From assembly GCA_947361355.1 (NCBI GenBank), contig CANAIR010000002.1:46976-110975 (forward strand): a DNA stretch of 64,000 nt. The letters are read 5' to 3'. Below, in pieces: positions 1 through 64,000 of the stretch. Origin of the DNA: an uncultured Clostridium sp. (GTDB lineage Bacteria; Bacillota; Clostridia; TANB77; CAG-465). The position numbers and the translations under genes were made by a program. Positions within the stretch are counted from its first letter, which is position 1. Each line of letters begins with the position of its first letter. The notes beneath the pieces were generated by a model. It saw nothing but the letters and a program-made list of their open reading frames with translations, ran no database searches and was not told where the DNA came from.

Positions 1-220
1 AGAATATATTAATTAATGATATATATTTTTTTACTATTTGTATTATTATAACTGTAATGATCATTGAAATACTAGAAAGCATTATTTGTTTTTTAGAAAA
101 GTTGTTTTTAGTAATTAATTTTGCCATACTTATCATAAAATATGTAAGAGCAATGCTTTGTACAATAGTACTAATTATAAATATTATTACGTTTTCCATA
201 ATTTTAAATTTCTCCTTTGT

Positions 221-937
221 TTAGCTTAATTCAAAATATGAATTAATTGGACATTTATTCTTCTTAGTAAAATATGCGTATTGTGATTTCCTATCAATAC
301 TAATAATTTTATTTTCATTTAATACAAAAGATCTATGACATTTTCTAAAATTATTAGGTAAATCATTTAAAAGGCTATCAAGCGATTTAGAAGTAGTATA
401 TTCATCAAAACTTGTAATAATTTTAGATTTATTTTTATCCCTTTCAATATATAAAATATCATTAATTCTTATAGATACCCATTTGTTTAGGTTTAAAAAT
501 AAATTTTTATTAAGATTAAATTCAGATTTTAATCTTGATACTAAATCTTGTATAACATACCTGTTAGCAGGCTTAACTAAATAATCATAAACTTTTACAT
601 AAAAGGATACGTGCATATAGCGTTGATGAGCAGATAGAAAAATAAGAAAAAAGTCCTTATTTATATTTCGTAAATCGCTTGCAAAGTCTAATCCATTTTT
701 TCCTTTATTTTTAAAATCTATATCTAAAAATAGAATATCTATTTTATGATAATAAATTGCATCAAAAATATCTTTTTGGTTATCCGTAATCATAGTGATT
801 TCTGCATTTAAGTTTTGCTCCATTATTTCAGATTCAATTAGTTTTACTACTGAAATTACACAGTCTAAGTCATCATCACATATGCCAATTTTCAATATAT
901 AATTTTCTCTTTGTTTCATATTTTTACACATGCACAT
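221..937 (-). CDS. LytTR-family two-component response regulator (AgrA/LytR-like); receiver domain with C-terminal LytTR DNA-binding domain
   Basis: ORF translation: N-terminal receiver-like segment (IGICDDD...LFLDIDF) followed by a LytTR-like C-terminal region. The true start may be the internal Met at 919; no strong RBS is visible. Confidence 0.75.
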   Translation of the reverse strand: MCMCKNMKQRENYILKIGICDDDLDCVISVVKLIESEIMEQNLNAEITMITDNQKDIFDAIYYHKIDILFLDIDFKNKGKNGLDFASDLRNINKDFFLIFLSAHQRYMHVSFYVKVYDYLVKPANRYVIQDLVSRLKSEFNLNKNLFLNLNKWVSIRINDILYIERDKNKSKIITSFDEYTTSKSLDSLLNDLPNNFRKCHRSFVLNENKIISIDRKSQYAYFTKKNKCPINSYFELS

Positions 938-1069
938 AATATACTACATATTAGTATAAAAGTCAATGATTTATTCGATATTTTTCTTACAAAATTTCTA
1001 CTTTTTTCGACAATTCAAAGTTATTTATTTACTCATAAAAAGATACTAAAATAATATAATGTAGAAGGA

Positions 1070-1417
1070 GTGGTTTATGTGAATACTAAAAAAAGAGAAA
1101 AGAAGAAATGGTATAAAGGAATAAAGCAAAACTTGAAAGTAAAAGAAAAAATAAATTTAACAAAAGAAAGAGTATCCGAATTTTTAGAGTTACCAAAGGA
1201 AGTTATGGCAAAAATTACCAAAATTACCATTATAGAAGATAATAATGTTTTAATAGAGGGATATCAAAAAATTGTAGATTACTATGATGATTATATAAAA
1301 ATAAAAGCAAATAATATAGACATTATAATAGATGGAAAGGAATTAGATATACAAGAAATTACTGATTATGAACTAGTTATACAAGGAACAATTTATAGTA
1401 TAAACTATAAAAAGTAA
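1070..1417 (+). CDS. yqfC: Sporulation protein YqfC (YabP/YqfC family)
   Basis: Small protein with a YabP-like C-terminal beta region, lying immediately upstream of yqfD as in Bacillus/Clostridium synteny. GTG start after a GAAGGAG RBS. Confidence 0.65.
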   Translation: MVYVNTKKREKKKWYKGIKQNLKVKEKINLTKERVSEFLELPKEVMAKITKITIIEDNNVLIEGYQKIVDYYDDYIKIKANNIDIIIDGKELDIQEITDYELVIQGTIYSINYKK

Positions 1418-1431
1418 AAATGGAGGGGAAA

Positions 1432-2649
1432 ATGGGAATAGTTAACAATGTAAAAAACAAAATGGGAATTGTTACAGTACAGATTGAAGGCTTTTTTACA
1501 GAACGTTTTATAAATCTTTGTAAAATAAATAATATAAAAATATGGGACATAAGAAATATTGTTAAAGGAGTAATAAGATTTAAAATTAATATATATGATT
1601 TTAAAAAGTTAAGAAAGGTTGCAAAAAAGACTAAATGTAAAGTAATGATAAAAAACAAAAAAGGTTTATATTTTACTTTATTCAAATATAGAAAAAGGAA
1701 ATTAGTTTTTTTGCTTGTCTTTTTAGCAATAATATTTAGTATAGTGTCTTCTACATTTATTTGGAGTATTGATATAAGTGGAAATATTAATATACCTAAT
1801 GAGAAAATAATTAGCGAATTGAAAAACAGTGGCGTTTATGTAGGAAAAAATAAAATAGGTATAAATAAAAAAAATGTTATAAATGATTTTAGAACTAGAA
1901 TGAATGATGTATCGTGGATTGGATTGCAAATAGAAGGAAGTAAAGCAATTGTTGAAATTGTTGAAAAGACAAAATTAGATGATAACGATCTTCAAAATAC
2001 TAGACTTGGAAATATAGTAGCAACAAAGTCAGGTTTAATTACAAAAATTATTCCAGAAAATGGTACAGCAGTATTTAAGGAAGGAAGTTTTGTGGAAGAA
2101 GGAAGTGTCTTAATAGAAGGCGCGGTATATAGCAAATACATTGAACCAATTAAAGTAGCTCCAAAAGGGGTTGTTAGGGCTAATCACGAATATATAAATG
2201 AAATTAACTATTCATATACTGAGATTTTAAAAAATTATCTTAATAAAGTAAGATATACAGTCGGAATTACTATAAATGGAAAAGAAAATATGATAAATTA
2301 TTTGAATAAAAGTCTAAAATATGATATAACTAAAAGTAGTAAAGAAATAAAAGTATTTAAAAATTCCATTTCGTTTGATATATATAAGTTTAAGCAATAT
2401 AACGAAGTATCTGTTAATAAAACAAAAGATGAATTACTTCAATTAGCTAATGCAGACATTCAAAATTATTTGAACAATAATATACTTCCAAATACTCAAA
2501 ATGGTGAATTAGTAGATCAAATTATTGAAGTATTTGATATAGAAAATGGAATAAAAGTGGTTACTAAATATATAGTAAATGAAGAAATTGGAAAATTTAT
2601 AGAAGGTGAACCGCAAATTAGGCAACAGCTAGAAGAAGGAGTAAACTAA
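1432..2649 (+). CDS. yqfD: Stage IV sporulation protein YqfD
   Basis: About 400 aa with a single central TM segment. The N-terminus resembles B. subtilis YqfD (…IEGFF.ERFINLC…), and conserved yqfC-yqfD-ybeY synteny is retained. GGAGGGG RBS precedes the ATG at 1432. Confidence 0.8.
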   Translation: MGIVNNVKNKMGIVTVQIEGFFTERFINLCKINNIKIWDIRNIVKGVIRFKINIYDFKKLRKVAKKTKCKVMIKNKKGLYFTLFKYRKRKLVFLLVFLAIIFSIVSSTFIWSIDISGNINIPNEKIISELKNSGVYVGKNKIGINKKNVINDFRTRMNDVSWIGLQIEGSKAIVEIVEKTKLDDNDLQNTRLGNIVATKSGLITKIIPENGTAVFKEGSFVEEGSVLIEGAVYSKYIEPIKVAPKGVVRANHEYINEINYSYTEILKNYLNKVRYTVGITINGKENMINYLNKSLKYDITKSSKEIKVFKNSISFDIYKFKQYNEVSVNKTKDELLQLANADIQNYLNNNILPNTQNGELVDQIIEVFDIENGIKVVTKYIVNEEIGKFIEGEPQIRQQLEEGVN

Positions 2650-3164
2650 TGCAAAATAAGATAGATATAAATATAGATGAACAAATAATAAATTATGTGA
2701 ATGAAAGAATAGAAAATAATAATATCGATTTAGTTGGAAAAATAAAAAAAGTAGTTAAGTTTGTTTTGAGTGAAGAAAAAATTAATATAGAAAAAGTGTC
2801 TATATGTATTTCTAAAGAAGATGAATCAGGAATAAGAAAATTAAATAAAGAATATAGGAATATTGATAAATCAACAGATGTTTTATCATTTCCTATATTC
2901 GAAAGATATGAACTTGAAGAGATTATAAAACAAAAAGATGAAAATAAAATCATAAAAGAATTAGAACTTGGCGACATTATATTGTGTATGGAAATCGTAG
3001 AAAAGCAATCTAAAGAATACTCAACTGGATTATATAGAGAAACTTTATACATGATAACCCATGGTGTATGTCATCTCGTAGGGTATGACCACATTGAACC
3101 TAGTGACAAAAAAATTATGAGAGCGCTTGAGAAAAAAGCTTTAAGTGTTATAGGAGTTGAATAA
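2649..3164 (+). CDS. ybeY: Endoribonuclease YbeY (rRNA maturation factor)
   Basis: Conserved HGVCHLVGYDH zinc-binding motif; about 170 aa. Confidence 0.9.
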   Translation: MQNKIDINIDEQIINYVNERIENNNIDLVGKIKKVVKFVLSEEKINIEKVSICISKEDESGIRKLNKEYRNIDKSTDVLSFPIFERYELEEIIKQKDENKIIKELELGDIILCMEIVEKQSKEYSTGLYRETLYMITHGVCHLVGYDHIEPSDKKIMRALEKKALSVIGVE

Positions 3165-3165
3165 A

Positions 3166-3978
3166 ATGGTAGAAAATAAAAAGGATAAAAATATTGATGA
3201 TAAAACGTCAAGAGACGAAAGGATAAATAATTTAAAACAGGTAAAAAACAAAACATTTTATTCAGCTTTTGGACATGCTGTTGATGGAATAATTAGGGCG
3301 TTTAAAACTGAAAGAAATTTAAGAATAGATTATATAATTGGTCTTACAGTTTTTGTGTGTAGTTTATTTTTTGATTTTACAAAAACAGAATTTGCATGTT
3401 TATGTTTAACAATAGGATTTGTAATATTTGCAGAAATGATAAATTCTACAGTAGAATATATAGTAGATTTGGTTACAGACAAATATGATGATAGGGCAAA
3501 GGCAGCAAAAGATATTGCAGCAGGAGGTGTTCTTATAGCTTCAACTGTTTCAGTAGTAGTTGCATATTTTTTATTTGAAGATAAACTATATAATGCAACA
3601 ACACATATTATAACATCTATACTTTCATCTAAGTTGCATATATTGCTTACAATAATATTTGCTATTACACTTTTAGTAGTAATATTAAAAGGATTTTTTT
3701 CAAAAACTGATGAATACTCTAAATCACATCCAAGTCTTAGGGTAGCATTAGCATTTGGACTTACCACATATGCGTATTTAATTACCAAAAGCATGTTTGT
3801 TGGTGGAATAGCATTTTTACTTAGTATAATAATATCTCAAATGAAAGTTCAAAATAATAAAATCAAACCATTGTATATATTGTTTAGTGCATTACTTGGA
3901 ATTTTAATTGTAGTAATAATATATCAAATTGTGTTATTATCACCAACAATAGAAAATATATTAAGTAATCTATTTTAA
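3166..3978 (+). CDS. dgkA: Diacylglycerol/undecaprenol kinase DgkA domain fused to an extra C-terminal polytopic membrane domain
   Basis: The N-terminal ~150 aa match the DgkA family (AFGHAVDGI…, 3 TM). An additional ~120 aa carry 3-4 predicted TM helices. AGGAG RBS precedes the ATG at 3166. Confidence 0.7.
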   Translation: MVENKKDKNIDDKTSRDERINNLKQVKNKTFYSAFGHAVDGIIRAFKTERNLRIDYIIGLTVFVCSLFFDFTKTEFACLCLTIGFVIFAEMINSTVEYIVDLVTDKYDDRAKAAKDIAAGGVLIASTVSVVVAYFLFEDKLYNATTHIITSILSSKLHILLTIIFAITLLVVILKGFFSKTDEYSKSHPSLRVALAFGLTTYAYLITKSMFVGGIAFLLSIIISQMKVQNNKIKPLYILFSALLGILIVVIIYQIVLLSPTIENILSNLF

Positions 3979-3999
3979 AAATATAATAGGAGGAAAATT

Positions 4000-4407
4000 A
4001 TGCAAGTAAATGATTTAATAGATATTGCTAAAAATGCAAAAAAGAATGCGTATGCAAATATTACCAAATATAAAGTTGGAGCAGCTTTATTAGCAGAATC
4101 TGGTACAGTATATATTGGAGTAAACGTAGAAGAACCATCAATACTTGGTTTGTCAAATTGTGCAGAAAGAGTTGCAATTCAAAATGCAATTGCACATGGA
4201 GAAAGAAAATTTAAAGCAATTGCAGTAGTAGGTTCTAATTATGATGATAAATGTGATAGTACACTAGTACCTTGTGGAACATGTTTACAATATATTCTTG
4301 ATATGTGTGACAATGTGGATATTATATGTTATATGGGTGGTAAAATAACATCAAAAAAAGTAAAAGACCTTTTAAATTCTCCTTTTGAACTTGAAAAGCA
4401 AAATTAG
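4000..4407 (+). CDS. cdd: Cytidine deaminase
   Basis: CAER zinc-ligand motif and PCGTC motif; about 135 aa; strong AGGAGG RBS. Confidence 0.9.
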   Translation: MQVNDLIDIAKNAKKNAYANITKYKVGAALLAESGTVYIGVNVEEPSILGLSNCAERVAIQNAIAHGERKFKAIAVVGSNYDDKCDSTLVPCGTCLQYILDMCDNVDIICYMGGKITSKKVKDLLNSPFELEKQN

Positions 4408-4527
4408 TTAAAAAATATTTATTTTATAAAAGTAACAAATAGAAATAAAATTTTTTCTTTTTGTTATTTTTTATTTTTATCAAAATATTATTTTATTCTT
4501 AGCATATAATTATATTGGTGATAAAAT

Positions 4528-5238
4528 ATGACAAAAAAATATGTTTTAGCAATAATTATATTTTGCTGTTTTGCATTTAGTACATTAATTATGAAATTTA
4601 ATAATCAGATAATGCCAGTAGAAGTTAAAGAAGTTTTTAATAATAAAACTGTTGGTCAAACAAGTGTAAAAGAAATAAAAAGGAATGAGCAATATTATAA
4701 AGTAGAAATATATTATCCAGAAACAAAATATAAAAATTTGAATGAATATGTATTAAGTAAAGTAAATAAAGAATTAGAAGAATTTTTAAAGGAATTAAAT
4801 GAAATTTCAAAATTTTTGGATGGGAAAAAATGCAATTTAAATATTACATTTAATCAATATGAGTATAAATCATATATATCATTTGCTTTTGAAGTAGTTG
4901 TAGATTTATGTGGAGCTCATCCTAATAGTTATTATTTTACAGTAAATTATGATATAGATAATCAAAAGGTAATACAACTTGATGATATTGTTAAAAATAA
5001 TAAACATTTTTTAAATTATTTATCAAAAGAAAGCTACTTAATATTAAAAGAAGAAGAAAGTTTAAAAAAATATAGTGATGAAGAAAATATAAAAAAAGGA
5101 TTAAAACCTATAAAATCGAATTTTGAAAATATAATATTTGATAAAGATAAGTTAGTTTTATTTATTAATCCATATCAGGTTGGACCTTATGTTGCTGGAA
5201 GTTTTGAAGTAAGAATTCCTTACTCTAAAATTATGTAG
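4528..5238 (+). CDS. Membrane-anchored DUF3298/DUF4163-like protein (RsiV/PdaC C-terminal domain-like)
   Basis: N-terminal TM helix followed by a domain pattern resembling DUF4163+DUF3298 (…HPNSYYFTVNYDIDNQKVIQLDDI…). Family assignment is from memory only. Confidence 0.45.
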   Translation: MTKKYVLAIIIFCCFAFSTLIMKFNNQIMPVEVKEVFNNKTVGQTSVKEIKRNEQYYKVEIYYPETKYKNLNEYVLSKVNKELEEFLKELNEISKFLDGKKCNLNITFNQYEYKSYISFAFEVVVDLCGAHPNSYYFTVNYDIDNQKVIQLDDIVKNNKHFLNYLSKESYLILKEEESLKKYSDEENIKKGLKPIKSNFENIIFDKDKLVLFINPYQVGPYVAGSFEVRIPYSKIM

Positions 5239-5412
5239 TTTTTTTGTTATAAAAGTTATAAAATTATGAAAGAAATCAAATATATTGTATAAAAATTACA
5301 TAAAAATAATACTAAAAATTAAATTTATATTGACTAATTTTACATAATGTGATATAATTTTAGACATATACAGTTTAAAATTAATTTAAATATAGCAAAG
5401 AGGTAGCAAAAA

Positions 5413-7062
5413 ATGGCAATATTAACAAGTATAGAAAGTGGGTTTAATTGCTTATATAATAGGCAATCAGAGCTTGATAAACTAATTTCAAAATTTACTT
5501 TATCAAATGAAGAAAGATATAAAATGGAAAAGTTGAAGAGTGAAATATCTGATATTTTAACAGATATTTTAGCTTTGCAATGCGAAGATGTTTTATCTTC
5601 ATCATTTTATTTACAAGTAAATAATATAGAGCAGGAAATATATAATATATTGGAAGAAAAAAGAAAAAAATTGAATAAACTAGTTGCGTATAAAGATGGA
5701 ATATATGAAACAATTGACGAAATACTTGCAATAATTTATTCTATCGATATTTTGGAAAAAAGCTTTCATGTGAATGCTGATTCTCAAGCATATCTTTTAG
5801 AAATAAAAAATTTAGTAAGTTCAAAAGAAGTTTCAGATAAAAAAATACTTGCACTAGAATATATTAAAGAAAAGTTGCCTGCCTATAAACAAGGAATTTT
5901 AGATATTATATTAATAGCAAATAAAAATATTTTAAAAAGAGAATTACCATTTGAGAAAAAACAAGAAATATTTGATATATTTTCATCAATTTCATTAAAA
6001 ACTCAAAGAGTTAAAAATCATACAAAAGTATTTAATGAAGATTACGAAATTAATAATGAAAGTAAATATACATTAGATTATTTAGAATGGTTTGAAAATA
6101 TATTTTTAGATATGGGTAAATATGTAAATTTATATTTAGATTCTTATTGTAAAGAAATTAAAAATATGATATATAATAATGTTGTTACATATGAAAATGT
6201 GGAAAATATAGCAGATTATATTTTTAATAGATATAAAAATGAAATTGACAAATATTTAGAAAAAATAACAAATTTTAGAGATAATTCAGAAAGTAATATA
6301 AGAAGACAATTAAAAGCTTGCTTAGATTATGATGGAATTACAGATTATAAACAAATAATAAATAGTGTGATTGATAACAAGGAATTACCTGATTATTTAA
6401 AGGATAGTATTTGCAAAGAAAAACTAAATAATATACTTTTTGAACTTAATGTACCAACTAGCAATAAGGTAAAAATTCAAAATGTATTAGGTGATTTAAG
6501 GGAAGCAATTATTTCATGTTTTGATGAAACTAAATACTTAGAATTATATAAGTATAAATATAACTCTAGTTTAAAAACTATACAAATTGCTAGTTATCGT
6601 CAGTATTATTTATCTACCCTTGAAGCAGCAAGAGAAAAAGTAAAACAAGATTACATTGATAAAATTGAAGATATTGTTTCTAAAAAACAATTAAAACCTT
6701 ATTCAAACGCTGTTTTATTAAGGCAAATTGAAAAATTAAAAAAAGATATAGAATTACTTAAAGAGGCTTTAAAATATATTAGTAAAAATTATAGAGATTT
6801 TTCAAATACTAATCTTAAATTATATATTAATTCAATTCAAAGTAGATATCAAATATATAATTTATATGATAATATTTTAGCTAAAAAATCTAACTTTGTA
6901 TATAAGTTAATGGCTAAATCAAAATTAAATGAGGAGAAGAGACTTTTATACGATTTTGCAAATAAAAGAGAAATAAAAGAAAAACTTCAAAATGAACTTA
7001 TGAGAAACATATTTATAGATTCTAATGAGTTAAAGGAAGAAATTATATGTAGCTTATCATAA
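5413..7062 (+). CDS. Hypothetical cytoplasmic alpha-helical/coiled-coil protein (549 aa), no recognised domain
   Basis: Long ORF preceded by a good RBS (AAGAGGTAGCAAAAAATG). Lys/Glu-rich with heptad-like periodicity and no catalytic motifs recognised. Followed by a strong intrinsic terminator. Confidence 0.6.
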   Translation: MAILTSIESGFNCLYNRQSELDKLISKFTLSNEERYKMEKLKSEISDILTDILALQCEDVLSSSFYLQVNNIEQEIYNILEEKRKKLNKLVAYKDGIYETIDEILAIIYSIDILEKSFHVNADSQAYLLEIKNLVSSKEVSDKKILALEYIKEKLPAYKQGILDIILIANKNILKRELPFEKKQEIFDIFSSISLKTQRVKNHTKVFNEDYEINNESKYTLDYLEWFENIFLDMGKYVNLYLDSYCKEIKNMIYNNVVTYENVENIADYIFNRYKNEIDKYLEKITNFRDNSESNIRRQLKACLDYDGITDYKQIINSVIDNKELPDYLKDSICKEKLNNILFELNVPTSNKVKIQNVLGDLREAIISCFDETKYLELYKYKYNSSLKTIQIASYRQYYLSTLEAAREKVKQDYIDKIEDIVSKKQLKPYSNAVLLRQIEKLKKDIELLKEALKYISKNYRDFSNTNLKLYINSIQSRYQIYNLYDNILAKKSNFVYKLMAKSKLNEEKRLLYDFANKREIKEKLQNELMRNIFIDSNELKEEIICSLS

Positions 7063-7071
7063 AATATAGGG

Positions 7072-7100
7072 AAGATGACTAAAAGTAGTCATCTTTTTTT
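7072..7100 (+). terminator. Rho-independent terminator (9-bp perfect stem AGATGACTA/TAGTCATCT + T7)
   Basis: Inverted repeat followed by a T-run directly after the stop codon of the 549-aa ORF. A second short hairpin (CCCCAGA…TCTGGGG) lies at 7112-7130. Confidence 0.65.
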
Positions 7101-7464
7101 GTGTAAGAAAACCCCCAGATAGTCTGGGGTTCAGTAAAGCTTTAGCGATGAATAGACAAAAAACCCTTTCGATATATAATAATATTGCGACTGACAATTG
7201 CAAATACCATATAGTATTTGCACAAAATATAGAAGAAAAGTATTTTATGAAAGTAAAAGATTAGAAATAGAAAAAATATTAAGTAAATATAAGAAGTTTA
7301 GTAGCATGAAATGTAGAGTTATGTAAAGTTTAAAAACATATAGGGATTTTTGCACCCTTTTTTAGTAATAAAAAGTAAAGATATAAAGAAATCAATGAAA
7401 AAATTCTATTAACAAAATATTGTTAAAAAATTTTTATATGATATAATATTTATTGGTGAAAAAT

Positions 7465-7917
7465 ATGAAAAAAAATGTAATTATTATAGTTAGTACAATT
7501 GTACTTTGTATAATAGTATATATATTATATAATACTTTTGGAAGTTTTAAAGTAAAAAATAATAGTTATTTTAAAAAAGTTTATAATCAAAATATAGATG
7601 TTTCAGAAATAAATATGTATATTTATAATATAAAAAATGGTAAACAGACTTTAATCGAAAATAAGGAAGATGTATTATTTATTATGAATAATATAAAAGA
7701 AATACATGCCAAAGTAAAAAAAATTCCTTCAAGTGAACTTTTACTTGGAGGTTCTTGTAGATTTATTATTGAAAATATTAATAGAAATACAAGTTTAGAA
7801 TTAAGGCTTCAAAATAGCCAGATAACAATTGAGAATAGAACATATAAATTTGATTCAACTGTATGGGAAGAAGTTTTAAAAATTGTTAAAAAATATGATT
7901 CTAATAGTATTGGTTAA
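7465..7917 (+). CDS. Hypothetical small N-terminally membrane-anchored protein
   Basis: ORF with an N-terminal hydrophobic helix; the ATG at 7465 follows GGTGA. Confidence 0.45.
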   Translation: MKKNVIIIVSTIVLCIIVYILYNTFGSFKVKNNSYFKKVYNQNIDVSEINMYIYNIKNGKQTLIENKEDVLFIMNNIKEIHAKVKKIPSSELLLGGSCRFIIENINRNTSLELRLQNSQITIENRTYKFDSTVWEEVLKIVKKYDSNSIG

Positions 7918-8523
7918 TACTAAATTTATCTTATTAATAAATTAATAAAGGAAGAATTATAAAAAATAGGTTCTTTGCCGATAGTTTTGGTGAAAAATCA
8001 AAAAAAGATTAGAACTAAAGAAGAAGTAGACAAATTTTCTATTTCTTCTTTAACTGTTCTTTTTTTGCTGTGAACTTTTTGAAATTCACTTCATTTTTCT
8101 GTTGCTTTTTTTACATAAATTTAAGTTTAATTAAGAAAAATTGGACATAAAAAATAATTAGCAAATCAATTAAAAGAAGACAGACTAAGTAATCAGTTAA
8201 CAATAGAAGATATAGACCCATTTAATGGTTAGTAAGTAATAGTTTCAAAAGTCAGTCATAAAAAAATACATCTTTAGACATTGCTAGTAAAGAAGTCACT
8301 ATAAGCGAAAAGGAAAAAACATTAGCTAGGCCAGTAAATATTTTTTATATTATAGAAAGGGAGTAAATTTTAATTGACAGATAAGTTTGTAATACACAAT
8401 GCAGTTTTAGTGTAGAAAGTGTAACAAATAAAAAATATAATAACATAAAGTATAATACTATTCATAAAATAAATGTCGAATAATATAATGTAGTATAAAG
8501 GTATTTGAGGTGAAAATAGTATT

Positions 8524-9765
8524 ATGTATAAAAATAAAATAGTGGGAATTGTAATAATTTTGATATTATGTACAAGTACAGTAATTAGTACTCCTTTTAT
8601 GTATAGTCCAAGAGAAAAATTTAAAACAGAAAATTCTAGTATAAGTACAGTAGCAAATGTTATTACTCCAGAATTTCAGTTTCAATCACAGGCACAGTAT
8701 TTGATTGAACCGGTTACAAATACTGTATTATATGCAAATAATGAAAATGAAAAACTACTTCCAGCATCAGTTACAAAGGTTATGAGTTTACTTTTGATAA
8801 TGGAACAAATAGATAATGGAAAACTTAAATATACTGATATGATAAAATGTAGTGAAAAGGCTTCTAAAATGGGTGGTTCACAAATATGGTTTAAACATGG
8901 TGAAGAACTTTCAGTTGAAGACTGCTTGAAAGCAATATGTGTTGTTTCTGCAAATGATTGCGTTGTTGCTATGGCAGAGCATATATCTGGAAGTGAAGAA
9001 AATTTCGTTAAAATGATGAATGAGAAGGCAAAAGCTTTAGGAATGGAAAATACAAATTTTATGAACTGTCATGGAATTGATGAAGATAATCATTATACGA
9101 GTGCAAAAGATATAGCAATAATGTCAAGAGAGTTAATTATAAACCATCCAGATATTTTAAAATATACATCAATTTGGATGGATACATTAAGAGACGGTAC
9201 ATTTGGACTTACAAATACAAATAAGCTAATAAGATTTTATGATGGAGCTACAGGATTAAAAACGGGTTCAACATCTCAAGCTTTGTTTAATTTGGTTGCA
9301 ACTGCAACAAGAGATAATACCACTTTTTTATCAGTAGTTATGAAAGCTCCATCATCAAATATAAGAAGTGAAGAATCAACACAACTATTAAACTATGCTT
9401 TTTCTAATTTTGGAATTGAAAATATATATGAAAAAGAAGCAGTAATAGAGGATAAAAAGATAAATAAGTGTATTAGTGATAATGCACAAGTAGCAATAAA
9501 AGACAATATATCAACATTAGTAAATAAAGGGCAAAAAGTAGAGGTAGAACAAAATATAACATATAATGATAATATTACAGCTCCATTACAAAAAGGGGAA
9601 TTTATTGGAAAAATAGAAGTATTTGACAAGAATACAAAAGAAAAATTAGGAGAAAGAGATTTGATTTGTTTAAATGATATAAAAAAGTCTGATTTTAAAG
9701 ATTATATTAAGAAGATGGTAAATATTATGGGGAGTAAAAATGATGTAAAAAATGGCAATGTTTAA
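8524..9765 (+). CDS. D-alanyl-D-alanine carboxypeptidase (PBP5/DacF-like serine peptidase S11)
   Basis: SVTK (SxxK), SAND (SxN) and KTGST (KTG) motifs are in the correct order and spacing. N-terminal signal peptide and C-terminal PBP5 domain are present. Confidence 0.85.
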   Translation: MYKNKIVGIVIILILCTSTVISTPFMYSPREKFKTENSSISTVANVITPEFQFQSQAQYLIEPVTNTVLYANNENEKLLPASVTKVMSLLLIMEQIDNGKLKYTDMIKCSEKASKMGGSQIWFKHGEELSVEDCLKAICVVSANDCVVAMAEHISGSEENFVKMMNEKAKALGMENTNFMNCHGIDEDNHYTSAKDIAIMSRELIINHPDILKYTSIWMDTLRDGTFGLTNTNKLIRFYDGATGLKTGSTSQALFNLVATATRDNTTFLSVVMKAPSSNIRSEESTQLLNYAFSNFGIENIYEKEAVIEDKKINKCISDNAQVAIKDNISTLVNKGQKVEVEQNITYNDNITAPLQKGEFIGKIEVFDKNTKEKLGERDLICLNDIKKSDFKDYIKKMVNIMGSKNDVKNGNV

Positions 9766-9793
9766 ATTTATTTTTTTTTTTTGTTGTATATTA

Positions 9794-9826
9794 ATGAGTG
9801 AAGTTTTTCACTCATTTTTTTATATC
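9794..9826 (+). terminator. Rho-independent terminator after the carboxypeptidase gene
   Basis: ATGAGTGAA…TTCACTCAT stem followed by a T-run. Confidence 0.6.
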
Positions 9827-9947
9827 ATTTTATTTATGTATAAAATTAATATAAAATACTGTATTTTAAAACAAATTTCATTTTAATTACATAAATATTA
9901 CAATTATATAACATTTTTGTTTACTTGAATTTTTTTAATAAAAAAAC

Positions 9948-9976
9948 TTGCATTCAAAAAAAATAAGCGATATAAT
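9948..9976 (+). promoter_or_regulatory. Sigma-A-type promoter (TTGCAT-17-TATAAT) upstream of the pilus-like operon
   Basis: Near-consensus -35 and -10 hexamers with a 17-nt spacer, about 45 nt upstream of the cpaB-like start. Confidence 0.45.
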
Positions 9977-10023
9977 ACAAAAAGGATTAACATTTTTAAT
10001 AAAAAAATTGGAGGTTGAAACAT

Positions 10024-11055
10024 ATGATAGGAATGAGTCAAATTAAAAAGAAGACTTTACAAGGTGTAGCAATTGGAGGTGCAATAGGAGTTGTTGGTAT
10101 AGGACTAACTTTGTTTTTCTCATATAAAACAATAAAGTCATATCAAGATGGTAGTAATAAAAATTACCAAAAAAATTATACAGCAAATGTTGCTGTGCTA
10201 ACAAAAGATGTTATTCAAGGTGAAATAATTACAGATGATATGATAAAAAATGTAAGAATTAATAAAAGTACAGTTCCAGAGGGTGCACTTACATCTGGCG
10301 AGATAGCAGGTAAAGTAGCAAAATATAGTATTGCTGCAAATGTACCTCTTATAAGTTCAATGATTACAGAAGAGATTATTGATTCTGATATAAGAAGCCA
10401 AGAAGTAAATACAATAGTTATGCCTAGTGATTTAAATGTTGGTGATAGTGTTGATATTAGAATAATGTATCCTAATGGTACTGACTATATAGTTTTAGCT
10501 CAAAAAAGAGCAGAACAAATTGAAGGTCAAACTATGTGGTTACAATTATCTGAGGATGAGAGACTATTATTAAATTCAGCTATTGTAGATTCATTTTTAA
10601 CTCAAGGTACAAAATTATATGCAACAAAATATGTTGATCAAGATGCTCAAATAAAAGCTTCTGATGATGCAGCAGATAAAGCAGAAGGTTATGTATCTGA
10701 AAGAATAAAGGATAAAATGACTGATATACAAAGTGCAGATGAAGTAGAATTAACTACTATAATATTTGATTTAATTAAAGAGTATAAAAATTTTGCTACA
10801 ACTGTAACAAGAACAAAAGAAAATTACCAACCAAATACATATGTAATGGATGCAATGAAAAATAATACTAATATTTTAGAACAAGCAAAATCAAAATTAA
10901 GTGAGGATGCTAGAACAAATATTGAAAATGCTATAAAAGATTATGCTAATTCTAATGAAGAAGAATATAGTAATGTTGTATCTGGTGCAAAAGAGGCTAT
11001 AAGTAATCAAAAAACTCAAAGAGATCAATTAGTTAATGGAACAGTTGTAGAATAA
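10024..11055 (+). CDS. cpaB: Flp/Tad pilus assembly protein CpaB/RcpC-like (N-terminal TM + SAF domain)
   Basis: N-terminal TM segment, then a SAF-domain-like region (…VAVLTKDVIQGEIITDDMI…VPEGALTSGEIAGKVAKYSIAANVPLISSMI…). Long acidic C-terminal region. GGAGG RBS precedes the ATG at 10024. Confidence 0.65.
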   Translation: MIGMSQIKKKTLQGVAIGGAIGVVGIGLTLFFSYKTIKSYQDGSNKNYQKNYTANVAVLTKDVIQGEIITDDMIKNVRINKSTVPEGALTSGEIAGKVAKYSIAANVPLISSMITEEIIDSDIRSQEVNTIVMPSDLNVGDSVDIRIMYPNGTDYIVLAQKRAEQIEGQTMWLQLSEDERLLLNSAIVDSFLTQGTKLYATKYVDQDAQIKASDDAADKAEGYVSERIKDKMTDIQSADEVELTTIIFDLIKEYKNFATTVTRTKENYQPNTYVMDAMKNNTNILEQAKSKLSEDARTNIENAIKDYANSNEEEYSNVVSGAKEAISNQKTQRDQLVNGTVVE

Positions 11056-11083
11056 TAATAAAGACAATATAGGAGGAATATAA

Positions 11084-11797
11084 ATGCAAGTAATAGGGTT
11101 GATAGGTTATGTTGATAAATATGATTTTGTTATAAACCTTGCCAAGACAATAAATATTATGGGAAAATCTGTCTTAGTAGTTGATGCTACGTTGGATAGA
11201 AAATTAAAATATGTTATACCATCATTAAGTAATGTTGGTAGATCATATATAACTCAATATAATGATATAGATTTTGCTTTAGGTTTTGATAGTATGCACG
11301 ATGTAGAAAACTATTTAGCTGAACAAAGTATAAATATAGGATTATATGATTTTATATTAATTGATATAGACAGTCCAAAATCATTTGAATTCTTTAGGAC
11401 AAGAGGTATGGATAAAAGATGTTTCTTTATTGATTCTAGTGTTTTATCTGTTGCTAAAAATAAAGATATAATAAAGGCTGTTAGAATATATAGTCAAGAT
11501 CCTGATAATATACAAATGACAAAAATATCATATAAAGGAGTAATGTCAAGGGCAGCAGAAGATTACTTTAAAAAACAAATTGAAGAATATGGAATTAAGT
11601 GGCAAGAGCCAGAATATGAATTTCCACAGGATGAAATGGATAAAATTGCTGATATTGATTCACAATATAGTGGTTTAATTGATGTAAAAAAACATACTAA
11701 AATGTATTTAAATTCATTATCTGACTTAACTGCTGAAATTATAGGAGATGTTACTAGTAAGGAAGTAACAAAGGCAATTAAAAGGAGGAGAGACTAA
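11084..11797 (+). CDS. Degenerate ParA/MinD-fold protein (TadZ/CpaE-like, no intact Walker A)
   Basis: Strong RBS. Sits between cpaB-like and tadA-like genes. ParA-like beta-alpha pattern (VIGLIGYVDK…, DFILIDIDSP…) but lacks the GKGGxGK[ST] P-loop. Confidence 0.45.
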   Translation: MQVIGLIGYVDKYDFVINLAKTINIMGKSVLVVDATLDRKLKYVIPSLSNVGRSYITQYNDIDFALGFDSMHDVENYLAEQSINIGLYDFILIDIDSPKSFEFFRTRGMDKRCFFIDSSVLSVAKNKDIIKAVRIYSQDPDNIQMTKISYKGVMSRAAEDYFKKQIEEYGIKWQEPEYEFPQDEMDKIADIDSQYSGLIDVKKHTKMYLNSLSDLTAEIIGDVTSKEVTKAIKRRRD

Positions 11798-12612
11798 TGG
11801 CAAGAGTAGTATTTTGGAGTCCTGATGCTACTATGACAGGTAATACTCATACTGCAGTAGCTGTTAGTAGTTTAATGGGCATTGAGCATAAGGCAAGCTG
11901 CCTTTTAATGCAAGGTAATTTTGATTCTAAAAAAATAGAATCTTCATATACAATGTATGAACAATTAAGAGAAAGTGGAGCTTTGGAAAATGCAAACTTG
12001 GGTGTAAGTGCATTAATTAGATTGGTAACAAGTAATAAACTTACATCTGATGCTATACAAAACTATGCAAAACCCGTTTTAAAGGGAAGGTTAGATTTAC
12101 TTTATGGTATGACAGCCAAAGATAAAGACGGATATAAAGATTTGGTAAATAATTTGCCATATATTACAAGAAAAGCGGCAGAAATATATGATTTAGTATT
12201 TATCGATTTGCCAAAAACAGCAAATTATAAATATATAAAAGATACTTTGGCTGATTCTGAAATAGTTGTTTGTACAGTTAATCAAGACGTTGTAAAACTA
12301 GATCAATTTTTTGAAAAAGTTCAAAAGATAGATGAACTTAAAGAAAAAAATGTTATTTATGTGATTTCAGATTATGAAAATAAATCTAAATTTAATATAT
12401 CAAATATTAAAATAAAATATAGAATAAAAGATGAAATATATGCTGTACCACATAATTTCGTTTTTACAGATGCCTGTAATTCAGGAGATGTAATAAATTT
12501 CTTTTACAAAAATATCAATTCAGATCCAAAAGATTATAATGGATATTTTATAAGTAAAACAAATGAAATAGTTTCAAAAATATTTGAATTATCAAAGTTA
12601 AAAGATAATTAG
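11797..12612 (+). CDS. Degenerate ParA/MinD-fold protein (TadZ/CpaE-like pseudo-ATPase)
   Basis: VVFWSP…TGNTHTAVAVSS replaces the deviant Walker A. DLVFIDLP is Walker-B-like. Translationally coupled, with its ATG overlapping the upstream stop. Confidence 0.5.
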   Translation: MARVVFWSPDATMTGNTHTAVAVSSLMGIEHKASCLLMQGNFDSKKIESSYTMYEQLRESGALENANLGVSALIRLVTSNKLTSDAIQNYAKPVLKGRLDLLYGMTAKDKDGYKDLVNNLPYITRKAAEIYDLVFIDLPKTANYKYIKDTLADSEIVVCTVNQDVVKLDQFFEKVQKIDELKEKNVIYVISDYENKSKFNISNIKIKYRIKDEIYAVPHNFVFTDACNSGDVINFFYKNINSDPKDYNGYFISKTNEIVSKIFELSKLKDN

Positions 12613-12641
12613 TTTTTGAATAAAAATAAAAAAGAGGTGAT

Positions 12642-14537
12642 ATGATGACAGTTGCATTTATATTTAATATCTTATTAATACTTTTACTTATCGGTTTAGT
12701 TGTTAGCTTTTTTGTATACAAAATAAAAAAATCCGATAGTAAAGAAGCAACTGATGAATTATCAAGAGAAAGAGAAAAATACAGCATTGAAAAAATGAAA
12801 GCATTCATAAAGAAACAATTTGATGAGATTACTAGAATGAATTTGTATGATCTTGCACTTTCAGAAGAAGAATTTGAAAGAAGAAAGAATGTAAAATATG
12901 AGCTAAAAAAAGCTTTACGTGGTGCAGGATATGCAGATAAAAATGACAAAAAGTATGTTAAAACTTTAATGTTTGATTTATTAAGAAATAATTATAAAGT
13001 AAACAGTTTTAATATAAATAATGCAATTCCTTTTGATAATTTTGACTCTTTATCTTCACAAGATAAATTTGAGATATTAATGCACGTTTATAAAAAAGCA
13101 TATAAAACTGATGCTTTAACACAAATAATTACTAAATATAATTTGGATATGCCAAAATATGAGTTTGATCCTGAGGTCCCATCTTATGTTATTACTTCAA
13201 GAGAAATAGATCAAATATTTGCTGCTGAAATAACAGATGATACGCTAACTTTTGATGATAAACTTGAAATAGTAGTACAAAGAATTTATCAAGAATATAA
13301 GGGTTATAGTGTAGTAGATGATATTCGTGATATGAATATAGATGGTGTATCTGGTGGTGTATCTGGTATTCCACCTTCATTCCTTGATCAACTTACTGAT
13401 ATGGATGACTATTTAGAACAAATGGAAGGTAGAAAGCTACCAATGTCATATGATAGTGTATGGATATTCTATAAAGGTAAAGCTACGTATTTATCTTTTC
13501 TATCGTTTGGTAGTGAAACAGAATTAAAAAGAGTATGTCAAAATATATATAAATATAATAATCCAGGTCAATTGTCTGAATCTGTTGGTTATAAAATAAA
13601 CGAAATGAAAGATGGTTCCCGTGTAGTTGTACTTAGACCTAATTTTTCTGAGTCTTGGGCATTCTTCGTAAGAAAATTTGCTCCACCTACTCTTATATCT
13701 GCAGAACAATTGCTTGTTCATGAAAATAAAGAAACAGTAATTGAATTATTAAAATATTTAATAAGAGGTGCAAGAGTAACAGCTATAACTGGTGAGCAAG
13801 GTTGTGGTAAAACAACACTTCTAATGGCTATAATGAAATATTTATATCCTACAATTACAATTCGTGTACAGGAAACTGCATTTGAATTGCATTTAAGAAA
13901 AATTTACCCATACCACAATATCTTATCTTTAAGAGAAACTGATACAATTAATGGTCAAGAAGGTCTTGATGTTCAAAAGAAAACAGATGGTGGTGTTAAC
14001 ATCCTTGGAGAGGTTGCAACTGATCCCGTTGCTGCTTGGATGATTCAAATGGCTCAGGTTGCATCTAAATTTACATTATTTACGCACCATGCTAAAACAT
14101 TCCCTAATTTAATAACTGCACTTAGAAACTCGCTTTTGAAAATAGGTATGTTTAATTCTGAAAATGTTGCAGAAGTGCAAGTTGTACAAGTTATAAACTT
14201 TGATATACATTTAAAAAGAGGTACTGATGGTACAAGATATATTGAAAGAATAACTGAGTGTATTCCACTTGAAAAAGAATTTAAATATAATAATGACTAT
14301 AAAAAAGTAAATGACATGGATAAAAAAATGGATAAGTTTATGGATAATGCTGTTGAATATTTTACTCATATGACTCAAACTAGTAATTATACATATAAAA
14401 ATATAGTTGAATTTGTAGATGGTGCTTATGTATTTAGAAATCCTATTAGTGAAGAGAATATAAAAGCAATGAGAGACAATATGTCACCAGAAGATGTTAA
14501 ATCATTTGACAACTTCATAGATATGGCATGGAGGTGA
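12642..14537 (+). CDS. tadA: Tad/CpaF-family secretion ATPase (TadA-like) with an N-terminal TM helix and ~350-aa extension
   Basis: Walker A AITGEQGCGKTT. CpaF-like motifs DGSRVVVLRPNFSESWAFFVRKF and NILGEVATDP…FTHHA. A hydrophobic N-terminal segment precedes a long, poorly conserved domain. Confidence 0.85.
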   Translation: MMTVAFIFNILLILLLIGLVVSFFVYKIKKSDSKEATDELSREREKYSIEKMKAFIKKQFDEITRMNLYDLALSEEEFERRKNVKYELKKALRGAGYADKNDKKYVKTLMFDLLRNNYKVNSFNINNAIPFDNFDSLSSQDKFEILMHVYKKAYKTDALTQIITKYNLDMPKYEFDPEVPSYVITSREIDQIFAAEITDDTLTFDDKLEIVVQRIYQEYKGYSVVDDIRDMNIDGVSGGVSGIPPSFLDQLTDMDDYLEQMEGRKLPMSYDSVWIFYKGKATYLSFLSFGSETELKRVCQNIYKYNNPGQLSESVGYKINEMKDGSRVVVLRPNFSESWAFFVRKFAPPTLISAEQLLVHENKETVIELLKYLIRGARVTAITGEQGCGKTTLLMAIMKYLYPTITIRVQETAFELHLRKIYPYHNILSLRETDTINGQEGLDVQKKTDGGVNILGEVATDPVAAWMIQMAQVASKFTLFTHHAKTFPNLITALRNSLLKIGMFNSENVAEVQVVQVINFDIHLKRGTDGTRYIERITECIPLEKEFKYNNDYKKVNDMDKKMDKFMDNAVEYFTHMTQTSNYTYKNIVEFVDGAYVFRNPISEENIKAMRDNMSPEDVKSFDNFIDMAWR

Positions 14538-14541
14538 TAAT

Positions 14542-16599
14542 ATGGTTACAAACATAGCAATAGGTTTAGTAGCAATCTCCGTAATTGGTCTTCTTGCACT
14601 TTTTATTTACTATAAAATTGTTCGTCACAAATATATAAAAAATTCTGCTCTTTATTCTAAAGATAGACTTGTAGTAAAAGAAAAGAAAAGTAATAAAGAC
14701 ACATTAGATAAAATATATCAAATCGTATATTTAACTTTTGTAAAAATGCCTATTATAAAATACTATACAAAAAAGACAAGATTAAAATTAGAAATGACAA
14801 ATGATTATACAGAATATGAGTTAAGAAGAAGAACTGGTAAGACTATGTTAACTGCTATTATATTTATGTTTGTATCATTATTTGTATTCTTAAATTTAGT
14901 TAATGATTTGTATATGTCATTAATTGTTATAGTAGGTGTATTAATAGTAACAGAAAAGGTAATAGATATAGGAATTACTTCTGTATCGGAAAAAATACTT
15001 AAACAAATGCCAGAAGCTTTTACTAGTATAAGGCATGCCTTTCATGAGCATGGAATGGTAGAAGAATCTTTTAATTCTGCTATTGATGATTTAGGTGAAA
15101 GGGAGGTAGTACCACAACTTAGAAGAATTAAGGAAGCTATGCTTGCTGAAAATCCTGAAATAGAACTTGAAAGATATTATGACACAGCACCAAATAGATT
15201 TTTAAAATTATTTGCTGGAGTATCATATTTAACTTTGGATTTAGGTGATAGAAAAGTTGATGGAACATCTGTGTATCTTAAAAACTTAAATAATATATTA
15301 AGTGAGATACATCTTGAAATCTTAAAAAGAGATAAAATTAATTATATGTTTAGAAGCTTAACTGTAATTGCAGTAGCTCCACTTGTAGCGATAAAACCTT
15401 TGCAAACATGGGCTGAATCAAACTTTCCAGCACTACTTAATTTTTATGATAGTAGTATAGGATTTTTTATGCAGTCTTTGATTATAGTTTCAATATTTAT
15501 TTCATATTTAATGTTAAGAATTGTTAAAGAAGACGTTGAAGAAATAAAATTTGATAGGGTTTCTGGAGTTAAATGGCAAGAAAAAGTCTATAAATATCGT
15601 TTTGTAAAGATTATAGTTGATGCTTTTAAATCAAGAGAAAATACAAGAAAAAGAAGAAATGAAGAAACACTTATTAAAAATACAAATGCGTATCTTACAA
15701 TAGAATGGTTATATGTTAATAAACTAACAGCTGCATTAATAGCTTTTCTATTATCATTATTACTTTTATTAAATATGCAGCATATTGATGTTTCGGGGGT
15801 ATATAATAAGATTAGTGATGAGTTTTTATCTTTTGGTAAGCTTAGTCCTACACAACAAGCAGCAGCTGATGCTATAAATAGAACAGACAATGAATATATT
15901 GAAAAATATAAAGGCAAAAAAGTAACAAAAGAGCAAATAGCAAGCGAAATGGTTGATCCTGTTACTGGTGAAGTTGACTCAACAGCTGTTGATAGAATAT
16001 ATACAAAAATAGAAACAGTTAAAAATTCGTACTTAAAATTTTGGCAAGTACTTACAGCTTTGATAATTGCAGTAGTAGCATATTTTATTCCAAGTCTTGT
16101 ATTAGTTATAAAAAATAAAATAAGAGAAATGGAAAAAGAAAATGAAATTATGCAATTCCAATCAATAATATTGATGCTTATGTATATCGATAGAGTTGAT
16201 GTTCAAACCATTCTTGAATGGTTAGCAAGATTTTCATATGCTTTTAAAGAACCAATTTCTACTTGTCTAAACAATTATGAATCTGGAGCAGAAATAGCAC
16301 TTGATGAGTTAAAAGAAGCTGTACCATATAAGGATTTCCAAAGAATAGTAGAACAATTAATTTCTGCTGTTGAAAGAATACCTGTTAGAGCTGCTTTTGA
16401 TGAACTTGAAACTGAAAGAGCTTATTTCCATGAAAGAAGAAAAGAGGGAAATGAAAGATTGGTTCAAAAGAAAGTTACAATAGGAAAAGTACTTGGATTT
16501 GCTCCAATGGTATTACTTATAGGTGGTTATTTAGTAGCACCACTTATGATAGTAAGTATAATGCAAATGATGAGTTACTTTAGTAACATGTCATTTTAA
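14542..16599 (+). CDS. Polytopic membrane protein, probable TadB/TadC (T2SS-F domain) fusion
   Basis: 685 aa with multiple TM helices separated by cytoplasmic helical domains, sited immediately after the tadA-like gene. The T2SSF assignment comes from position and architecture, not from a recognised motif. Confidence 0.55.
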   Translation: MVTNIAIGLVAISVIGLLALFIYYKIVRHKYIKNSALYSKDRLVVKEKKSNKDTLDKIYQIVYLTFVKMPIIKYYTKKTRLKLEMTNDYTEYELRRRTGKTMLTAIIFMFVSLFVFLNLVNDLYMSLIVIVGVLIVTEKVIDIGITSVSEKILKQMPEAFTSIRHAFHEHGMVEESFNSAIDDLGEREVVPQLRRIKEAMLAENPEIELERYYDTAPNRFLKLFAGVSYLTLDLGDRKVDGTSVYLKNLNNILSEIHLEILKRDKINYMFRSLTVIAVAPLVAIKPLQTWAESNFPALLNFYDSSIGFFMQSLIIVSIFISYLMLRIVKEDVEEIKFDRVSGVKWQEKVYKYRFVKIIVDAFKSRENTRKRRNEETLIKNTNAYLTIEWLYVNKLTAALIAFLLSLLLLLNMQHIDVSGVYNKISDEFLSFGKLSPTQQAAADAINRTDNEYIEKYKGKKVTKEQIASEMVDPVTGEVDSTAVDRIYTKIETVKNSYLKFWQVLTALIIAVVAYFIPSLVLVIKNKIREMEKENEIMQFQSIILMLMYIDRVDVQTILEWLARFSYAFKEPISTCLNNYESGAEIALDELKEAVPYKDFQRIVEQLISAVERIPVRAAFDELETERAYFHERRKEGNERLVQKKVTIGKVLGFAPMVLLIGGYLVAPLMIVSIMQMMSYFSNMSF

Positions 16600-16671
16600 A
16601 AGAGGTATAAACATTATAGTTTGATAATGTTGTACATATATTAAAACATAAAATAAGGGGGGAATTTTATT

Positions 16672-17163
16672 ATGGATAATGCTCAAAAGGCAATCATGAT
16701 TGGTGTTGGTTTGTTTATTACTATTATTGTTATTGCAGCTGTTATGCTTATAACAGGTATGGGACAAGATATGTTACAATCAGGTCAACAACAAGTATCT
16801 AACATTTCTGCTAGTTTACAAGCGCAACTAACTTCAGATTTTGATGGAACAACTGTAACTGGTGCACAAGTTATAACAGCAGTTAAAAGATATTATCAAG
16901 ATGATACAATGGCAATATATGTTATAAATGGTACTAATCAAAAAAGTTATGGTAAAATAAATGCTACTGGTTATGCAAAAGGAACATATGACCAAGTTAC
17001 ATCAGTTGCAGCAAATAATTCACCAGAAAAAGTTGGAACTTTAACTGATACATCTGCTGCTAATACAGCAAATTATGTACCAAACTCAGCTAAATATAAA
17101 GCTAACATTTTAAAGATAAAAGGAACTAATGATGTTGTTGGTATTTGTTTTGAAAAAGACTAA
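16672..17163 (+). CDS. Pilin-like protein (short polar leader + N-terminal hydrophobic helix), paralog group A
   Basis: MDNAQKAIMIGVGLFITIIVIAAVML…; motif …FDGTTVTGAQVITAVKRYYQDD… is shared with the ORFs at 17354 and 18593. Strong RBS. Confidence 0.5.
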   Translation: MDNAQKAIMIGVGLFITIIVIAAVMLITGMGQDMLQSGQQQVSNISASLQAQLTSDFDGTTVTGAQVITAVKRYYQDDTMAIYVINGTNQKSYGKINATGYAKGTYDQVTSVAANNSPEKVGTLTDTSAANTANYVPNSAKYKANILKIKGTNDVVGICFEKD

Positions 17164-17353
17164 TCAACAAACATATCATTTTTATTATTACAACAAGGTA
17201 TATATTAAATTATATACCTTTTGTAATATAATTATTATAAATATAATTTAAATTATAATTTTATATATATTAAAATATCTATTATTTATATGTTTTAAAA
17301 ATTACTCATATCAATGAATAATTTTTAAAGCACATATTTTAAGGAGGAATATT

Positions 17354-17812
17354 ATGGATGAAAGTTCACTTATGCGAGCCTTAACAGTTGGTGTTGGTGT
17401 ATTTATAGCAATAGCAACAATAACAGCAGTATTATCGTATTATAATACTGCAAAAGATATGGTACAAGCAGTTGGTACTGGGGCAGACTTTGATAGAGAA
17501 TATTCAAATTATATAGAAAATACATTATTAAAAACACAAAATGTTTCATATATAACTGGAAATGATGTTAAAAATTTACTTAACTATTTTTATAAAGATG
17601 AAAAAGTTCAAATAAATATAGCATTAATAACACCATTGTATTTGGATAATGATGATAATTTATTATCATCAAATTTATCTGGAAATAATGTGAATAATCA
17701 TGAAAAGTTATATAATTCATTGAGTTCTAAAATAGTACCTACACAAAAATTTAAATTGGAAAGACAAAATACTTCTGGAAAATTAATTATAAATTTAAAT
17801 GGTATAAAATAA
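17354..17812 (+). CDS. Pilin-like protein, paralog group A
   Basis: MDESSLMRALTVGVGVFIAIATITAVL…; motif …ITGNDVKNLLNYFYKDEK…; strong AGGAGG RBS. Confidence 0.5.
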   Translation: MDESSLMRALTVGVGVFIAIATITAVLSYYNTAKDMVQAVGTGADFDREYSNYIENTLLKTQNVSYITGNDVKNLLNYFYKDEKVQINIALITPLYLDNDDNLLSSNLSGNNVNNHEKLYNSLSSKIVPTQKFKLERQNTSGKLIINLNGIK

Positions 17813-17823
17813 AGGAGTAGATT

Positions 17824-18573
17824 ATGGAGGATACATTACAAAGAGTATTTGCAATTATAATTGCTGTTGTTATATTCTTTTTATTACCACTATATATAGC
17901 TTTTGAAAAAAAAGATGATATTTCCTATTCACTTGCTTTAAGAATTACTACAAATTTTGTAGATAATGTGAAAAGCAAAGGATATTTAAGTAAGGAAATG
18001 TATGACAATTTCATTTCAAGGTTATCAATAACTGGTAATGTATATGATATAAAACTTGAACATATAGCGAAAAAATATAATCCAGTTATATATTCTTATG
18101 ATAATGACTATAAACAAATAAAAGAAAAATTTGATTATAATACTTATAAAGAGCAGTTTGAAAATGGTCAGATTAACTCTGCTACTGGAATTTATAAAAA
18201 CTTAGTATTAGCTTATGAGCTATATGAAGTTAGATATAATGAATCAAATATTATAGAGGCATTAGATTTGAATGAACAAATTATAAGACGTGTAGAAGAA
18301 GGGACATCTGAGGCTGAAAATTATAAGTCTGTAAACAGAGATAATATTCCTGTTATATCTGGAATATATCGAACAGATGAAAATAAAGCCTTATATCCTA
18401 TGAGTAAAGGTGATGAATTTACAGTTATTATAAAAAATACAAATACTACTGTTGCGAGTATATTATTTAATACTTTAACTTTTGGGGCTAATACAGGTAA
18501 TGATACTAAGGTATATATTAATTATGGCGGTTCTATACAAAGTGAAGAATATAGAAAAACAGTATTAGAATAA
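17824..18573 (+). CDS. Pilin-like protein, paralog group B (homologous to the N-terminal ~200 aa of the 715-aa protein)
   Basis: N-terminal hydrophobic helix. …TTNFVDNVKSKGYLSKEMYDNFISRLSITGNVYDIKLE… aligns to the 19480 ORF (…TTNFVDEVINCGYIDQQMYDNFIQKLSITGNLYDIQLE…). Confidence 0.5.
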   Translation: MEDTLQRVFAIIIAVVIFFLLPLYIAFEKKDDISYSLALRITTNFVDNVKSKGYLSKEMYDNFISRLSITGNVYDIKLEHIAKKYNPVIYSYDNDYKQIKEKFDYNTYKEQFENGQINSATGIYKNLVLAYELYEVRYNESNIIEALDLNEQIIRRVEEGTSEAENYKSVNRDNIPVISGIYRTDENKALYPMSKGDEFTVIIKNTNTTVASILFNTLTFGANTGNDTKVYINYGGSIQSEEYRKTVLE

Positions 18574-18592
18574 CTATTGGAGGTGATTTATT

Positions 18593-18985
18593 TTGGATTT
18601 GGCAGCTAATAAAGCTATAACAATTGCTACCGCAGTTTTTATAACTATTATAATAACATCTGGTGTGTTATTTTCAATTGGGCAAATGCAAAGTATATAT
18701 TCACAAGTGTATGAAACAGATATTAATATTCAAAATAGATTTGGAGAATTTGAATCATTTGATAATACTGAAAAGACAGGTATAGATGTAATGAATGTGT
18801 CTAAAAAGTACAGAGATTCAGATTTAGTAAATATATACATTTTAGGAAGCAGTGAAAAATTAAATACTTCTGCTGGTATTAATCGTCTTCCATCAAGGCT
18901 TGGTACAAATCCAGGTGAGGTATTATATAAAAGTACTGTAAAAGATGTAAATGGAAGAATAACAATAGAATTTACAAAAAAATAG
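18593..18985 (+). CDS. Pilin-like protein, paralog group A (TTG start)
   Basis: MDLAANKAITIATAVFITIIITSGVLF…; GGAGG RBS 9 nt before the TTG. Confidence 0.45.
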   Translation: MDLAANKAITIATAVFITIIITSGVLFSIGQMQSIYSQVYETDINIQNRFGEFESFDNTEKTGIDVMNVSKKYRDSDLVNIYILGSSEKLNTSAGINRLPSRLGTNPGEVLYKSTVKDVNGRITIEFTKK

Positions 18986-18997
18986 AGGTGAAATATT

Positions 18998-19462
18998 ATG
19001 GAAGATTCAGCATTTGATGCGTTATACACAGGTACATATGTATTAGTATTTATTATAGCTCTTACTATAACACTTTATTTGTTTAACTCTATTATAGACT
19101 TTTCAGACTTAGCATATGAATTTAATACAAAAGTTGAAGACAATTCTACCATAATTGATGCTCCAGTTGAGGCAAATAGATTACTTTCTGGTGAAGAAGT
19201 ATTATCCTATTATTACAATTATGTTAAGCATGATTTATATTCCGAAAAGGTATCACCAGTTAATTATAACGTAAATATACAAATTGGTAGAACTACAAAC
19301 GAGCTTGCTGGTATGTCACTTTTAGAAATTTCACAAGCAATCGGAATGGAAAATAAGTTTATTTTAAGATACAAAGGCGCAAAATATGGCGATGATGGTG
19401 TAAAAAATATAGATATAGATATAGTGAAAGCAACACAAGAACAAATAGATGCTTTAGTTTAG
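18998..19462 (+). CDS. Pilin-like protein (N-terminal hydrophobic segment)
   Basis: MEDSAFDALYTGTYVLVFIIALTITLYLF…; AGAGGTGA RBS. Confidence 0.45.
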   Translation: MEDSAFDALYTGTYVLVFIIALTITLYLFNSIIDFSDLAYEFNTKVEDNSTIIDAPVEANRLLSGEEVLSYYYNYVKHDLYSEKVSPVNYNVNIQIGRTTNELAGMSLLEISQAIGMENKFILRYKGAKYGDDGVKNIDIDIVKATQEQIDALV

Positions 19463-19479
19463 AAAGGTGTGAAATATAA

Positions 19480-21627
19480 TTGAAGGATAATTTAAGTATT
19501 ATTGTAACTATGCTTGTTTTTGTTATTTTGATAGTTATATTTCCATTATATAACTACTTTGAAAGACAAGATGATATGTCATATAATATTGTTTTAAAGT
19601 CTACGACAAACTTTGTAGATGAAGTTATAAATTGTGGTTATATAGATCAACAAATGTATGATAATTTTATTCAAAAATTATCAATAACAGGAAATTTATA
19701 TGATATCCAGTTAGAAGCCCATAAAAGAACGTATACTAAAGATCCATATAATATGCGCTTAGATACTTTTATTGAGCAGTATAATATTGATTATAATAAT
19801 GATATTTTTGATCAAGGTACTGGTGTTACTAAACAAAGTAATGTAAGTGTAGATAATAAAGTGTTAAAAAATGGCGTTTATTACCTAAATGTTGGAGATC
19901 AAATATATGTAAAATTGAAAAATAGTGGAACTACTATGGCTGGCGCAATATTTAATATAATAGTTCCAACTTCTAAGCAAGAAAGAGTTACAGTAAATTA
20001 TGGTGGAATTATAAAGAATAACGCATGGGAAAAACAAGATATTAGTAATTTGTTTCAAAAAGACATTTATACAGAAATATATGTAGATAAGGCAGTTACA
20101 CCTGGACTTACTAATAAAATTAATGATAGACCTACATATTCATTAAATGAAAGTAGTGAAATAAAAGTAGTAGTTAAAATATTAAATTACGAAAAATCCC
20201 AGGAATCAAATATAGCAAGTATTTTAAAAGACAATTTAAAAATAACAGGATTTGAATCTAAAAAAACAATATTGCCTACAAGTGTAATAAAAAGTGCAAG
20301 CTCACCAGAGTGGGTAGCAACATATAATGTAAATAGTATTTCATCTTCTGTTGAAGAATACTTTGGTGGAAATACATATAAAACATGTCAAGTAGAATTA
20401 GAACCTGATTTAATTCAAGGAAACTATTTTAAAAATAGTTTAACCTCATCTGATACATTTGTAATAAAGAAAAATAACACAGATACTGCTACACCTGATA
20501 TTACAGGTGCATATCTAAATGGTAGTTCTTCAGTTGTAAATAACATTGAAATTGGCAGTACTGTAATTTATTATTTGAATTATTATGATTCTACATTAAT
20601 TGCATCAGCAAATGAAATGAAAAACTATATATCAGCTACTAATTTTACTTATGATGACTTGGTTGTTCAACATGATAGTGGTTCCAAAAGATTTAAGCTT
20701 ACTTTTTCAAATGTAAGCGGTGAACCAGATGTTAGAATAAAAATAAATGTTGCAGGTGATTGGGCCCAATACTCACAAGGTGGTACAATAAAAAAAGTAG
20801 GGACACTTTCATCTCGTGAATCAACTCTTAAGTTTTTACCAAAAAATTATACAACACCTGGTATATATAAATTTGTTATACCTTCTGATGGTAGATATAG
20901 ATTAGAAGTTGTAGGTGCAAATGGTGGTGGAAATGCTAACTATTCCTCAAATAGGGGAAGTAGAGGCGGAAAAGGTGGAAGAACCGCTGGTACTATTGCA
21001 CTTACCAAAGGGCAAGTTTTATACATTGTTGTTGGTGGCTCAGGTAAGTCTGCAATTTCTGGCTCTGTTGGTACAGGTGGTTATAATGGTGGTGGAAACG
21101 GTACTAAATCATTAACTGATAACACAAAATTTGGTTTTGGTGGCGGTGGAGCTACTGATATAAGATTGTCAGATACTAATATCTCTAGTCCAATTGATGG
21201 CTTAAGCAAGAGAATTATTGTTGCTGGCGGAGGCGGAGGCGCTGACGATATTGATATTGATGGAACAACAAATTCTGGAGTACTTGGTAGTATAGATGAT
21301 GGTTCAGGAGGATTTGGAGCTGGAGGATTAAATAATGGTGGTTATGGTTTTGTTGATGGTTCAGTATCAGGTGGTGCTAAACCAGGAACAACAACATCAG
21401 GATTTAGTCTAGGAATAGGACAAAATGCTTCTTCTAGTAATGATGCTGGAGGTGGAGGCGGAGGCTATTATGGTGGCTTTGCATCTCCAACTTCGAATTC
21501 AAATTCAGGTGGAGCTGGTGGTTCGGGATACATAGCAGCAGGATTTATAGACATTGTAGGCGCTAATGGAGTAAATTCATCAACTATTGGAAATGGAAGT
21601 GCTTCTATAACATATATGGGAAAGTAA
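19480..21627 (+). CDS. Large pilin-like protein with a ~270-aa glycine-rich (polyglycine-motif) C-terminal domain; candidate tip/adhesin subunit
   Basis: TTG start after AAAGGTG. N-terminal hydrophobic helix and paralogy to the ORF at 17824. The C-terminal domain is full of spaced GGxGG/GGGGG motifs (GANGGGNAN, GGKGG, GFGGGGAT, AGGGGGADD, DAGGGGGGYYGG, SGGAGGSGY). Confidence 0.55.
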   Translation: MKDNLSIIVTMLVFVILIVIFPLYNYFERQDDMSYNIVLKSTTNFVDEVINCGYIDQQMYDNFIQKLSITGNLYDIQLEAHKRTYTKDPYNMRLDTFIEQYNIDYNNDIFDQGTGVTKQSNVSVDNKVLKNGVYYLNVGDQIYVKLKNSGTTMAGAIFNIIVPTSKQERVTVNYGGIIKNNAWEKQDISNLFQKDIYTEIYVDKAVTPGLTNKINDRPTYSLNESSEIKVVVKILNYEKSQESNIASILKDNLKITGFESKKTILPTSVIKSASSPEWVATYNVNSISSSVEEYFGGNTYKTCQVELEPDLIQGNYFKNSLTSSDTFVIKKNNTDTATPDITGAYLNGSSSVVNNIEIGSTVIYYLNYYDSTLIASANEMKNYISATNFTYDDLVVQHDSGSKRFKLTFSNVSGEPDVRIKINVAGDWAQYSQGGTIKKVGTLSSRESTLKFLPKNYTTPGIYKFVIPSDGRYRLEVVGANGGGNANYSSNRGSRGGKGGRTAGTIALTKGQVLYIVVGGSGKSAISGSVGTGGYNGGGNGTKSLTDNTKFGFGGGGATDIRLSDTNISSPIDGLSKRIIVAGGGGGADDIDIDGTTNSGVLGSIDDGSGGFGAGGLNNGGYGFVDGSVSGGAKPGTTTSGFSLGIGQNASSSNDAGGGGGGYYGGFASPTSNSNSGGAGGSGYIAAGFIDIVGANGVNSSTIGNGSASITYMGK

Positions 21628-21636
21628 GGTGAAAAT

Positions 21637-22878
21637 GTGAAAATAACAGATTTAGCTTTAGTATTTATTGGAATCATATTACCAATTATAATAGTAGTAT
21701 ATATAAATGTTTCTTTTACAATTAAAGCTCAAGAACAAGAAATGTACTATCAAAATATAATTGATATAGCAGCGCAAGATGCAGCAAATCAAATGAAGGA
21801 AGTCGAAAATGATGATTCAAATGTAGATTATGGATATTCTGGAGTAGATAACCAAAAAATAAGTGTTAATGCACAAATAGCTGTTGACACATTTTTAAAT
21901 AATTTATATAATAACTTTAATATAAAAGGTAATGAGGCGGCGCAAAAATATTTACAACTTTTTGTACCTGCAATTGCAATTATAGATTATGATGGTGTCC
22001 AAATATCATCAGTTGAATCCTCAAAAGATATGACAGATACAGAAGTACAAAGTGGAAAAATAAATACATATAATAGTGATTGGAGTGTTACAAAGCATGT
22101 ATTAAAACCAAAAAGATACTATACATATACTTATTCTATAATTAGAGAAGGTGGAGCAAGCGGAATTGAATATAAAATGGTAGATGGAATATCTTCTAAT
22201 CCAAATGCTGTTTCATATCATGAAATAGAATTTACTATGGATGATTATTTAACACATAGACAGTATGAAAAAAATGATACTAAAGAAAGCCAGCCAGAAA
22301 GTTTTTATTTAACAGATGGTAAGTATAATGATAGTCTTGTAAGTGGTATAAGAGCTAGTGAAGCGTCAAATGCAGCTTCATTTAAACAGGAAGTAATACA
22401 AAAACTTTCAAGTAAACGTGAAGATACAATTGCAAATACTTTAATAAAAGAAATGACATATGCAACAAATGCTAATAACTCATATGCTAGAAGTGCAGGA
22501 ATTACGTATAATTTCTCATTTCCAACAACAACACATGAAGAATTATATGGAACAATAAAAAATGTAGGATTTATGGCCTTTGTACAGGGGTTATCAGTTG
22601 GTACAAAATATTTGAACACAAAAGCATACGGACTAAATAACTTAGGTCTTGCAACAAGATACTATTTTACAATTCCTAATATAGATTCAAAATATAAGCT
22701 TAATTTATATCATAAAGATACAACTTGTCCAGAGTATGTGGTTTCTAAGGTAGATGATATATCACCTAGATATGCTATAACAAAACAACAAGCTGCATCA
22801 ATGAAAGTTGGATGTACAATTAATGATATAGAATTAACATTCCAAGGATTTTATCCTTGCCCTATATGTAGTCCATAA
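21637..22878 (+). CDS. N-terminally anchored protein with a Cys-rich C-terminus (CPEY…GCT…CPICSP); last gene of the pilus-like operon
   Basis: GTG start 5 nt after AAGGTG. Hydrophobic N-terminal helix. Four Cys residues lie in the last ~60 aa. Confidence 0.5.
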   Translation: MKITDLALVFIGIILPIIIVVYINVSFTIKAQEQEMYYQNIIDIAAQDAANQMKEVENDDSNVDYGYSGVDNQKISVNAQIAVDTFLNNLYNNFNIKGNEAAQKYLQLFVPAIAIIDYDGVQISSVESSKDMTDTEVQSGKINTYNSDWSVTKHVLKPKRYYTYTYSIIREGGASGIEYKMVDGISSNPNAVSYHEIEFTMDDYLTHRQYEKNDTKESQPESFYLTDGKYNDSLVSGIRASEASNAASFKQEVIQKLSSKREDTIANTLIKEMTYATNANNSYARSAGITYNFSFPTTTHEELYGTIKNVGFMAFVQGLSVGTKYLNTKAYGLNNLGLATRYYFTIPNIDSKYKLNLYHKDTTCPEYVVSKVDDISPRYAITKQQAASMKVGCTINDIELTFQGFYPCPICSP

Positions 22879-23140
22879 TATGTATAAATATATTAAAAGT
22901 AAAGGAGAGTATTTAATTACTCTTCTTCATTTTTATATAATTACTTGTTATTTAAGTATTAAAACTAAAAGGTAAGAAAATTCAAAATATAGGTTATATA
23001 TTATAAAAATAGAATAAAATATTAAATATAAGATGAAAATAAAATTAATTATATTGTAAAAAAAATAATTTTGATGTAAAATATAAATAGATTAATAAAA
23101 AAATATGTAAACAAGGGGAGAGAAAAGTATGATAAAACTA

Positions 23141-23164
23141 CACACACACACACACACACACACA
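23141..23164. repeat. (CA)12 dinucleotide microsatellite embedded in an RBS-preceded mini-ORF (23129..23185)
   Basis: Perfect CA x12 tract read directly from the sequence. AAGGGGAG RBS 8 nt before the ATG at 23129. The mini-ORF encodes MIKL(HT)4DAIYIK. Confidence 0.9.
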
Positions 23165-23413
23165 GATGCTATATACATAAAATAGTAGAAGATGATTATA
23201 CAAATTTTGTAAGAAATGTAAATAAGAATATATATATTAATCTAGTTAAAGAAACAGGATTTCTTTAACTAGGTTTGTTATGTAAAAAATGTATATGTAA
23301 AATGTTATATAGCTATATATAATAGTAAAAAATCAAAATAAAAAGTAATTTTTTTATTGCAATTTATATATATAAGAAGTATAATCAAAATATGATTAAA
23401 TTTTTGGTAAAGG

Positions 23414-24151
23414 ATGGTATATATGATAAGATTAGATAACTTAACAAAAAAGTTTGGTGATTTTGTAGCAGTTGATAATTTATCGCTTGATGTAAAAGAA
23501 GGGGAAATTATTGGATTACTTGGTGAAAATGGTGCAGGTAAAACTACTACTTTAAGAATGCTTGCAACAATGTTAAAACCAACATCAGGTTCTGCTTTAA
23601 TAGATGGATTTGATACAGTAAATCAAGATGAAAAGGTAAGAGAATCAATAGGAATTTTATTTGGTGGAGAAACTGGTTTATATGATAGGTTAACAGCAAG
23701 AGAAAATATAGAATATTTTGGAAAACTATATGATATGCCAAAGGATAAACTTGAAAATCAAATAAAAATAATTATTGAAGCACTTGATATGAAAGAATAT
23801 ATTGATAAAAGAGTTGCCAACTTTTCTAAAGGAATGAAGCAAAAAACAGCATTTGCAAGAGCTATTATTCATAATCCTAAAGTATTACTTTTAGATGAAC
23901 CAACATCTGGGCTTGATGTAACAGCCGCTGTTCAAGTACATGACTTTATAAAGTCATGTAAAAAAGAAGGAAAAACTATTGTTTTTTCATCTCACACAAT
24001 GGGAGAAGTAGAAAAACTTTGTGATAGAGTAGCAATAATACATAAAGGAAAATTAATTATAGTTGATACACTAGATAATTTAAGAAAAAAATATAATAAT
24101 GAAAATTTAGAAGAAATTTTCACAAGTTTAATAAATGGAGGTGAAAAGTAA
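23414..24151 (+). CDS. ABC transporter ATP-binding protein (NatA-like)
   Basis: Walker A GENGAGKTT, ABC signature LSKGMKQK, Walker B LLLDEPTSGLD. Confidence 0.9.
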   Translation: MVYMIRLDNLTKKFGDFVAVDNLSLDVKEGEIIGLLGENGAGKTTTLRMLATMLKPTSGSALIDGFDTVNQDEKVRESIGILFGGETGLYDRLTARENIEYFGKLYDMPKDKLENQIKIIIEALDMKEYIDKRVANFSKGMKQKTAFARAIIHNPKVLLLDEPTSGLDVTAAVQVHDFIKSCKKEGKTIVFSSHTMGEVEKLCDRVAIIHKGKLIIVDTLDNLRKKYNNENLEEIFTSLINGGEK

Positions 24152-25395
24152 TGAATTTTAAACATATATGGATTGTTTTTACAAAAGAGCTAAAAGATTC
24201 ATTTAGAGATAGAAAATCAGTGCTTAGTAATATATTATTACCTCTAATACTTATTCCAGTTATGTATTATTGTATGAATTTATTTATGAAATCAACAACT
24301 GATGAAGTAGAAAATAATATGAAGATTGCAATTTCTACTAATGAGAGTATAGAAGTAGCAAAAGAATTTACTAAACAAAATGTAATTGGAGAAGATAAAA
24401 TACAAATAATTGAATTTAGTTCAAATGAAGAAGCTAAAAATGCCCTAAATGTAGGAGATATAAATTGTATTTTAGTATATTCAGATGGATTTTTTGAAAA
24501 TATAGAAAAAGGTATAATTTCAAAAATTGAAATAGAGTATAATTCATTAAAAAGTGCTTCGGAGATGGGAGCTCAAGTTTTAAATTCAAAACTTATGGTA
24601 CTTAATCAAAGTTTAGCAACTCAAAAACTTATTAGTATGCAAATATCTCCTGAAATATTAAATTTAGTAAGTATTTCACAAATTGATACGTCAAAAGAAC
24701 TTGGAAATGATAATAATTCTTCAAGTCAAATGCTTATGATGATAATTCCAATGTATTTAGTAATAGTAATAGTTACAGCAGGTGTTCCACTTGCAATAGA
24801 TGTTTTAGCTGGAGAAAGAGAAAGAAATACATTTGAGGCTCTACTTTCGACAAAAGCTAATAGATTATCAATTTTACTTGGTAAATATCTTGCAATATTA
24901 GTATTTTCAATAATAGCTATTGTAATGTCATTTATTGGATTAATACTTGGAATAGTTTTAAATCCAGAAATGTTTTCTACTGGTGAAGAGGTTATGACAC
25001 TTGCAACAATATTTGAATCAATGAATGTTCCAGTAGGCGCACTTATATTAGCGCTTCTTTGTGCAATTACACTAGCAGTTGTATTTGCAGGAATACAAAT
25101 TGCTATAAGTACATGGGCTAAAACAGTTAAAGAGGCTCAAACATATTTATCATATATGTCTTTCCCAGCTATGATAATTGGGCTTTCAACAATGTTTATG
25201 GGTGCGGGAGATATGCAAGGTTTTATGGCATATATTCCAATATTTAATACAGTTGCATCTTTGAAAATGGTACTTGGTGGAGTAATAAATTATTCATTTT
25301 TAATTACAAGTGTTATTGTAAATATAATATTCATAGTAATAGTAATTTTCTTTATTATTCGTATGTTTAATAATGAAAAAATTGTAATAAAATAA
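24151..25395 (+). CDS. ABC-2 family permease (NatB-like)
   Basis: 414 aa with an N-terminal TM, a large extracytoplasmic loop and a C-terminal multi-TM bundle. Start overlaps the upstream stop. Confidence 0.75.
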   Translation: MNFKHIWIVFTKELKDSFRDRKSVLSNILLPLILIPVMYYCMNLFMKSTTDEVENNMKIAISTNESIEVAKEFTKQNVIGEDKIQIIEFSSNEEAKNALNVGDINCILVYSDGFFENIEKGIISKIEIEYNSLKSASEMGAQVLNSKLMVLNQSLATQKLISMQISPEILNLVSISQIDTSKELGNDNNSSSQMLMMIIPMYLVIVIVTAGVPLAIDVLAGERERNTFEALLSTKANRLSILLGKYLAILVFSIIAIVMSFIGLILGIVLNPEMFSTGEEVMTLATIFESMNVPVGALILALLCAITLAVVFAGIQIAISTWAKTVKEAQTYLSYMSFPAMIIGLSTMFMGAGDMQGFMAYIPIFNTVASLKMVLGGVINYSFLITSVIVNIIFIVIVIFFIIRMFNNEKIVIK

Positions 25396-25412
25396 AAATA
25401 TAAAAATATAAA

Positions 25413-25450
25413 AAATCGAAACTAAAAGATATGTTAGTTTCGATTTTTTT
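25413..25450 (+). terminator. Rho-independent terminator
   Basis: AATCGAAACTAA…TTAGTTTCGATT stem followed by a T-run. Confidence 0.65.
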
Positions 25451-25585
25451 GTTATGAATTTTTAGTAATATATATTATTTTTTCTTTTTACTTTTTTATT
25501 CAAATTATAAAAATTTTAATTTTTATGGACAAACAGTAATATTATAATTAAAAGTGAATATATATAATACTATGGGTGATGATAT

Positions 25586-26614
25586 TTGAGAAAATATAAT
25601 TTTTTATTCTATAATTTTATGTGTTTTTTAATCATAATTACAATTGCCCTTTTTATAATAAATTTGTTAAGTGAAATAGGTAATAATAAAAAAGAAGAAG
25701 AAAAAGTATTAGAGCAAAAAGAAGAAAAACATACAATAGAATATAAAGCTAATGAGACTATAAGAATAAAGTTTTCAAAAACAGGGGAAATAGTAGCTAT
25801 GGATATGAATGATTATCTAAGAGGAGTAGTTCCATCTGAAATGTCTCCAAGTTATGAAATAGAAGCATTAAAAGCGCAAGCATTGGTAGCTAGAACATAC
25901 ACATATAAAAAAATAAGTGGAGGTGGCGAAGGTCAAGGCGCTGATATGTGTGATAATTTTGCTCATTGTCAAGCTTTTTATACAAAAGAAAAGTTATTTG
26001 AAATTTGGAGTAGAAAAGGTTATGACGAAAAAACTATTTTTGAATTTTGGGATAAAGTAAATGAGGCAATTGTTTCTACACAAAATGAAATTATAACATA
26101 TAATGGTGAATGTATAAAAGCTTTTTTTCATGCTAGTAGTCCACAAAAAACTGAAGATATAAGTCAAATATGGGGTGGAGAGACTTTACCGTATTTAAAA
26201 TCAGTTGAAAATATTGAGGACGAAGGTTACGTAAATAGGACTAGTAAAGTTGAAATTTCATTTGAGGATTTTTTGAATAAATTAAAAGAAAATAATAAAG
26301 AATTTAATGAGGTAACTAATGAAAATATAAAAGATACTAAAATAAGTGATTATACAATAAGTGGAAGAGTAAAAAATATTGAGGTATCAGGAATTAAAGT
26401 TAATGCTGAGAAGCTTAGAACTATGTATGGTCTTAAATCTACAAATTTTACAATAGAAATAATAGATAATAAGATCATATTTAATGTAATAGGCTATGGT
26501 CATGGAGTTGGTCTTAGTCAAGTAGGCGCAAATTATTATGCAAAAAGTGGAATGAAATATGATGAAATTATAAAACATTATTATACAGGTGTTGAAATAA
26601 AAAAATTAAATTAA
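25586..26614 (+). CDS. spoIID: Stage II sporulation protein D (SpoIID lytic transglycosylase)
   Basis: SpoIID-family signature (…LRGVVPSEM…EALKAQALVARTYTY…). Synteny spoIID-spoIIQ-spoIIID-mbl as in Clostridia. TTG start. Confidence 0.85.
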   Translation: MRKYNFLFYNFMCFLIIITIALFIINLLSEIGNNKKEEEKVLEQKEEKHTIEYKANETIRIKFSKTGEIVAMDMNDYLRGVVPSEMSPSYEIEALKAQALVARTYTYKKISGGGEGQGADMCDNFAHCQAFYTKEKLFEIWSRKGYDEKTIFEFWDKVNEAIVSTQNEIITYNGECIKAFFHASSPQKTEDISQIWGGETLPYLKSVENIEDEGYVNRTSKVEISFEDFLNKLKENNKEFNEVTNENIKDTKISDYTISGRVKNIEVSGIKVNAEKLRTMYGLKSTNFTIEIIDNKIIFNVIGYGHGVGLSQVGANYYAKSGMKYDEIIKHYYTGVEIKKLN

Positions 26615-26635
26615 ACAAATGAAAAGGAGAATTGT

Positions 26636-26893
26636 ATGAAAATTAGATTCAATAATATTATAAAAAATAAAGAGGCATTAAAAAAAGATAGATTAAATGG
26701 TGAAATGAGTAAAAAAGAATATATTAAAGAAAAATCTTCAAATAATAATACAAAAAAGAATAAAGAAATAATAAATAGAAACGTTTTGAAAGAAGAAAAA
26801 CAAAGGAATATATCTGATACTTATGTAACACCAATATTTAAAGTATATAAAAATGGACGGAGACATTATAAAATATGTACCAAATGTTGTTAA
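26636..26893 (+). CDS. Small Lys-rich ORF with strong RBS, overlapping the start of the M23 peptidase gene; possibly the true 5' end of the spoIIQ-like gene (frameshift)
   Basis: AAAAGGAGA RBS; overlaps the next ORF by 41 nt in a different frame. Confidence 0.3.
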   Translation: MKIRFNNIIKNKEALKKDRLNGEMSKKEYIKEKSSNNNTKKNKEIINRNVLKEEKQRNISDTYVTPIFKVYKNGRRHYKICTKCC

Positions 26894-27716
26894 AGATAAA
26901 AAACAAAATGAAGATAGCAAAAATGAAGAAGTAAAAATTGAAAACCAAATTAAAGAAATCGATGATAGTAAATACAATAAAAAAGTAAATTCAAACAATG
27001 AAAAAAAAGTACCAAAAAGTTCATTTTTCCTATTTTTTTTAATGGTACTGCTTGCAGTTTCTAGTGTAATGTTTGCATATAAAAATTACAAAAATTTAAA
27101 TCAAGAAAGTTATTCTGTATATAGTAGTATTGATGAAGATAATGTAAAGAATGAAAATAAGACAGAAGAAGAACAAAGTGCTCAGTCTAATAATAAAGAT
27201 GTAATTCAAAAACAAGAAAATCAAAATCAAGTAGAAAAAGCTAACCAAAAAAGCAAAAGTGCAACTAATATTAAAAATCCTACTAAGACACAAACGCCCA
27301 AAATTATACCATTAAATTTTGTAAAACCAATTGATGGTGAAGTACAAAAGATATATTCAAAAGATAAAGTTATATATTCAAAGACTTTAGAACTTTGGAA
27401 AACACACGAGGGAATAGATATAAAAGCTAATGAAAATGCTATTGTAAAATCTATTGAAAAAGGTACAGTAGAAAAAATATATGATGATTCTTTTTATGGA
27501 AAAACTGTAGTAATAGATCATGGTCAAGGATACAAAAGTAGTTATTCAAATTTAAGTGAAGATATTTTTGTAAAAGAAAAGCAAGTTATAACAAAACTTA
27601 CTAAAATAGGAAAGATTGGAAAAACAGCAATAGGAGAGATAAAAGATGATTCACATTTACATTTTGCACTTATGAAAAATAATGTAATTATTGATCCAAG
27701 TAGTATATTTAAATAA
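26853..27716 (+). CDS. spoIIQ: M23/LytM-family peptidase, SpoIIQ-like (TM anchor + LytM domain with intact HxxxD and HxH)
   Basis: HEGIDIKA and HLHF motifs, with a TM segment before the LytM domain. Positioned between spoIID and spoIIID. The annotated ATG has no RBS. Confidence 0.65.
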   Translation: MDGDIIKYVPNVVKDKKQNEDSKNEEVKIENQIKEIDDSKYNKKVNSNNEKKVPKSSFFLFFLMVLLAVSSVMFAYKNYKNLNQESYSVYSSIDEDNVKNENKTEEEQSAQSNNKDVIQKQENQNQVEKANQKSKSATNIKNPTKTQTPKIIPLNFVKPIDGEVQKIYSKDKVIYSKTLELWKTHEGIDIKANENAIVKSIEKGTVEKIYDDSFYGKTVVIDHGQGYKSSYSNLSEDIFVKEKQVITKLTKIGKIGKTAIGEIKDDSHLHFALMKNNVIIDPSSIFK

Positions 27717-27792
27717 TTTTGTCAAATAATAATAGTAATATATTTATAAAAAATGAATATTATGTATTATAAGGTAAAAAGGGGAGATTAAT

Positions 27793-28047
27793 TTGTTAGA
27801 TATAGATGAAAGAGCAAAAGTGCTTGCAACATATATTATTGAGACAAAAAGTACAGTTAGACAAACAGCAAGAAAGTTTAATATAAGTAAGTCTACTGTG
27901 CATAAAGATATTTCAGAAAGATTACAAAAAGTTAATCCTTCTCTTGCTAGCGAAGCTAAGAAAGTTTTAGAAATAAATAAAGCTCAAAGGCATATAAGAG
28001 GTGGGCTTGCGACTAAGATGAAGTATCAAAAAATAAAAGTAGATTAA
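27793..28047 (+). CDS. spoIIID: Stage III sporulation protein D (HTH transcription factor)
   Basis: Close match to B. subtilis SpoIIID (…KSTVRQTARKFNISKSTVHKDISERL…HIRGGLATKMKY…). TTG start after GGGGAG. Confidence 0.85.
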   Translation: MLDIDERAKVLATYIIETKSTVRQTARKFNISKSTVHKDISERLQKVNPSLASEAKKVLEINKAQRHIRGGLATKMKYQKIKVD

Positions 28048-28127
28048 AATAATAAAGTTTTACAAATTATATTGCAATTGAAATGAAAATGTAATATAAT
28101 TGTAACAGAAAAACGGGAGGATAAAAA

Positions 28128-29144
28128 GTGATATTTGGACAGGACATAGGAATTGATTTAGGAACTGCAACAATACTAGTATATGTTAAGGGTAAGGGTA
28201 TAGTATTAAGAGAACCATCAGTAGTTGCAATTGATAAAAATACTAATGAAGTTTTGGCTGTTGGACAAGAGGCTAGAAAAATGCTTGGTAGAACTCCAGG
28301 AAATATTATTGCTTTACGACCTTTAAAAGATGGTGTGATTTCAGACTATACAATTACTGAAAAAATGTTAAAATACTTTATTGGCAAAGTATGTGGTAAA
28401 TTTATTTTATCACCTAGAATTATGATATGTATTCCATCTTGCGTTACAGAAGTTGAAAAAAAAGCTGTAATAGATGCGGCTACTCATGCAGGTGCTAGAA
28501 AAGTATCATTAATAGAAGAACCAATTGCAGCAGCTATTGGAGCAGGTATAGATATAGGTAAACCATATGGAAGTATGATAGTAGATATAGGTGGAGGTAC
28601 AGCTGATATAGCAGTTATTTCGTTAGGTGGTGCTGTAAAGAGTACTTCTTTAAAAGTTGCTGGAGATAAATTTGATGAAGCAATTATAAAATATATAAAG
28701 AAAAATCGTAATGTGATTATAGGTGAAAGGACAGCAGAAGATGTAAAAATCAATATTGGGTGTATGTATCCAAAAACAACACTTGAGACAATGCAAATTA
28801 AAGGAAGAGACTTAACAAGTGGACTTCCAGTTGAGATAGAGCTTACATCTGAAGAAATGTTTGAGGCATTAAAAGAGCCTGCAAATTTGATAGTAGAGGG
28901 AGTACATACTGTTTTAGAAGAGACACCACCAGAACTTTCAGCTGACATTTCGGAAAGAGGTATATATATAACTGGAGGTGGCGGATTAGTCTGGGGGCTT
29001 GATAAACTAATTGAAGAAAGAACTGGTATTCAAGTAATGATAGCAGAAGATGCTGTTTCGTGTGTTGCAATGGGAACAGGAAAAGCTCTAAATCATATAG
29101 AGTTATTAGAAACTGGTAATGCAGTTAAGATTAAAAAGTTTTAA
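28128..29144 (+). CDS. mbl: Rod-shape determining actin homolog MreB/Mbl
   Basis: Actin-fold phosphate motifs (DLGTAT, DIGGGTADIA), about 338 aa, downstream of spoIIID as for B. subtilis mbl. GTG start after GGGAGG. Confidence 0.9.
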   Translation: MIFGQDIGIDLGTATILVYVKGKGIVLREPSVVAIDKNTNEVLAVGQEARKMLGRTPGNIIALRPLKDGVISDYTITEKMLKYFIGKVCGKFILSPRIMICIPSCVTEVEKKAVIDAATHAGARKVSLIEEPIAAAIGAGIDIGKPYGSMIVDIGGGTADIAVISLGGAVKSTSLKVAGDKFDEAIIKYIKKNRNVIIGERTAEDVKINIGCMYPKTTLETMQIKGRDLTSGLPVEIELTSEEMFEALKEPANLIVEGVHTVLEETPPELSADISERGIYITGGGGLVWGLDKLIEERTGIQVMIAEDAVSCVAMGTGKALNHIELLETGNAVKIKKF

Positions 29145-29150
29145 AAACAA

Positions 29151-29191
29151 AATACTCAGATATATTAAAAAGTATATCTGAGTATTTTTTG
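29151..29191. terminator. Bidirectional rho-independent terminator between convergent mbl and ferritin-like genes
   Basis: 14-bp perfect inverted repeat AATACTCAGATATA/TATATCTGAGTATT with T-runs. Confidence 0.65.
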
Positions 29192-29845
29192 TTAATCAGT
29201 AGGCTCGTTAGTATCTTTAGATAACATATTGAATCTATTTTTTCCTACTAAAAAATTAAATTTTCCAGAATGTCCAATTTCGTCTATCATTATTTCCATC
29301 AAAATTGAACTATTTTTTCTATCTGGCATTGCACTCATGATTTTTCTGTATTTATTTGCTGCTTCAATTTCTCCAAATAAGGCTTTTTTTAAATTAGCTA
29401 AATATGAATTTGTAGGTAACACCTCACTTTGTTTTGATTGTGGTAGTGTTATTCCTGTAAGTGAATAATATACATCTCTTAAAAGTCTATTATGTTTCAT
29501 TTCATCATCTCTAATACTCATAATGATTTCTTTATCTTCATCCTCAATTGCTTGGTTAATTAATGCACTATAAAACATTTCATCGTTTAATTCGTCCATT
29601 ACAGAGTTTTTAATCATTTCTAATGCTTCATCAAGTTTATTTTGTTTTATTAAAAAATAATTTTCGGAATTTCTATATTCAGATGAAAAGTTGTCTCTTT
29701 CATAATTTGGTTTTTTAAAATTTGTTGTATAGTATGTAACGTTATCTTGGTTTGAAAATTCCATTGGCTCGTATGTAAATGAGTTATTTGTATTATTTTG
29801 GTACTGTGCTTTATTAAAGTAACTATTTTCATTAAAATATTCCAT
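29192..29845 (-). CDS. Ferritin-like/rubrerythrin-fold domain protein
   Basis: Paired E…ExxH-type helices (…DEMKHNRLL… and …MIDEIGHSGKF…). AAAGGATGA RBS precedes the ATG for MEYFNE. Confidence 0.55.
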   Translation of the reverse strand: MEYFNENSYFNKAQYQNNTNNSFTYEPMEFSNQDNVTYYTTNFKKPNYERDNFSSEYRNSENYFLIKQNKLDEALEMIKNSVMDELNDEMFYSALINQAIEDEDKEIIMSIRDDEMKHNRLLRDVYYSLTGITLPQSKQSEVLPTNSYLANLKKALFGEIEAANKYRKIMSAMPDRKNSSILMEIMIDEIGHSGKFNFLVGKNRFNMLSKDTNEPTD

Positions 29846-30153
29846 AATAATCATCCTTTCATATAATATATATAATATGCAATAATACAAATTATGTTAC
29901 AAATGTTAAAATTCTCTTATATGTATAGTTAATATATAATATGTTTGTAAGTAATTTAATATAAAAATAAAGTTTTAGTAATAAAAATAGATATAGATAT
30001 AAAATATAAAGACTTTAACTAAAATGATGGAATTTAAATAAATATTGTTAATAAAGATAAAAATTATTTTATCTTTATTTTTATGTCTTCACTTTGTGGA
30101 CAAAGAAAAAAAAAAATAGTATAATTAATATGTCAAAAAAGGGGGAAAAAATT

Positions 30154-33100
30154 TTGGATAAACAAGTAAAAGATGTATTTACAAATTTAGCAAATGAAGA
30201 TAATAATTTTTGTAATGCGTATGTATCAGAAATAAAATTCTCTAAGAAATTTAATGCTGTAATACTTAATGCAAAAAGCCAAGAAAATATTTCTCTTTTT
30301 GATATAGAACGATTTGAAAGAAGAGCATGTAAAGAATATGAATTAAATAGTTTTAAAGTTGATTATATATATGATGGAAAAACAAATGAAATTACAAAGA
30401 AAAACATACAAAATATTTTGATGGTTTTAACATCTAAGCAAGATTATACAAAAAGGATATTTGAAAATTGTAATATAGATATAAATTTAGATAATAAATT
30501 TGTTACTATTATGCTTAAACAACAGTATGCAGATTTTCTATCTTTCAAGAAAGTAGATAAATATATTAATAAATGTATAGATGTAGAATATGGTACAGGC
30601 TATACTGTAAAAATTATGGATGATCCAAGTTTAGTAAAGAATGAAAGTGATAAGCCAAAAATGATAAAACTTTGTGATTTACCACAGTCAAAAATAAATG
30701 TAGAACTAGATCAAAATGGCAATCCTGTAAATATGCCAAATGTTACAGTGGGACAGTCTGGAAATGATAAAAAGACTTTTGTTAGACCTAAGCTTACAGA
30801 AGAGGAAAAAGAAGAAAGAAAACTTGCAAAACAACCTCAGCCAGAAAATGTTATATATGGTATAAATATAACTACATCTGATAGAATTAAAATAAAAGAT
30901 ATAAATACAAATTATGATAGAGTTTGTTTTGAGGGGCAAATTTTTGAAAGAGATGAAAGAGAACTAAAAAGTGGAAAAATACTTTTAACTTTAGATGTAA
31001 CTGATTACACAAATACAATAGCTTGTAAAATGTTTTTGGATAAACAAAAATTCGAACAAGTTGATTTAAAATTAAAAAAGGGAAAATATATTTTAGTGCA
31101 AGGAAGACCACAAATTGATACTTTTGCTAAAGAGTTAGGTATAATGGTAAATAATATAAATACTACTGAACAACCAGAAGTAGTATATAGATCAGATGAT
31201 GCAGATAAAAAAAGAGTGGAACTACATTTGCATACTAAAATGAGTGCAATGGATGGTGTTTCATCTGCAACTGATATACTTGAACAAGCGGTTAGATTTG
31301 GCCATAAAGCAATAGCAATTACTGATCATGGCGTAGCACAATCATTTCCAGAAGCTCTACATTTTATAACAGGAAAATTTGGTAAGCTTGTAAAGAAAGA
31401 AAAAGGTTATCCAACAACACAAGAAATATTGGACGCTGCACCTTTAAAAGTAATATATGGGGTTGAAGGTTATTTAACACAAGATGTAGAACCATTTGCA
31501 CCTACTTTTGATACTTACTGTGTATTTGATTTAGAGACAACAGGTTTTAATCCAAAGGTAGAAAAAATTACAGAAATTGCTGTTTGTAAAGTAAGAAATG
31601 GTGAGATTATTGATGAATTTACAACTTTTGTAAATCCAGAAAAACCAATACCAAAGACAGTTCAAGAACTTACGCATATAACTGATGAAATGGTAAAAGA
31701 TGCACCAAAGATATATGAAGTTTTACCAGAATTTTTAGAATTTACAAAAGATTCTATATTAGTTGCACATAATGCTAAATTTGATGTAAGTTTTATAAAA
31801 CATTTTGCTGATGAACAAAAATTAGAATTTAAACCTAGTGTTATGGATACATTAACTATTGCAAGAGAGCTATATCCAACATTTGAAAATCATAAGCTAG
31901 GTACAATTGCACAAAATTTAGGCGTTGAGTTAGAAGGAGCACACAGGGCAATTAATGATACTAGAGCAACTGCAAAAGTTTTTGTACTTATGTTGGAAGA
32001 AGCAAAAAAACATGGGGTAGATCCAATTTGGTATATGTATACAAATATTGATGATGAGGCAAAAAAATTACCATATTTTCATATAATATTGCTTGCTAAA
32101 AATTATGTAGGGCTAAAAAATTTATACAAGTTAATTTCTTATTCGCATATTAAGTATTTTAATAGAAGACCAAGAATTCCAAGATCATTGCTTAATAGAT
32201 ATAAGGAAGGAATTATAATAGGGTCTGCTTGTGAAAGAGGCGAGCTTTATCAAGCAATACTTAATAATGAATCAGAAGAAAAAAAGGAAAATATTGCCAA
32301 ATATTATGACTATTTAGAAATACAACCACTTGGTAATAACCAGTTTTATATAGACCAAGGGAAATTATCATCAAAAGAAGATTTAATAAGAATAAATAAA
32401 GAAATAATAGAATTAGGTGATAAATTAGGAAAACCTGTTGTGGGTACTTGCGATGTTCACTTTCTAAATCCAGATGATGAAATATACAGAAGAATTATAA
32501 TGGCTGGACAAGGTTTTTCAGATGCCGATAAACAAGCACCACTTTATCTTAGAACAACTGAGGAAATGTTAAAAGAGTTTGATTATTTATCACCAGAAAA
32601 AGCTTATGAAATTGTTGTGGAAAATACTAATAAAGTTTCAGATTGGTGCGATAGAATAAGTCCTATATCAGATGAAAAATGTCCACCACATATCGATGGT
32701 TGTGAAAAAACGATTGAAGATATTGCAATGAATAGGGCAAAAGAGCTATATGGTGAAAATCTTCCTACAATAGTAAAAGAAAGACTTGAAAAGGAACTAG
32801 ATTCAATTATAAAAAATGGATTTTCTGTTATGTATATTATTGCCCAAAAATTGGTTTGGAAATCTAATGAAGATGGTTACTTGGTTGGTTCAAGAGGCTC
32901 TGTTGGTTCATCATTTGTTGCAAACATGACAGGTATAACAGAAGTTAACTCTTTAATACCACATTATAGATGTCCAAATTGTAAATTTTCTGATTTTTCA
33001 CCACATGGAGTAAAAAATGGATTTGATTTGCCAGATAAACAGTGTCCAGAGTGTGGAACAACGTTAGAAAAGGATGGAATGGATATACCATTTGAAACGT

Positions 33101-34572
33101 TTCTTGGATTTAATGGAGACAAAGAACCTGATATCGACCTTAACTTTTCTGGTGAATATCAAGCAAAAGCACATAAATATACAGAAGTAATATTTGGTAA
33201 GGGAACAACATATAAAGCTGGGACAATAGGTACAGTTGCAGATAAAACAGCATATGGATTTGTTTTAAAATATCTAGAAGAAAGAAATAAAACAATGTTA
33301 TCACCTGAAATAAATAGAATTTCTAAGGGGTGTACTGGAATAAAAAGAACAAGTGGACAACATCCTGGTGGAATTATAGTTGTACCAAAAGGAAGGGAAA
33401 TATATGAATTTTGTCCTGTGCAGCATCCAGCTGATGATCCAAGATCAGATATAGTTACAACACATTTTGATTATCATTCAATAGACAAAAACTTGTTAAA
33501 ACTTGATATATTAGGTCATGATGATCCTACTGTAATTAGGATGCTTCAAGATATTACAGGGATTGATCCTAAAAAAATTCCACTTGATGATAAAGATACA
33601 ATGTCTATATTTAGTTCAACTGACGCACTTGGTGTAACACAAGAACAAATAAATTCTGAAGTGGGAACTTTTGGAATACCAGAATTTGGTACTAAATTTG
33701 TTAGGGGAATGCTTGTTGATACCAAACCTACTACGTTTGAAGAATTAATTAGAATATCAGGACTTTCTCATGGTACAGATGTGTGGTTAAATAATGCACA
33801 AACGCTTATTGAACAAGGCGTTACTACGCTAAATGAAGCAATCTGTACAAGAGATGATATTATGATTTATTTAATAAATAAAGGATTACCACCAAACTCA
33901 GCATTTAAAATAATGGAGACAGTACGTAAAGGAAAAGCACTAAAAGATCCAGAAAAATGGGCTGAATATAGAGCACTCATGAAAGAGCATGATGTCCCTG
34001 ATTGGTATATTGAATCTTGTGAAAAAATAAAATATATGTTCCCGAAAGCACATGCTGCTGCATATGTAACAATGGCATTTCGTATAGCGTGGTTTAAAGT
34101 TCATAAACCAAAAGCATATTATGCAGCCTTTTTCTCAATTAGGGCAGATGATTTTGATGGAGATTTTATGTTACATGGAAAACAAGTTGTAGTAGATAAA
34201 ATGAAAGAAATAGATCAAATGGGAAATGCAGCTGGAAATAAAGAGAAAAATATGTACCCCATTTTAGAGATTGTCCTTGAAATGTATGAGCGTGGGATAA
34301 ACTTTTTACCAGTTGATATATATAAATCAGATGCTATAAAATTTTTAGTAGAAGAAGATGGAATAAGACCTCCACTTTCTCGTTTAACTGGTTTTGGTGA
34401 AGTTGACGCTGGAAAATTAGTAGAAGCTAGAAAAGAAGAAAGATTTACTTCAATTGAACAAATGGCAAGTAAAGCAAAACTTGGTAAGGTAGCAGTAGAA
34501 ACATTGCAAAAAGCTGGATGCTTAGATGGAATGCCAAGATCAGAACAAATGGATATGTTTGATTTGTTGTAA
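30154..34572 (+). CDS. polC: DNA polymerase III alpha subunit, Gram-positive type (PolC) with PHP, exonuclease and polymerase domains
   Basis: Near-collinear match to B. subtilis PolC (RVELHLHT, exo FDLETTG, GSRGSVGSS, Zn-finger CPNC…CPEC, KAHAAAY). The start is either the TTG at 30154 (GGGGG RBS) or the ATG at 30130; the ORF is open from 30094. Confidence 0.95.
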   Translation: MDKQVKDVFTNLANEDNNFCNAYVSEIKFSKKFNAVILNAKSQENISLFDIERFERRACKEYELNSFKVDYIYDGKTNEITKKNIQNILMVLTSKQDYTKRIFENCNIDINLDNKFVTIMLKQQYADFLSFKKVDKYINKCIDVEYGTGYTVKIMDDPSLVKNESDKPKMIKLCDLPQSKINVELDQNGNPVNMPNVTVGQSGNDKKTFVRPKLTEEEKEERKLAKQPQPENVIYGINITTSDRIKIKDINTNYDRVCFEGQIFERDERELKSGKILLTLDVTDYTNTIACKMFLDKQKFEQVDLKLKKGKYILVQGRPQIDTFAKELGIMVNNINTTEQPEVVYRSDDADKKRVELHLHTKMSAMDGVSSATDILEQAVRFGHKAIAITDHGVAQSFPEALHFITGKFGKLVKKEKGYPTTQEILDAAPLKVIYGVEGYLTQDVEPFAPTFDTYCVFDLETTGFNPKVEKITEIAVCKVRNGEIIDEFTTFVNPEKPIPKTVQELTHITDEMVKDAPKIYEVLPEFLEFTKDSILVAHNAKFDVSFIKHFADEQKLEFKPSVMDTLTIARELYPTFENHKLGTIAQNLGVELEGAHRAINDTRATAKVFVLMLEEAKKHGVDPIWYMYTNIDDEAKKLPYFHIILLAKNYVGLKNLYKLISYSHIKYFNRRPRIPRSLLNRYKEGIIIGSACERGELYQAILNNESEEKKENIAKYYDYLEIQPLGNNQFYIDQGKLSSKEDLIRINKEIIELGDKLGKPVVGTCDVHFLNPDDEIYRRIIMAGQGFSDADKQAPLYLRTTEEMLKEFDYLSPEKAYEIVVENTNKVSDWCDRISPISDEKCPPHIDGCEKTIEDIAMNRAKELYGENLPTIVKERLEKELDSIIKNGFSVMYIIAQKLVWKSNEDGYLVGSRGSVGSSFVANMTGITEVNSLIPHYRCPNCKFSDFSPHGVKNGFDLPDKQCPECGTTLEKDGMDIPFETFLGFNGDKEPDIDLNFSGEYQAKAHKYTEVIFGKGTTYKAGTIGTVADKTAYGFVLKYLEERNKTMLSPEINRISKGCTGIKRTSGQHPGGIIVVPKGREIYEFCPVQHPADDPRSDIVTTHFDYHSIDKNLLKLDILGHDDPTVIRMLQDITGIDPKKIPLDDKDTMSIFSSTDALGVTQEQINSEVGTFGIPEFGTKFVRGMLVDTKPTTFEELIRISGLSHGTDVWLNNAQTLIEQGVTTLNEAICTRDDIMIYLINKGLPPNSAFKIMETVRKGKALKDPEKWAEYRALMKEHDVPDWYIESCEKIKYMFPKAHAAAYVTMAFRIAWFKVHKPKAYYAAFFSIRADDFDGDFMLHGKQVVVDKMKEIDQMGNAAGNKEKNMYPILEIVLEMYERGINFLPVDIYKSDAIKFLVEEDGIRPPLSRLTGFGEVDAGKLVEARKEERFTSIEQMASKAKLGKVAVETLQKAGCLDGMPRSEQMDMFDLL

Positions 34573-34596
34573 TAAAAAAGATAATAAATATAAAAA

Positions 34597-34639
34597 ATAA
34601 GCCTTAAATCATATTTTAGATTTAAGACTTATTTTTTTA
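34597..34639. terminator. Bidirectional rho-independent terminator between convergent polC and the 170-aa ORF
   Basis: AATAAGCCTTAAATC…GATTTAAGACTTATT stem followed by a T-run. Confidence 0.6.
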
Positions 34640-34649
34640 GAGAAGCTAT

Positions 34650-35162
34650 TTATTTACATTCAAGCACATCTCCGATTAAAGTAATTTCTTTTGGAACCAG
34701 CATTGGGATGTAAGGTCCAGACTGATAAAATGAGATTGACGACCCATTAGGATTATATTCTCCATTTTTTAATTTGGAAGCTGTAACATGCCATCCCCTT
34801 TTTCCATTTTGCTTTGAAAATTTTGTCTTTGTAACAATATATTCACCGCAAAATATCGACGTGTTAAACATTTCTTCTTTTAAACTTATATTTAAGCTTT
34901 TTAAGAAGCTGTTAATTTTTTCTTCGGATACACATAACCCATGTGCTAAAAAATCTTTTTTGATGTCATCTCGAAGTTCAATCATATCGGCTGTTTTAGT
35001 AACTGCAGATAAAGAAAAAACTTCGCCAACAGTTATTATCTCGTATGTTTTTCTGTTTGAATTTCTCAAGTTTTTGTACAAATATTTTGCAGGTATTTCT
35101 GTATAAACTTGCATTCCCTTCTCTATTTTAAAAATGTTTCCTCTTTGCAATAATTTTTTCAT
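34650..35162 (-). CDS. Hypothetical cytoplasmic protein (170 aa)
   Basis: ORF with a GGAAAGAGGAT RBS; no domain recognised. Confidence 0.5.
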   Translation of the reverse strand: MKKLLQRGNIFKIEKGMQVYTEIPAKYLYKNLRNSNRKTYEIITVGEVFSLSAVTKTADMIELRDDIKKDFLAHGLCVSEEKINSFLKSLNISLKEEMFNTSIFCGEYIVTKTKFSKQNGKRGWHVTASKLKNGEYNPNGSSISFYQSGPYIPMLVPKEITLIGDVLECK

Positions 35163-35265
35163 GTTTTATCCTCTTTCCTCTTCTTAGTAAAGCATTGGTT
35201 AATAAAGTTTCTTATATATTATATCAAATATTACATAAAAAGTCAACATAATTTAGAAAAATAAC

Positions 35266-35294
35266 TTGACATTTTAAAAAAAATATGTTAATAT
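35266..35294 (+). promoter_or_regulatory. Sigma-A promoter (TTGACA-17-TAATAT) driving a ~190-nt leader upstream of an ABC transporter
   Basis: Consensus -35 with a 17-nt spacer; a second TATAAT lies at 35301. Confidence 0.5.
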
Positions 35295-35435
35295 ATTAGT
35301 ATAATTCAATATAAAAAAAGAGTGTGTATAAACAAAAATGCGAGCTACACAGCCTAGGTAATAGGTACACTTACATGGAGATATTTTCATAAAAGGAGTC
35401 TTTAAAAAAGAAACTTTTTATGAGAATATCTTTTT

Positions 35436-35457
35436 TTGTTATATAAATATATAACAA
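35436..35457. promoter_or_regulatory. Perfect 10-bp inverted repeat TTGTTATATA-AA-TATATAACAA (candidate operator) just upstream of the ABC transporter RBS
   Basis: Read directly from the sequence. Lies downstream of a terminator-like hairpin in the leader. Confidence 0.4.
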
Positions 35458-35496
35458 AGATACTCTCAAAAATAATTTTTTGAAAGGAAATATTAT

Positions 35497-36477
35497 ATGA
35501 AAACACAGATTTATGCAAAAGATTTAGTAAAGGAATTTGAAGTAAAGGAGAGAAAAAATTTTTTAAGTAGAAAAAGTGTTATAAAATTAAAAGCAGTTGA
35601 TAACATTAATTTAAATATAAATGAAGGAGAAATAGTAGCATTTATTGGACCAAATGGAGCTGGAAAGTCGACAACTATAAAAATGTTTACTGGTATAATA
35701 CATCCAACTTTTGGAGAAATTTTAATTGAAGGATTATCACCAATTAAGCAAAGAAAAAAACTTGCATATAAAATTGGATGTATGTTTGGACAAAAATCTC
35801 AGCTATATATGCACTTATCTGTAATTGAAAGTTTTACGTTACTTGGAAGTATATATGATATGTCTAATGAAGAAATTTCGTATCAAATAGAATATATTTC
35901 TAAATTATTTAATATTAAACATTTACTTTATAGGACTGTAAAATCATTATCTTTAGGACAAAGAATGATTTGTGAAATAGCTGGAAGTATAATTCATAAT
36001 CCAAAAATTATTTTTTTGGATGAACCAACTATTGGGTTAGATGTTATTGCTAAGCAAAATGTAAGAGATGTTATAAAAAAATTAAATAAAGAAAAAAATA
36101 CTACTATATTTTTAACAAGTCATGATGTAGGAGATGTAGAAAATATTTGTAATAGATTAGTAATTATAAATAATGGTAAAATTGTAAAAGATGAAAAAAT
36201 TTTGGATTTAAGAAAACAGTATATGAATATAAAAGATATAACAATTTATTTTTCTTCTATTTTAGATAGTAGTAATATACTTTTAAAACTAAATGATGTA
36301 TATCACGAAAATTTTGAAGTTATACAAGATAAATTATATATGAAAGTGGATATATCAAAAAATAATATAGTAGAAGTTATAAATTATTTTTCTAAGCTTG
36401 TAAAAATAGAAGATATACAAATTAAAAGTATAAGTATGGAAGATATAATAACTAAAATATATAAGGAGAAAAAATAA
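35497..36477 (+). CDS. ABC transporter ATP-binding protein (ABC-2 subfamily, C-terminal extension)
   Basis: Walker A GPNGAGKST, signature LSLGQRM, Walker B IFLDEPTIGLD. Confidence 0.9.
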   Translation: MKTQIYAKDLVKEFEVKERKNFLSRKSVIKLKAVDNINLNINEGEIVAFIGPNGAGKSTTIKMFTGIIHPTFGEILIEGLSPIKQRKKLAYKIGCMFGQKSQLYMHLSVIESFTLLGSIYDMSNEEISYQIEYISKLFNIKHLLYRTVKSLSLGQRMICEIAGSIIHNPKIIFLDEPTIGLDVIAKQNVRDVIKKLNKEKNTTIFLTSHDVGDVENICNRLVIINNGKIVKDEKILDLRKQYMNIKDITIYFSSILDSSNILLKLNDVYHENFEVIQDKLYMKVDISKNNIVEVINYFSKLVKIEDIQIKSISMEDIITKIYKEKK

Positions 36478-36478
36478 T

Positions 36479-37249
36479 ATGTGTAAGTATTTTAAAGTTA
36501 TTATATTTAATTTAAAGAGTGAATTAAATTTTAAAGCAGACTTTATTGCATCTTTATTTTCATTTACAATACATGTTTTAGTATTTAATTTTTTATGGGA
36601 TTTTATTTTAGGAAATAAGCTTACTTTCAATTATACTAAAAACCAACTTATTTGGTATGTAATAATAGGAGAATTAATTACATATACAAGTAGTCGAAGT
36701 TATAAGAAGATATCAGATATGATAAAAACTGGTCAAGTAAGTATTATGCTAATAAAACCAATAAACTTTTTAGGATATATTATATGTGAAGAAAGCATAG
36801 CAATTGTAAAATTTATATTTAATTTTATATTTGCTATAATACTTGGAGTATTATTAGCAGGGAATATTAGATTAAATTTTATTAACATTATATATTTTTC
36901 ATTATCAATGTTTTTTAGCACATTTTTACTGACTAGTCTTCAAGTAGTAATAGGAATAAGTGCTTTTATAATAGAAGAAAATAGAGCAATATATAATATA
37001 GTTATAAAATTTATATTACTTCTACTTTTTACTCCGCTTGAATTTTTTTCAAATAAAATTAAAATACTTTTAAAGATGTTACCGACAACATATGTAGTTT
37101 ATCCAACTTCTAAAATATTTGTTAAATTTAATTTTATAGAAGATATTTATTTAATATTAGGACAATTAATATCTATTATTATTATATGGTTTTTAATTAT
37201 AATATTATATAAAAAAGGAGTGAAAAATATAAATGTTAATGGTGGCTAA
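36479..37249 (+). CDS. ABC-2 type transporter permease
   Basis: About 256 aa with 6 predicted TM helices; start is 2 nt after the ATPase stop. Confidence 0.65.
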   Translation: MCKYFKVIIFNLKSELNFKADFIASLFSFTIHVLVFNFLWDFILGNKLTFNYTKNQLIWYVIIGELITYTSSRSYKKISDMIKTGQVSIMLIKPINFLGYIICEESIAIVKFIFNFIFAIILGVLLAGNIRLNFINIIYFSLSMFFSTFLLTSLQVVIGISAFIIEENRAIYNIVIKFILLLLFTPLEFFSNKIKILLKMLPTTYVVYPTSKIFVKFNFIEDIYLILGQLISIIIIWFLIIILYKKGVKNINVNGG

Positions 37250-38033
37250 GAAGAATATGAAATTTTTTGTAGTATCCTTACTTATTAATTTAAAATCTGT
37301 TCTTGTATATAAAACATCATTTTTAGTACAATCAATATTTATGGTAATAAATAATTCATTTTTAGTAATATTTTGGATTAAAATATTTCAGAATGGTAAT
37401 GAAATTACAGCTTTTTCATTTAATGATATATTGTCACTTTGGTCAATATCAGCTTTAGCATATGGTATAACCTATTTCTTTTTTGGTGGAGTATTAAATA
37501 TAAATAGGTATATAATTGATTGTACAATGGATAGTTATATGTTGCAACCAAAATCAATCCTATTAAATATTATACTATCAAAAAGTGATTTTTCAGCTTT
37601 TGGGGATATGCTTTTTGGTATAATCATTATAGTAATTTCACATAAGGAAAATTTATTTGATATTATATTATTAATATTTTTTGGTATATTTGGAAGTATA
37701 TTTTTTCTATCAACGGAAATTATTATGAGATCAATTAGTGTATGGATTGGAGATACTGAAAAATTAAGTGAAAGATATATTCATACTTTGCTAACTAATT
37801 TTTCTGTTTATCCAGAACAAATATTTCCAAAATGGATAAGAGCAATTTTGTATACTATTGTTCCAGCAGGATTACTTTCATATTTACCAATAAATTTATT
37901 AAGTAATTTTAGTATATTAAAAATATCAATATATTTTATATGCGCAATAATATATTTATTTATTGCTATATTTGTTTTTAATCTTGCAATTAGAAATTAT
38001 AATTCAGGAAATTGTTTTAGTCTAAAAATATAA
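37233..38033 (+). CDS. ABC-2 type transporter permease (second subunit)
   Basis: About 266 aa, 6 TM; start overlaps the preceding permease. Confidence 0.65.
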   Translation: MLMVAKKNMKFFVVSLLINLKSVLVYKTSFLVQSIFMVINNSFLVIFWIKIFQNGNEITAFSFNDILSLWSISALAYGITYFFFGGVLNINRYIIDCTMDSYMLQPKSILLNIILSKSDFSAFGDMLFGIIIIVISHKENLFDIILLIFFGIFGSIFFLSTEIIMRSISVWIGDTEKLSERYIHTLLTNFSVYPEQIFPKWIRAILYTIVPAGLLSYLPINLLSNFSILKISIYFICAIIYLFIAIFVFNLAIRNYNSGNCFSLKI

Positions 38034-38126
38034 TAATTTAGTTATTTATGAAAGATTAGTGAAAAAAGCTCTAAACACTTGAAAAATTATTAAAATAGTG
38101 TATAATATAGGTGTGAGGTGAATGCT

Positions 38127-38480
38127 ATGAAATTAGATTTAACAGGGCTTCGTATAGAAGTAACAGATGCTTTTAAAGAATTTACTGAAAGAAAAATTGA
38201 AAAACTATCAAAGTTTTTCGAGCCAGATACTATTTGTCATGTAACATTTACAGATAGGTCAAAAGGTAAACAACATATAGACATTAGAATTGAATACAGA
38301 TCTCGTACTTATATTGCTGAAGAAGAGTGCGAGGATATATACTATGGTTTAGAAGAGGTAATTTCTAAAATTGAGGGTCAAATAAGAAAAGATAAAACTT
38401 TAGCTGAGAAAAAAAGAAAAGAGACTATTAATTCTGAAGAAACAGTTGAAGATATTGAAAATCTTATGGATGAAGAATAG
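38127..38480 (+). CDS. hpf: Ribosome hibernation-promoting factor, short form (YfiA/HPF family)
   Basis: …LTGLRIEVTDAFKEFTERKIEKLSKFF… matches the sigma-54-modulation/HPF fold. GAGGTG RBS precedes the ATG at 38127. Confidence 0.75.
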   Translation: MKLDLTGLRIEVTDAFKEFTERKIEKLSKFFEPDTICHVTFTDRSKGKQHIDIRIEYRSRTYIAEEECEDIYYGLEEVISKIEGQIRKDKTLAEKKRKETINSEETVEDIENLMDEE

Positions 38481-38490
38481 TATTTATAGT

Positions 38491-38523
38491 AGTTCTGCAA
38501 CATATTTTGTTGCAGAATTTTTA
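38491..38523 (+). terminator. Rho-independent terminator after hpf
   Basis: TTCTGCAACA…TGTTGCAGAA stem followed by a T-run. Confidence 0.65.
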
Positions 38524-38627
38524 TATAATAGTATATGTAAGAAAAATGTCAATTTAATTATGTAGAGTTGTTGACATTAAATTTTGTTTATGCTATAATT
38601 ATTTGTATATTGAAGTGAGGTTGAGTC

Positions 38628-39236
38628 ATGAAAATTAAGTCAAGAATAACAGAAATTGTAATTTTAATTTTAATAATTGTAATTGCATCAATAATTGCTA
38701 TTAATGTTAAGGATGCTCTTAATAAATCTGAACTTGAAAAGTTAAGTGAAGCAAGTGATATTGCTAAAACTTTAGATGAATCTATAAATGTTGAAAATGC
38801 TGAACAATTACCAGAAGAAGAAAAAATAAGCTTGGCTAAAGGTTCAATTGCTGTTATAGATATACCATCTGTTGGAATAAGAGGGCAAGTTGTTGAAGGA
38901 ACTTCTGATGCAGTATTAAAAAATTATATTGGAAAATTTATTGGTTCAGCTGATCCTGGACAAAGTGGTAATTTTTGTGTAGCTGCTCATAATAATATAT
39001 ATACAGAAATATTTAGAAATTTATATAAATTAGAAGTAAATAGTGAAGTAAGAGTTATTACTAAAGAAAAAGAGTATATATATTTAGTAAAATCAGTAAA
39101 TAAAATACAGCCTACACAAATTGAAGTTTTAAATGAAAATCCTAATTTACATGAAATAACTTTAATAACATGTGCAGATATGGCAAAAACTAGAATTGTT
39201 GTTAAAGGAGATTTAGTTTCAGAAAAAGAAATTTAG
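38628..39236 (+). CDS. Sortase (TLITC active site; class D/sporulation-associated-like) adjacent to its LPVTG substrate
   Basis: N-terminal TM, His in …CVAAHNN…, Cys in HEITLITCAD, Arg in TRIVVKG. A TTGACA-17-TATAAT promoter lies at 38572-38605. Confidence 0.85.
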   Translation: MKIKSRITEIVILILIIVIASIIAINVKDALNKSELEKLSEASDIAKTLDESINVENAEQLPEEEKISLAKGSIAVIDIPSVGIRGQVVEGTSDAVLKNYIGKFIGSADPGQSGNFCVAAHNNIYTEIFRNLYKLEVNSEVRVITKEKEYIYLVKSVNKIQPTQIEVLNENPNLHEITLITCADMAKTRIVVKGDLVSEKEI

Positions 39237-39386
39237 AAAATTGAATTTATGTAATCTTTTTTAAATAATATTGTGCAAAATAGCATAAAAAATGTTGACT
39301 TTCTTCATTTTTTATGCTATAATTGTATTATGGTTAGGAATTATGTAAATAATATATAATAAATGTAGAAAAATGGAGGAAAAGAA

Positions 39387-42300
39387 ATGAAAAAAATTAA
39401 TAATTTTAAACTAAAAATATGTATGCTTATTTTTGTATTAGTCCTTATGATAGTACAAGTAGGTCCTTTTTTAGTTTATGCAGATGAAAGTAGATTAACA
39501 TTTTCTTGGGTAAGTTTTGGCCTACCATGTACAAATGAATATTACAATGGTAATGGCTTAGCTTTTGCCAAAGCACGTGTTGGTCAACATGTTGGTTATT
39601 GTTTAGATTATGGAGTACCTTTACCAACAGGAACTGGTGGTACAGTACAATATTTAAGAAAGTTATCTCCAGTAACTACTGCAGTAATAAGATATGGTTA
39701 TCCTAATGTATCAGCAGCTTCACTTGGTGTTAATAGTGATGAAGAAGCTGAATTTGCAACACAAATAGCAGTTTGGGGAGTTGTAAACTCATCTAATTCT
39801 AAAGATTCATATAAAACTAGTTGTGTTTTAGATATGGATAACTTAAAACCTACATATGGTTATGAAGCTTATATGACTAGAGTAAAAGCCGCTGCAAGAA
39901 GACTTATGGAAAGAGCATGGGCTGATCCTTATTACTCTAATCCTAAATGTTATATTAATCCAGCTAATGCTAAAATGAATGTTGGTTCTGAATATATGTT
40001 AGCAGGACCATATGAAATAAAAGCAACTGGATTTGAAGTTTCAAGTATATCAGTTAGCTTATCTAATGCTCCAAGTTCAGCACAAATTACTGATGCTAAT
40101 GGTAATGCAATATCAAAAGTTAACAATGGAACTAATGTATATGTAAAATTACCAAAAACATTATCAGGTTCTGAACTTACATTAAATGTTACTGCTAGTG
40201 GTAGCACAGCAGTAGGTAAAGCTTATGGTACTGGTAATATGTCAGATGCTAAACAAGATTATGGTATAGTGACAACTGAACCAGTTCAATTAAGTGATTC
40301 TTGTAAAGTTAAATGGTCTTCTTTAACAGGTAATGTTAGAATTTATAAAGTAGATCAATATGGAACTAAAATTCCAGGTGTAAAATTTGATCTTAAAGAT
40401 ATGAATAATAATGTTGTTGCATCAGGTACAACAGATACAAATGGTATATTAGAATTCAAGAATTTAAAAGTTGGTAGATATAAATTAGTTGAAGTTTCAG
40501 TACCAAGTAATTATATAATGGCAAAAGATCCATTTGAATTTGAAGTTACTACTGGAACAACAAAAGAAATTACTTTCCAAAATAAAAAAGTAGCTCCTGG
40601 TAAAATTCAAATTACAAAAATAGATCAAAATAATAACACAATACCAGGTTGTACATTCGAATTAAAAGATGCAAATGGTAAGGTTATTTACACAGGAACT
40701 ACAGATAAAGATGGTATTTTATCTTTTGATAACTTAGAGCAAGGTAAATATTATTTACAAGAAGTATCTGCTCCAGAAGGTTATGAAATGAAAAAAGATG
40801 CTGTTGAAATTGATGTTCCAAATAATAAAATAGTTACACTAAAATTCCCAAATAGAAGGGTAAATGGTGGACTAAAAATAATTAAAGTTGATGAAAATCA
40901 AAAACCTCTTGAAGGTGTAAAATTTGAAATATTAGATGCAAACAAAAAAGTTATAGATACAATAACAACTAATAAAGATGGTATTGCTGTAACTACTGCA
41001 AAATTAACAGTTGGAACATATTATTACAGAGAAATTTCAGCACCAGATAATATTATAATTGATACAAATGAATATCAATTTAAAATCAATGGTTATGATG
41101 AAGTAGTTATAAAAAATATAGTAAATAAAATCAAAAAAGGTAGACTTACAATACACAAAGTTACTGAAGGTGACAACAAACCACTAGCAAATGTAACATT
41201 TGAAATATTAGATGCAAATAAAAATGTTGTAGATACAATTGTTACAGATGCAAATGGTAATGCAGTTACTAAAGAATTACCAGAAGGTAAATATTATTAT
41301 AGAGAAACTAAAGTACCAGAAGGAATAAAATTAGATACTACAGAACATGAATTTACAATGGGTTACCAAAGTATTACAAAAGAAGTAGTAAATGAGTATT
41401 CTAAAGGTAAATTAAAAATAATAAAAGTAGATGAAAATGATAAACCTCTTGAAGGTGTAACATTCCAAATACTAGATGAAAACAAAAATGTAGTTGATAC
41501 AATTGTTACTAACAAAGAAGGAATTGCTGTAAGTACTGCTGATTTAACAGTTGGTAAGTATTATTACAAAGAAATTTCAGCACCAAATAATATTATAATA
41601 GATACTAATGAATATGAATTCAAAATCTCTAAAGATAATGAAGTTGTAATTAAAAATATAGTAAATAAAATCAAAAAAGGTAGACTTACAATTCATAAAG
41701 TTTCAGAAGGAGATAAAAAACCAATAGCAAATGTAACATTCCAAATATTAGATGCAAACAAAAAAGTAGTTGATACAATTGTTACAGATGCAAATGGTAA
41801 TGCAGTTACTAAAGAATTACCAGAAGGTAAATACTATTATAAAGAAGTAAAAGTTCCTGCAGAATATAAATTAGATGAAACAGAGTATGAATTTACAATG
41901 GATTATCAAGATGTAACAAAAGAAGTAGTAAACAAATATGCTAATGGTAAACTTAAAATATTAAAAGTAGATGAAAATGATATTCCTCTTAAAGGTATAG
42001 AATTTGAAATCTATGATGAAAACAAAAACCTAGTAGATACAATTGTTACTAATGAAAAAGGTGAAGCAATTTCTAAAGATTTACCTTTAGGTAAATACTA
42101 TTATAAAGAAACAAAAGCACCTGAAAATGTTATAATTGATAATAATATGTATGAATTTAAAATTTCTAAAGACAATGAAGTTGTTATAAAAAATGTTATT
42201 AATAAACTTATAAAAGGTAAATTAAAAATAGTTAAAACAACTGAAACAGGAACTCCAGTTCCAAATGTAACTTTCCAAATTTTAAATGAAGCAAAAGAAG

Positions 42301-43160
42301 TAATTGAAACAATTACTACAGATAAAGATGGTATTGCTGAAACTAAACTTTTACAATCTGGAAAATATTACTATCGTGAAATAGAAGCACCTGTAAATGT
42401 TATTGCTGATCTTACAGAATATGAATTTATAGTTGCAACAAACGATGAAGTTATCGAAAAAGAAGTAATTAATAAATTAGTAAAAGGAAGCTTAAAAATA
42501 GTTAAAACAGACGATTTAAAAGCACCTCTTGCAAATGTTAAATTTGAAATACTTGATAAAGATAAAAAAGTAATACAAACAATTGTAACTGATGAGAAAG
42601 GTATAGCTATATCAGACAAATTAACAATAGGAAAATATTACTATCGTGAAGTAGAAGCACCTGAAAATGTTGTAATGGACACAAAAGAACATGAATTTAA
42701 AGTTACTGAAAATAATCAAGTTATCGAAAAAGAAATCGAAAACAAGAGAATTGAAGGAAAACTTATAATTTATAAAAAAGACAAAGATACAAAGAAACCA
42801 ATTGAGGGTGTAACATTCCAAGTACTAAATGAAGCAAAAGAAGTAATTGCTACAATTACTACAGATAAAGATGGTATTGCTAGACAAGGTGAATTACTAA
42901 AAGGAAAATACTATTTTAAAGAAATAGAAGCTCCAGAAGAGTATATCATGAATACAAAAGAGTTCTCTTTTGAAATCAAAAAAGATATGCAAACTGAAGA
43001 AGTAACTGTATTCAACGAGCACAAAAAATTACCAGTAACAGGTGGATTTATTGGAACTAATACTTTAATAGTTATTATAGTATCAGTAGTTGTAATAGCA
43101 GGTTATGTGGTAGTAAAACTAGTACTTAATAGAAAGAATGAAGGTCATGATAATAACTAA
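39387..43160 (+). CDS. LPVTG-anchored surface adhesin: signal peptide + thioester domain (TED) + ~10 tandem CnaB-type (isopeptide-fold) repeats
   Basis: TED motifs: Cys in VGYCLDYG and Gln in FATQIAVWG (TQxAIW). About 10 repeats of ~88 aa (GKLKIIKVDENDKPLEGVTFQILD…GKYYYKEISAP…) with a K/E/N triad pattern. C-terminal LPVTGG + hydrophobic segment + KLVLNRKNEGH tail. Confidence 0.85.
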   Translation: MKKINNFKLKICMLIFVLVLMIVQVGPFLVYADESRLTFSWVSFGLPCTNEYYNGNGLAFAKARVGQHVGYCLDYGVPLPTGTGGTVQYLRKLSPVTTAVIRYGYPNVSAASLGVNSDEEAEFATQIAVWGVVNSSNSKDSYKTSCVLDMDNLKPTYGYEAYMTRVKAAARRLMERAWADPYYSNPKCYINPANAKMNVGSEYMLAGPYEIKATGFEVSSISVSLSNAPSSAQITDANGNAISKVNNGTNVYVKLPKTLSGSELTLNVTASGSTAVGKAYGTGNMSDAKQDYGIVTTEPVQLSDSCKVKWSSLTGNVRIYKVDQYGTKIPGVKFDLKDMNNNVVASGTTDTNGILEFKNLKVGRYKLVEVSVPSNYIMAKDPFEFEVTTGTTKEITFQNKKVAPGKIQITKIDQNNNTIPGCTFELKDANGKVIYTGTTDKDGILSFDNLEQGKYYLQEVSAPEGYEMKKDAVEIDVPNNKIVTLKFPNRRVNGGLKIIKVDENQKPLEGVKFEILDANKKVIDTITTNKDGIAVTTAKLTVGTYYYREISAPDNIIIDTNEYQFKINGYDEVVIKNIVNKIKKGRLTIHKVTEGDNKPLANVTFEILDANKNVVDTIVTDANGNAVTKELPEGKYYYRETKVPEGIKLDTTEHEFTMGYQSITKEVVNEYSKGKLKIIKVDENDKPLEGVTFQILDENKNVVDTIVTNKEGIAVSTADLTVGKYYYKEISAPNNIIIDTNEYEFKISKDNEVVIKNIVNKIKKGRLTIHKVSEGDKKPIANVTFQILDANKKVVDTIVTDANGNAVTKELPEGKYYYKEVKVPAEYKLDETEYEFTMDYQDVTKEVVNKYANGKLKILKVDENDIPLKGIEFEIYDENKNLVDTIVTNEKGEAISKDLPLGKYYYKETKAPENVIIDNNMYEFKISKDNEVVIKNVINKLIKGKLKIVKTTETGTPVPNVTFQILNEAKEVIETITTDKDGIAETKLLQSGKYYYREIEAPVNVIADLTEYEFIVATNDEVIEKEVINKLVKGSLKIVKTDDLKAPLANVKFEILDKDKKVIQTIVTDEKGIAISDKLTIGKYYYREVEAPENVVMDTKEHEFKVTENNQVIEKEIENKRIEGKLIIYKKDKDTKKPIEGVTFQVLNEAKEVIATITTDKDGIARQGELLKGKYYFKEIEAPEEYIMNTKEFSFEIKKDMQTEEVTVFNEHKKLPVTGGFIGTNTLIVIIVSVVVIAGYVVVKLVLNRKNEGHDNN

Positions 43161-43182
43161 TATTGATTGTTATAATTTAAAA

Positions 43183-43217
43183 GAAGAATAGTTTAACTAT
43201 TCTTCTTTTTCAAGAAT
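43183..43217 (+). terminator. Rho-independent terminator after the adhesin gene
   Basis: AAGAAGAATAGTT…AACTATTCTTCTT stem followed by a T-run. Confidence 0.65.
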
Positions 43218-43272
43218 AAATGAGAAATATTAATATTTATAAAACTTGTTTTATTATAGGATTGTGATAAAA

Positions 43273-44319
43273 ATGGAATTATTAGATTTTAAGGAAAAAA
43301 TAGATTTAAAACAATTAGAAAAAGTGGCTAATTGTATAAAAAAAGGTAAGTTAGTTGTATTCCCAACTGAAACAGTTTATGGAATAGGTACCAATGCGTT
43401 TGATGAAATGGCAGTCTCAAATATTTTTAAAGCAAAGGGAAGACCTAGTGATAATCCTTTAATTGTACATATAGCAAATTTTAAAATGCTAGATGAATTA
43501 GTGACTAACGTAAATGAAGTAGAAAAAAAGTTAATGAAAGCATTTTGGCCTGGTCCTTTGACAATAATATTGCCCAAAAAAGACGTTTTACCGCAAAATG
43601 TAACATGTGGTCTTGACACTGTAGGAATTAGAATGCCTAATAATGATATAGCTTTAAAACTTATAAAAATGGCTAATGTGCCAATTGCTGCTCCAAGTGC
43701 AAATGTATCTGGAAAGCCTAGTGGAACAACAATTGAAGATATTTATTTAGAGTTAAAAGATAAAGTTGAATATATGATAGATTCTTCTATTACTAATATA
43801 GGAGTAGAATCAACAGTAGTAAAAATTATAGACAATGAAGTAGTAATTTTAAGACCTGGAAAAATTTCGCCTGATGATATAAAAAAAGTGGGTGTGAATG
43901 TAAAATTACATGATCATTTATTTAAAAATATTAATATAAATGATAGAGTTGAGTCTCCAGGAATGAAACATAGGCATTATGCGCCATCTACTAAAACAAT
44001 TTTGGTAGATGGTGTGGATAATGAAAAAACGTGTGATAAAATTTTTAAATTGTTAGATGAAAATAAAACAAAAAAAATAGCTTTATTAAGTTACGAAGAA
44101 AACAAAAAAGTATTTGATAATTTTGACATTGAATATTTAAGTCTTGGAAAAATGGGTGATTTAAATGTTATATCACAAAATATTTTCACAAACCTTAGAA
44201 AAGTTGATAAATTAAATGTAGATTTTTGTATTGTTCAAGGAGTAGAAAAAGAAGGTGTTGGTATTGCTATAATGAACCGATTAACAAGGGCTTGTGAATA
44301 TAATGTAATAAATGTGTAA
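43273..44319 (+). CDS. tsaC: L-threonylcarbamoyladenylate synthase (Sua5/YwlC; TsaC + Sua5 domains)
   Basis: TETVYGIGTNAF and KGRPSDNPLIVH motifs plus a C-terminal Sua5 domain. The ORF is open from 43246; the ATG at 43273 (MELLDF…) is the probable start. Confidence 0.85.
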   Translation: MELLDFKEKIDLKQLEKVANCIKKGKLVVFPTETVYGIGTNAFDEMAVSNIFKAKGRPSDNPLIVHIANFKMLDELVTNVNEVEKKLMKAFWPGPLTIILPKKDVLPQNVTCGLDTVGIRMPNNDIALKLIKMANVPIAAPSANVSGKPSGTTIEDIYLELKDKVEYMIDSSITNIGVESTVVKIIDNEVVILRPGKISPDDIKKVGVNVKLHDHLFKNININDRVESPGMKHRHYAPSTKTILVDGVDNEKTCDKIFKLLDENKTKKIALLSYEENKKVFDNFDIEYLSLGKMGDLNVISQNIFTNLRKVDKLNVDFCIVQGVEKEGVGIAIMNRLTRACEYNVINV

Positions 44320-44409
44320 TAAAAAATGAAATATTTTATAAAAATAATTTACATTTGATATGATTTGTGCAATAATATATATTGTGATTTTTTAATTGGG
44401 GGGATTTAA

Positions 44410-45030
44410 ATGGTATATATATTAACAGGGGGACCTGCTACAGGAAAAGGAACAAGATCAGATATATTATCTAAAGCTTTAAATATACCACATATTTCAA
44501 CAGGTGATATATTAAGGGAAGTTGCAACAAGGGATAATGATATAAATCAAAGACTTGCTAAAGGAGAATTAATTTCCGATGAAATTATTACTAAATTATT
44601 AGAAGAAAGATTATCAAAAGATGATTGTAAAAATGGTTTTGTACTTGATGGTTATCCTAGAACTTTGTCACAAATAAAATTACTTGATAAAGTACTTGAA
44701 AAACTTGGAAAAAAAGTTGATAGAGTTATAGAACTTACAGCTCCAGATGAATTAGTTTTTAAAAGAATATTAGAAAGAAAAAAATGTGATAACTGTGGTA
44801 AAATGTATGGTATTGACTTTCCATCTAGAGTTGAAAATGTTTGTGATGACTGTGGTGGTAAGTTATCTATTAGAGCAGATGATACAAAAGAAACTTTAAA
44901 AAATAGAATTGAAACTTATAGAAAAAATTCTAAAGAAATATTAGAATATTATAAAAATATTGGACTTTTAAAGACTGTTGATTCTTCAGGTCATTCAGAA
45001 AGAATTGTAAAAGAAGCAACAGAAGACTAG
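44410..45030 (+). CDS. adk: Adenylate kinase with zinc-binding LID (divergent P-loop GGPATGKGT, Gln->Arg)
   Basis: …PHISTGDILRE…, CDNCGK…CDDCGG Zn LID, about 206 aa. GGGGGG RBS. Located upstream of map as in the spc/alpha operon, but not preceded by secY. Confidence 0.85.
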   Translation: MVYILTGGPATGKGTRSDILSKALNIPHISTGDILREVATRDNDINQRLAKGELISDEIITKLLEERLSKDDCKNGFVLDGYPRTLSQIKLLDKVLEKLGKKVDRVIELTAPDELVFKRILERKKCDNCGKMYGIDFPSRVENVCDDCGGKLSIRADDTKETLKNRIETYRKNSKEILEYYKNIGLLKTVDSSGHSERIVKEATED

Positions 45031-45044
45031 TAAAAATAGAAAGT

Positions 45045-45827
45045 GTGATAAAAGTGATAAATATAAAAACAGAAAAACAAATAAAATTAATGGAAGAATC
45101 TGCTGTGTGTCTAAAAGCAGCACTTAAAGCAATTGAAGAAAATATACGTCCTGGTGTTTCAACGCTATATTTAAATGAAGTTGCACAAAAAGCTATGAAA
45201 GAACATGGGGCAATACCAGCTTTTAAAGGGGTACCATGTCCATATAGGGGAGGAAAACCATATAAATGGGCAATATGTACATCTGTAAATGATGAGATAA
45301 TACATGGTATACCATCTAGTGATGTCATTTTAAAAGAGGGAGATATCGTAAGTGTTGATTTAGGCACATACAAAAATGGTTGGGCTTCTGATGCAGGTAG
45401 AACATATGCTGTTGGAAAAGTATCACCTGTATGTGAAAAATTAATAAAGGTAGCTAAGTCGGCATTTTTTGCTGGAGTAGATAAGGCAATCGTAGGTAAT
45501 AGAATTGGAGATATTTCAAATGCAATTCAAACATATGTAGAAAGTCAAGGATTTTCTTTACTTAGAGAATATCAAGGTCATGGTATTGGTGAAGATATGC
45601 ACGAAGATCCAGGTGTTCCAAATATAGGTAAAAAAGGAAAAGGACCACGTTTACAAAAAGGTATGGCACTTGCAATTGAACCAATGATATGTGAAGGTAG
45701 TCCAGAGGTATATGTAAAAAGAGACATGTGGACAGTTGCCACTTGTGATAAAAAAATGACAGCATATTATGAAAATACAATTGTTATTACAGATAAAGAG
45801 GCAAAAATATTAACACTTGATTATTAA
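45045..45827 (+). CDS. map: Methionine aminopeptidase type I
   Basis: Metal-ligand pattern (D…D…H…E…E), about 260 aa. GTG start. Confidence 0.9.
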   Translation: MIKVINIKTEKQIKLMEESAVCLKAALKAIEENIRPGVSTLYLNEVAQKAMKEHGAIPAFKGVPCPYRGGKPYKWAICTSVNDEIIHGIPSSDVILKEGDIVSVDLGTYKNGWASDAGRTYAVGKVSPVCEKLIKVAKSAFFAGVDKAIVGNRIGDISNAIQTYVESQGFSLLREYQGHGIGEDMHEDPGVPNIGKKGKGPRLQKGMALAIEPMICEGSPEVYVKRDMWTVATCDKKMTAYYENTIVITDKEAKILTLDY

Positions 45828-46029
45828 TTTTTTAAAAGATAGAGTAAAGTTCTATCTTTTTTATTTTGTAGTTTTTAAATGTATATTTGTTTTTGGTAAA
45901 GCAAAAAAAATATAAAATATATTGTTTTTAAACTATATTTTATTTTTTTTATAAAAAATTATGTAAATTTTTTTAAAAAGTATTGCAAATAAATTATATA
46001 TATTTTATAATAGTATTGAGGTGATTTTT

Positions 46030-47442
46030 TTGAAGAGATATATCGATGAGGGAACAGGAAAAATTGTTAATATCTTAAATAATGATGAAGCAAATAAAGT
46101 TGTAAAAATTTTTATAGACTTTTTCTTTACAGAAACTACTATGCCAGAAGGTAGATTAAATTTAGTAGTATTACTTAGAGACTTTATAAAATTAACAGAA
46201 ATGGAAAATATTTATAAATTCATAGAATATATAGAAGAATACAAAAAAAGTTTAAAACTTTCTAAAGATGATGAAAAAGATTTTGATGTATTATATAGAT
46301 TTTTTAAAGCATATAAGGACTTTAGTGAACCAACTATCAATATTGAAGATGCTAAAAATTATATAAGTGATATGACTAATAAAGAAGAAGAACTTTCTAA
46401 AAAACCTAAAGATAGTTTAGATAAAACTGAAAAAATTCTTAATGTGCTTTTTGAAAATGGTTTTGTTCTATGTAGACTTGCAAAAATATCATGTGATACA
46501 TGGGAAAACAAAATTCAAAATCAAATAAAAAATGATAAGAAAGAAGCCATAATTTCAATAGAACAAGAAATAGCATATCAAGATTTATTAGAATTTGCTT
46601 CAAAAGAAAAAGTTGGAACTTCTAAAAAAATAAGTAGTAAAGATGTTAATACAAATAGTACAAATTCTACAAATGAAAATAAGGAAAAAGAAAAAGTAAA
46701 TGAATCTGAAATTAGTGCATCAAAAAATAGTAAAGTAAGTATTGATGTACAGGTTCCAGAAAAGAAAGAACCAATTAAAATAGAAGTAGAAACTAAAAAA
46801 GCAGAAATAAATGATAAAAAAGAAGAAAAAATTGAAAATGTTCCAAATAAAGAAGTAAAAACATCAACTATACAAATAAATCATGGATTTGATATAGGAA
46901 ATAACGTTACTCCTGAACCTCAAATAACAATTAATGCAAATAAACCTGAAAATATTCAAAAAGAAAAAGTATCAGAAAAAAAAGAAGATAAGGGACCAGA
47001 AATTCAAATCAATCGTGGTATTCAAATAGAAGATGATGTTCCACAAAGGCCATCAAAGCCTCAAATGCAAGATAAGGCAGAAAATATTTCTAAAATAGAT
47101 AACTCGCAAAATAAGGTTGAAAAAGAACCTACAATACAAATAAATCGTGGAATACAAATTGATGATGTTCCACAAAAACCAAAGCCAAGTGCAAATGATC
47201 AAAAACCACAAGTAGATAATAACTTAGAAAAAAATAAAAAAGATGAAGGGTATATTTCAAATATACATATATATGTACCTGGAGTTGATGATGAAGAAAA
47301 AGAACCTAAAAACGTAAGTCCTTTAGAAATTAAAAATGCTACTGAGGATGTGAATCTTAAAGATTCTGTTGAATTTTTCTCTAGTGTATTAGATAGTAGA
47401 AGATCAAATGACGATGATGAAGAAGATAGTTTTAGAGATTAA
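46030..47442 (+). CDS. Hypothetical protein with a low-complexity Lys/Glu-rich region and three IQIN(R/H)G(I/F)(Q/D)I…VP repeats; inserted between map and infA
   Basis: GAGGTGA RBS then TTG at 46030 (ORF open from 46021). Three repeats of TIQINRGIQI(E)DDVPQ(R/K)P. Acidic C-terminus. Confidence 0.5.
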   Translation: MKRYIDEGTGKIVNILNNDEANKVVKIFIDFFFTETTMPEGRLNLVVLLRDFIKLTEMENIYKFIEYIEEYKKSLKLSKDDEKDFDVLYRFFKAYKDFSEPTINIEDAKNYISDMTNKEEELSKKPKDSLDKTEKILNVLFENGFVLCRLAKISCDTWENKIQNQIKNDKKEAIISIEQEIAYQDLLEFASKEKVGTSKKISSKDVNTNSTNSTNENKEKEKVNESEISASKNSKVSIDVQVPEKKEPIKIEVETKKAEINDKKEEKIENVPNKEVKTSTIQINHGFDIGNNVTPEPQITINANKPENIQKEKVSEKKEDKGPEIQINRGIQIEDDVPQRPSKPQMQDKAENISKIDNSQNKVEKEPTIQINRGIQIDDVPQKPKPSANDQKPQVDNNLEKNKKDEGYISNIHIYVPGVDDEEKEPKNVSPLEIKNATEDVNLKDSVEFFSSVLDSRRSNDDDEEDSFRD

Positions 47443-47444
47443 AT

Positions 47445-47690
47445 ATGCAAAATGATGATTATACATATTCAATAACACAAACAAATTATATCATTAATTC
47501 TCTGTCAACAGATGTAAAAGAAAAAATACCACAAGGTGTTGTTAATTTCTTTGATTATAATTCTGATATGACATTGATAAGTGATGAAAATGATAAAAAA
47601 AATATGTTTGATAATTTTACAGAAGATACATTAAAATTTCTAAAGGTAATAGATTATTATATTAATAATAATTCTAATTTTAAAATGTAG
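47445..47690 (+). CDS. Small hypothetical ORF (81 aa) immediately downstream of the repeat protein
   Basis: Starts 2 nt after the upstream stop; weak RBS; no similarity recognised. Confidence 0.3.
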   Translation: MQNDDYTYSITQTNYIINSLSTDVKEKIPQGVVNFFDYNSDMTLISDENDKKNMFDNFTEDTLKFLKVIDYYINNNSNFKM

Positions 47691-47775
47691 AAAAATAGTT
47701 TATAATATCCTAATATAAATTAGATAAAATCTAGTTTTATTTAGGGTATTTTTTATATAATATTCTTATTTTTTA

Positions 47776-47804
47776 TTGACAGTTTAACATAAATTTGTTA
47801 TAAT
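47776..47804 (+). promoter_or_regulatory. Sigma-A promoter (TTGACA-17-TATAAT) upstream of infA
   Basis: Consensus hexamers read from the sequence. Confidence 0.5.
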
Positions 47805-47870
47805 ATATGTGTTAATTAATGCCTTGATGAAAATAGGTGTTAAAAAAGCATATAAATAGGAGGAATTGTA

Positions 47871-48089
47871 GTGGCTAAAGATGATGTTATAGAAGTTGAG
47901 GGAATAGTAACAGATGCGTTACCAAATGCTAATTTTAAAGTAAAATTAGAAAATGGTCATGAAGTATTAGCGCATATATCTGGAAAGTTAAGAATGCACT
48001 ATATAAAAATATTACCTGGTGATAAAGTAAAGCTTGAATTATCAACTTATGATTTAACTAAAGGTAGAATTACATGGAGAGGAAAATAA
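47871..48089 (+). CDS. infA: Translation initiation factor IF-1
   Basis: [11 protein letters not shown]…S1-like fold, 72 aa. GTG start after AGGAGG. Confidence 0.95.
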
Positions 48090-48240
48090 AATTCCAAATA
48101 TTTATTAATTTAGAAATAAACATTTATACTAGAGCGGCTGTGGAAGTTGCAGGCCTCGTAACTTCTAATTTAGTTTTATGTTTATTATATATACTTACTT
48201 TTGTTAAATAGATTTAACAAAACTTTAAGGAGGATTTAAA

Positions 48241-48354
48241 ATGAAAGTAAGACCATCAGTAAAAAAAATTTGTGATAAGTGTAAGGTTATCAGAAGACAT
48301 GGAGTAGTTCGTGTAATCTGTGAAAATCCAAAACACAAACAAAGACAAGGTTAA
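48241..48354 (+). CDS. rpmJ: 50S ribosomal protein L36
   Basis: [37 protein letters not shown] (37 aa, below the cutoff of the ORF track). AAGGAGG RBS. Confidence 0.9.
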
Positions 48355-48373
48355 TGTGGGGGTGTAAGATTAA

Positions 48374-48745
48374 ATGGCACGTATAGCTGGAGTAGATTTA
48401 CCAAAAAATAAAGTTGCAGAAATAGGATTAACATCAATATATGGTATTGGTCGTTCTGCATCAAGAAAAATACTAGCTGAAGCTGGTATAGAAATTACTA
48501 AAAGAGTGAAAGATTTCACAGAAGAAGAAGAAGCAAAAATAAGAGAAATAATCGATAGAGATTATACTGTAGAAGGAGATCTTCGTAAAGAAGTTGCTCT
48601 TAATATTAAAAGATTAATGGAAATTAATTGTTACAGAGGTCAAAGACATAAAAGAAGACTTCCTGTTCGTGGACAAAGAACAAAAACTAATGCTAGAACT
48701 AGAAAAGGTAAAGCAAAACCTATTGCAGGAAAGAAAGGAGTATAG
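48374..48745 (+). CDS. rpsM: 30S ribosomal protein S13
   Basis: [10 protein letters not shown]…, 123 aa. Confidence 0.95.
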
Positions 48746-48748
48746 AAA

Positions 48749-49141
48749 ATGGCTGGAAAAAGAAAAGTAGTAACAAAGAAAAAAGTAAAAAAGAATATAT
48801 CTACTGGAGCTGCACATATTCAATCATCATTTAACAATACAATTGTTACAATGACAGATTCGCAAGGTAATGTTATATCTTGGGCAAGTGCAGGTGGACT
48901 TGGTTTTAAAGGTTCAAGAAAAAATACTCCTTATGCAGCAGGTCAAGCAGCTGAAACAGCAGCTAATGCAGCAAAAGAACATGGATTAAAAAGTATAGAA
49001 GTTTATGTTAAAGGACCTGGTTCAGGTAGAGAAGCTGCAATAAGATCACTTCAAGCAGCAGGATTGGAAATAAACATGATAAAAGATGTTACTCCAATAC
49101 CACATAATGGTTGTAGACCACCAAAAAGAAGAAGAGTATAG
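48749..49141 (+). CDS. rpsK: 30S ribosomal protein S11
   Basis: …[15 protein letters not shown]…[16 protein letters not shown]. Confidence 0.95.
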
Positions 49142-49159
49142 TGGGGGTGTAAAGATAAA

Positions 49160-49789
49160 ATGGCAAGATATACAGACGCAGTATGTAAAAAATGCAGAAG
49201 AGAAGGTATTAAACTTTTCTTAAAAGGTGAAAGATGTAATTCTAATAAATGTGCAATTGATAGAAGAACATATGCACCAGGTCAACATGGAAAATCAAGA
49301 TCAAAATTATCTGAATATGGACTTCAACTTAGAGCAAAACAAAGAGCAAAAACTTATTATAGGGTTTCTGAATCACAATTCAGAAAATATTATGATGAAG
49401 CATTCAGACGTGAAGGTGTAACATCTGATATCTTATTTGAACAATTAGAATTAAGATTAGATAATGTAGCCTATAGAATGGGAGTAGGTACTTCTAGAGC
49501 AGAATCAAGACAACTTGTTGGTTATGAAATGTTAGAAGTTAATGGAAGAAAAGTAAATATTCCATCTTATATTTGTAAAGTTGGAGATGTTATAAAAGTT
49601 AGAGATGAAAAAAAGGATAATAAAACAGTAGTTTCTGTTTTAGAAGCTAATAAATTAAAAGCTATTCCTTCTTGGTTAGAATTTAATAAAGAAAAATTAG
49701 AAGCAAAAGTTCTAAGAAAACCAGTTAGAGAGGATGTAGACTTAGAAGTAGCTGAAAACTTAATTGTTGAGTTATACTCTAAAAACTAG
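49160..49789 (+). CDS. rpsD: 30S ribosomal protein S4
   Basis: MARYTDAVCKKCRREG… zinc ribbon followed by an S4 domain. Confidence 0.95.
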   Translation: MARYTDAVCKKCRREGIKLFLKGERCNSNKCAIDRRTYAPGQHGKSRSKLSEYGLQLRAKQRAKTYYRVSESQFRKYYDEAFRREGVTSDILFEQLELRLDNVAYRMGVGTSRAESRQLVGYEMLEVNGRKVNIPSYICKVGDVIKVRDEKKDNKTVVSVLEANKLKAIPSWLEFNKEKLEAKVLRKPVREDVDLEVAENLIVELYSKN

Positions 49790-49847
49790 TTAAAATCATT
49801 TAAATTAAATAGTGTGTGTAATCAGAGCACACTAGAAGGAGGAAAAA

Positions 49848-50795
49848 ATGATTGAAATGCAAAGACCAGAGATAAAATGTGTTGAAGTTGACGTTGACAC
49901 ATATTATGCAAGATTTGAAGTAGAACCTTTAGAAAGAGGTTTTGGAATTACATTAGGTAATTCTTTAAGAAGAATATTACTTTCTTCTTTACCAGGATAT
50001 GCAATAAATACTATAAAAATAGACGGAATAACTCATGAGTTTTCTACAATTCCTGGTGTTACAGAAGATGTTACAGATTTAATACTAAACTTAAAGCAAA
50101 TATGCTTAAAATCTAATGATATGGATCAAAAGGAAATGAGTATTAAAGCTAAAGGACCTTGTGAAGTAACAGCTGGAGATATTATAACTGATTCTACAAT
50201 AGAAGTTGTAAATAAAGATTTACATTTAGCATATGTAGATGAAGGTGCAGAATTAAATATTGAAATGACTGCTGTAAAAGGCAGAGGATATATTGCAGGC
50301 GATAGAGCAAAAGAGCCAGTAGCATCTGTAAATATACTTCCTATTGATTCAATATTTACTCCTGTAAAAAAAGTAAATTTTGATGTACAAAAAACAAGAG
50401 TTGGTCAAGACGCTGATTATGATAAACTAATTATGGAGATTTGGACTAATGGTGTTATAGAACCATATCAAGCTCTTAGTATGGCAGCAAAAATATTAAA
50501 TGAACATTTAGAAATGTTTATAGATTTATCTGAAATAGCTAAGACTATGTCAATTATGTCACAAAAAGAATTATCTATGAAAGATAAACTTTTAGAGACA
50601 GCTATTGAAGATCTAGATTTTTCTGTAAGATCATTTAATTGCTTAAAAAGAGCTGGAATTCATACAGTTGCAGATATTGTTAATAAATCTGAACAAGATA
50701 TGATTAAGGTTAGAAATCTAGGTAAAAAATCTTTAGAAGAAGTTATCAAAAAGGTAGCAGACTTAGGACTTGAATTTAAAAATAAAGAAGACTAA
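49848..50795 (+). CDS. rpoA: DNA-directed RNA polymerase alpha subunit
   Basis: N-terminal dimerisation domain and C-terminal alpha-CTD (…SVRSFNCLKRAGIHTVADI…). Confidence 0.95.
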   Translation: MIEMQRPEIKCVEVDVDTYYARFEVEPLERGFGITLGNSLRRILLSSLPGYAINTIKIDGITHEFSTIPGVTEDVTDLILNLKQICLKSNDMDQKEMSIKAKGPCEVTAGDIITDSTIEVVNKDLHLAYVDEGAELNIEMTAVKGRGYIAGDRAKEPVASVNILPIDSIFTPVKKVNFDVQKTRVGQDADYDKLIMEIWTNGVIEPYQALSMAAKILNEHLEMFIDLSEIAKTMSIMSQKELSMKDKLLETAIEDLDFSVRSFNCLKRAGIHTVADIVNKSEQDMIKVRNLGKKSLEEVIKKVADLGLEFKNKED

Positions 50796-50814
50796 TTAAG
50801 GGAGGAAAAGTAAA

Positions 50815-51336
50815 ATGGCAGGAACAAGAAAACTTTCTAGAACAACTTCTCAAAGAAAAGCTTTATTAAACGGATTAGTTACATCTTTAATATTAAATGG
50901 GAAAATTGAAACTACTCTTGCAAAAGCAAAAGAAATTAAACCATTAACAGATAGTTTAATTGATTTAGCTATAAAAGAAAAAGACAATTTTGAAGTTAAA
51001 GAAAAAACTGTATCTCGTGCAAAATTAGATAAAAATGGTAAAAAAGTAAAAGTTCAAAAAACTTCTAAAAATGGAAACAAATATGAAGTTATTGATAGAG
51101 AAGTAGTTACTGAAAAAGTAAATGTAGATAAACCATCTAAACTTGCAGCAAGAAGAAAAATGTTTAAAACATTAAATAAAATTAAAGATTTCAATGGAAA
51201 AACTGTTGATTTGACAGAAAAATTATTTAATGAAATTGCACCTAAATATGAGGCAAAGGGTGGATATACTAGAATAATAAAATTAGTTGCTAGAAAAGGC
51301 GATGGAGCTGAAATGGCAGTAATTGAATTAATATAG
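50815..51336 (+). CDS. rplQ: 50S ribosomal protein L17 (with internal Lys-rich insertion)
   Basis: [18 protein letters not shown]… and C-terminal GGYTRIIKL…. Confidence 0.95.
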
Positions 51337-51351
51337 TAAATATATAAAGAA

Positions 51352-51388
51352 AATCATGTAGAATTAGTTCTATGTGATTTTTTTTGCA
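51352..51388 (+). terminator. Rho-independent terminator after rplQ
   Basis: AATCATGTAGAA…TCTATGTGATT stem (2 G-U pairs) followed by T8. Confidence 0.55.
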
Positions 51389-51725
51389 TTAAAATAATTA
51401 TTAAATTAACAATAACTAAATAGGATTTTATATATGTATGAAAATAATAGTATATATTATATATTTAGAATACGAAAAAATGATAATGAAAGTGGTGGAT
51501 AGAAAAAAACATAGTTGTTTGTGGCGTAGTTAGATACCGCTCAAGTCCTTCTATTTCAGGTTATAAATTTTAGAGTAGAGGTATATCATCAGATGGAATA
51601 ACATCACGGACTCAATTATATATAAAATAAAAGATTACATAAAATTTGACTTTTCTTAGGTGATTTGATATAATATATTGTACTATAAAAATAATTCTAA
51701 AATTAATATGGAGGAAGAAGGAAAA

Positions 51726-52355
51726 ATGATTAGGAATATTATTTTTGATGCTACAAATGTTTTATTTGAATTTAACAAAAATAATTTAATATATCGATGT
51801 GGAGCTACTTCAAGTAATTATGACATTTTAGAAGATGAAATATTTAATAAAGTAATGCCATTACTTTATGCAGGTCTTATTGATAAAAAAGAGGCTGTAA
51901 AAATGAGTTGTATAAGTTTGTTAAATAGTGGTAATAATGATTTAGTTCCAGTTTGTTTAGCAATATATGACAAATTAAGTAGTTTTCTAAAAATAAATGA
52001 AAACATGTTAGATTTAGTATCAAGTTTAAGGGTTACTGGTTATAAATGTTATATTTTATCGAATGCAGTTGATGATTTAATATGTTCTTTAAATGAAATG
52101 AAAAGTAAAAAAGGTAATTTTTTATTATTTAATGCTTGTATGCTTTCTTGTAATGAGAGACTTTTAAAACCATCATTTGCAATTTTTGAAAAATTTTGCT
52201 ATGTTAATAAATTAGAAGCAACTGAGTGTTTATATATTGACAGTGATGTAAAAAATTTAGATATAGCAAAAAAACTTGGAATGAATTGTTATGATTTTAA
52301 AGGATACGATAAATTTAAGGAATTTTTAATTAAGGAAAATATGATTTTGTATTAA
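51726..52355 (+). CDS. HAD-superfamily hydrolase
   Basis: Motif I in IIFDATNVLF, then the downstream S/T and K…D…D motifs (YIDSD). GGAGGAAGAAGG RBS precedes the ATG at 51726; the ORF is open from 51678. Confidence 0.65.
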   Translation: MIRNIIFDATNVLFEFNKNNLIYRCGATSSNYDILEDEIFNKVMPLLYAGLIDKKEAVKMSCISLLNSGNNDLVPVCLAIYDKLSSFLKINENMLDLVSSLRVTGYKCYILSNAVDDLICSLNEMKSKKGNFLLFNACMLSCNERLLKPSFAIFEKFCYVNKLEATECLYIDSDVKNLDIAKKLGMNCYDFKGYDKFKEFLIKENMILY

Positions 52356-52362
52356 TATAAAA

Positions 52363-52396
52363 ACTACACAAATAGATTAAAGTCTATTTGTGTAGT
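52363..52396. terminator. Bidirectional terminator (14-bp perfect stem CTACACAAATAGAC) overlapping the 3' end of tmcAL
   Basis: CTACACAAATAGAT…GTCTATTTGTGTAG inverted repeat with flanking A/T runs. Confidence 0.6.
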
Positions 52397-53579
52397 CTTT
52401 TTGTATATTTGAATTAGTTATAATAGAATGAACATTTGAAGCTAATATATCGTATTTTAGATATTTTTTTGTATCCTCAGAAATATTATTTAGTACTTTG
52501 TTATTTAAAGATGTTATTAAATCAATATCAGATTTTTTAGCAATTTCAGATAAAAGTAATTTTCCATTTTCAGAACATGCAAGAATATGTGCATAACCAA
52601 CTTTATTTTTTATGGCGTAGTTAAAGTCCTGTTTTGTAATATTAAGTAATACGTTAATTAGCATTCTTTTAATTTTACTTAGTTGATATCTTTTCGATTT
52701 AATATTTTTTGTAAATTCTTCATAATTTAGAGAATTATTTATTTCCTTAACAATTTTATTTTCTAGTCCTTCTGTAACTTCATATATACTTTGTAAATAG
52801 TCTAAATTATTAGAAACAATTTTATATTTTATTATATTAAATAAATCGTCATTAAAAGTTGCTTTATTATTTTTTATTAAATTATATGTTCCTGTTGGAA
52901 TATATTTTTTTAATATATCAATTTTATTATCCTTTATGCTATTTCTTATACTAGTTGCACTAGTAAAATTATTATCATTGTTATTAAGTAAAATTTCATT
53001 AAAATCTGATGACTCACGTTTTATTAAATATGGCTCTATATTGCTATTTAAGAGCTTTAAATTTTTGATATATTGTAATCCTAAAATATTATTTGGCTTG
53101 CTTATAACGTAAATTTGATCATTTGATAGATATTTTGAAAGTGCATTTGTTCTAGCAGTTGCAAAAGATATACCATCTTTTAAATGTTTATTAATTTCTT
53201 CCCAAATTTCTTTATCTTTTTGTATAAATATATCTGATACAGCATTTAATAAAGAAATATTATCACATTCACTCCCAAAGCAAATACTATCTACTATATT
53301 TAATTTATTAAGTATATTTATAGCACCAAAAGCAAAAGAATCGGCACTTGAATTTGCATATATAGTTGGAAGTTCAATTACTAAATCTATTCCGCTTTTT
53401 ATAGCAATTTGCGCCCTTTGAAACTTATCATATATTGCAATATTTCCATTTTGTGTAAAACTACCAGACATTATTGCAATGCAAAAATCACAATTTGTTA
53501 TTTCTTTAGATTTATTTAAATGATAAATATGTCCATTGTGCATAGGGTTGTATTCTGCTATTATTCCTGTTACTTTCAA
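52377..53579 (-). CDS. tmcAL: tRNA(Met) cytidine acetate ligase TmcAL (YlbM/UPF0348 nucleotidyltransferase)
   Basis: N-terminal …GIIAEYNPMHNGHIYHL… HxGH-type nucleotidyltransferase motif. About 400 aa. TTG start after AAGGAGG. Confidence 0.75.
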   Translation of the reverse strand: MKVTGIIAEYNPMHNGHIYHLNKSKEITNCDFCIAIMSGSFTQNGNIAIYDKFQRAQIAIKSGIDLVIELPTIYANSSADSFAFGAINILNKLNIVDSICFGSECDNISLLNAVSDIFIQKDKEIWEEINKHLKDGISFATARTNALSKYLSNDQIYVISKPNNILGLQYIKNLKLLNSNIEPYLIKRESSDFNEILLNNNDNNFTSATSIRNSIKDNKIDILKKYIPTGTYNLIKNNKATFNDDLFNIIKYKIVSNNLDYLQSIYEVTEGLENKIVKEINNSLNYEEFTKNIKSKRYQLSKIKRMLINVLLNITKQDFNYAIKNKVGYAHILACSENGKLLLSEIAKKSDIDLITSLNNKVLNNISEDTKKYLKYDILASNVHSIITNSNIQKDYTNRL

Positions 53580-53697
53580 TAAATTACCTCCTTTTGCTAT
53601 TTACTTTTTCTTGTAAATTATATGTATATATGGTATCATATATATATATTAAGTTCAAGTAAAAAAATAAAATGAAAAAAGATTGGTAAGATGTAAT

Positions 53698-54378
53698 ATG
53701 TATTTATATGTAGTTATAAAAGAAGAAAGTGAGTGTAAATTAGATGTAGTCTTAAAGGATAAGGAAAATATAGAATTGGCTACTGGTAAAAAAGTTAAAA
53801 TTATACCATATAAAAAATTTACTATGAATGTTATAAATGAAGTATCACCAAAAGCTATTATATTTAGCGGTTTTGCTCCAGATTTAGATACTTTTGATAA
53901 AAATGACTTTTTAGTAATAGACAAAGTATTAAAAGAAGTAAATATTCCTATTCTTTGTATTTGTGATTCACATCAATTACTCACAGAATTATATAATAAG
54001 GATATATATGAGGTAGATAAATTATATAATTATTTAATAAAGCCAAAAAGTAAATGTGATAATAATAGATATAAAACAAATGGATTTTATACTATAAATA
54101 ATTTAAAAAATGATAGTATTTTTGAAAATTTGCCTAATAAGTGTAAAATGAAGTGTTTACATTCTTGTGAAGTAAAAGTTATTCCAAAAGAATTTATTTT
54201 AATTGCAAGTAGCTATCATTCAAAAGTTGAGTCAATTAGGCATAAAAGTAAATGTATATATAGTACACAATTTCATCCAGAAAAGTATGACAATGAACAT
54301 TTGGATGGAAAAATATTTCTTAGAAATTTTGCAAAAATAGTTGATAACTATTGGAAAGAAAAGTTGTTATTAACATAG
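53698..54378 (+). CDS. Class I glutamine amidotransferase-like protein (peptidase C26/GATase1 fold)
   Basis: Catalytic-triad pattern: Cys in ILCICDSHQLL and His/Glu in QFHPE. Start is uncertain (53698 or 53824); the ORF is open from 53683. Confidence 0.55.
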   Translation: MYLYVVIKEESECKLDVVLKDKENIELATGKKVKIIPYKKFTMNVINEVSPKAIIFSGFAPDLDTFDKNDFLVIDKVLKEVNIPILCICDSHQLLTELYNKDIYEVDKLYNYLIKPKSKCDNNRYKTNGFYTINNLKNDSIFENLPNKCKMKCLHSCEVKVIPKEFILIASSYHSKVESIRHKSKCIYSTQFHPEKYDNEHLDGKIFLRNFAKIVDNYWKEKLLLT

Positions 54379-54422
54379 TTTAGTTGATAATGTGGATAAT
54401 TTAATTTTATGGAGGAATAAAA

Positions 54423-54878
54423 GTGAATAGTAGTGAAAGAAAGAATGTTAAACTATATACAGATGGTGCATGTAGTGGAAATCCAGGACCAGGTGGATAT
54501 GGTGCAATTTTGATATATAAGGGAATTGAAAAAGAAGTATCAGGGTGCGAAAATAATACAACAAATAACAAAATGGAAATAATGGCTGTAATTAAGGGCT
54601 TAGAGATGATAAAAGAGCCTTGTAATGTAACAGTATATAGCGATAGTGCTTATGTAGTTAATGCAGTAAAAATGGGATGGCTTCAAAATTGGAAGAAAAA
54701 TAACTGGGTAAAAGCTGATAAAAAGCCAGTTAAAAATGTAGAACTTTGGGAAAAATTAATAGCACTTATGAAAATACATAATGTGGAATTTATAAAAGTA
54801 AAAGGTCATAGTGATAATGAGTACAATAATAGATGTGATAAACTTGCAGTTGAACAAAGAGAAAAACTTGTACTATAA
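54423..54878 (+). CDS. rnhA: Ribonuclease HI
   Basis: YTDGACSGNPGPGGYG…E…YSDSAY…KVKGHSD…NRCDKLA: D/E/D/D catalytic residues in order. GTG start after GGAGG. Confidence 0.9.
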   Translation: MNSSERKNVKLYTDGACSGNPGPGGYGAILIYKGIEKEVSGCENNTTNNKMEIMAVIKGLEMIKEPCNVTVYSDSAYVVNAVKMGWLQNWKKNNWVKADKKPVKNVELWEKLIALMKIHNVEFIKVKGHSDNEYNNRCDKLAVEQREKLVL

Positions 54879-54941
54879 ATATATTATAATTTAGAATAAA
54901 GAGTCACCATTTAACATATCATGTTGTGTGGTGATATTTTT

Positions 54942-55541
54942 ATGAAAGAATTTATAAAAGAATACATTAATGAAAATATAAAAATAATTTCAGTAATTTT
55001 TTTTAGTATTATTATAGGAGTAGTATTTGGACTATTTTTGTATCAAATTATTACTCCTGAGATTAGAACTGATTTAGTAAATACAATGAAATCAACATTA
55101 GATTTAACAAAGCAGGAAAATTTTGAGGGAATAAATATTATTAAAAATGGAATGGTTTCAAATATATTTTTAGTTATTATAATATATTTAATTTCTCTTA
55201 CTTTAATATCCCCATATTTAACTGGGTTGCTTTCATTATTTAAGGGAATATCAATTGGAATATATATACCAACACTTTTTCAAATATTTGGTGCGTCCAA
55301 AGGAATACTAGCAATATTTTTATTAGTTGTAATACCAAATTTAGTATATATTCCCTCATATATTTTTTTGGCTACTAATTCAATAAATTTTCATTATTCT
55401 TTAATAGGAAATGAAAATAAATTTACATTATTAATAAAAGAAATTATAAAAATAGTCATAGGTTTTTCAATTATGTTTTTAGGAGTAGTCTTAGAACAGC
55501 TTACTTCGTATTGGATAATATCGATATACAGTACATTGTAA
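54942..55541 (+). CDS. spoIIM: Stage II sporulation protein M (polytopic membrane protein)
   Basis: About 200 aa with 5-6 TM and SpoIIM-like topology. Conserved spoIIM-xerD adjacency. The ORF is open from 54921. Confidence 0.65.
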   Translation: MKEFIKEYINENIKIISVIFFSIIIGVVFGLFLYQIITPEIRTDLVNTMKSTLDLTKQENFEGINIIKNGMVSNIFLVIIIYLISLTLISPYLTGLLSLFKGISIGIYIPTLFQIFGASKGILAIFLLVVIPNLVYIPSYIFLATNSINFHYSLIGNENKFTLLIKEIIKIVIGFSIMFLGVVLEQLTSYWIISIYSTL

Positions 55542-55650
55542 AAATATGAAATTCGACAAAATTATAAAACATTACATAATTTTCAATAAAATACTTGCAA
55601 ATTTGAAAAAAATAGTGTACAATATTGATGTAAATACGGAGGAACTAAAC

Positions 55651-56529
55651 ATGAAAATTATAATAGACGAATTTATTGAAAGTTTAAAAGCTAGACAAGC
55701 TTCACAAAATACAATTGCATCATATGAGAGAGATATAATGCAATTTAGTAATTACTTTGAAGGACAAAATAAAAAGATATTTGATTTAACTAAAGAAGAT
55801 ATGCAAGATTATATTAATCATTTAATAGCACAAGGAAAATCGAATTCTACTATATCTAGAAGTACAGCATCTATAAAAAGTCTTTATAGATATTTATTGA
55901 ATAAAAATCTAGTAGAAGAAAATATTGCAGAAAGTATAGAAGCTCCAAAGGTTGATAGAAAAGAACCTATGATACTTACACAATCAGAAATAGAAACTTT
56001 ACTTGAACAACCAGATTTATCAGAATTAAAAGGACAAAGAGATAAAGCAATGCTTGAAATATTATATGCTACAGGTATAAGAGTAACAGAACTTATTTCT
56101 TTAAAATTAGAAGACGTTAATTTAACAAATGGCTATATAAAAGTTAAAAAGAAAAATAGTGAAAGACATATTCCATTAGGAAATCTTTCTTTAAAATGTC
56201 TAAAAGAATATATAAATAAAGTAAGACCTTTATTAATTAGGACTGAAGATGAAAAAACATTATTTATAAATACAAATGGTCAAAAAATGACAAGACAAGG
56301 TTATTGGAAGATTTTAAAACAATACAAAGAACAAGCAAAAATCGATAAAGATATAACTCCACATACAATTAGACATTCTTTTGCGGTTCATATGTTACAA
56401 AATGGTGCAGAAATAAAAACAGTCCAAGAATTATTAGGACATACTGACGTTGCATCTACTATGATGTATACACAAATGTCTAACCTTAATTTAAAGGATG
56501 ATTATTTAAAATCTCATCCAAGAGCGTAA
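55651..56529 (+). CDS. xerD: Tyrosine site-specific recombinase XerD/XerC (chromosome dimer resolution)
   Basis: R…HxxR…Y catalytic signature (…TPHTIRHSFAVHMLQNGAEIKTVQELLGHTDVASTMMYTQ). GGAGG RBS precedes the ATG at 55651. A TTGCAA-17-TACAAT promoter lies at 55596-55624. Confidence 0.85.
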   Translation: MKIIIDEFIESLKARQASQNTIASYERDIMQFSNYFEGQNKKIFDLTKEDMQDYINHLIAQGKSNSTISRSTASIKSLYRYLLNKNLVEENIAESIEAPKVDRKEPMILTQSEIETLLEQPDLSELKGQRDKAMLEILYATGIRVTELISLKLEDVNLTNGYIKVKKKNSERHIPLGNLSLKCLKEYINKVRPLLIRTEDEKTLFINTNGQKMTRQGYWKILKQYKEQAKIDKDITPHTIRHSFAVHMLQNGAEIKTVQELLGHTDVASTMMYTQMSNLNLKDDYLKSHPRA

Positions 56530-56545
56530 TAAAAATTTGAAATAA

Positions 56546-56586
56546 AAAGAGCATGGTTATTAAAATGGTAACCATGTTTTTTTTTA
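56546..56586 (+). terminator. Rho-independent terminator after xerD
   Basis: CATGGTTATTA…TGGTAACCATG stem followed by T9. Confidence 0.6.
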
Positions 56587-56739
56587 TGAATAGTATTATT
56601 TAGTAATTATTTATTAAGTTTATTTAAATAAATTATGTAAAATTTTGTTTATATAAATGTAATAAAATCTGATATTTATATTGACTATAATATTTACTTG
56701 TGATATAATTAAATACGAATATATAGTCGGAGGTTAAAA

Positions 56740-57375
56740 ATGTTTAATATAAAAAGATATGTAAAATTTATGTTTATTATAACAGTTATATATATTTCAA
56801 TATCTATTATGATACCATTTAAAGAAATAGTAGCTGCATCAAGTATTAGCATAAGTGGACCAACTGTTGTAATTGAAGGTCAAAGTGCTGTATTTAATGT
56901 AGTATATCCACAAAATGCAATATATATTAATTTATCAAGTGGAGATGTAGTTTTAAATGGTTTTCAAGCTACTATTAGTGTTACTGGTAGTGGTAATTCA
57001 AGAAAAATTATTTTAAATAATGTAAGAGGAACTGGAAATGGCAGAAGTATATCTATTGCTACTGGTACAGGTTATATAGGATCAAATAAAATTGAAGGAG
57101 TTACTTCGAATGCGTTTAGAATTAAAGGTGTAAATGATAGTACTGCTACACCAAAGCCAAATAAACCTCAAACTAATGTTAAACCAAATAATACTACTCC
57201 ACCTGTAAATAACAATCAACAACAAAATGGTCAAGAAAATAAAGATCAAAATAATAATGCAAAAGAAGAACCAGAAAAAAAAGAAGAGGAAAATAAGGAG
57301 CAAAATAAAGAAGAACAACCAGATAAAAATATAGATTACGATGCAAAAATTCCAATACCAAATACAGGAAAATAG
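56740..57375 (+). CDS. Secreted protein: signal peptide, beta-rich domain, low-complexity Pro/Asn/Gln/Glu linker, ending …IPIPNTGK-stop (sortase-motif-like but no membrane anchor)
   Basis: N-terminal hydrophobic signal; C-terminus PNTGK followed directly by TAG. Immediately upstream of a class-B-like sortase. Confidence 0.5.
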   Translation: MFNIKRYVKFMFIITVIYISISIMIPFKEIVAASSISISGPTVVIEGQSAVFNVVYPQNAIYINLSSGDVVLNGFQATISVTGSGNSRKIILNNVRGTGNGRSISIATGTGYIGSNKIEGVTSNAFRIKGVNDSTATPKPNKPQTNVKPNNTTPPVNNNQQQNGQENKDQNNNAKEEPEKKEEENKEQNKEEQPDKNIDYDAKIPIPNTGK

Positions 57376-57397
57376 TTTTTAGAAAGGAAGATAAATT

Positions 57398-58138
57398 ATG
57401 TTAAAAACAAATTTAAGTAATAAAAAGATTATAATAATTCTTATTTCTGTTTTAGTTGTAGCAATTATAGGCTTTATAATTTCTTTTTTCCTATCTAGAA
57501 ATAGTTTTTTTAATGAAGAATCAGAAGATAAAAGTAAAGTTATAACAGATTCGAAACAAGAAAATAGAGATTTGCAAAAAGAAATATCAGTAATTAATGA
57601 AACATATAAGGATGCTAAAGCATGGATTAAAGTACCTGGCACTAGTATAGATTCACCTGTGTATCAATCAGATAATAATGATAGATATTTAAGAAACGAT
57701 AAAGATAATGCACAAACAAGATGGGGAGAAAATTTCTTAGATTATAGATGTAATATAGATAATATAAATAAAGAAAAGCAACATTATATTGTATATGGTC
57801 ATAACACTGAAATAGATTCAAGATTTACACCACTTTTAAATTACAAGAATGAGGATTTCTTTAAAGAGCATAAATATGTAGAATTTGCTACATTAAATGG
57901 TAGCTATAAATTTGAAGTATTTTCTGCTTATTCAACAAGTACAGATTTTTACTATATAGATACAACTTTTAGAAACCTAGATGAATTTGGAAATTATATA
58001 AAATCACTAAAAGAAAAAAGTGAATATGAAACAAATGTAGAAATTACAAGAGAAGATACAATTTTAACTTTATCTACATGTGATTATGATATTGCAGATG
58101 GAAGATATGTTGTACATGCAAAACTAATTAATGAATAA
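57398..58138 (+). CDS. Sortase, class B-like (N-terminal TM; YIVYGHN His; TLSTC Cys; RYVVHAK Arg)
   Basis: Catalytic His-Cys-Arg in the canonical order; about 246 aa, the typical SrtB size. Confidence 0.8.
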   Translation: MLKTNLSNKKIIIILISVLVVAIIGFIISFFLSRNSFFNEESEDKSKVITDSKQENRDLQKEISVINETYKDAKAWIKVPGTSIDSPVYQSDNNDRYLRNDKDNAQTRWGENFLDYRCNIDNINKEKQHYIVYGHNTEIDSRFTPLLNYKNEDFFKEHKYVEFATLNGSYKFEVFSAYSTSTDFYYIDTTFRNLDEFGNYIKSLKEKSEYETNVEITREDTILTLSTCDYDIADGRYVVHAKLINE

Positions 58139-58218
58139 TTAAAAAGCTAAGTCATTTAAATGATTTAGCTTTTTTATACTAAAAAACATAGATCGACATA
58201 TATAAATTTACATAAATA

Positions 58219-58247
58219 TTGACATTTTCACAAAAATATAGTATAAT
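58219..58247 (+). promoter_or_regulatory. Sigma-A promoter (TTGACA-17-TATAAT) with ~140-nt structured leader before the acidic secreted protein gene
   Basis: Consensus hexamers. The leader carries the hairpin GAAATTATT…AATAATTTC followed by a T-run at ~58296-58335. Confidence 0.5.
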
Positions 58248-58388
58248 ATAAGTGTAGGATTAGATTTTTTAGTCCCGTTTGTAACTATAAACGTGAGAAA
58301 TTATTGTTTTTTAATAATTTCCTTTTATTTTAAAAACTAAATATCGATTACAATTGAATATAGATTAAAATTTAAGGAGATTAAAAAA

Positions 58389-59273
58389 ATGGGTATTACA
58401 AAAAATATCGGTATAGCTGCAGTAAGCGCAGCAATGATTGGAATTTCAGCAGTGATGCTTTGGAGTCCATCAGATGATGTAAAAAAAGCAGAGCCAACAC
58501 CGATGAAGCCTAAGGTAACTTCTGAGAAAACTCTTGGTCGGCTTCCTAAAAAGTCTGATAAAGACAAAGAAAAAAAGGAAGAGAAGAAAGAGGAAGAAGT
58601 TTCCTACGAAGTAGTATATAATGGTTATGATAACTATGACTATTATGGCTATGGTTATGGCGGAGTAGGCGGAGATGCTTCGTATACAACAGCTGAACCT
58701 AATGCACATGTTGAAGAAAATACAGTTGCTAACCAGGCAGTTGTTGAGCAGCAAATTCAAGAAGATGCTGAGGAGCAGGCTGCTGAGGAAGCAAAGAAGG
58801 AAGTTGCTGAAAAGGAACTTCAGGTTGTTTATCTTGATGAAAGTAAAGAAACTACTACAGTTCAGGAACCAGTAGTAGTTGTAACAGATGATGGAAAAGT
58901 AACAACATCTACAGATGTCGGTGAAAGTGGTTCATCATCTACAGGCGACAACCGTGAGGTTATTGATTTAGGAGTAATTTCATTTGGAGATGAATCTACT
59001 GTATCAACTTCAACTCAGGCTGCAGCATCTGTTGCTACGCCACCACAGGAAGTTGTAGATACACAACCTCAGCCTGTAGTAACTCAACAGCCAGTTGTAG
59101 CAGAGCCTGTAGTAGAAGAGTTACCAGTAATTGAAACAGTTGTAACATCAGAGCCAGTACCAGACTATACAGGTTCAACAGTTGTTGCAGAGGGCTTTGA
59201 CGGAGCTGTTATCGATGGTGTGGAACTTCTTGAGGGTGAAGGGCTTTTAGAAGTAGTAATCATGAACGAGTAA
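58389..59273 (+). CDS. Secreted acidic low-complexity protein; C-terminal module paralogous to the C-terminus of the 664-aa protein at 60242; locally elevated GC
   Basis: Signal peptide (GIAAVSAAMIGISAVML). Shared motifs with the 60242 ORF (AEPNAHVEENTVANQAVVEQQIQEDAEEQAAEEAKKEV…; DNREVIDLGVISFGDEST). Codon usage is visibly GC-richer than its neighbours. Confidence 0.6.
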   Translation: MGITKNIGIAAVSAAMIGISAVMLWSPSDDVKKAEPTPMKPKVTSEKTLGRLPKKSDKDKEKKEEKKEEEVSYEVVYNGYDNYDYYGYGYGGVGGDASYTTAEPNAHVEENTVANQAVVEQQIQEDAEEQAAEEAKKEVAEKELQVVYLDESKETTTVQEPVVVVTDDGKVTTSTDVGESGSSSTGDNREVIDLGVISFGDESTVSTSTQAAASVATPPQEVVDTQPQPVVTQQPVVAEPVVEELPVIETVVTSEPVPDYTGSTVVAEGFDGAVIDGVELLEGEGLLEVVIMNE

Positions 59274-59377
59274 AATTTATTAGAAAGAATGGTCAAATTT
59301 TTGATCATTCTTTTTTTGGTGCAAATTATGACAAACTTTTGCATTTATATATGGTATAATAGTTTTGAGGTGGGAAT

Positions 59378-59683
59378 ATGAAATATAAATATGAAGATGG
59401 AAATTTAAATATTAATTTAAATGAAGAATTAGATATGAAAAATTGTAAGTTATTAAGAACGGTAATAGATGGTTATATTATGAAATATCAACCAAAAGAA
59501 TGTGTACTGGATTTAAGTAATGTTGAATTTATGGATAGTAGTGGTATTGGACTTTTAATAGGAAGATATAATCTACTTAAAATGTTAGACTCTAAAATGA
59601 CAATTATAAATCCAACAAGTAGTATAAAAAGAGTATTAGAATTATCTAATATAGGAAAAAGTATAACTATGAGGTGTGAATAA
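59378..59683 (+). CDS. spoIIAA: Anti-sigma-F factor antagonist SpoIIAA (STAS domain)
   Basis: …LDLSNVEFMDSSGIGLLIGRY… matches SpoIIAA, including the phosphorylatable Ser in DSSG. Confidence 0.85.
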   Translation: MKYKYEDGNLNINLNEELDMKNCKLLRTVIDGYIMKYQPKECVLDLSNVEFMDSSGIGLLIGRYNLLKMLDSKMTIINPTSSIKRVLELSNIGKSITMRCE

Positions 59684-60132
59684 TGAATAATTTTATAAAA
59701 ATAGAAATAAAGGCATTACTTGAAAATGTAGCCTGTGCAAGGGTTGCTATAACATCTTTTGTTTCTAATTTAGAAATTACAATAGATGAATTAATGGATA
59801 TAAAAACGGCATTATCAGAGGCTGTTACAAATAGTATAGAACATGGATATGAAAACATATTAGATGAAAACTCTACCGTTGAAATTAAAGCATATATTTA
59901 TGAGCAAGATGATGATAGCTTTGTAAAATTGGAAATAAAAGATAGAGGAATAGGAATAGATGATATAGAACTTGCGCTTACTCCTACATATACAACAAAA
60001 CCAGAACTTGAACATGCTGGCATGGGATTTACTATAATGGAAAGTTTCATGGATGAGATTTTAATAGACTCAGATAAGGAAAATGGTACAGTTGTTACTT
60101 TGATAAAAAAGATTAAGAAAAAAAAGTCATGA
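59683..60132 (+). CDS. spoIIAB: Anti-sigma-F factor SpoIIAB (GHKL serine kinase)
   Basis: …ELMDIKTALSEAVTNSIEHGY…TKPELEHAGMGFTIMESFMDE… is near-identical in motifs to B. subtilis SpoIIAB. Confidence 0.9.
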   Translation: MNNFIKIEIKALLENVACARVAITSFVSNLEITIDELMDIKTALSEAVTNSIEHGYENILDENSTVEIKAYIYEQDDDSFVKLEIKDRGIGIDDIELALTPTYTTKPELEHAGMGFTIMESFMDEILIDSDKENGTVVTLIKKIKKKKS

Positions 60133-60241
60133 TTTGTTAAAAAAATCGAAAATTTCTAAATATTTTTTACATAAGTATTGTAAATTCTTTTATTTAAGTA
60201 TATAATCATAGTATATTATATGAGGTTGATGGAGGAAGTAT

Positions 60242-62236
60242 ATGGAAAGAAAAGAGTTTAACAGTGTAGAAGAAGCAATAGAATCCCTAAATAGTGTTAG
60301 AAACATTGATTATTCAAGTGTAGATAATGTAGGTGAGATTACAGAAAGAGAATTTTATAACAACTTAATGAATAATTTTATGGGAACAAGAAATATAAGA
60401 TTTACTGCTGAACAAAGAAGAAATTATCAAGAGGCTTTAAGAAAAAAAGGTCTATTATCTTATGCTGATTGGAAAAGAAGACAACCTAATAGAGGGCAAA
60501 AGGTTACATGGAAAGACTCTGTTGAAAAGGGCTCACTTGATGTTCCTGTTAATTTGTTTAGCAAATTAGTTGAAACAGATGATGAAAGAAAATTTGAATA
60601 TATAAAAGAAGTTGCTACTGATGAAAGAAAATCAGATGTTGGTATAAAATGGCTTGATAAAAGTGCAGGTATTTTAAAAGATCTTATTTCTAAAAATAGA
60701 GACTCTAAAGCTACTAAATCAATAAATGCTGATACCAAAGTAATATTTGATGGTCAAAGTAAAGGAGAAAGAATTCTTTCTGATACTCAAAAAGATATTT
60801 CAAATTTTGTAGCAAGCGTATTAAATGAAAAAGAAAAACAAAAACAAAGAGATAATAGGACGGTTGATCAGATAATGGCTCAATCAGAAAAGGATTTATC
60901 AAATTTTGTTAATGATATCTTAGAGGAAAGGAAAGCTCAAGGACAGCAACAACATGCTAAAAAACGTGGTATTACAAAAAAACAAGAATTTGATGATTTC
61001 TTTACTAAAAGTCATAGAAATTTTAGAAATCATGATGAAGTAATTCAAGCTTTAAATTCTATTAAAAAAATAGATTTTGATAGAGGACCAAGTAAAGAAG
61101 AACAACAAAGATTTTATTACGATGTTATGCAAACTTTAGAAGATGCTAATGATTTGGAAATTCCAGACGGTGGAGAAGGTAGTGACATAGCTTTTCAATA
61201 TAGGCAAGCTTTAGGAAATATTGGTTGTAAAACGATGAAAGAGTTGAAAGTAGCTGGTGCTATGAATAGAAGTGTAAAGCGTCCTGCTAAAGTAATTGAT
61301 TCAATACTTAATTCAAGAAGACATAATGATAACAAAGGATTTAGAACTGCAGTAGATAAATTAAGAGATGATTATAAATTAAGAGATTGGATAGATGATA
61401 CTAAAATAACATTATTAGACAGAGATGAAAGAAAAAGGGAAAAACTTGAAAGAAGAGAAAAGTTTGTAAGAAGAGAAGAACCTGAAGAAAGAGAAAAAGA
61501 AAAATATCCAGTTCCAGTTACTAAAAAAAGAGGATTTTCTTCTATTAAAAAAGCTTTTACAAGAGCTGGAATAGCAACATTAGCATTTTTAGGAGTAACA
61601 GTAGGTGCTGCAGGTTCGCTTGGTAGCAAAACTCAAGCAGAAGATGTAGATGAAAAAGTACCTAAACCACTTAAAATAGAAGATCAAAAAGATAATAAGT
61701 CTAAAGATAAAGTAAAAGAAAATAAAAAATTAGAAAATAACCTTAAAGAAGCAGGTATAAATGCACAAAGTTTTGAAGATGAATTAAGAGATAGTACAAA
61801 TTATGTTGGAGGTAATTACTATAATTATCAAGCAGACCAAAATTATACTGTTGCACCAAATTCACATACTGAACAAAATACACAAGCTAATGAAAAAGAA
61901 GCTCAAATAAGAGCAGAAGAAGATCAAGCTGAGCAAGAAGCTATTGAAGCAAAAGAAGAAATTGCAGATGTTGAGTTAGAAGTAGTTATGGATGGTAATA
62001 ATGAAATAGGTGAAATAGTAGATAGTGGTACAAAAGCTCCAGAAACAGTAGTAGTTGGTAATGATGGGTCAACCGATATTCAAAGCCCAGTAACTCTTCC
62101 TGGTGATGGAAGTGATTCTATCATTGAGGATGATAGAGAAGTTGAGGATATGGGGGAAATTTCATTTGGAGATGAAGATTTTTCAGAAGATCTTGAAGAG
62201 GAAGATAAAACAGTTGATGATGATTACACAAGATAA
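60242..62236 (+). CDS. Single-pass membrane protein: ~430-aa cytoplasmic domain with internal duplication, one TM helix, extracellular acidic module paralogous to the 58389 gene; occupies the position normally held by sigF
   Basis: TM at …AGIATLAFLGVTVGAAGSLG…. Internal repeat (KDISNFVASVLNEKEKQKQ / KDLSNFVNDILEERKAQGQ). C-terminal …VAPNSHTEQNTQANEKEAQIRAEEDQAEQEAIEAKEE…DDREVEDMGEISFGDEDF. Confidence 0.6.
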   Translation: MERKEFNSVEEAIESLNSVRNIDYSSVDNVGEITEREFYNNLMNNFMGTRNIRFTAEQRRNYQEALRKKGLLSYADWKRRQPNRGQKVTWKDSVEKGSLDVPVNLFSKLVETDDERKFEYIKEVATDERKSDVGIKWLDKSAGILKDLISKNRDSKATKSINADTKVIFDGQSKGERILSDTQKDISNFVASVLNEKEKQKQRDNRTVDQIMAQSEKDLSNFVNDILEERKAQGQQQHAKKRGITKKQEFDDFFTKSHRNFRNHDEVIQALNSIKKIDFDRGPSKEEQQRFYYDVMQTLEDANDLEIPDGGEGSDIAFQYRQALGNIGCKTMKELKVAGAMNRSVKRPAKVIDSILNSRRHNDNKGFRTAVDKLRDDYKLRDWIDDTKITLLDRDERKREKLERREKFVRREEPEEREKEKYPVPVTKKRGFSSIKKAFTRAGIATLAFLGVTVGAAGSLGSKTQAEDVDEKVPKPLKIEDQKDNKSKDKVKENKKLENNLKEAGINAQSFEDELRDSTNYVGGNYYNYQADQNYTVAPNSHTEQNTQANEKEAQIRAEEDQAEQEAIEAKEEIADVELEVVMDGNNEIGEIVDSGTKAPETVVVGNDGSTDIQSPVTLPGDGSDSIIEDDREVEDMGEISFGDEDFSEDLEEEDKTVDDDYTR

Positions 62237-62431
62237 ATTTTGACTTTAAAATATTGACAATCATAAAAATTGAGATGAATTTTGTTTCGTCTCAATTTTT
62301 TTTAAACCATATATATTATAATATTTAATAATATAATAGTATAAAATGCAGATTTATACATAAATAATTGAAAAAAAGCTTAGAATAGTATATAATATAA
62401 TAACATATAATATGTTGAAAGGAATGATAAC

Positions 62432-63832
62432 ATGTTAAAATTATATAATACACTTACGAGAAAAAAAGAAAAGTTTGAACCAATAGATAAAGATAAAAAG
62501 ATTGTTAAGATATATACATGTGGACCAACCGTGTATAATTATGCTCATATAGGTAATATGAGAGCATATATTTTTATGGATACTTTAAGAAAAGTATTAA
62601 AATATAATGGATATAATTTAGAACATGTTATGAATATAACTGATGTTGGGCATTTGACATCTGATGCAGATGAAGGCGAGGATAAAATGGAAAAATCTGC
62701 AAAAGCTCAAAAAAAATCAGTATATGAAATAGCAGATATGTATACAAAAGCTTTCTTTAATGATTTAGATAGTTTAAATATCCAAAAACCTGAACATATT
62801 GTTAAGGCAACAGAACATATAAAAGAAATGGAGGAATATGTAAAGGAAATTGTAGAAAATGGTTATGGTTATGAAACCTCTAAAGGAATATATTTTGATA
62901 CATCTAAGTTGAAATCATATGGTGAACTATCAAAAATAAACATAGATAATCAAAAGGCTGGAGCAAGAATTGATGTAGATAAGGAAAAGAAAAATCCATT
63001 GGATTTTGCACTTTGGATAAAAGCCCCAAAAGAACATATAATGAAGTGGGATAGTAAATTTGGTCTTTGCTATCCAGGCTGGCATATAGAATGTAGTGCA
63101 ATGTCTAGGAAATACTTGGGTGAAAAATTTGATATACATACAGGTGGAGTTGACCATATACCAATTCATCATGAAAATGAAATAGCACAATCAAAAGGAG
63201 CTACTGGAATAAATCCTGCAAATATCTGGATGCACGTTGAATTTTTGTTAATTGACAACGGAAAAATGTCAAAAAGCTTAGGAAATGTATATAAAATTTC
63301 ACAATTGGAAGAGAGAGGTTTTGAAGCATTATCATATAGATATCTATCATATACATCACATTATAGAAATAAGTTAAATTTTACATGGGAAGGATTAAAG
63401 TCTTCACAAGTGTCACTTAATAGATTAAGGGAATTAACATTGTCTCATAAAAATAAAGAATGTAGAGTAGATGATAAAATATTAGATGAGTATAGACAAA
63501 AATTTTTAAATGCAATAAATGATGATATTAATATGCCTGTTGCTATGTCAGTTGTATGGGAGGCTGTAAAAATTGATAAAAAATCAGATGATATTTTTAA
63601 ATTAATAATGGAATTTGATAAAGTTTTATCATTAAAGTTAGATAAGGAAAATGATAAAAAAGAAAGTTTGATAGAAAAGCTACCTGAAGATATAAAAGAG
63701 TTACTACAAAAAAGAGAAGTGGCTAGAAATAAAAAAGATTATGATTTATCTGATTTAATTAGGGATAAACTAAAAGAAAAAGGGTATATAGTCAAAGATT
63801 CAAAAGAAGGACAAAAAATAGAGAAAGTGTAG
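62432..63832 (+). CDS. cysS: Cysteinyl-tRNA synthetase
   Basis: HIGN (AHIGNMRAY) and KMSKS motifs, with a zinc-binding Cys in the catalytic domain. Confidence 0.95.
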   Translation: MLKLYNTLTRKKEKFEPIDKDKKIVKIYTCGPTVYNYAHIGNMRAYIFMDTLRKVLKYNGYNLEHVMNITDVGHLTSDADEGEDKMEKSAKAQKKSVYEIADMYTKAFFNDLDSLNIQKPEHIVKATEHIKEMEEYVKEIVENGYGYETSKGIYFDTSKLKSYGELSKINIDNQKAGARIDVDKEKKNPLDFALWIKAPKEHIMKWDSKFGLCYPGWHIECSAMSRKYLGEKFDIHTGGVDHIPIHHENEIAQSKGATGINPANIWMHVEFLLIDNGKMSKSLGNVYKISQLEERGFEALSYRYLSYTSHYRNKLNFTWEGLKSSQVSLNRLRELTLSHKNKECRVDDKILDEYRQKFLNAINDDINMPVAMSVVWEAVKIDKKSDDIFKLIMEFDKVLSLKLDKENDKKESLIEKLPEDIKELLQKREVARNKKDYDLSDLIRDKLKEKGYIVKDSKEGQKIEKV

Positions 63833-63840
63833 GTAAAAAA

Positions 63841-64000
63841 ATGCCAATATTAAATAAACAAAATGAAAAAGATGTTAAAAAATATGAAAAATTTGTTTCA
63901 GAGTTTGATGGCGCTAGTTTAATGCAATCACTTAATTGGGCAAATGTAAAGTTTAATTGGATACAAGAAGCTGTATATGTAGAAGATGATGAAAAAAATA
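63841..64000 (+). CDS. 5' fragment of a FemAB-family (peptidoglycan interpeptide bridge peptidyltransferase)-like gene, truncated by window end
   Basis: N-terminus …FDGASLMQSLNWANVKFNW… resembles the FemX/FemA N-terminal motif; only ~53 aa are visible. Confidence 0.35.
   Translation, partial: MPILNKQNEKDVKKYEKFVSEFDGASLMQSLNWANVKFNWIQEAVYVEDDEKN

Follow-up and report, generated by a model that had tools for sequence, protein, structure and literature searches.

A Tad-related gene cluster, probably encoding a type IV filament machine, in an uncultured gut Clostridium of the order TANB77

A twelve-gene array and its flanking elements

The window, by which the whole analysed 64-kb stretch of DNA is meant, contains an array of 12 tightly packed co-directional genes, g01 to g12, which is located on the plus strand between positions 10015 and 22878. 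The first-pass annotation had counted 13 genes; however, the only additional open reading frame (ORF) from position 9948 onwards is a 32-aa ORF with a TTG start, which overlaps the promoter and the RBS, and the count was corrected to 12. The ORF map bears out a tight operon on a single strand, with intergenic gaps of -1 to 29 nt, except for those between g05 and g06 (72 nt) and between g06 and g07 (190 nt). The gene order is also as first reported: a SAF protein is followed by two proteins of about 240 to 270 aa, an ATPase of 631 aa, a polytopic protein of 685 aa and seven proteins of 130 to 715 aa. TTG and GTG starts, which had been proposed for several genes, are likely for g09, g11 and g12, whose orthologues start at the same position. 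The whole array from g01 to g12 is syntenic in 80 species-level genomes and is thus not a product of chance. Indeed, the same 12-gene cluster has been annotated in 122 of 129 TANB77 species (Kim et al., Nat Commun 2024;15:10726, PMC11680825).

In TANB77, the cluster is chromosomal and shows conserved synteny with a gene for a PBP5-type D-Ala-D-Ala carboxypeptidase just upstream, and no relaxase, T4CP or VirB4 genes are found near it. The window also carries YabP, YqfD, SpoIID, SpoIIM, SpoIIAA/AB-like and M23 genes. A horizontally acquired island was considered on the basis of base composition and rejected, as the GC content is about 25 to 33% in the operon compared with 20 to 33% in the window; the high end of the operon range (33%) corresponds to the glycine-rich part of g11.

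The proposed sigma-A-like promoter is located at 9948..9976 on the plus strand, position 9948 being the start of the -35 hexamer, and consists of the -35 sequence TTGCAT, a 17-nt spacer and the -10 sequence TATAAT. The -35 hexamer agrees with TTGACA at only three of six positions, and a consensus scan revealed that promoter-like sites in this AT-rich DNA are not more common than in shuffled sequences, so that the consensus match alone is not significant. However, the promoter is conserved as TTGAtt/TATAcT in eight aligned loci, in which the TTG and TATA.T positions are invariant, and it is this conservation that supports the assignment. The -35 hexamer is preceded, at a distance of about 35 nt, by an array of four TTACA-like direct repeats with an exact 11-nt period (9876..9913, plus strand), the copies being TTTCA at 9876, TTACA at 9887 and 9898, and TAACA at 9909. 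The TTACA repeats form invariant columns in the eight-locus alignment. Thirty-nine of 78 loci have a strict triple-repeat pattern 5' of the SAF gene, and just one other occurrence was seen in 1.58 Mb; a repeat score of at least 13 out of 15 was obtained for 62 of the 78 loci, as opposed to 0.23% of random windows. The repeats are a putative binding array for a transcription factor; the presence of a conserved TTACA array upstream of the promoter is an addition to the published description of the cluster.

Two further elements are located within and behind the operon. A stem-loop follows g06 (17182..17231, plus strand; dG = -18.5 kcal/mol, z = -5.3 relative to shuffled sequences) and sits in the sole long intergenic gap. 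It could possibly act as a partial terminator or as an mRNA stabiliser, thereby raising the stoichiometry of the major pilin. At the operon end, a terminator scan identified an intrinsic terminator, a stem-loop followed by a T-run (22889..22939, plus strand; dG = -20.2 kcal/mol, z = -4.6). An Rfam scan of the window for riboswitches or leader RNAs gave no match.

Proteins of the putative assembly machinery

The first gene, g01 (10015..11055), encodes a bitopic SAF-domain protein of the CpaB/RcpC-like type with one N-terminal transmembrane (TM) helix. Its start is most likely the ATG at 10024 (343 aa), which is also called on other contigs. The protein scores above the threshold of the Pfam SAF model (33.1 bits, cut-off 21), in agreement with the original assignment, and its N-terminal part matches the CpaB model TIGR03177 below the cut-off (28.9 bits, cut-off 71) at profile positions 6-100 only. 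It is found in 78 of the 80 loci.

Two ParA-fold proteins had been predicted to follow, and this could be confirmed for g03 and, more weakly, for g02. g02 (11084..11797) encodes a small cytoplasmic P-loop protein of 237 aa, which is ParA/MinD-like and has the invariant residues G8, K12, D34, D94 and D96. Its family profile matches MinD in the PDB (4v02) with E = 0.0015, albeit in the P-loop region only, and gives a weak match to a TadZ/CpaE set in hhalign (E = 0.018). It is the counterpart of gene 928 ("TadZ"), for which structural homology to TadZ has been reported (Kim et al., PMC11680825). g03 (11797..12612), which overlaps g02 by 1 nt, encodes a TadZ/CpaE-like ParA-fold protein of 271 aa with a degenerate Walker A motif that lacks the conserved lysine. 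Its family profile matches the TadZ/CpaE reference set with E = 4.6e-5 and a probability of 68% over 229 columns (hhalign), and MinD 1ion only weakly (E = 0.6); the profiles of the two families match each other weakly (E = 0.004, probability 8%).

The product of g04 (12642..14537) is a secretion ATPase of 630/631 aa, the most likely start being the ATG at 12645 (630 aa), as called on other contigs. It begins with a TM helix (residues 1-27), to which an extension of about 250 aa is added, and is 60-91% identical across the 80 species. Its assignment to the CpaF/TadA family is borne out by a phmmer match to CpaF in the PDB (8rkd/9e24) with E = 7e-8 over 273 residues (275-547), in which the Walker A, Asp box, Walker B and His box regions are aligned; archaeal FlaI or GspE in the PDB gave no match at E <= 1. 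On the other hand, the Pfam T2SSE threshold was missed (16.6 bits, gathering score 24.9), TIGR03819 scores 26.6 bits with a cut-off of 373, and the ComGA model only reaches 14 bits. On the evidence of these alignments, g04 is a true but distant relative of CpaF/TadA.

The polytopic protein encoded by g05 (14542..16599; 685 aa, about 8 TM helices) is a putative inner-membrane platform, in which a TadB/TadC-like (T2SSF-type) domain pair appears to be fused. The part of the earlier claim that rested on T2SSF did not stand: Pfam T2SSF (PF00482) matches neither g05 nor 10 of its homologues at E <= 1, a PDB sequence search found no match, Foldseek of the g05 model against the PDB gave nothing below E = 0.27, and hhalign of the g05 profile with single sequences of HofC (E. 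coli) and TadB/TadC (Rhizobium) was not significant. Profile-profile comparison, however, matched g05 to TadB (E = 4.8e-4) and TadC (E = 1.5e-4) sets over about 170 columns each, a signal that arose only with 5-sequence reference alignments of TadB/TadC, and the Foldseek analysis by Kim et al. (PMC11680825) agrees with a platform of the TadB/C type. Thus, the more sensitive tests support that g05 is a fused platform of the TadB+TadC type. A comparison of the two g05 halves for an internal repeat was negative (E = 0.53). The order of the halves is TadB-like followed by TadC-like according to hhalign, whereas the opposite order is given by Kim et al. (PMC11680825); the archaeal order, TadC followed by TadB, was therefore not adopted, in contradiction to the published table. 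An exhaustive HMMER search found only 1,211 members of the platform family, whose extent is about 1,200 clusters at 50% identity; the best 150 of these 1,211 members are of the size of the fused platform or fragments thereof. In sequence, the family is isolated from canonical TadB/C.

The pilin-like proteins g06 to g12

The remaining seven genes had been described as encoding consecutive N-terminally anchored pilin-like proteins of 130 to 715 aa, and the ORF map and a hydrophobicity/TM screen agree: each protein possesses one N-terminal hydrophobic helix. g06 (16672..17163) is preceded by a strong RBS and encodes the candidate major pilin of 163 aa, whose leader MDNAQKA is followed by the hydrophobic helix. 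Its N-terminus is the most conserved of the pilin set, and tandem duplicates of g06 are frequent in other loci. No Pfam or NCBIfam match was obtained. The AF2 model of g06, which was built from an alignment of only the four window paralogues, shows a helix (3-56) followed by a beta-sheet with a low confidence (pLDDT 60), and Foldseek of this model gave noise only. Three further small proteins are minor pilin-like: g07 (17354..17812; 152 aa, leader MDESSLMRA/LTVGVG), g09 (18593..18985; 130 aa, TTG start, leader MDLAANKA/ITIA) and g10 (18998..19462; 154 aa, leader MEDSAFDA/LYTG). g07 and g09 are paralogues of g06, to which g09 is 36% identical; the [KR]-A leader of g07 and the leader of g09 are conserved in their orthologues, and g10 has an aspartate at position -2 in place of lysine or arginine.

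The larger proteins are of a different type. g08 (17824..18573) encodes an N-anchored protein of 249 aa without the [KR]-A leader, which corresponds to family 937 of Kim et al., carries the conserved motif FPLY..FE[KR].DD.SY and has orthologues in 74 loci and also on plasmids. Its identity to the first 185 aa of g11 is 31% (E = 8e-29). In g11 (19480..21627; 715 aa), this g08-like anchor domain at the N-terminus is joined by a middle region to a glycine-rich domain of the ALK/LTK type at the C-terminus (residues 469-689; PF12810, E = 4.3e-31), which accounts for the polyglycine-rich domain noted earlier; g11 is a candidate adhesin. The last gene, g12 (21637..22878), starts with GTG and encodes an N-anchored protein of 413 aa, which belongs to the orthologue family of "pilin 938" (Kim et al.). 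Its description as Cys-rich is only partly apt, since it has only four cysteines in 413 aa, three of which, however, are part of the conserved C-terminal motif YH..C...(35-45 aa)...GFYPCPxCxP. Homologues of g12 were detected by phmmer in 53 loci, including the last gene of loci of the L063 type, and plasmid homologues have 311-344 aa. The N-terminus of 938 resembles TadE/PilV, and recombinant 938 activates dendritic cells via TLR4 (PMC11680825).

The leader consensus of the small pilins is M-[DE]-N-A-x-[KR]-A/[LI], without a glutamate at +5. A leader of the form ...[KR]-A/[LI][IM][IM][AG] was found in 213 pilin-like ORFs from 77 of the 80 loci; Butyrivibrio pCY360 has the variant K-G/L. Gly-1 is missing in 300 of 310 leaders, and Glu5 and Tyr6 are also missing from the consensus, in line with the previous observation that neither the Flp motif G/XXXXEY nor the type IVa motif G/FTxxE is present. 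Pfam and NCBIfam searches gave no match to Flp, TadE/TadF (PF07811) or DUF4320, and a Pfam search with ten divergent pilin-like proteins from other loci returned nothing; hence, neither sequence nor fold links the pilin-like proteins to a pilin family, the g06 model being of low confidence. From its sequence, the leader of the small pilins looks like a class-III-like signal, which is an addition to the published cluster description. The idea that the pilin-like proteins are signal-anchored enzymes was rejected, as a short leader, strongly conserved and leading into a hydrophobic helix, is common to the small ones.

The window had been reported to lack TadV/PilD and a secretin, with which the present screens agree. 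A hydrophobicity screen of all ORFs revealed no prepilin peptidase-like ORF in the 64-kb window, and none of the 32 window ORFs scanned with Pfam was an A24 peptidase or a secretin. Likewise, a crude motif-plus-TM screen of about 10 kb around the cluster in 80 genomes found no prepilin peptidase; its sole hit, in three loci, was a protein of the holin family with 4 TM helices (PF04020). The curated T2SSE, T2SSF and CpaB models are not reached, the pilins lack Glu+5 and the Flp motif and resemble no pilin family, and these regions yielded no prepilin peptidase, all of which speaks against a Tad-related filament machine.

A proposed filament machine, its rivals and its relatives

We consider it quite probable that the product of the operon is a type IV filament machine, known from its genes alone, that is related to Tad (type IVc-like) and belongs to a monoderm, spore-forming gut bacterium of the TANB77 lineage within the Clostridia. 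The homologies, gene order, conservation and motifs described above were combined into a model, in which filament formation, subunit roles, leader processing, regulation and adhesion are proposed. The hexameric CpaF-like ATPase g04 would be the motor, tethered to the membrane via its own N-terminal helix, and would drive the single-chain platform g05, in which TadB and TadC are fused. The platform would pull pilins out of the membrane and polymerise them via their N-terminal helices. g06 would be the major subunit, and the tandem copies and rapid divergence of this gene are in keeping with a subunit exposed on the filament; g07, g09 and g10 would be minor pilins, and g08, g11 and g12 larger N-anchored accessory or tip proteins. 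g02 and g03, with their ParA/MinD fold and resemblance to TadZ/CpaE, may position or scaffold the machine, and the CpaB-like SAF protein g01 may form an extracytoplasmic collar, with no need for a secretin since the cell is monoderm. A prepilin peptidase whose gene lies elsewhere could remove the leader of 7-9 residues; alternatively, the proteins could function uncleaved. Transcription would start from the conserved sigma-A-type promoter, and the TTACA array probably binds a regulator.

An assignment of the host to TANB77 is indirectly supported by a GC content of 22 to 33% in 2-kb windows and by the relatives of the cluster, which are found in MAGs of the uncultured gut bacteria named "Clostridia bacterium" or "Clostridium sp. 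CAG:", including one closed 1.8-Mb genome. The cassette is not exclusive to TANB77, which is a further addition to the published account: 35 megaplasmids of Firmicutes carry homologous cassettes, and multi-Mb Paenibacillus contigs also contain the platform gene. A search of the literature on the carrier plasmids yielded no description of the cassette. On the plasmids, GGDEF and HD-GYP genes flank the homologous cassettes, as would be expected of a surface appendage under the control of c-di-GMP.

The core parts are common to any type IV filament system, and the operon could instead form a short pseudopilus that works as a piston in protein secretion or DNA uptake through the cell wall (T2SS/ComG-like) rather than a long adhesive pilus, g11 and g12 then being substrates or wall-spanning parts. 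The many minor pilin-like genes per one major pilin would fit this, as would the cell-wall hydrolase that plasmids of C. botulinum and Butyrivibrio encode within or next to the cassette; yet the ATPase is closest to CpaF and not to GspE or ComGA, ComEA/ComEC-like genes are not adjacent, and g06 is tandemly duplicated and diverges fast, making a pseudopilus unlikely. The occurrence on 35 large Firmicutes plasmids raises the question of whether the cassette primarily serves mobile elements of Firmicutes as an appendage in mating or conjugation, namely as a Gram-positive pilus that is conjugative or stabilises mating pairs; the TANB77 copy would then be a domesticated descendant. It adjoins T4CP, PrgI and VirB4 genes on Butyrivibrio pCY360 and genes for T4CP and a replication-relaxation protein on Thermobacillus pTHECO01, cassette-bearing plasmids of the pBsph type are experimentally conjugative (PMC13239906), and plasmid and TANB77 ATPases intermix in the tree. 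We nevertheless regard this origin as quite improbable: all 35 plasmids were typed as non-mobilizable by MOB-suite, the neighbours on several of them are SLH, DUF5704 and GGDEF genes instead of transfer genes, and the TANB77 cluster is chromosomal, in conserved synteny and without relaxase, T4CP or VirB4 genes nearby.

A role in sporulation or at the spore surface, e.g. in the assembly of spore appendages, might be suspected from the sporulation-related and M23 genes of the window listed above and the PBP5-type carboxypeptidase gene upstream. This is very improbable, as the promoter looks like a sigma-A-type and not a sigma-F/E/G/K-type promoter, terminators and unrelated genes separate the sporulation genes from the operon, and the plasmid copies lack a sporulation context.

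Returning to the Tad-related filament machine, it is tempting to speculate that the cassette represents a distinct, Firmicutes-wide branch of type IV filaments with a tethered CpaF-like ATPase, a single-chain platform, two ParA-like proteins and its own pilin class, which moves between megaplasmids and chromosomes, although we consider this rather doubtful. The pilins of this class would carry the MxNAxKA leader, lack Glu5 and match none of the Flp, TadE and type IVa pilins. If true, the branch could provide conjugative or transfer gene-bearing plasmids with a Gram-positive pilus for mating or adhesion; alternatively, it could preserve an unsplit archaeal-type state ancestral to TadB/TadC. From the perspective of pilus biology, the cluster is related to Tad but has diverged strongly: its platform is fused, its motor is tethered, its pilins are not of the Flp type, and it contains no peptidase gene. 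The abundance of TANB77, a prevalent order of uncultured gut bacteria, tracks the response to checkpoint immunotherapy, and the cluster and one of its proteins (g12 family) have been singled out as a candidate effector (PMC11680825), which lends practical weight to knowing the product of the machine. Since the cassette is also present in culturable Paenibacillus and Lysinibacillus, any filament formation and leader cleavage, as well as the function of the appendage, which were out of reach of the TANB77 study, are accessible to experiments.

Among known systems, archaeal type IV pili (Epd/Aap-like) share with the cluster a [KR]-[AG] leader directly before the hydrophobic helix without Glu+5, a single-chain two-domain platform and TadZ-like partners; in contrast to these, the ATPase of the cluster matches bacterial CpaF, and its pilins match no archaeal pilin Pfam family. 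It has been proposed that Tad derived from such archaeal systems by fission of the platform (Denise et al. 2019, PMC6668835). The Tad/Flp systems (type IVc) of Aggregatibacter, Caulobacter (CpaA-F) and Bifidobacterium breve have in common with the cluster a CpaF/TadA-type ATPase, a TadB/TadC-type platform, a TadZ/CpaE-type ParA-fold protein and a CpaB-like SAF protein. Like the window cluster, the Tad system of the monoderm Bifidobacterium is not known to include a secretin, and its peptidase is encoded outside the operon. Unlike in Tad/Flp systems, the platform of the cluster is one 685-aa chain instead of two of about 300 aa, there are two ParA-like genes, TadE/TadF (PF07811) or DUF4320 proteins are absent, and g04, at most 28% identical to canonical CpaF, adds an N-terminal TM helix and the extension of about 250 aa. 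The pilins have 130-230 aa, a [KR]-A leader and no Glu5/Tyr6, whereas Flp pilins have 50-80 aa and the G/XXXXEY motif. Within the same phylum, B. thuringiensis pBMB67 carries genes for a SAF protein, a ParA-like ATPase and a secretion ATPase in the same order, and C. botulinum pOsaka2020-1 has a secretion ATPase and a split platform, the gene 5' of the ATPase being annotated as hypothetical. Such ordinary Tad-like loci of Firmicutes plasmids differ from the cluster by their split platform (two proteins of about 300-360 aa), a soluble ATPase of about 470-490 aa that is 25% identical to g04, and tiny Flp-like genes, in pBMB67 together with a DUF4320 protein.

The closest match is the "pilus gene cluster" formed by genes 927-938 of HRGM_Genome_2725 (CAG-245 sp000435175), for which structural homology to CpaB, TadZ, CpaE, TadA and TadB/C led Kim et al. 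to propose a Tad-like pilus (PMC11680825). Thus, the distinct Gram-positive pilus machine suggested by the first-pass annotation is a reasonable idea that was already in print in 2024, when the cluster was described as a conserved pilus gene cluster of this gut order. The published cluster encodes a CpaB-like protein of 358 aa, two ParA-like proteins of 231 and 280 aa, a TadA/CpaF of 640 aa with one TM helix, a TadB/C fusion of 693 aa with eight TM helices and seven N-anchored pilin-like proteins, and comparison of the ORF map and TM screen with Table 1 of that study reveals gene for gene the same architecture in the window. It occurs in uncultured gut Clostridia whose genomes are small and low in GC. 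The gene lengths of loci L056-L079 agree with the published ones, and these loci are homologous throughout to the window cluster. The latter belongs to another TANB77 sublineage: over the full length, its ATPase shares about 60-62% identity with theirs, and it is 91% identical to that of "Clostridium sp. CAG:921". The pilin set of the window further differs from the published one by two g08/937-type genes, one of which is extended to 715 aa with the glycine-rich domain, and by a shorter 938-type protein (413 aa compared to 621 aa).

Layout of the operon and its surroundings

Twelve open reading frames (ORFs), g01 to g12, lie on the plus strand between 10015 and 22878 and encode proteins of 346, 237, 271, 631, 685, 163, 152, 249, 130, 154, 715 and 413 amino acids, respectively; the first-pass annotation had counted 13 genes. 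Gene calls of other contigs place the start of g01 at the ATG at 10024 (343 aa) and that of g04 at 12645 (630 aa). The genes are closely spaced, except for gaps of 72 nt upstream and 190 nt downstream of g06. Position 9948, which had been given as the beginning of the operon, is the -35 hexamer of a plus-strand promoter, TTGCAT-17-TATAAT, read from the sequence. A terminator scan identified the terminator of the upstream PBP5-type carboxypeptidase gene at 9793-9816 and, supported by its folding energy, a terminator downstream of g12 (dG = -20.2 kcal/mol, z = -4.6). A strong hairpin is also present downstream of g06 (dG = -18.5 kcal/mol, z = -5.3).

Four TTACA-like direct repeats with an exact period of 11 nt are found at 9876-9913, which places them around 35 nt ahead of the -35 hexamer. 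These repeats are conserved in the alignment of related loci: of 78 loci, 39 have the strict pattern ahead of their SAF gene, and it occurs once elsewhere in 1.58 Mb; a repeat score of at least 13 out of 15 is reached by 62 of the 78 loci compared to 0.23% of random windows. The repeats are absent from the plasmid cassettes described below. The array resembles the direct-repeat sites of OmpR/PhoB-type regulators, such as the PhoP box of B. subtilis; as a putative response-regulator site, it provides a lead.

The window is AT-rich, with a GC content of 20-33% per 2-kb step. The description of the genome as that of an endospore-forming, Clostridium-like bacterium was fair, because several parts of the window (1070-2649, 25586-27716, 54921-55541 and 59378-60132) carry sporulation genes, which encode YabP, YqfD, SpoIID, an M23 peptidase, SpoIIM and a SpoIIAA/AB-like pair of a STAS protein and an anti-sigma kinase; by eye, 27793-28047 is SpoIIID-like. 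The window also contains a second surface-adhesion system, which is unrelated to the pilus operon and consists of a sortase (38628-39236) beside a 1,257-aa protein (39387-43160) that combines a thioester domain with ten SpaA/prealbumin-fold repeats; a further sortase is encoded at 57398-58138. No Rfam family reached its gathering score across the whole window (1-64000), despite a ribosomal-protein/rpoA gene block at about 48374-51336, which was recognised by eye.

Machinery genes and pilin-like proteins

The machinery assignments of the first-pass annotation hold at the superfamily level; however, every component lies beyond the boundaries of the curated families. The first protein, g01, matches the Pfam SAF domain above threshold, and only its N-terminal part aligns to the CpaB model TIGR03177, below the model cut-off. 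The ATPase g04 carries an N-terminal transmembrane (TM) helix and scored below the cut-offs of both T2SSE in Pfam and the TadA-type models in NCBIfam. A phmmer comparison with solved CpaF structures (E = 7e-8, 273 residues) brings together the regions of Walker A (GEQGCGKTT), Asp-box, Walker B and His-box, and judged by this alignment, g04 is a distant relative of CpaF. The ParA-like protein g03 aligns to a TadZ/CpaE set in a profile-profile comparison (E = 4.6e-5, 229 columns), and its neighbor g02 shows matches at the P-loop level only (MinD, E = 0.0015; TadZ set, E = 0.018). The missed curated thresholds weaken the claim that this is a canonical Tad system, but not the claim that it works like one.

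The putative platform protein g05 has around eight TM segments and matched no Pfam family, NCBIfam family or PDB sequence. Ten g05 homologs, several of which are named "GspF domain-containing" in UniRef, did not match T2SSF either. An AlphaFold2 model based on 106 sequences is all-helical (pLDDT 78.9, pTM 0.71); a Foldseek search of the PDB with this model found nothing, and unrelated helical bundles score alike in the same search. In profile-profile comparisons with reference alignments of TadB and TadC, which, like that of TadZ/CpaE, are small and derived from annotated plasmid Tad loci, the N-terminal half of g05 matched TadB with E = 4.8e-4 (175 columns) and TadC with E = 0.015 (187 columns), and the C-terminal half matched TadC with E = 1.5e-4 (169 columns) and TadB with E = 0.059 (144 columns); motifs and terminal TM pairs were in register. 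These alignments favour a TadB-like half followed by a TadC-like half, which is the opposite of the order in Table 1 of Kim et al., where the first half is assigned to TadC and the second to TadB (PMC11680825). This order is relevant to the question of an ancestral, archaeal-like or a secondary fusion, because Denise et al. (2019) inferred that an archaeal two-domain platform, in which a TadC-like half precedes a TadB-like half, split into TadB and TadC (PMC6668835).

None of the N-anchored proteins g06 to g12 matched Pfam or NCBIfam, with the exception of the ALK/LTK glycine-rich domain of g11 (E = 4e-31); ten divergent pilin-like proteins of other loci had no Pfam match either. The proteins g06, g07, g09 and g10 are paralogs, g08 is homologous to the N-terminus of g11 (E = 8e-29), and the g08/g11 N-terminus and g12 represent two further families, which are kept even on plasmids. 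A leader of seven to nine residues ending in [KR]-A was found in 213 ORFs from 77 of 80 related loci, most frequently as MENASKA or MDNAQKA, and is followed by [LI][IM][IM][AG][VG][GA] and a hydrophobic helix. Position +5 is occupied by Val, Gly or Ala and never by Glu. The leader of the homolog on Butyrivibrio plasmid pCY360 reads TKG, followed by L. This layout is that of a putative class III signal peptide, and it is most similar to the archaeal type: the residue at -1 is small, that at -2 is basic and Glu5 is absent.

We propose g06 as the candidate major subunit, because it has the most conserved N-terminus, the strongest ribosome-binding site, frequent tandem duplication in other loci and the hairpin downstream of its gene. 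Two to three tandem copies of g06-type candidates are located downstream of the platform gene in loci L001, L002, L006, L015, L017, L030 and L033; their N-termini are identical and their C-terminal parts divergent, a combination that is common among exposed filament subunits. The structure model of g06 has low confidence (pLDDT 60) and consists of a helix of around 55 residues followed by a beta-sheet; a fold search with it returned noise only.

The last protein, g12, had been described as Cys-rich. It contains merely four Cys residues; three of these, however, are part of a conserved C-terminal motif (22720-22878), LYHK..xCPEY...(35-45 aa)...GFYPCPxCxP, with orthologs in L001-L057 and L084. 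The motif, which Pfam did not detect, recalls small Ada-type zinc-binding domains in its His/Cys3 pattern. Butyrivibrio pCY360 carries it as well, and other plasmid homologs have a degenerate version. Pilin N-termini seem to be modules fused to varied domains. Locus L038 encodes a 563-aa protein (14489-16180) with the pilin-type leader MEDNATRA, followed by IIIGVG, whose C-terminal region resembles, by eye, a formylglycine-generating enzyme/sulfatase-modifying factor.

The polytopic ORFs of the window encode a DAG kinase, SpoIIM and presumed ABC permeases adjoining ABC ATPase genes. A crude motif-plus-TM screen of the 80 loci, each extended by around 10 kb, identified no prepilin peptidase and returned only a holin-family protein. 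This small protein with four TM segments (PF04020, E about 1e-10) occurs in one TANB77 subgroup, where its gene lies on the minus strand close to the end of the pilus cluster (L036 14224-14610, L038 20048-20431, L039 17432-17857). In a monoderm bacterium, no secretin would be expected.

Relatives in TANB77 and on Firmicutes plasmids

Using the ATPase as query, the same operon was found in 80 species-level genomes, all of them metagenome-assembled genomes of uncultured gut "Clostridia bacterium" or "Clostridium sp. CAG:", including one closed genome of 1.8 Mb (OZ006973.1, locus L066). The closest relative is CAG:921 (91% ATPase identity). All operon genes and the upstream carboxypeptidase gene are syntenic across the relatives, with identities of 60-91% for the ATPase and about 25-84% for the other genes. 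The pilus cluster has been published before: Kim et al. (Nat Commun 2024) described a cluster of 10-14 genes that is conserved in 122 of 129 species of TANB77, an order of uncultured gut bacteria, and comprises twelve proteins, 927-938, in the representative genome (PMC11680825). These are CpaB-like, TadZ-like and CpaE-like proteins, a 640-aa TadA/CpaF with one TM helix, a 693-aa platform with eight TM helices, the halves of which are TadC- and TadB-like by Foldseek, and seven N-anchored "pilin-like" proteins (PMC11680825). Recombinant 938 activates dendritic cells via TLR4 and improves the anti-PD-1 response in mice; the functional assignment of the cluster is computational, no pilus having been seen (PMC11680825). 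Since the gene lengths in L056-L079 equal the published ones and these loci show homology to the window cluster along its whole length, the window cluster is, by sequence, another TANB77-type member of the described cluster. The remaining value of the present analysis lies in the Firmicutes spread, the leader motif, the regulatory repeats, the peptidase question and the origin of the platform.

Contrary to the published claim of exclusivity (PMC11680825), our searches place the cluster outside TANB77 as well. By tblastn, g05-type platforms, annotated as "hypothetical", were found on 35 Firmicutes plasmids of 61-543 kb, whose hosts include Thermobacillus, Cohnella, Paenibacillus, Alkalihalophilus pseudofirmus OF4, Cytobacillus, Sporosarcina, Lysinibacillus (pBsph), C. 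botulinum, C. argentinense, C. beijerinckii and Butyrivibrio. In Paenibacillus, the platform gene is also located on multi-Mb contigs, which are presumably chromosomes. The whole cassette is present on all six plasmids inspected, namely those of Thermobacillus (pTHECO01, L081), L. sphaericus (pBsph, L082), C. botulinum (L083), Butyrivibrio (pCY360, L084), A. pseudofirmus OF4 (L092) and P. polymyxa M1 (pPPM1a, L093), and encodes a SAF protein, two ParA-like proteins, an ATPase of around 580-650 aa, a platform of around 670-690 aa, an MxNAxK[AG] pilin and g08-like and g12-like proteins. On Bacillales plasmids, the cassette is preceded by a gene for a protein of around 470-480 aa and followed by genes for SLH or stalk-domain, DUF5704 (about 1,000-1,200 aa) and GGDEF proteins. 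The ATPase core is 39-70% identical to the plasmid ATPases, whereas its identity to canonical CpaF is at most 28%, and in a rough neighbor-joining tree, plasmid and TANB77 ATPases are intermixed and separated by a long branch from Rhizobium CpaF. When 1.84 billion cluster representatives were searched exhaustively with a profile, 1,211 platform relatives were obtained with E <= 0.001, 682 of which reach 1e-30, and the best 150 of the 1,211 are mostly about 640-700 aa long; on this basis, the fused platform is a coherent family, isolated in sequence from ordinary TadB/C families. The wider distribution among Firmicutes offers culturable hosts for experiments.

Proposed filament and comparison with ordinary Tad loci

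Taken together, the operon is real, and the original reading was essentially correct apart from the gene count and the Cys content. The product of the operon is probably a Tad-related type IV filament. In this reading, g04 would form a tethered CpaF-like hexamer and power the single-chain platform g05, which would polymerise g06, while g07, g09 and g10 together with the larger g08, g11 and g12 might prime or cap the filament. The proteins g02 and g03 may act as TadZ/CpaE-like organisers and g01 as a CpaB-like collar. Adhesion is the likely function of such a filament.

Three other readings carry far less weight. The same kinds of components could assemble into a short pseudopilus for secretion or uptake, which we regard as improbable. 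A mating-associated appendage of plasmid descent appears slightly less probable still: pCY360 and pTHECO01 carry T4CP, VirB4, PrgI or relaxase-type genes next to the cassette, and pBsph-type plasmids are conjugative (PMC13239906), while the related gut loci share a syntenic carboxypeptidase gene upstream of the operon. A role linked to sporulation, genes for which are present in the same window, is very improbable.

The fused platform sets the cassette apart from ordinary Tad-like loci on Firmicutes plasmids. B. thuringiensis pBMB67 (L095), which is typed as conjugative, carries such an ordinary locus with SAF, ParA-like ATPase and DUF4320 proteins; in contrast to the fused-platform cassette, it encodes a soluble ATPase of around 490 aa, two platform proteins of around 300 aa each and a tiny Flp-like protein. 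C. botulinum pOsaka2020-1 (L094) resembles pBMB67 in having a soluble ATPase, a platform split into two proteins and a tiny Flp-like gene.

Follow-up and report, generated by a model that had tools for sequence, protein, structure and literature searches.

The window analysed here, a 64-kb stretch of DNA, carries on its forward strand a 12-gene operon (10015-22878) that contains the five genes of 16672-19462. The operon runs from a CpaB-like gene through two TadZ-like genes, a CpaF-like ATPase gene and a gene for an 8-TM platform protein to seven genes for N-terminally anchored proteins. It is conserved in 86 fetched loci; all 80 loci that were kept are from metagenome assemblies of uncultured gut-type Clostridia/Bacillota, and a relative of the ATPase is encoded in at least 491 species-representative genomes. 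A conserved 'pilus gene cluster' (proteins 927-938) has been described in the uncultured gut order TANB77 (Kim et al., Nat Commun 2024, PMC11680825), and its protein numbers are used below.

Machine genes and limits of the operon

9793-9816, + strand: terminator-like hairpin, a 10-bp stem followed by a T run, 3' of a dacB-like gene; upstream limit of the operon
10015-11055, + strand: CpaB/RcpC-like SAF-domain protein with one N-terminal TM (Pfam SAF, E = 8.3e-8); equivalent of protein 927 (Kim et al., PMC11680825)
11084-11797, + strand: TadZ-like protein, degenerate ParA/MinD-type, kept in 79 loci; corresponds to protein 928 in position and size
11797-12612, + strand: TadZ/CpaE-like protein, kept in 81 loci; equivalent of protein 929 (Kim et al., PMC11680825)
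12642-14537, + strand: CpaF/TadA-family secretion ATPase, 631 aa, with its own N-terminal TM helix (phmmer against the PDB)
14542-16599, + strand: 685-aa polytopic membrane protein with 8 predicted TM segments, presumed TadB-TadC fusion platform
22902-22927, + strand: terminator-like hairpin that closes the operon

Searched as a single sequence against the PDB with phmmer, the ATPase matched CpaF (E = 7.4e-8, residues 275-547), with its P-loop GEQGCGKTT and the downstream ILGEV and THHA segments aligning with their CpaF counterparts; its family profile matched CpaF (1.1e-9), VirB11 (2e-3) and archaeal 2oap (0.056), and its identity across the 86 loci is 59-88%. The CpaB-like protein matches TIGR03177 (pilus_cpaB) at E = 6e-7, under that model's cutoff, and its gene is kept in 77 of 86 loci. 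A Pfam search with the first TadZ-like protein (11084-11797) gave no match, and the family profile of the second (11797-12612) has a single weak match, to Soj/ParA over residues 1-49 (E = 0.057). In the TANB77 cluster, structural homologues of CpaB, TadZ, CpaE, TadA and TadC/TadB have been reported, with protein 928, the counterpart of 11084-11797, described as structurally TadZ-like (Kim et al., PMC11680825). The platform protein has no sequence match in Pfam or the PDB and shows a weak internal repeat (residues 144-203 against 548-609); the halves of its equivalent, protein 931, show TadC/TadB structural homology (Kim et al., PMC11680825), and it is from that work, with the sequence tests negative or weak, that a TadB-TadC fusion is presumed here. 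With a CpaF-matching ATPase, a SAF/CpaB first gene and the same cluster in the literature, the surroundings bear out the proposal of an earlier, sequence-only reading that the five genes are pilin-like, and place them as subunit genes of a Tad-type machine.

Seven consecutive genes for anchored proteins

The genes that follow the platform gene are named below by their start positions, and an arrow marks the proposed processing junction.

16672-17163, + strand: class A pilin-like protein, candidate major subunit, 163 aa; proposed junction MDNAQKA↓IMIGVG
17195-17220, + strand: stem-loop followed by a U-rich stretch, terminator- or attenuator-like, directly 3' of the candidate major pilin gene
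17354-17812, + strand: class A pilin-like protein, minor, 152 aa; junction MDESSLMRA↓LTVGVG; orthologues in 36 loci
17824-18573, + strand: class B subunit, 249 aa; N-terminus MEDTLQRVFAIIIAVVIFFLLPLYIAFEKKDD; no [GAS] at -1
18593-18985, + strand: class A pilin-like protein, minor, 130 aa, TTG start; junction MDLAANKA↓ITIATA
18998-19462, + strand: divergent class A-type protein, 154 aa; junction MEDSAFDA↓LYTGTY; orthologues in 33 loci
19480-21627, + strand: class B modular subunit, 715 aa; N-terminal ~185 aa homologous to 17824; ALK/LTK-type glycine-rich C-terminus
21637-22878, + strand: class C subunit, 413 aa; MKITDLALVFIGIILPIII; positional equivalent of 'pilin 938' (Kim et al., PMC11680825)

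All five adjacent forward-strand ORFs that had been placed at 16672-19462 are present, each with a Shine-Dalgarno-like GGAGG/GAGGTG 6-10 nt 5' of its start. As had been read from the sequence, every one encodes a short polar leader and a hydrophobic helix, about 20-25 residues long and followed by a beta-rich head; a Kyte-Doolittle scan of the five proteins found a single hydrophobic segment in each, beginning at residue 1-4. Their N-termini are MDNAQKA-IMIGVGLFITIIVIAAVMLITG (16672), MDESSLMRA-LTVGVGVFIAIATITAVLSYY (17354), MEDTLQR-VFAIIIAVVIFFLLPLYIAF (17824), MDLAANKA-ITIATAVFITIIITSGVLFSIG (18593) and MEDSAFDA-LYTGTYVLVFIIALTITLYLF (18998). The combination of Gly(-1) and Glu(+5) is indeed absent from all five, and position +5 is V/G/A/L/I/F, never D/E, throughout 334 unique class A N-termini from 84 related loci. 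An end of the run at 19462 was rejected; 19480-21627 and 21637-22878 carry the same N-terminal anchor, and the run therefore comprises seven such genes. An N-terminal hydrophobic segment is found in about 13 of the 46 other ORFs of the window, a background rate that makes seven in succession unlikely by chance (rough estimate, about 1e-4).

The five genes had been sorted into two paralogue groups; the paralogy is real, but the grouping is instead a four-gene class A superfamily plus a single class B gene. 16672 is related to 18593 and to 17354 by blastp (E = 1.4e-9 and 8.8e-6) and by profile-profile comparison (hhalign probability 99.0% and 98.3%). The downstream motif ascribed to these three proteins is present in each (16672, FDGTTVTGAQV..KRYYQDD; 18593, FDNTEKTGIDV..KKYRDSD; 17354, YITGNDV..NYFYKDE), and it still aligned when the N-terminal 32 residues were removed (hhalign probability 94.3% for 16672/18593 and 40-54% for pairs with 17354). 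The treatment of 18998 as an orphan was rejected, with hhalign values of 92.8, 95.4 and 90.6% to the 16672, 17354 and 18593 families over its first 75-80 residues (16672 and 18593) or about 124 columns (17354). Because 18998 aligns with the other three, the four constitute one superfamily, class A. The homology claimed between 17824 and the N-terminus of the 715-aa 19480 protein was likewise recovered (blastp E = 4.8e-28 over 245 columns; hhalign 100%). The class A grouping of four genes and the pairing of 17824 with the 715-aa protein as class B are new here.

Conserved helices and variable heads

The 16672 family numbers 816 homologues, with 1019 clusters at 50% identity. Pairwise identity within it is about 90% over residues 1-33 and about 41% over the remainder, and 14 of its 16 invariant columns fall in residues 1-25; column identity over residues 1-7, the leader, is 0.99, and nearly all of 120 homologues, with identities as low as 46%, keep MDNAQKA intact. 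A conserved helix joined to a head that varies across that many clusters is, on sequence grounds, a filament-subunit pattern, and it is from the contrast between residues 1-33 and the rest that 16672 is read as the candidate major subunit. The first gene to follow the platform gene is of class A in 83 of 84 loci, and it is often tandemly duplicated in relatives. The 86-nt region of the 17195-17220 stem-loop has a folding energy of -17.9 kcal/mol (z = -5.4 against shuffles), and a search of the 190-bp gap after the 16672 gene for a Flp-sized ORF found none.

Of the 246 homologues of 17824, many have a C-terminal dockerin (PF00404), and P22, E28, D31 and D32 are conserved class B residues. In 19480 the C-terminal domain matches PF12810 (E = 4.3e-31, residues 469-689), with PHROG matches in the same place (E = 8e-27); one class B homologue carries Laminin_G_3. 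Since dockerin, Laminin_G_3 and glycine-rich modules are extracellular, a C-out topology is fixed for class B. The class C gene is the conserved final gene of the run in most loci (consensus MK[IL]xx[LF]A[VLI]IFIIIILP), and protein 938 has a TadE/PilV-like structure in its N-terminal quarter (Kim et al., PMC11680825).

AF2 models of 16672 (pLDDT 84.9) and 17824 (pLDDT 82.8) each open with one long N-terminal helix, spanning residues 3-57 and 2-52 respectively, which leads into a beta head in 16672 and a beta-rich domain in 17824. A Foldseek comparison of the head domains with solved pilins gave no match (best E 1.0 and 0.024, probabilities <=0.08). The lollipop fold that had been suggested as a check thus stands for its N-terminal helix and beta head, but the heads match no solved pilin fold; as modelled, the proteins have a pilin-like architecture only, without pilin fold membership. 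Family profiles searched against the PDB, Pfam and NCBIfam found no pilin or archaellin.

The leader junction of class A

Class A leaders, about 7-9 residues long, end in a conserved junction, [K/R/D/E]-Ala↓[Ile/Leu], that abuts the hydrophobic domain. Of the 334 unique class A N-termini, 238 have the motif [KRDE][AGS][hydrophobic] at the boundary of that domain, compared with 18 of 217 control N-anchored ORFs (9-fold enrichment over control anchors; modal leader length 7 residues); classes B (16 of 81) and C (1 of 49) are without it. Position 2 is E (72%) or D (27%) in class A, and 89% of class B has D3. According to reviews, FlaFind-predicted processing sites of PibD-dependent archaeal pilins are KA↓IS, RA↓LS, DA↓VS and RA↓VS, and the archaeal rule is G/A/S at -1 and a charged -2, with the +5 acid optional. 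Ala at -1 is accepted by bacterial prepilin peptidases as well; the one feature of these predicted leaders that truly departs from the bacterial pattern is the lack of a +5 acid. Two processing enzymes had been offered for the five proteins. An archaeal-type class III peptidase is the best fit for four of them ([K/R/D]-Ala↓[Ile/Leu]), but 17824 (class B) has no such junction; signal peptidase I is unlikely because conservation is highest in the hydrophobic helix (90% against 41% pairwise identity), the opposite of what a discarded signal peptide would show.

The 64-kb window contains no multi-TM ORF like an A24 prepilin peptidase, none of 86-89 related loci has a gene for such a peptidase within 10 kb of the operon, and no A24-like ORF was found in a more distant relative. 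Reviews describe removal of the signal peptide by prepilin peptidase before the pilin enters the pilus. The available portions of Denise et al. and Imam et al. (PMC3244431) describe prepilin peptidases that can be common to several systems and some tad loci without tadV, and Tad systems are regarded as descendants of archaeal pili. At the aligned -1 position a distant lineage has Pro or Val (MEENTSRP-LII, MNENVMKV-LWI); together with the near-invariance of the whole leader, M-D/E-N-A-x-K-A, this fits poorly with a site set only by a small -1.

A proposed divergent Tad-type filament and its alternatives

We think it probable that the products of the five genes and of 19480 and 21637 are the subunits of a type IV filament, Tad-type but highly divergent, and that the class A leaders are cleaved. 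The same operon would supply the machine, made up of the CpaB-like protein, the pair of TadZ-like proteins, the CpaF-like ATPase tethered to the membrane and the platform, a TadB/C-like fusion. 16672 would be the major subunit and 17354, 18593 and 18998 minor class A subunits; 17824 and 19480 would represent class B, with a common N-terminal module of about 185 aligned positions and, in many members, putative exchangeable C-terminal binding modules (ALK/LTK-type in 19480; dockerin or laminin-G in relatives). Precursors would enter the membrane N-in/C-out via Sec/SRP, and an A24 aspartic prepilin peptidase encoded elsewhere would remove the class A leader at [K/R/D/E]-Ala↓[Ile/Leu]. By homology, the ATPase and platform would then draw out the subunits and pack them by their invariant N-terminal helices, which would form a hydrophobic filament core that, like that of many archaeal pili, has no +5 acidic residue; adhesion would be mediated by the variable heads and the class B modules, both facing outward.

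We give appreciably less weight, though still some, to a version in which the same Tad-like machine and filament subunits are used and the leaders are never cleaved, the full N-termini polymerising as a peptidase-independent type IV filament; here the acidic position 2 and Lys6 might charge-pair as bacterial Glu5 does with the N-terminal amine. It would account for the lack of an A24 peptidase gene in the window or adjoining any of 89 related loci, for a leader (residues 1-7) as conserved as the helix, for the retention of D/E at position 2 in class A and D3 in class B, for Pro or Val at the aligned -1 in distant relatives and for the want of a plausible site in classes B and C. Yet the type IVa bacterial leaders MKAQKG and MNAQKG are also short and conserved, and are cleaved. 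Clostridial tad-like loci without a recognisable prepilin motif have already been noted in the available portion of Imam et al. (PMC3244431), which also favours uncleaved leaders. Against them speak the reviews in which peptidase removal precedes pilus incorporation and the resemblance, too close to dismiss, of [KRDE]-A↓[LI] to archaeal predicted sites, together with its 9-fold enrichment over control anchors; moreover, peptidase genes can be unlinked or shared, and our view of this genome spans 64 kb.

It is unlikely, in our estimation, that some or all of the small proteins are instead membrane-anchored accessories of the machine (alignment, stator or pseudopilus-like parts, likened to PilN/PilO or GspL/M) or surface proteins exported by it. 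An N-terminal TM followed by a helix and an alpha/beta domain is also the PilN/PilO-type architecture, and neither the missing fold match to pilins nor the missing class III motif in classes B and C would be out of place, nor would the ordinary signal peptide (MKKIAIFF...) of one conserved distant-clade member, protein 934. However, the 16672 family combines an invariant N-terminal helix, a fast-evolving head, first place after the platform, tandem duplication and a 3' hairpin, which is the signature of an abundant polymerising subunit and argues against a stoichiometric machine part; class B proteins, for their part, bear outward-facing adhesion-type modules. An accessory role could still apply to individual minor members. 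That the hydrophobic segments are ordinary Sec signal peptides cut by signal peptidase I, leaving soluble, secreted or wall-associated mature proteins, strikes us as highly improbable: 16672 does have small residues at -3/-1 past the hydrophobic stretch (ITGMG↓QD), but the GMG motif is not kept in other paralogues or the distant clade, the hydrophobic region of about 24 residues is of TM length and is the best conserved part, and the n-region is neutral or acidic, not basic.

Comparison with known systems

The Tad-type filament that we favour has in common with Tad/Flp systems (type IVc; Aggregatibacter, Caulobacter, Bifidobacterium) a CpaF/TadA-type ATPase, which is the closest solved relative, CpaB/RcpC-like and TadZ-like genes, a TadB/C-type platform (from the literature) and, coming next, larger TadE/F/G-like proteins with N-terminal anchors; the operon has no secretin, as expected for a monoderm. 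It differs in its major subunit (130-165 aa with a globular head, against the ~60-aa Flp), in an operon without the G↓xxxxE[YF] Flp motif, a Flp or TadE Pfam match, the +5 acid or a linked tadV, and in the fusion of TadB with TadC and the TM helix of its ATPase. The 'no Flp_2' Clostridial loci, as presented in the available portion of Imam et al. (2011, PMC3244431), also have divergent tadA, tadC, tadZ and rcpC homologues and accompanying genes of unknown function without a PilFind-type motif; unlike the window locus, they are reported with tadV.

With archaeal PibD pilins (Sulfolobus Ups/Aap, Haloferax PilA1-6) class A shares the form of the junction (charged -2, Ala -1, Ile/Leu/Val +1; KA↓IM, RA↓LT, KA↓IT and DA↓LY beside the archaeal sites KA↓IS, RA↓LS and DA↓VS), a long uncharged hydrophobic domain and no requirement for Glu5, and, as in Haloferax PilA1-6, this domain is near-invariant and common to paralogous pilins. 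In contrast, the window proteins resemble no archaeal pilin or archaellin family by sequence or by profile, their leader is not basic but acidic or neutral, the host is bacterial and the closest counterpart of the machine is bacterial CpaF; the 64-kb window showed no PibD/FlaK-like gene. The pilins of Streptococcus sanguinis carry canonical class III signals with Glu5 and are cut by PilD; they belong to a type IVa-like system, whereas class B has no recognisable cleavage motif and no sequence relation to them. The likeness lies in the fusion of a pilin-like N-terminal module to a C-terminal binding module, seen in S. sanguinis PilB/PilC and in class B, where the module is Laminin_G_3 in one homologue and a dockerin or glycine-rich domain in others; the available portion of the published work describes PilB as a modular pilin with a direct adhesion role and PilA/PilC as minor pilins that form a glycan-binding complex.

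The TANB77 cluster agrees with the window in its ~350-aa CpaB-like protein with 1 TM, its two ParA/TadZ-like proteins (~230 and ~275 aa), its CpaF/TadA-like ATPase (~630-640 aa, 1 TM), its ~690-aa 8-TM TadC/TadB-like fusion, its seven single-TM proteins after the platform, the last one large, and its host range (uncultured, low-GC gut Clostridia, single copy). As gene order, sizes and TM counts all match, the operon itself was already known. The reference genome (CAG-245) belongs to another sub-clade and differs in its set of anchored proteins (A-A-s-A-A-B-C, against A-a-B-a-a-B-C in the window) and in its final gene (621 aa against 413 aa). For Kim et al. (PMC11680825), context and topology were the sole grounds for calling proteins 932-937 pilin-like; their text has no instance of the words prepilin, peptidase, TadV or cleavage and makes no mention of leaders. 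What is new here is the absence of a linked A24 peptidase, the class A junction, the conserved-N-terminus pattern of 16672 and the division of the subunits into classes A and B.

The operon and its published counterpart

The pilin-like genes belong to a single operon, the features of which are as follows (genes are named by their start positions in the window):

9793-9816, terminator-like hairpin bounding the operon
10015-22878, operon of 12 co-directional genes, with short gaps and a Shine-Dalgarno-like sequence at each gene
16672, 17354, 17824, 18593 and 18998, genes 6-10 of the operon
19480 (715 aa) and 21637 (413 aa), genes 11 and 12, with an N-terminus of the same kind as genes 6-10
22902-22927, terminator-like hairpin bounding the operon

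Because genes 11 and 12 share this type of N-terminus, the run comprises seven genes, rather than the five, in two paralog groups, of the sequence-only reading; the paralogy itself was correct (blastp, hhalign), and 18998, which had been left unassigned, joins the group termed class A here.

Comparison of gene order, protein lengths and transmembrane (TM) counts, as opposed to sequences, with Table 1 of Kim et al. 2024 (Nat Commun 15:10726, PMC11680825) shows that the operon matches gene for gene the 10-14-gene pilus cluster that was described for the uncultured gut order TANB77, where 122 of 129 species have it, and that was reported as essentially confined to TANB77 genomes. The locus is therefore the already published TANB77 Tad-like pilus cluster, and the entity is not new. 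The published table lists a CpaB-like protein (358 aa, 1 TM), a TadZ-like protein (231 aa), a CpaE-like protein (280 aa), a TadA/CpaF-like ATPase (640 aa, 1 TM), a protein of 693 aa with 8 TM segments, the two halves of which are similar to TadC and TadB in Foldseek searches, and proteins 932-938, all with a single TM helix except 934, which has a signal peptide. Proteins 932-937 were named 'pilin-like' from context, size and topology only, sequence and structure searches having been uninformative there, and the words prepilin, peptidase, TadV, cleavage and leader are absent from the text of PMC11680825. No account of how the subunits are processed was found in the literature searched.

The family of 16672 has 816 matches, all from gut metagenomes or Clostridia assemblies and all unnamed or 'hypothetical' but for one evident misnaming, and relatives of the ATPase are encoded in at least 491 species-representative genomes. 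The 80 loci kept all derive from assemblies of uncultured Clostridia/Bacillota (low-GC gut metagenome assemblies; Clostridium sp. CAG:1219 and Candidatus Merdicola are examples), and the operon is collinear across the fetched loci. A distant version of the whole system (GC 36%) was reached through a remote homologue, P0374, in the locus L087 (1-20438), and also occurs in L088 and L089. Its ATPase and platform protein are 39% and 27% identical to those of the window; it sits after an NlpC/P60 hydrolase gene, and encodes an additional TM peptide of 38 aa ahead of the pilin gene, together with a second, truncated ATPase-like gene (226 aa).

The window has the low GC content (about 22-33%) of a Clostridia-type genome, and sporulation genes surround the operon: YqfD and SpoIIM were identified by Pfam, and SpoIID-, SpoIIID- and MreB-like ORFs by reading translations, SpoIID being Pfam-annotated at the same position in related loci. 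In three of these (L004, L005 and L006) the operon lies between a PBP5/DacB-type carboxypeptidase gene and spoIID (Pfam), an arrangement that the translated flanks of the window (8524-9765 and 25586-29144) repeat; in a distant sub-clade, a SpoIVB-like ORF follows the operon (L060 and L084, downstream, by inspection only). These recurrent neighbors may be a coincidence in a small sporulating genome. Elsewhere in the window (38628-43160), a sortase gene (PF04203, E 6e-27) precedes a gene for a surface protein of 1257 aa, in which a thioester domain (TED) and ten SpaA-type Ig-like repeats are combined with a hydrophobic anchor at the C-terminus; the pair is predicted to form a second adhesin system in this segment of the genome, one that depends on sortase.

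A divergent Tad-type assembly machine

The identity of the assembly machine is clearest for its ATPase (12642), which belongs to the hexameric secretion ATPase family of PilB, GspE and TadA (T2SSE). Its best PDB match is CpaF, over ~273 residues (E 7.4e-8 for the single sequence, 1.1e-9 for the family profile), with VirB11 (2e-3) and the archaeal 2oap protein (0.056) far behind in the profile search; the CpaF alignment pairs the P-loop (GEQGCGKTT) and, further downstream, the segments ILGEV and THHA with the corresponding stretches of CpaF. The protein scores under the Pfam T2SSE and NCBIfam TadA cutoffs, and is thus a very divergent family member. Type IV filament ATPases are normally soluble and are recruited to the platform. 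Residues 1-30 of this ATPase (12642-14537) form an N-terminal TM helix of its own, which is kept in all relatives and appears as '1 TMH' in PMC11680825 as well.

The remaining machine genes are less readily recognized. Gene 1, which is CpaB-like, has a SAF domain over the Pfam cutoff (E 8.3e-8) and a sub-threshold match to the CpaB model TIGR03177 (28.9 bits, cutoff 71). Genes 2 and 3 (TadZ-like) have no Pfam match, and the TadZ-like family profile finds only a marginal Soj/ParA match in the PDB (E 0.057, residues 1-49); structural homology of the CpaB- and TadZ/CpaE-like proteins is reported in PMC11680825. The presumed platform protein (14542; 685 aa, 8 TM segments) occupies the expected operon position, has no Pfam or PDB sequence match even with a 26-sequence profile, and shows a weak internal repeat (hhalign P-value 0.027, probability 1.8%).

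Three classes of N-terminally anchored subunits

To classify the subunits, we collected, from 84 loci, 559 ORFs that lie downstream of the platform gene and have an N-terminal anchor; three mutually unrelated classes account for them, together with one protein that has an ordinary signal peptide. Class A, which supplies the first gene after the platform in 83 of the 84 loci, has the core leader M-[D/E]-N-A-x-[K/R/D/E]-A-[L/I]-x-[I/M]-[A/G]-G and comprises the families of 16672, 17354, 18593 and 18998. The 16672 protein matches 18593 (E 1.4e-9) and 17354 (E 8.8e-6) by blastp, and hhalign probabilities among the four families are 91-99%. A motif noticed earlier after the helix, FD.T..TG.DV...K.Y.D, is indeed present in 16672, 18593 and 17354, and its alignment survives removal of the first 32 residues (hhalign 94% for 16672/18593, 40-54% for pairs with 17354). 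The alignment of 18998 (hhalign, 91-95%) covers its first 75-80 residues for 16672 and 18593, and ~124 columns for 17354.

Class B (consensus M-x-D-x-L-x-x-[V/I] ... F-[L/F]-P-[L/M]-Y ... E-[R/K]-x-D-D) comprises 17824 and the N-terminal ~185 residues of the 715-aa protein 19480, a homology already proposed from sequence alone and here borne out (blastp E 4.8e-28; hhalign 100%). The class B module is joined to an ALK/LTK-type glycine-rich domain in 19480 (residues ~457-713; PF12810, E 4e-31), to dockerin repeats in many homologues, or to Laminin_G_3. These C-terminal modules are extracellular, so that the topology is N-in/C-out, and class B proteins appear from their domain composition to behave as modular subunits. 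In PHROGs, the C-terminal region of 19480 also has matches to several families of phage proteins with no known function (E down to 8e-27); one module therefore occurs both on a pilus subunit and on phage proteins. Class C (consensus MK[IL]xx[LF]A[VLI]IFIIIILP) has 21637 as its sole member in the window, the positional equivalent of 'pilin 938' of PMC11680825, whose N-terminal quarter is TadE/PilV-like by structure according to that study.

The signal-peptide protein is confined to the distant sub-clade (L048-L086) that includes the PMC11680825 reference type, and is missing from the sub-clade of the window. It is a conserved member of the subunit run, ~143 aa long, whose gene comes third or fourth behind that of the platform (15735-16163 in L060, for instance), and begins with a basic signal peptide (MKKIAIFF...), an N-terminus that is not of class A, B or C. 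Three individual homologues are fusions that include the class A head or the entire pilin: P0349 is a class A pilin with a ~300-aa C-terminal extension (a sub-threshold FGE-sulfatase-like match), P0356 combines a DUF4190-like multi-TM N-terminus with two copies of the class A head, and P0361 places a class A head domain after a soluble, non-TM N-terminus. We considered P0361 as a phage tail-fibre protein and found no support for this: it has no PHROGs match and a single, spurious sub-threshold Pfam match (FF domain, E 8e-4).

Pilin-like architecture of the subunits

Family searches did not place the five original proteins. Pfam and NCBIfam returned nothing for them at E<=1, archaeal pilin and archaellin models included; PHROGs returned nothing for 16672 and 17824; and neither phmmer with 16672 nor its 58-sequence profile recovered a pilin, archaeal pilin or archaellin chain from the PDB. 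In an exhaustive profile search with 16672, the best 150 of 1019 matches were all family members. A weak Pfam match to the capsid protein of His1 virus (E 0.009-0.03), seen for two homologues, was put down to similarity of hydrophobic helices and dropped.

Confident AlphaFold2 models built from 58-sequence alignments (pLDDT 84.9 for 16672, 82.8 for 17824) show a long N-terminal helix (residues 3-57 and 2-52, respectively), a short strand, an ~11-residue helix and then a beta-rich head; in the class A model, the ~11-residue helix spans the shared TG.DV...K.Y motif. The predicted architecture is pilin-like in both, and Foldseek found no significant match for either model among 350,542 PDB chains or in BFVD. 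The models thus agree with the lollipop pilin fold suggested with the sequence-only reading in architecture only, with no match to solved structures.

An archaeal-style signal in class A

Each of the five proteins begins, as first described, with a polar leader (7-9 residues in this analysis) followed by one hydrophobic segment, and none has a Gly at -1 with a Glu at +5. Inspection of the leader junction, scored by eye and by regular expression against the archaeal rule of PMC4371748, shows that class A places a charged residue, Ala and Ile/Leu directly ahead of an uncharged hydrophobic domain: KA↓IM in 16672, RA↓LT in 17354, KA↓IT in 18593 and DA↓LY in 18998 (arrows mark the proposed junction). 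Of 334 unique class A N-termini, 238 have the pattern [KRDE][AGS][hydrophobic] at the boundary; the corresponding counts are 16 of 81 for class B, 1 of 49 for class C and 18 of 217 for other N-anchored ORFs in these loci. Leader length in class A has a mode of 7 residues. All four class A proteins of the window have the features of a class III signal peptide (short leader, G/A/S at -1, ~20-residue hydrophobic helix) and of a FlaFind/PibD-type signal (charged -2, G/A/S at -1, hydrophobic +1); class B (17824, 19480) and class C (21637) lack the former, and 17824 (QR↓VF) lacks the latter. No acidic residue occurs at +5: all 334 N-termini of class A have V/G/A/L/I/F there, and those of class B have I/V/F/L.

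According to PMC4371748, G/A/S at -1 is required by all prepilin peptidases, a charged -2 is critical for the archaeal enzymes, and an acid at +5 is near-universal in bacteria and optional in archaea; Imam et al. (PMC3244431) give 'glycine or alanine' for bacterial PilD as well. The class A junction fits this rule and the predicted sites that PMC4371748 lists for PibD-dependent archaeal pilins, which makes it a canonical archaeal-style class III signal, and the missing Glu5 is the only feature foreign to bacterial pilins. The leader MDNAQKA also presumably resembles the type IVa leaders MKAQKG and MNAQKG. The core of the sequence-only reading, pilin-like subunits with non-bacterial leaders, was right. 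Of the two enzymes that it proposed, signal peptidase I is an unlikely candidate, as the segment that would serve as its signal peptide is as long as a TM helix and no other part of the protein is so well conserved; the archaeal-type class III option stands for the class A junction and does not extend to classes B and C, which have no candidate site.

16672 as the candidate major subunit

We read 16672 as the probable major subunit on account of its conserved N-terminus, its diversity, its tandem duplication, and the gap and hairpin downstream. Mean pairwise identity in the family is 90% over residues 1-33 and 41% over the rest, 14 of 16 invariant columns lie within residues 1-25, and the family forms 1019 clusters at 50% identity; a conserved core helix with a variable surface is what characterizes an abundant subunit that polymerises. 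Relatives often carry tandem duplicates of the gene, and in the window it is followed by the only long intergenic gap of the operon (17163-17354), which contains a stable AT-rich hairpin and a U-rich stretch (-17.9 kcal/mol, z = -5.4). This hairpin suggests partial termination that would raise the major-subunit transcript relative to the downstream genes. A hidden Flp-sized ORF was sought in this 190-bp gap and was not found.

Maturation of the leader

Beyond the ATPase homology and the sequence patterns, we infer the mechanistic steps. On balance, and with some reserve, we favor class A as type IV pilins with archaeal-type class III signals, the leaders of which would be cut after Ala by an A24-family (PilD/TadV/PibD) peptidase encoded away from the operon; 16672 would provide the major subunit, and class B modular adhesive subunits. 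No A24 peptidase was found in the 64-kb window, where all multi-TM ORFs are DagK, SpoIIM or ABC-2 permeases, or within 10 kb of the operon among 86 loci, where no multi-TM ORF recurs, or in the distant relatives L087-L089. Denise et al. and Imam et al. (PMC3244431) describe prepilin peptidases as sometimes shared between systems, and tadV as contained in most, not all, tad loci. As peptidases can be shared or unlinked, and 64 kb of genome was covered, absence nearby is weak evidence.

The absence of a linked gene across these 89 loci is also compatible with the main rival reading, in which the same filament is assembled with its leaders uncleaved and which we regard as doubtful. The 'leader' of class A is conserved as strongly as the helix (column identity 0.99); the aligned -1 residue in distant relatives is Pro in the L087 class A leader (MEENTSRP-LII) and Val or Gly in other remote homologues, the Pro and Val speaking for retention; and any such site is missing from classes B and C. 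Against this, a peptidase gene can be unlinked, or shared between systems. On this reading, the type IV filament of TANB77 would operate with no prepilin peptidase and its subunits would retain the conserved seven-residue M-(D/E)-N-A-x-K-A, or else a non-A24 enzyme would mature them; this, too, we consider improbable. Cleavage of class A after Ala by an unlinked A24 peptidase remains our preferred account.

Significance and comparison with known systems

To our knowledge, TANB77 bacteria have never been cultured, and the filament has never been seen. The present assignments would turn a context-based annotation into testable biochemistry, with the 16672 family as likely major subunit, a predicted cut after Ala7 (K-A↓I) and class B proteins as the putative carriers of exchangeable adhesion modules. 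Such assignments matter for the design of antigens, antibodies and recombinant 'mature' proteins; PMC11680825 links the pilus cluster to better response to cancer immune-checkpoint therapy, and reports that protein 938 activates dendritic cells through TLR4. A Tad-type machine in a gut order (129 species in that study's set) with apparently archaeal-style signals, no Glu5 and no linked peptidase also bears on whether leader cleavage is universal and on the evolution of Tad systems, which Denise et al. hold to descend from archaeal pili.

Tad/Flp major pilins are ~50-80 aa long and carry G↓xxxxE[YF], whereas the TANB77 proteins here span 130-249 aa; the motif is absent from all five, no Flp Pfam or NCBIfam model (Flp/Fap family) matches at E<=1, and the intergenic gaps hold no small Flp-like ORF. 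An acid at +5 is near-universal in bacterial pilins, in contrast to class A, which has no Glu5. Archaeal PibD-dependent pilins, with predicted sites KA↓IS, RA↓LS, DA↓VS and RA↓VS (PMC4371748), share with the class A junctions of the window (KA↓IM, RA↓LT, KA↓IT and DA↓LY) a charged residue at -2, Ala at -1 and Ile, Leu or Val at +1.

Follow-up and report, generated by a model that had tools for sequence, protein, structure and literature searches.

The locus described here raises the question of what a pilin-like protein of 715 aa with a large glycine-rich C-terminal region contributes to a gene cluster for a filament. The relevant open reading frame (ORF; positions 19480-21627, forward strand) is located within a 64-kb stretch of DNA, referred to below as the window. 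It begins with a TTG codon, and this start is correct, since the resulting N-terminus (MKDNLSII...) matches those of more than 100 homologs. The encoded protein, designated p715, consists of three parts, (i) an N-terminal module (N-module), (ii) a stalk and (iii) a glycine-rich domain (GRD), and its complete AlphaFold model has a pLDDT of 88.1. We consider it probable (with a likelihood of about 0.6) that p715 is a modular minor (pseudo)pilin, which presents a binding module, and that it belongs to a Tad-like type IV filament system known from its genes alone.

The p715 gene is part of a Tad-like operon of 12 genes, encoding a CpaF-type ATPase, putative counterparts of CpaB, TadZ, CpaE and fused TadC/B, as well as seven pilin-like proteins. 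A summary of the features of this region is presented in Table 1.

Table 1. Features of the Tad-like operon and of p715 (positions refer to the window)
Feature	Coordinates	Strand	Basis
CpaB/RcpC-like protein with SAF domain, 346 aa, first operon gene	10015..11055	+	PF08666 on an identical gene in locus L001
Two ParA/MinD-like genes (237 and 271 aa), TadZ and CpaE counterparts	11084..12612	+	Size, position
CpaF/TadA-like secretion ATPase, 631 aa, N-terminal hydrophobic helix	12642..14537	+	PDB relatives
Polytopic membrane protein, 685 aa, counterpart of fused TadC+TadB platform	14542..16599	+	Size and position versus TANB77 gene 931
p163, candidate major pilin	16672..17163	+	N-terminus MDNAQKAIMIGVGLFITII almost invariant across 48 genomes
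Hairpin directly 3' of p163	17186..17228	+	RNA fold of 17160-17356: -38.6 kcal/mol, z = -5.5 vs shuffles
p152, small pilin-like protein, motif [KR]A|[IL]	17354..17812	+	N-terminal pattern kept across loci
p249, N-module paralog, here without cargo	17824..18573	+	BLASTP, 1e-28
p130 and p154, small pilin-like genes	18593..19462	+	N-terminal hydrophobic helix each; order kept in all loci
Shine-Dalgarno sequence of p715, AAAGGTG	19463-19469	+	10 nt 5' of the TTG start; read from the sequence
p715 N-module, aa 1-190: helix and small beta domain, conserved carrier	19480..20049	+	Homologs, AlphaFold
p715 stalk, aa ~191-455: two beta-rich domains	20050..20844	+	AlphaFold, Foldseek
p715 TNF-like plus glycine-rich domain, ALK_LTK_GRD family, aa ~456-715 and stop codon	20845..21627	+	Pfam, PDB profile, Foldseek
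p413, final operon gene, N-terminal hydrophobic helix	21637..22878	+	Conserved at 376-426 aa, start MKITDFALIF
Terminator-like hairpin at operon end	22902..22927	+	Consensus scan

The best solved relatives of residues 275-547 of the secretion ATPase are CpaF proteins (E = 7.4e-08). The ATPase is nevertheless divergent, since its match to Pfam T2SSE (E = 0.0033) reached only 16.6 bits, below the cut-off of 24.9. The two ParA/MinD-like genes and the 685-aa membrane protein have no match in Pfam; they were tentatively assigned as counterparts of TadZ/CpaE and TadC/TadB, respectively, on the basis of their position and size, and of the structural homology described for a published cluster of the order TANB77, in which genes 928 and 929 were named TadZ/CpaE, and gene 931 (693 aa, 8 TMH) was assigned to TadC/TadB (PMC11680825). 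Among the seven pilin-like ORFs, neither a Flp-type pilin nor TadE/TadF is recognizable by sequence, and there is no such match in Pfam or NCBIfam; p413 has no Pfam match. The hairpin following p163 is possibly an attenuator placed after the major pilin gene. The terminator-like hairpin at the operon end has a counterpart upstream of the operon (9793-9816), and the genes located downstream encode an ABC transporter, spoIID and spoIIID.

The order of genes in the operon is identical in all 48 related GTDB genomes that hold the N-module, whose organism titles are Clostridium sp. CAG:921, CAG:1219 and CAG:465, as well as Clostridia MAGs. The CpaB-like first gene is conserved in the related loci wherever the contig extends far enough, the ParA/MinD-like genes are also conserved, and the counterpart of the fused TadC/TadB is kept at 683-693 aa in all loci. 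The TANB77 cluster comes from similar hosts, namely gut Clostridia that are uncultured and low in GC, and closely parallels the operon of the window in the size of its products: 358 vs 346 aa for the CpaB-like protein, 231 vs 237 aa for TadZ, 280 vs 271 aa for CpaE, 640 vs 631 aa for TadA/CpaF (1 TMH) and 693 vs 685 aa for the fused TadC/TadB. In both cases, seven pilin-like genes with 1 TMH, one of them large, are placed last (PMC11680825). The pilus context assumed in the original prediction is therefore upheld by the CpaF-type ATPase, the synteny in 48/48 genomes and the agreement with this cluster.

The large pilin-like gene of the TANB77 cluster, 938 (621 aa, 1 TMH), was described as a minor pilin, since the N-terminal quarter of its product is TadE/PilV-like (PMC11680825, Nat Commun 2024). 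Pilin 938 of HRGM_Genome_2725 is likely the counterpart of p715, the two being matched by size, position and description rather than by sequence. They differ in length (621 vs 715 aa) and in the GRD of p715; the text of PMC11680825 does not mention a C-terminal domain, a glycine-rich domain or any variability of cargo in 938. Recombinant 938 was reported to activate TLR4 (PMC11680825), a claim that is uninformative with regard to the bacterial function of the protein.

The glycine content of p715 amounts to 28% in residues 456-715 and 5% elsewhere. More than ten spaced glycine motifs had been noted in the C-terminal domain, and we counted ~13 separate clusters in the last ~260 residues, including GGGGG at position 583 and GGGGGG at position 657, an arrangement that chance does not account for. 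Given this composition, and the fact that DSSP finds no regular structure in most of the C-terminus, the region could be regarded as lacking a defined fold, being either a flexible spacer of low complexity or a structural segment resembling collagen or silk. This reading is exceedingly improbable and, at the level of prediction, refuted. The C-terminal part is predicted to be folded and not a disordered linker, as its pLDDT values are mostly above 90 over residues 456-715, with the glycine-rich stretches included. Eight beta strands of the model form a sandwich, accompanied by extended segments to which DSSP assigns no class, as expected for glycine-rich stretches forming polyglycine-II. The G-X-Y periodicity of collagen is absent, in agreement with the earlier proposal, and the glycine runs constitute invariant, in-register columns across homologs of 38-91% identity, with variable segments between them.

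The family of this domain was recognized by three independent approaches, all of which support the ALK-type fold suggested at the outset. In the Pfam HMM search, residues 469-689 matched PF12810 (ALK_LTK_GRD) with an E value of 4.3e-31 and 109.2 bits, far over the cut-off (a curated gathering threshold of 24.5 bits), covering positions 6-203 of the 243 in the profile; the threshold of PF21722 (Gly_rich_2) was not reached (12.4 vs 24.3 bits). A profile of the GRD family, compared with PDB sequences, identified ALK (1.3e-14) as well as LTK and SCD-2, with the glycine runs aligned. ALK was reached by the family profile only, since phmmer with the whole of p715 yielded no match among PDB sequences. 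In a Foldseek search of the PDB with the p715 model, the top 21 matches were all ALK, LTK or SCD-2, the best being to the TG domains of ALK/LTK (E = 1.7e-10, probability 1.00). The target-normalized TM-scores were 0.36-0.49 for human ALK/LTK (ranks 1-19) and 0.33-0.37 for SCD-2. Judged by sequence profiles and the predicted structure, residues ~456-715 are a folded domain of the family of ALK/LTK ligand-binding domains.

The GRD of p715 thus shares both the Pfam family and the predicted fold of the ALK/LTK TG domain (PDB 7N00, 7LS0, 7NX0-4, 7LIR). However, their identity is only 20-24%, and the moderate TM-score and high rmsd indicate that the loops differ. Their setting is also dissimilar: the EGF-like domain, the kinase and the ALKAL ligand are absent from the bacteria, and the GRD is carried by a receptor in the case of ALK/LTK, but by a protein of a pilus operon in the case of p715. 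Literature searches for GRD-pilin fusions or for a function of bacterial PF12810 revealed nothing relevant.

No other GRD is encoded in the 64-kb window. The local GC content over the GRD is raised to 0.405, the source of which is the Gly codons alone; both the GC3 (0.127) and the GC content calculated without Gly codons (0.28) resemble those of the neighboring sequence. Recent horizontal transfer of the GRD was considered as the cause of this increase and rejected, because these two values are native.

The N-terminus of p715 had been described as paralogous to the product of the upstream 249-aa gene, and BLASTP bore this out: residues 1-185 of p715 align with residues 1-245 of p249 (E = 1e-28, 30% identity). 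The N-module family comprises 760 clusters of proteins with total lengths of 58-1387 aa, in which the module always begins at residue 1 and spans residues 1-~185. It is ~60% identical across more than 100 proteins, its start is kept as MKDNLS[IM] in 48 genomes, and its invariant positions are F21-P22-L23-Y24-N25, R29, D31, M33, Y35-N36 and Y174-G175-G176. Two independent AlphaFold runs predicted a helix (residues 2-52), the first half of which is hydrophobic, and strands at residues 74-87, 97-104, 141-148 and 171-177. As modeled, this is the layout by which a pilin is recognized, i.e. a ~50-residue, half-hydrophobic helix packed on a beta-sheet. Comparison of the N-module model (pLDDT 77.7) with the PDB by Foldseek gave no significant match (best E value 0.06), and the N-module profile had no match among PDB sequences. 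The N-terminus (MKDNLSIIVTM) is devoid of a canonical class III signal peptide, with no G/A at -1 and no E5, and PF07963, TadE (PF07811), Tad (PF13400) and Flp are absent from p715 in Pfam searches even at E ≤ 1. Using a crude motif test, we detected no multi-TM ORF with the GxGDx[KR] motif of a prepilin peptidase, either across the window or up to 10 kb to each side of the operon at 52 loci; the peptidase gene could be placed elsewhere in the genome. The stalk, which is the least conserved region of p715 (17-82% identity), has pLDDT values mostly above 85, and its Foldseek matches are Fab and S-layer Ig-like domains.

The likeness of p715 to TadE, TadF and TadG of Tad systems is that of pilin-like paralogs whose genes follow those of the platform in a system of the CpaF type; the TadE/TadF processing motif (G/xxxxE[FY]) is absent from p715. 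TadG-type proteins contain a TadE-like N-terminus and a large extra domain. It is conceivable that p715, comparably to TadG or to FlaF/FlaG-type proteins of the archaellum, is no filament subunit, but an accessory or surface protein of the machine, anchored monotopically in the membrane. Its N-terminal helix would then act as a signal-anchor, with the stalk and GRD extending into the wall or across it, e.g. to bind the wall or S-layer or to position the pilus, although a stalk of two domains could hardly span a Gram-positive wall from the membrane. The absence of a prepilin cleavage motif and of a Pfam pilin match would suit such an anchor, as would the failure of the crude motif test to find a peptidase near the operon and the lack of any significant similarity of the p715 models to pilin structures. 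The predicted N-terminal helix of 50 residues, with a beta domain after it, is on the other hand laid out as in a pilin. The most conserved motif, FPLYNYFERQDDMSYN, is located where a membrane helix would leave the bilayer, and the soluble domain of FlaF gave a weak, non-significant Foldseek match (E = 0.28). Against this stand the modules found at the C-termini of p715 and its orthologs (lectin-like, dockerin, PKD and GRD), which are typically outward-facing and of kinds carried by proven modular pilins, as well as the bona fide prepilins fused to GRDs elsewhere. We regard membrane anchoring of this kind as unlikely, albeit worthy of consideration, and favor the modular minor (pseudo)pilin.

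The relationship between the N-module and the GRD is that of a carrier and its cargo. The N-module is common to all 120 homologs listed, and the GRD is present in only 13 of them; homologs with 26% coverage, initially considered GRD relatives, were rejected as such, since their sequences share the N-module instead. Censuses of cargo by Pfam, taken on 48 GTDB loci, revealed a GRD in 3/49 p715 orthologs, and dockerin, PKD, lectin-like or Flg_new domains in others; some orthologs contain no recognized cargo domain. The homology of p715 with the GRD-less ortholog P0011 stops at aa 428, which marks the cassette boundary. The p249 paralog, 212-544 aa in length elsewhere, carries Laminin_G_3 in 17/48 and dockerin in 11/48 cases. 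The N-module is a conserved carrier, and the C-terminus of p715 is a swappable cargo. As to whether homologs of p715 are always linked to Tad-like operons, the answer is yes for the N-module, which is always found in this operon, and no for the GRD, which is a rare, interchangeable cargo.

GRDs also occur on other pilus-type proteins. Among the 120 GRD relatives listed, a canonical G|FTLxE prepilin N-terminus was found in 11 (PF07963 was likewise detected in 11), and another 12 have a pilin-like N-terminus, KG|ISLIVL. The GRD relatives listed further include one p249-type fusion (P0139), one p152-type fusion (P0130) and three fusions with Mfa-like fimbrillins. One Bacilli contig contains a tandem array of at least nine GRD genes, six of which have a precomputed N_methyl prepilin match.

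The composition of p715 follows the known "modular pilin" design, represented by the modular type IV pilins PilB (vWA) and PilC (lectin) of Streptococcus sanguinis (PMC8179133, PMC9934059). For modular pilins onto which vWA or lectin modules are grafted, a role as adhesins is proven (PMC8179133). As in PilB and PilC, a small pilin-type module of p715 is combined with a bulky grafted functional module, by which the filament gains binding capacity (in the case of p715, putatively). Lectin-like modules of PF13385, a common cargo of modular pilins, are present on the p249 paralog as well. There are also differences: (i) for modular type IV pilins, there is a canonical class III signal peptide (IPR012902) as well as a known peptidase, neither of which was found for the N-module, (ii) the 15 commonest modular-pilin architectures listed do not include the GRD (PMC8179133) and (iii) the modular pilins of S. 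sanguinis depend on a T4aP-like machine, whereas the operon of p715 is Tad-like. By analogy with these proteins, p715 is most likely an adhesin.

A second point of comparison is gp24 of cyanophage Pam3, in which a TNF-like sandwich extends into a glycine-rich lattice with a variable distal tip; the two domains were reported to be similar in structure to ALK of C. elegans and proposed to recognize a host receptor (PMC9608196). The p715 GRD shows the same combination of invariant glycine runs and variable segments. Since tail fibers of phages hold TNF-like and Gly-rich domains (PMC9608196), and several GRD relatives, which lack a membrane segment at the N-terminus, might be phage-encoded, the p715 gene might be envisaged as encoding a phage-derived, tail-fiber-like receptor-binding protein that adjoins the pilus genes by chance. 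Such an origin is very unlikely and close to refuted: the gene is an integral and syntenic part of the operon in 48/48 genomes, its N-module is paralogous to that of another operon gene, its GC3 is native, and the flanks are devoid of phage genes. Pam3 gp24 and gp38 of Salmonella phage S16, both with glycine-rich lattices, are trimeric, chaperone-dependent fiber tips, unlike p715; neither of them matched p715 among PDB sequences at E ≤ 1 or appeared within the top 50 Foldseek matches.

As a modular minor (pseudo)pilin, p715 would insert into the membrane via the helix of its N-module and might subsequently be taken up into the filament. Its probable place would be an initiating or tip complex of low abundance, shared with p249, p154 and p413, the other three non-canonical pilin-like proteins of the operon; PilB of S. 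sanguinis has been modeled as compatible with the tip only. The two beta-rich domains may serve as a stalk, and the GRD as the binding module, whose variable loops, located between the invariant glycine runs, would provide specificity. The N-module would thereby act as a carrier of interchangeable cargo.

A broader, tentative and somewhat doubtful extension of this model is that the N-module is a 'display adaptor' of an unrecognized, peptidase-independent branch of Tad-like systems, that exchange of cargo reprograms binding, and that GRD-tipped subunits are widespread, undescribed adhesins of prokaryotes. The GRDs found here on three subunit classes of this system, on canonical type IV pilins and also on fimbrillins of the Mfa type would, if so, be adhesins that function in the manner of phage tail-fiber tips, with variable loops held by a rigid polyglycine lattice, and would represent the prokaryotic counterpart of the ligand-binding domain of ALK/LTK.

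An association with the response to immunotherapy in cancer has been described for the TANB77-type pilus cluster, from which one large "pilin" has been tried as an immune stimulant. If large pilins of this class combine a conserved carrier with binding cargoes that can be exchanged, strains of this clade would differ in what their filaments bind. Such differences may bear on colonization, on strain-level associations and on the choice of the protein part to be tested. The GRD would extend the range of modules that pilus subunits are known to carry, and p715 offers a bacterial setting, with its genetic context, for binding by the ALK-type glycine-rich fold outside animals.

The gene encoding p715, a protein of 715 aa, is the eleventh of 12 co-directional genes bounded by terminator-like hairpins. 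The neighbors of this operon are ordinary Clostridia genes (spoIID, spoIIID, mreB-like, D-Ala-D-Ala carboxypeptidase and ABC transporter). In layout and gene sizes, the operon agrees with a pilus cluster conserved in the uncultured order TANB77, which encodes CpaB (927), TadZ (928), CpaE (929), TadA/CpaF (930), TadC+TadB (931) and pilin-like proteins (932-938) (PMC11680825). Gene 938 of that cluster encodes a protein of 621 aa, the N-terminal quarter of which is TadE/PilV-like; glycine, C-terminal domains and peptidases go unmentioned in the paper (PMC11680825).

Features of the p715 operon, its surroundings and three related loci
Feature	Position	Strand	Description
Terminator-like hairpin	9793-9816		upstream boundary of operon
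Operon	10015-22878		12 co-directional genes
CpaB-like protein			with SAF domain
ParA-like proteins			two
CpaF-like ATPase	12642-14537		631 aa; closest solved relatives CpaF (E 7e-8)
Polytopic membrane protein			685 aa
Seven pilin-like ORFs	16672-22878		163, 152, 249, 130, 154, 715 and 413 aa; single N-terminal hydrophobic helix each
Hairpin	17186-17228	+	directly 3' of p163 stop, within 190-nt gap
p249	17824..18573		paralog of p715 N-terminus
p715	19480..21627	+	715 aa
Terminator-like hairpin	22902-22927		downstream boundary of operon
Very large downstream ORF	30094-34572	+	1492 aa
Very large downstream ORF	39387-43160	+	1257 aa; N-terminus signal-peptide-like
Locus L012	10001-12071		GRD-bearing ortholog in two ORFs (575 and 131 aa)
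Locus L051	13469-18352	+	1627-aa ORF with GRD, Clostridia MAG
Locus L053	3320-17209		array of GRD genes, Bacilli MAG

The CpaF-like ATPase scores below the Pfam T2SSE threshold, and contains an N-terminal hydrophobic helix (MMTVAFIFNILLILLLIGLVVSFFVY) and an N-terminal extension of ~270 residues. Membrane anchoring is unusual for secretion ATPases. Its homolog 930 of the TANB77 cluster is likewise listed with one TMH (PMC11680825).

The seven pilin-like proteins (named by their length in aa) gave no match at all in Pfam or NCBIfam, apart from PF12810 in p715. In their ORFs, here and in the related loci L002-L052, the initial M precedes a stretch of acidic or polar residues. A [KR]-A-[IL] motif that recalls the class III signals of archaea is conserved in the p163, p152 and p130 classes; the p249, p154, p715 and p413 classes are without this site. 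It is likely that p163 is the major subunit. This protein hardly varies at its N-terminus, and its gene is followed, after the stop codon, by a strong hairpin. The region around this hairpin folds with -38.6 kcal/mol (z -5.5), and the hairpin is possibly an attenuator that adjusts the major subunits relative to the minor ones.

Translation of p715 starts at a TTG codon, with AAAGGTG located ten bases before it, and the resulting N-terminus (MKDNLSII) agrees with that of more than 100 homologs. The last ~260 residues contain 28% glycine, versus 5% in the remainder, arranged in about 13 clusters, in line with the more than ten spaced motifs of the original prediction. The G+C content over this part rises locally to 0.405 solely due to the glycine codons, as GC3 (0.127) and the non-glycine G+C content (0.28) are both neighbor-like.

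The C-terminal part had been proposed to be an ALK-type glycine-rich domain (GRD), and a search with Pfam PF12810 (ALK_LTK_GRD) bore this out (residues 469-689, E 4.3e-31, 109 bits with a cut-off of 24.5). Searches of NCBIfam and, with the single sequence, of PDB sequences gave no match; a profile built from homologs retrieved from the PDB sequences ALK (1.3e-14), LTK and SCD-2 of C. elegans, in all of which the glycine runs line up. The AlphaFold model of p715, based on a 134-sequence alignment, has a mean pLDDT of 88.1. Its C-terminal part is a sandwich of eight strands, and the glycine-rich stretches, mostly of pLDDT >90, are neither helix nor strand according to DSSP. In the 2021 structures of ALK/LTK, such runs reportedly adopt a lattice of packed polyglycine-II helices. 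The best 21 Foldseek matches of the model in the PDB were all TNF-like plus glycine-rich domains of ALK, LTK or SCD-2 (best E 1.7e-10; target-normalized TM-score up to 0.49). Thus, as modeled, this part of p715 is a folded ALK-type domain; the disordered linker lacking structural similarity, the alternative outcome, was not seen. In view of the Pfam match, the pLDDT and the ALK/LTK matches, we reject both collagen-like and disordered readings.

The N-terminal module (carrier, aa 1-190) was correctly predicted to be paralogous to the upstream 249-aa gene: residues 1-185 match the whole of p249, insertions of the latter excepted (E 1e-28, 30% identity). A helix (2-52), hydrophobic in its first half (7-24), followed by a small beta domain, is predicted in the AlphaFold models of both full-length p715 and residues 1-190 alone (pLDDT 77.7). 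Many of its residues are invariant, among them F21 P22 L23 Y24 N25, R29, D31, M33, Y35 N36, Y174 G175 G176 and W183. An HMMER search of 1.84 billion representatives yielded 760 clusters (312 at E <= 1e-10), in which the module always occupies residues 1 to ~185 of proteins of 58-1387 aa. The carrier lacks a canonical prepilin signature as well as a pilin match in Pfam, Foldseek gave nothing significant for its model, and a crude motif search for a prepilin peptidase yielded no candidate ORF in the window or, for 52 loci, up to 10 kb from the operon. The term pilin for p715 therefore rests on topology and context. In the main rival reading, to which we assign a likelihood of about a quarter, p715 is an accessory or surface protein of monotopic topology, anchored in the membrane. 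As a filament subunit, p715 would insert its carrier helix in the membrane, from which it would be taken up into the filament. The stalk (residues ~195-455) is modeled as two beta-rich domains, with Foldseek matches to immunoglobulin-like domains from S-layer proteins and antibody Fabs.

Nearly all of the 316 relatives found with p715 share its N-terminal 190 residues (~60% identity) and not the GRD; among the 120 listed, the N-module is present in 120, the GRD in 13 and the stalk in 11. A scan of one genome per species revealed 48 loci, all of which belong to Clostridia that are uncultured (Clostridium sp. CAG:921, CAG:1219, CAG:465 and MAGs), with the same operon gene order in 48/48 and none of them nearer than 70%. 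This synteny and the native GC3 led us to reject a phage-derived reading of p715. Carriers of the p715 type range from 166 to 715 aa, and those of the p249 type from 212 to 544 aa. In the Pfam census, the former (n=49) bear dockerin (4), GRD (3), PKD (2) and, once each, Flg_new, Laminin_G_3, Big and others, and the latter (n=48) lectin-like Laminin_G_3 (17) and dockerin (11); outside the window, p249 orthologs (L005-L052) also serve as carriers of cargo. A local GRD profile detected a single GRD in the window and, in three further loci, cargoes that resemble a GRD more weakly. Homology between p715 and its GRD-less ortholog P0011 (49% identical) ends at residue 428. Among the proteins with a GRD, identity decreases from the N-module (59-97%) through the GRD (38-91%) to the stalk (17-82%). 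The glycine runs are invariant and the intervening segments vary. Both ORFs of the split L012 ortholog match the GRD, reflecting either a frameshift/pseudogene or an assembly error. The L051 ORF, which the local profile matches with E 9e-32, is located a short way downstream of the pilus operon.

With only the GRD as query, 1651 relatives were found. The 120 listed include proteins with a canonical prepilin start G|FTLxE (11), precomputed PF07963 (11), a KG|ISLIVL pilin-like start (12) or a Mfa-like fimbrillin domain (three). P0139 combines a p249-type carrier (E 4.7e-61 over 1-239) with a GRD, and P0130 a p152-type protein with one. L053 (ENA ERZ27256909, contig k141_1632203) contains at least nine consecutive GRD genes (402-747 aa), six with a precomputed N_methyl prepilin match and three with the GRD alone; this tandem array appears to represent a pilin family with GRDs that is diversifying. 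On a further contig, a small pilin gene is followed by a gene for a pilin-GRD fusion. As to whether GRD homologs are always Tad-linked, the N-module accompanies the operon in 48/48 loci, but the GRD also occurs on canonical prepilins and fimbrillins.

The operon was already published, Pfam curates the GRD as a family and the database attaches it to p715, and modular pilins are an established concept. In the literature searched, we found no description of the carrier-and-cargo organization of the large TANB77-type subunit and its paralog, of the GRD as one of these cargoes, or of the recurrence of GRDs on several kinds of pilus subunit. Encoded in a CpaF-type filament operon, p715 consists of a conserved carrier, then a stalk, and at its end an ALK-type domain, which is exchanged among its orthologs. 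Since it is bulky and single-copy, it probably joins p249, p154 and p413 in a complex at the tip or at initiation; the same argument has been put forward for PilB, a modular pilin of S. sanguinis (PMC8179133). In the Pam3 tail fibre, TNF-like and Gly-rich domains resemble C. elegans ALK, and receptor recognition via a variable distal tip was proposed (PMC9608196). By analogy with this fibre and with ALK/LTK, the GRD may constitute the binding surface of p715.
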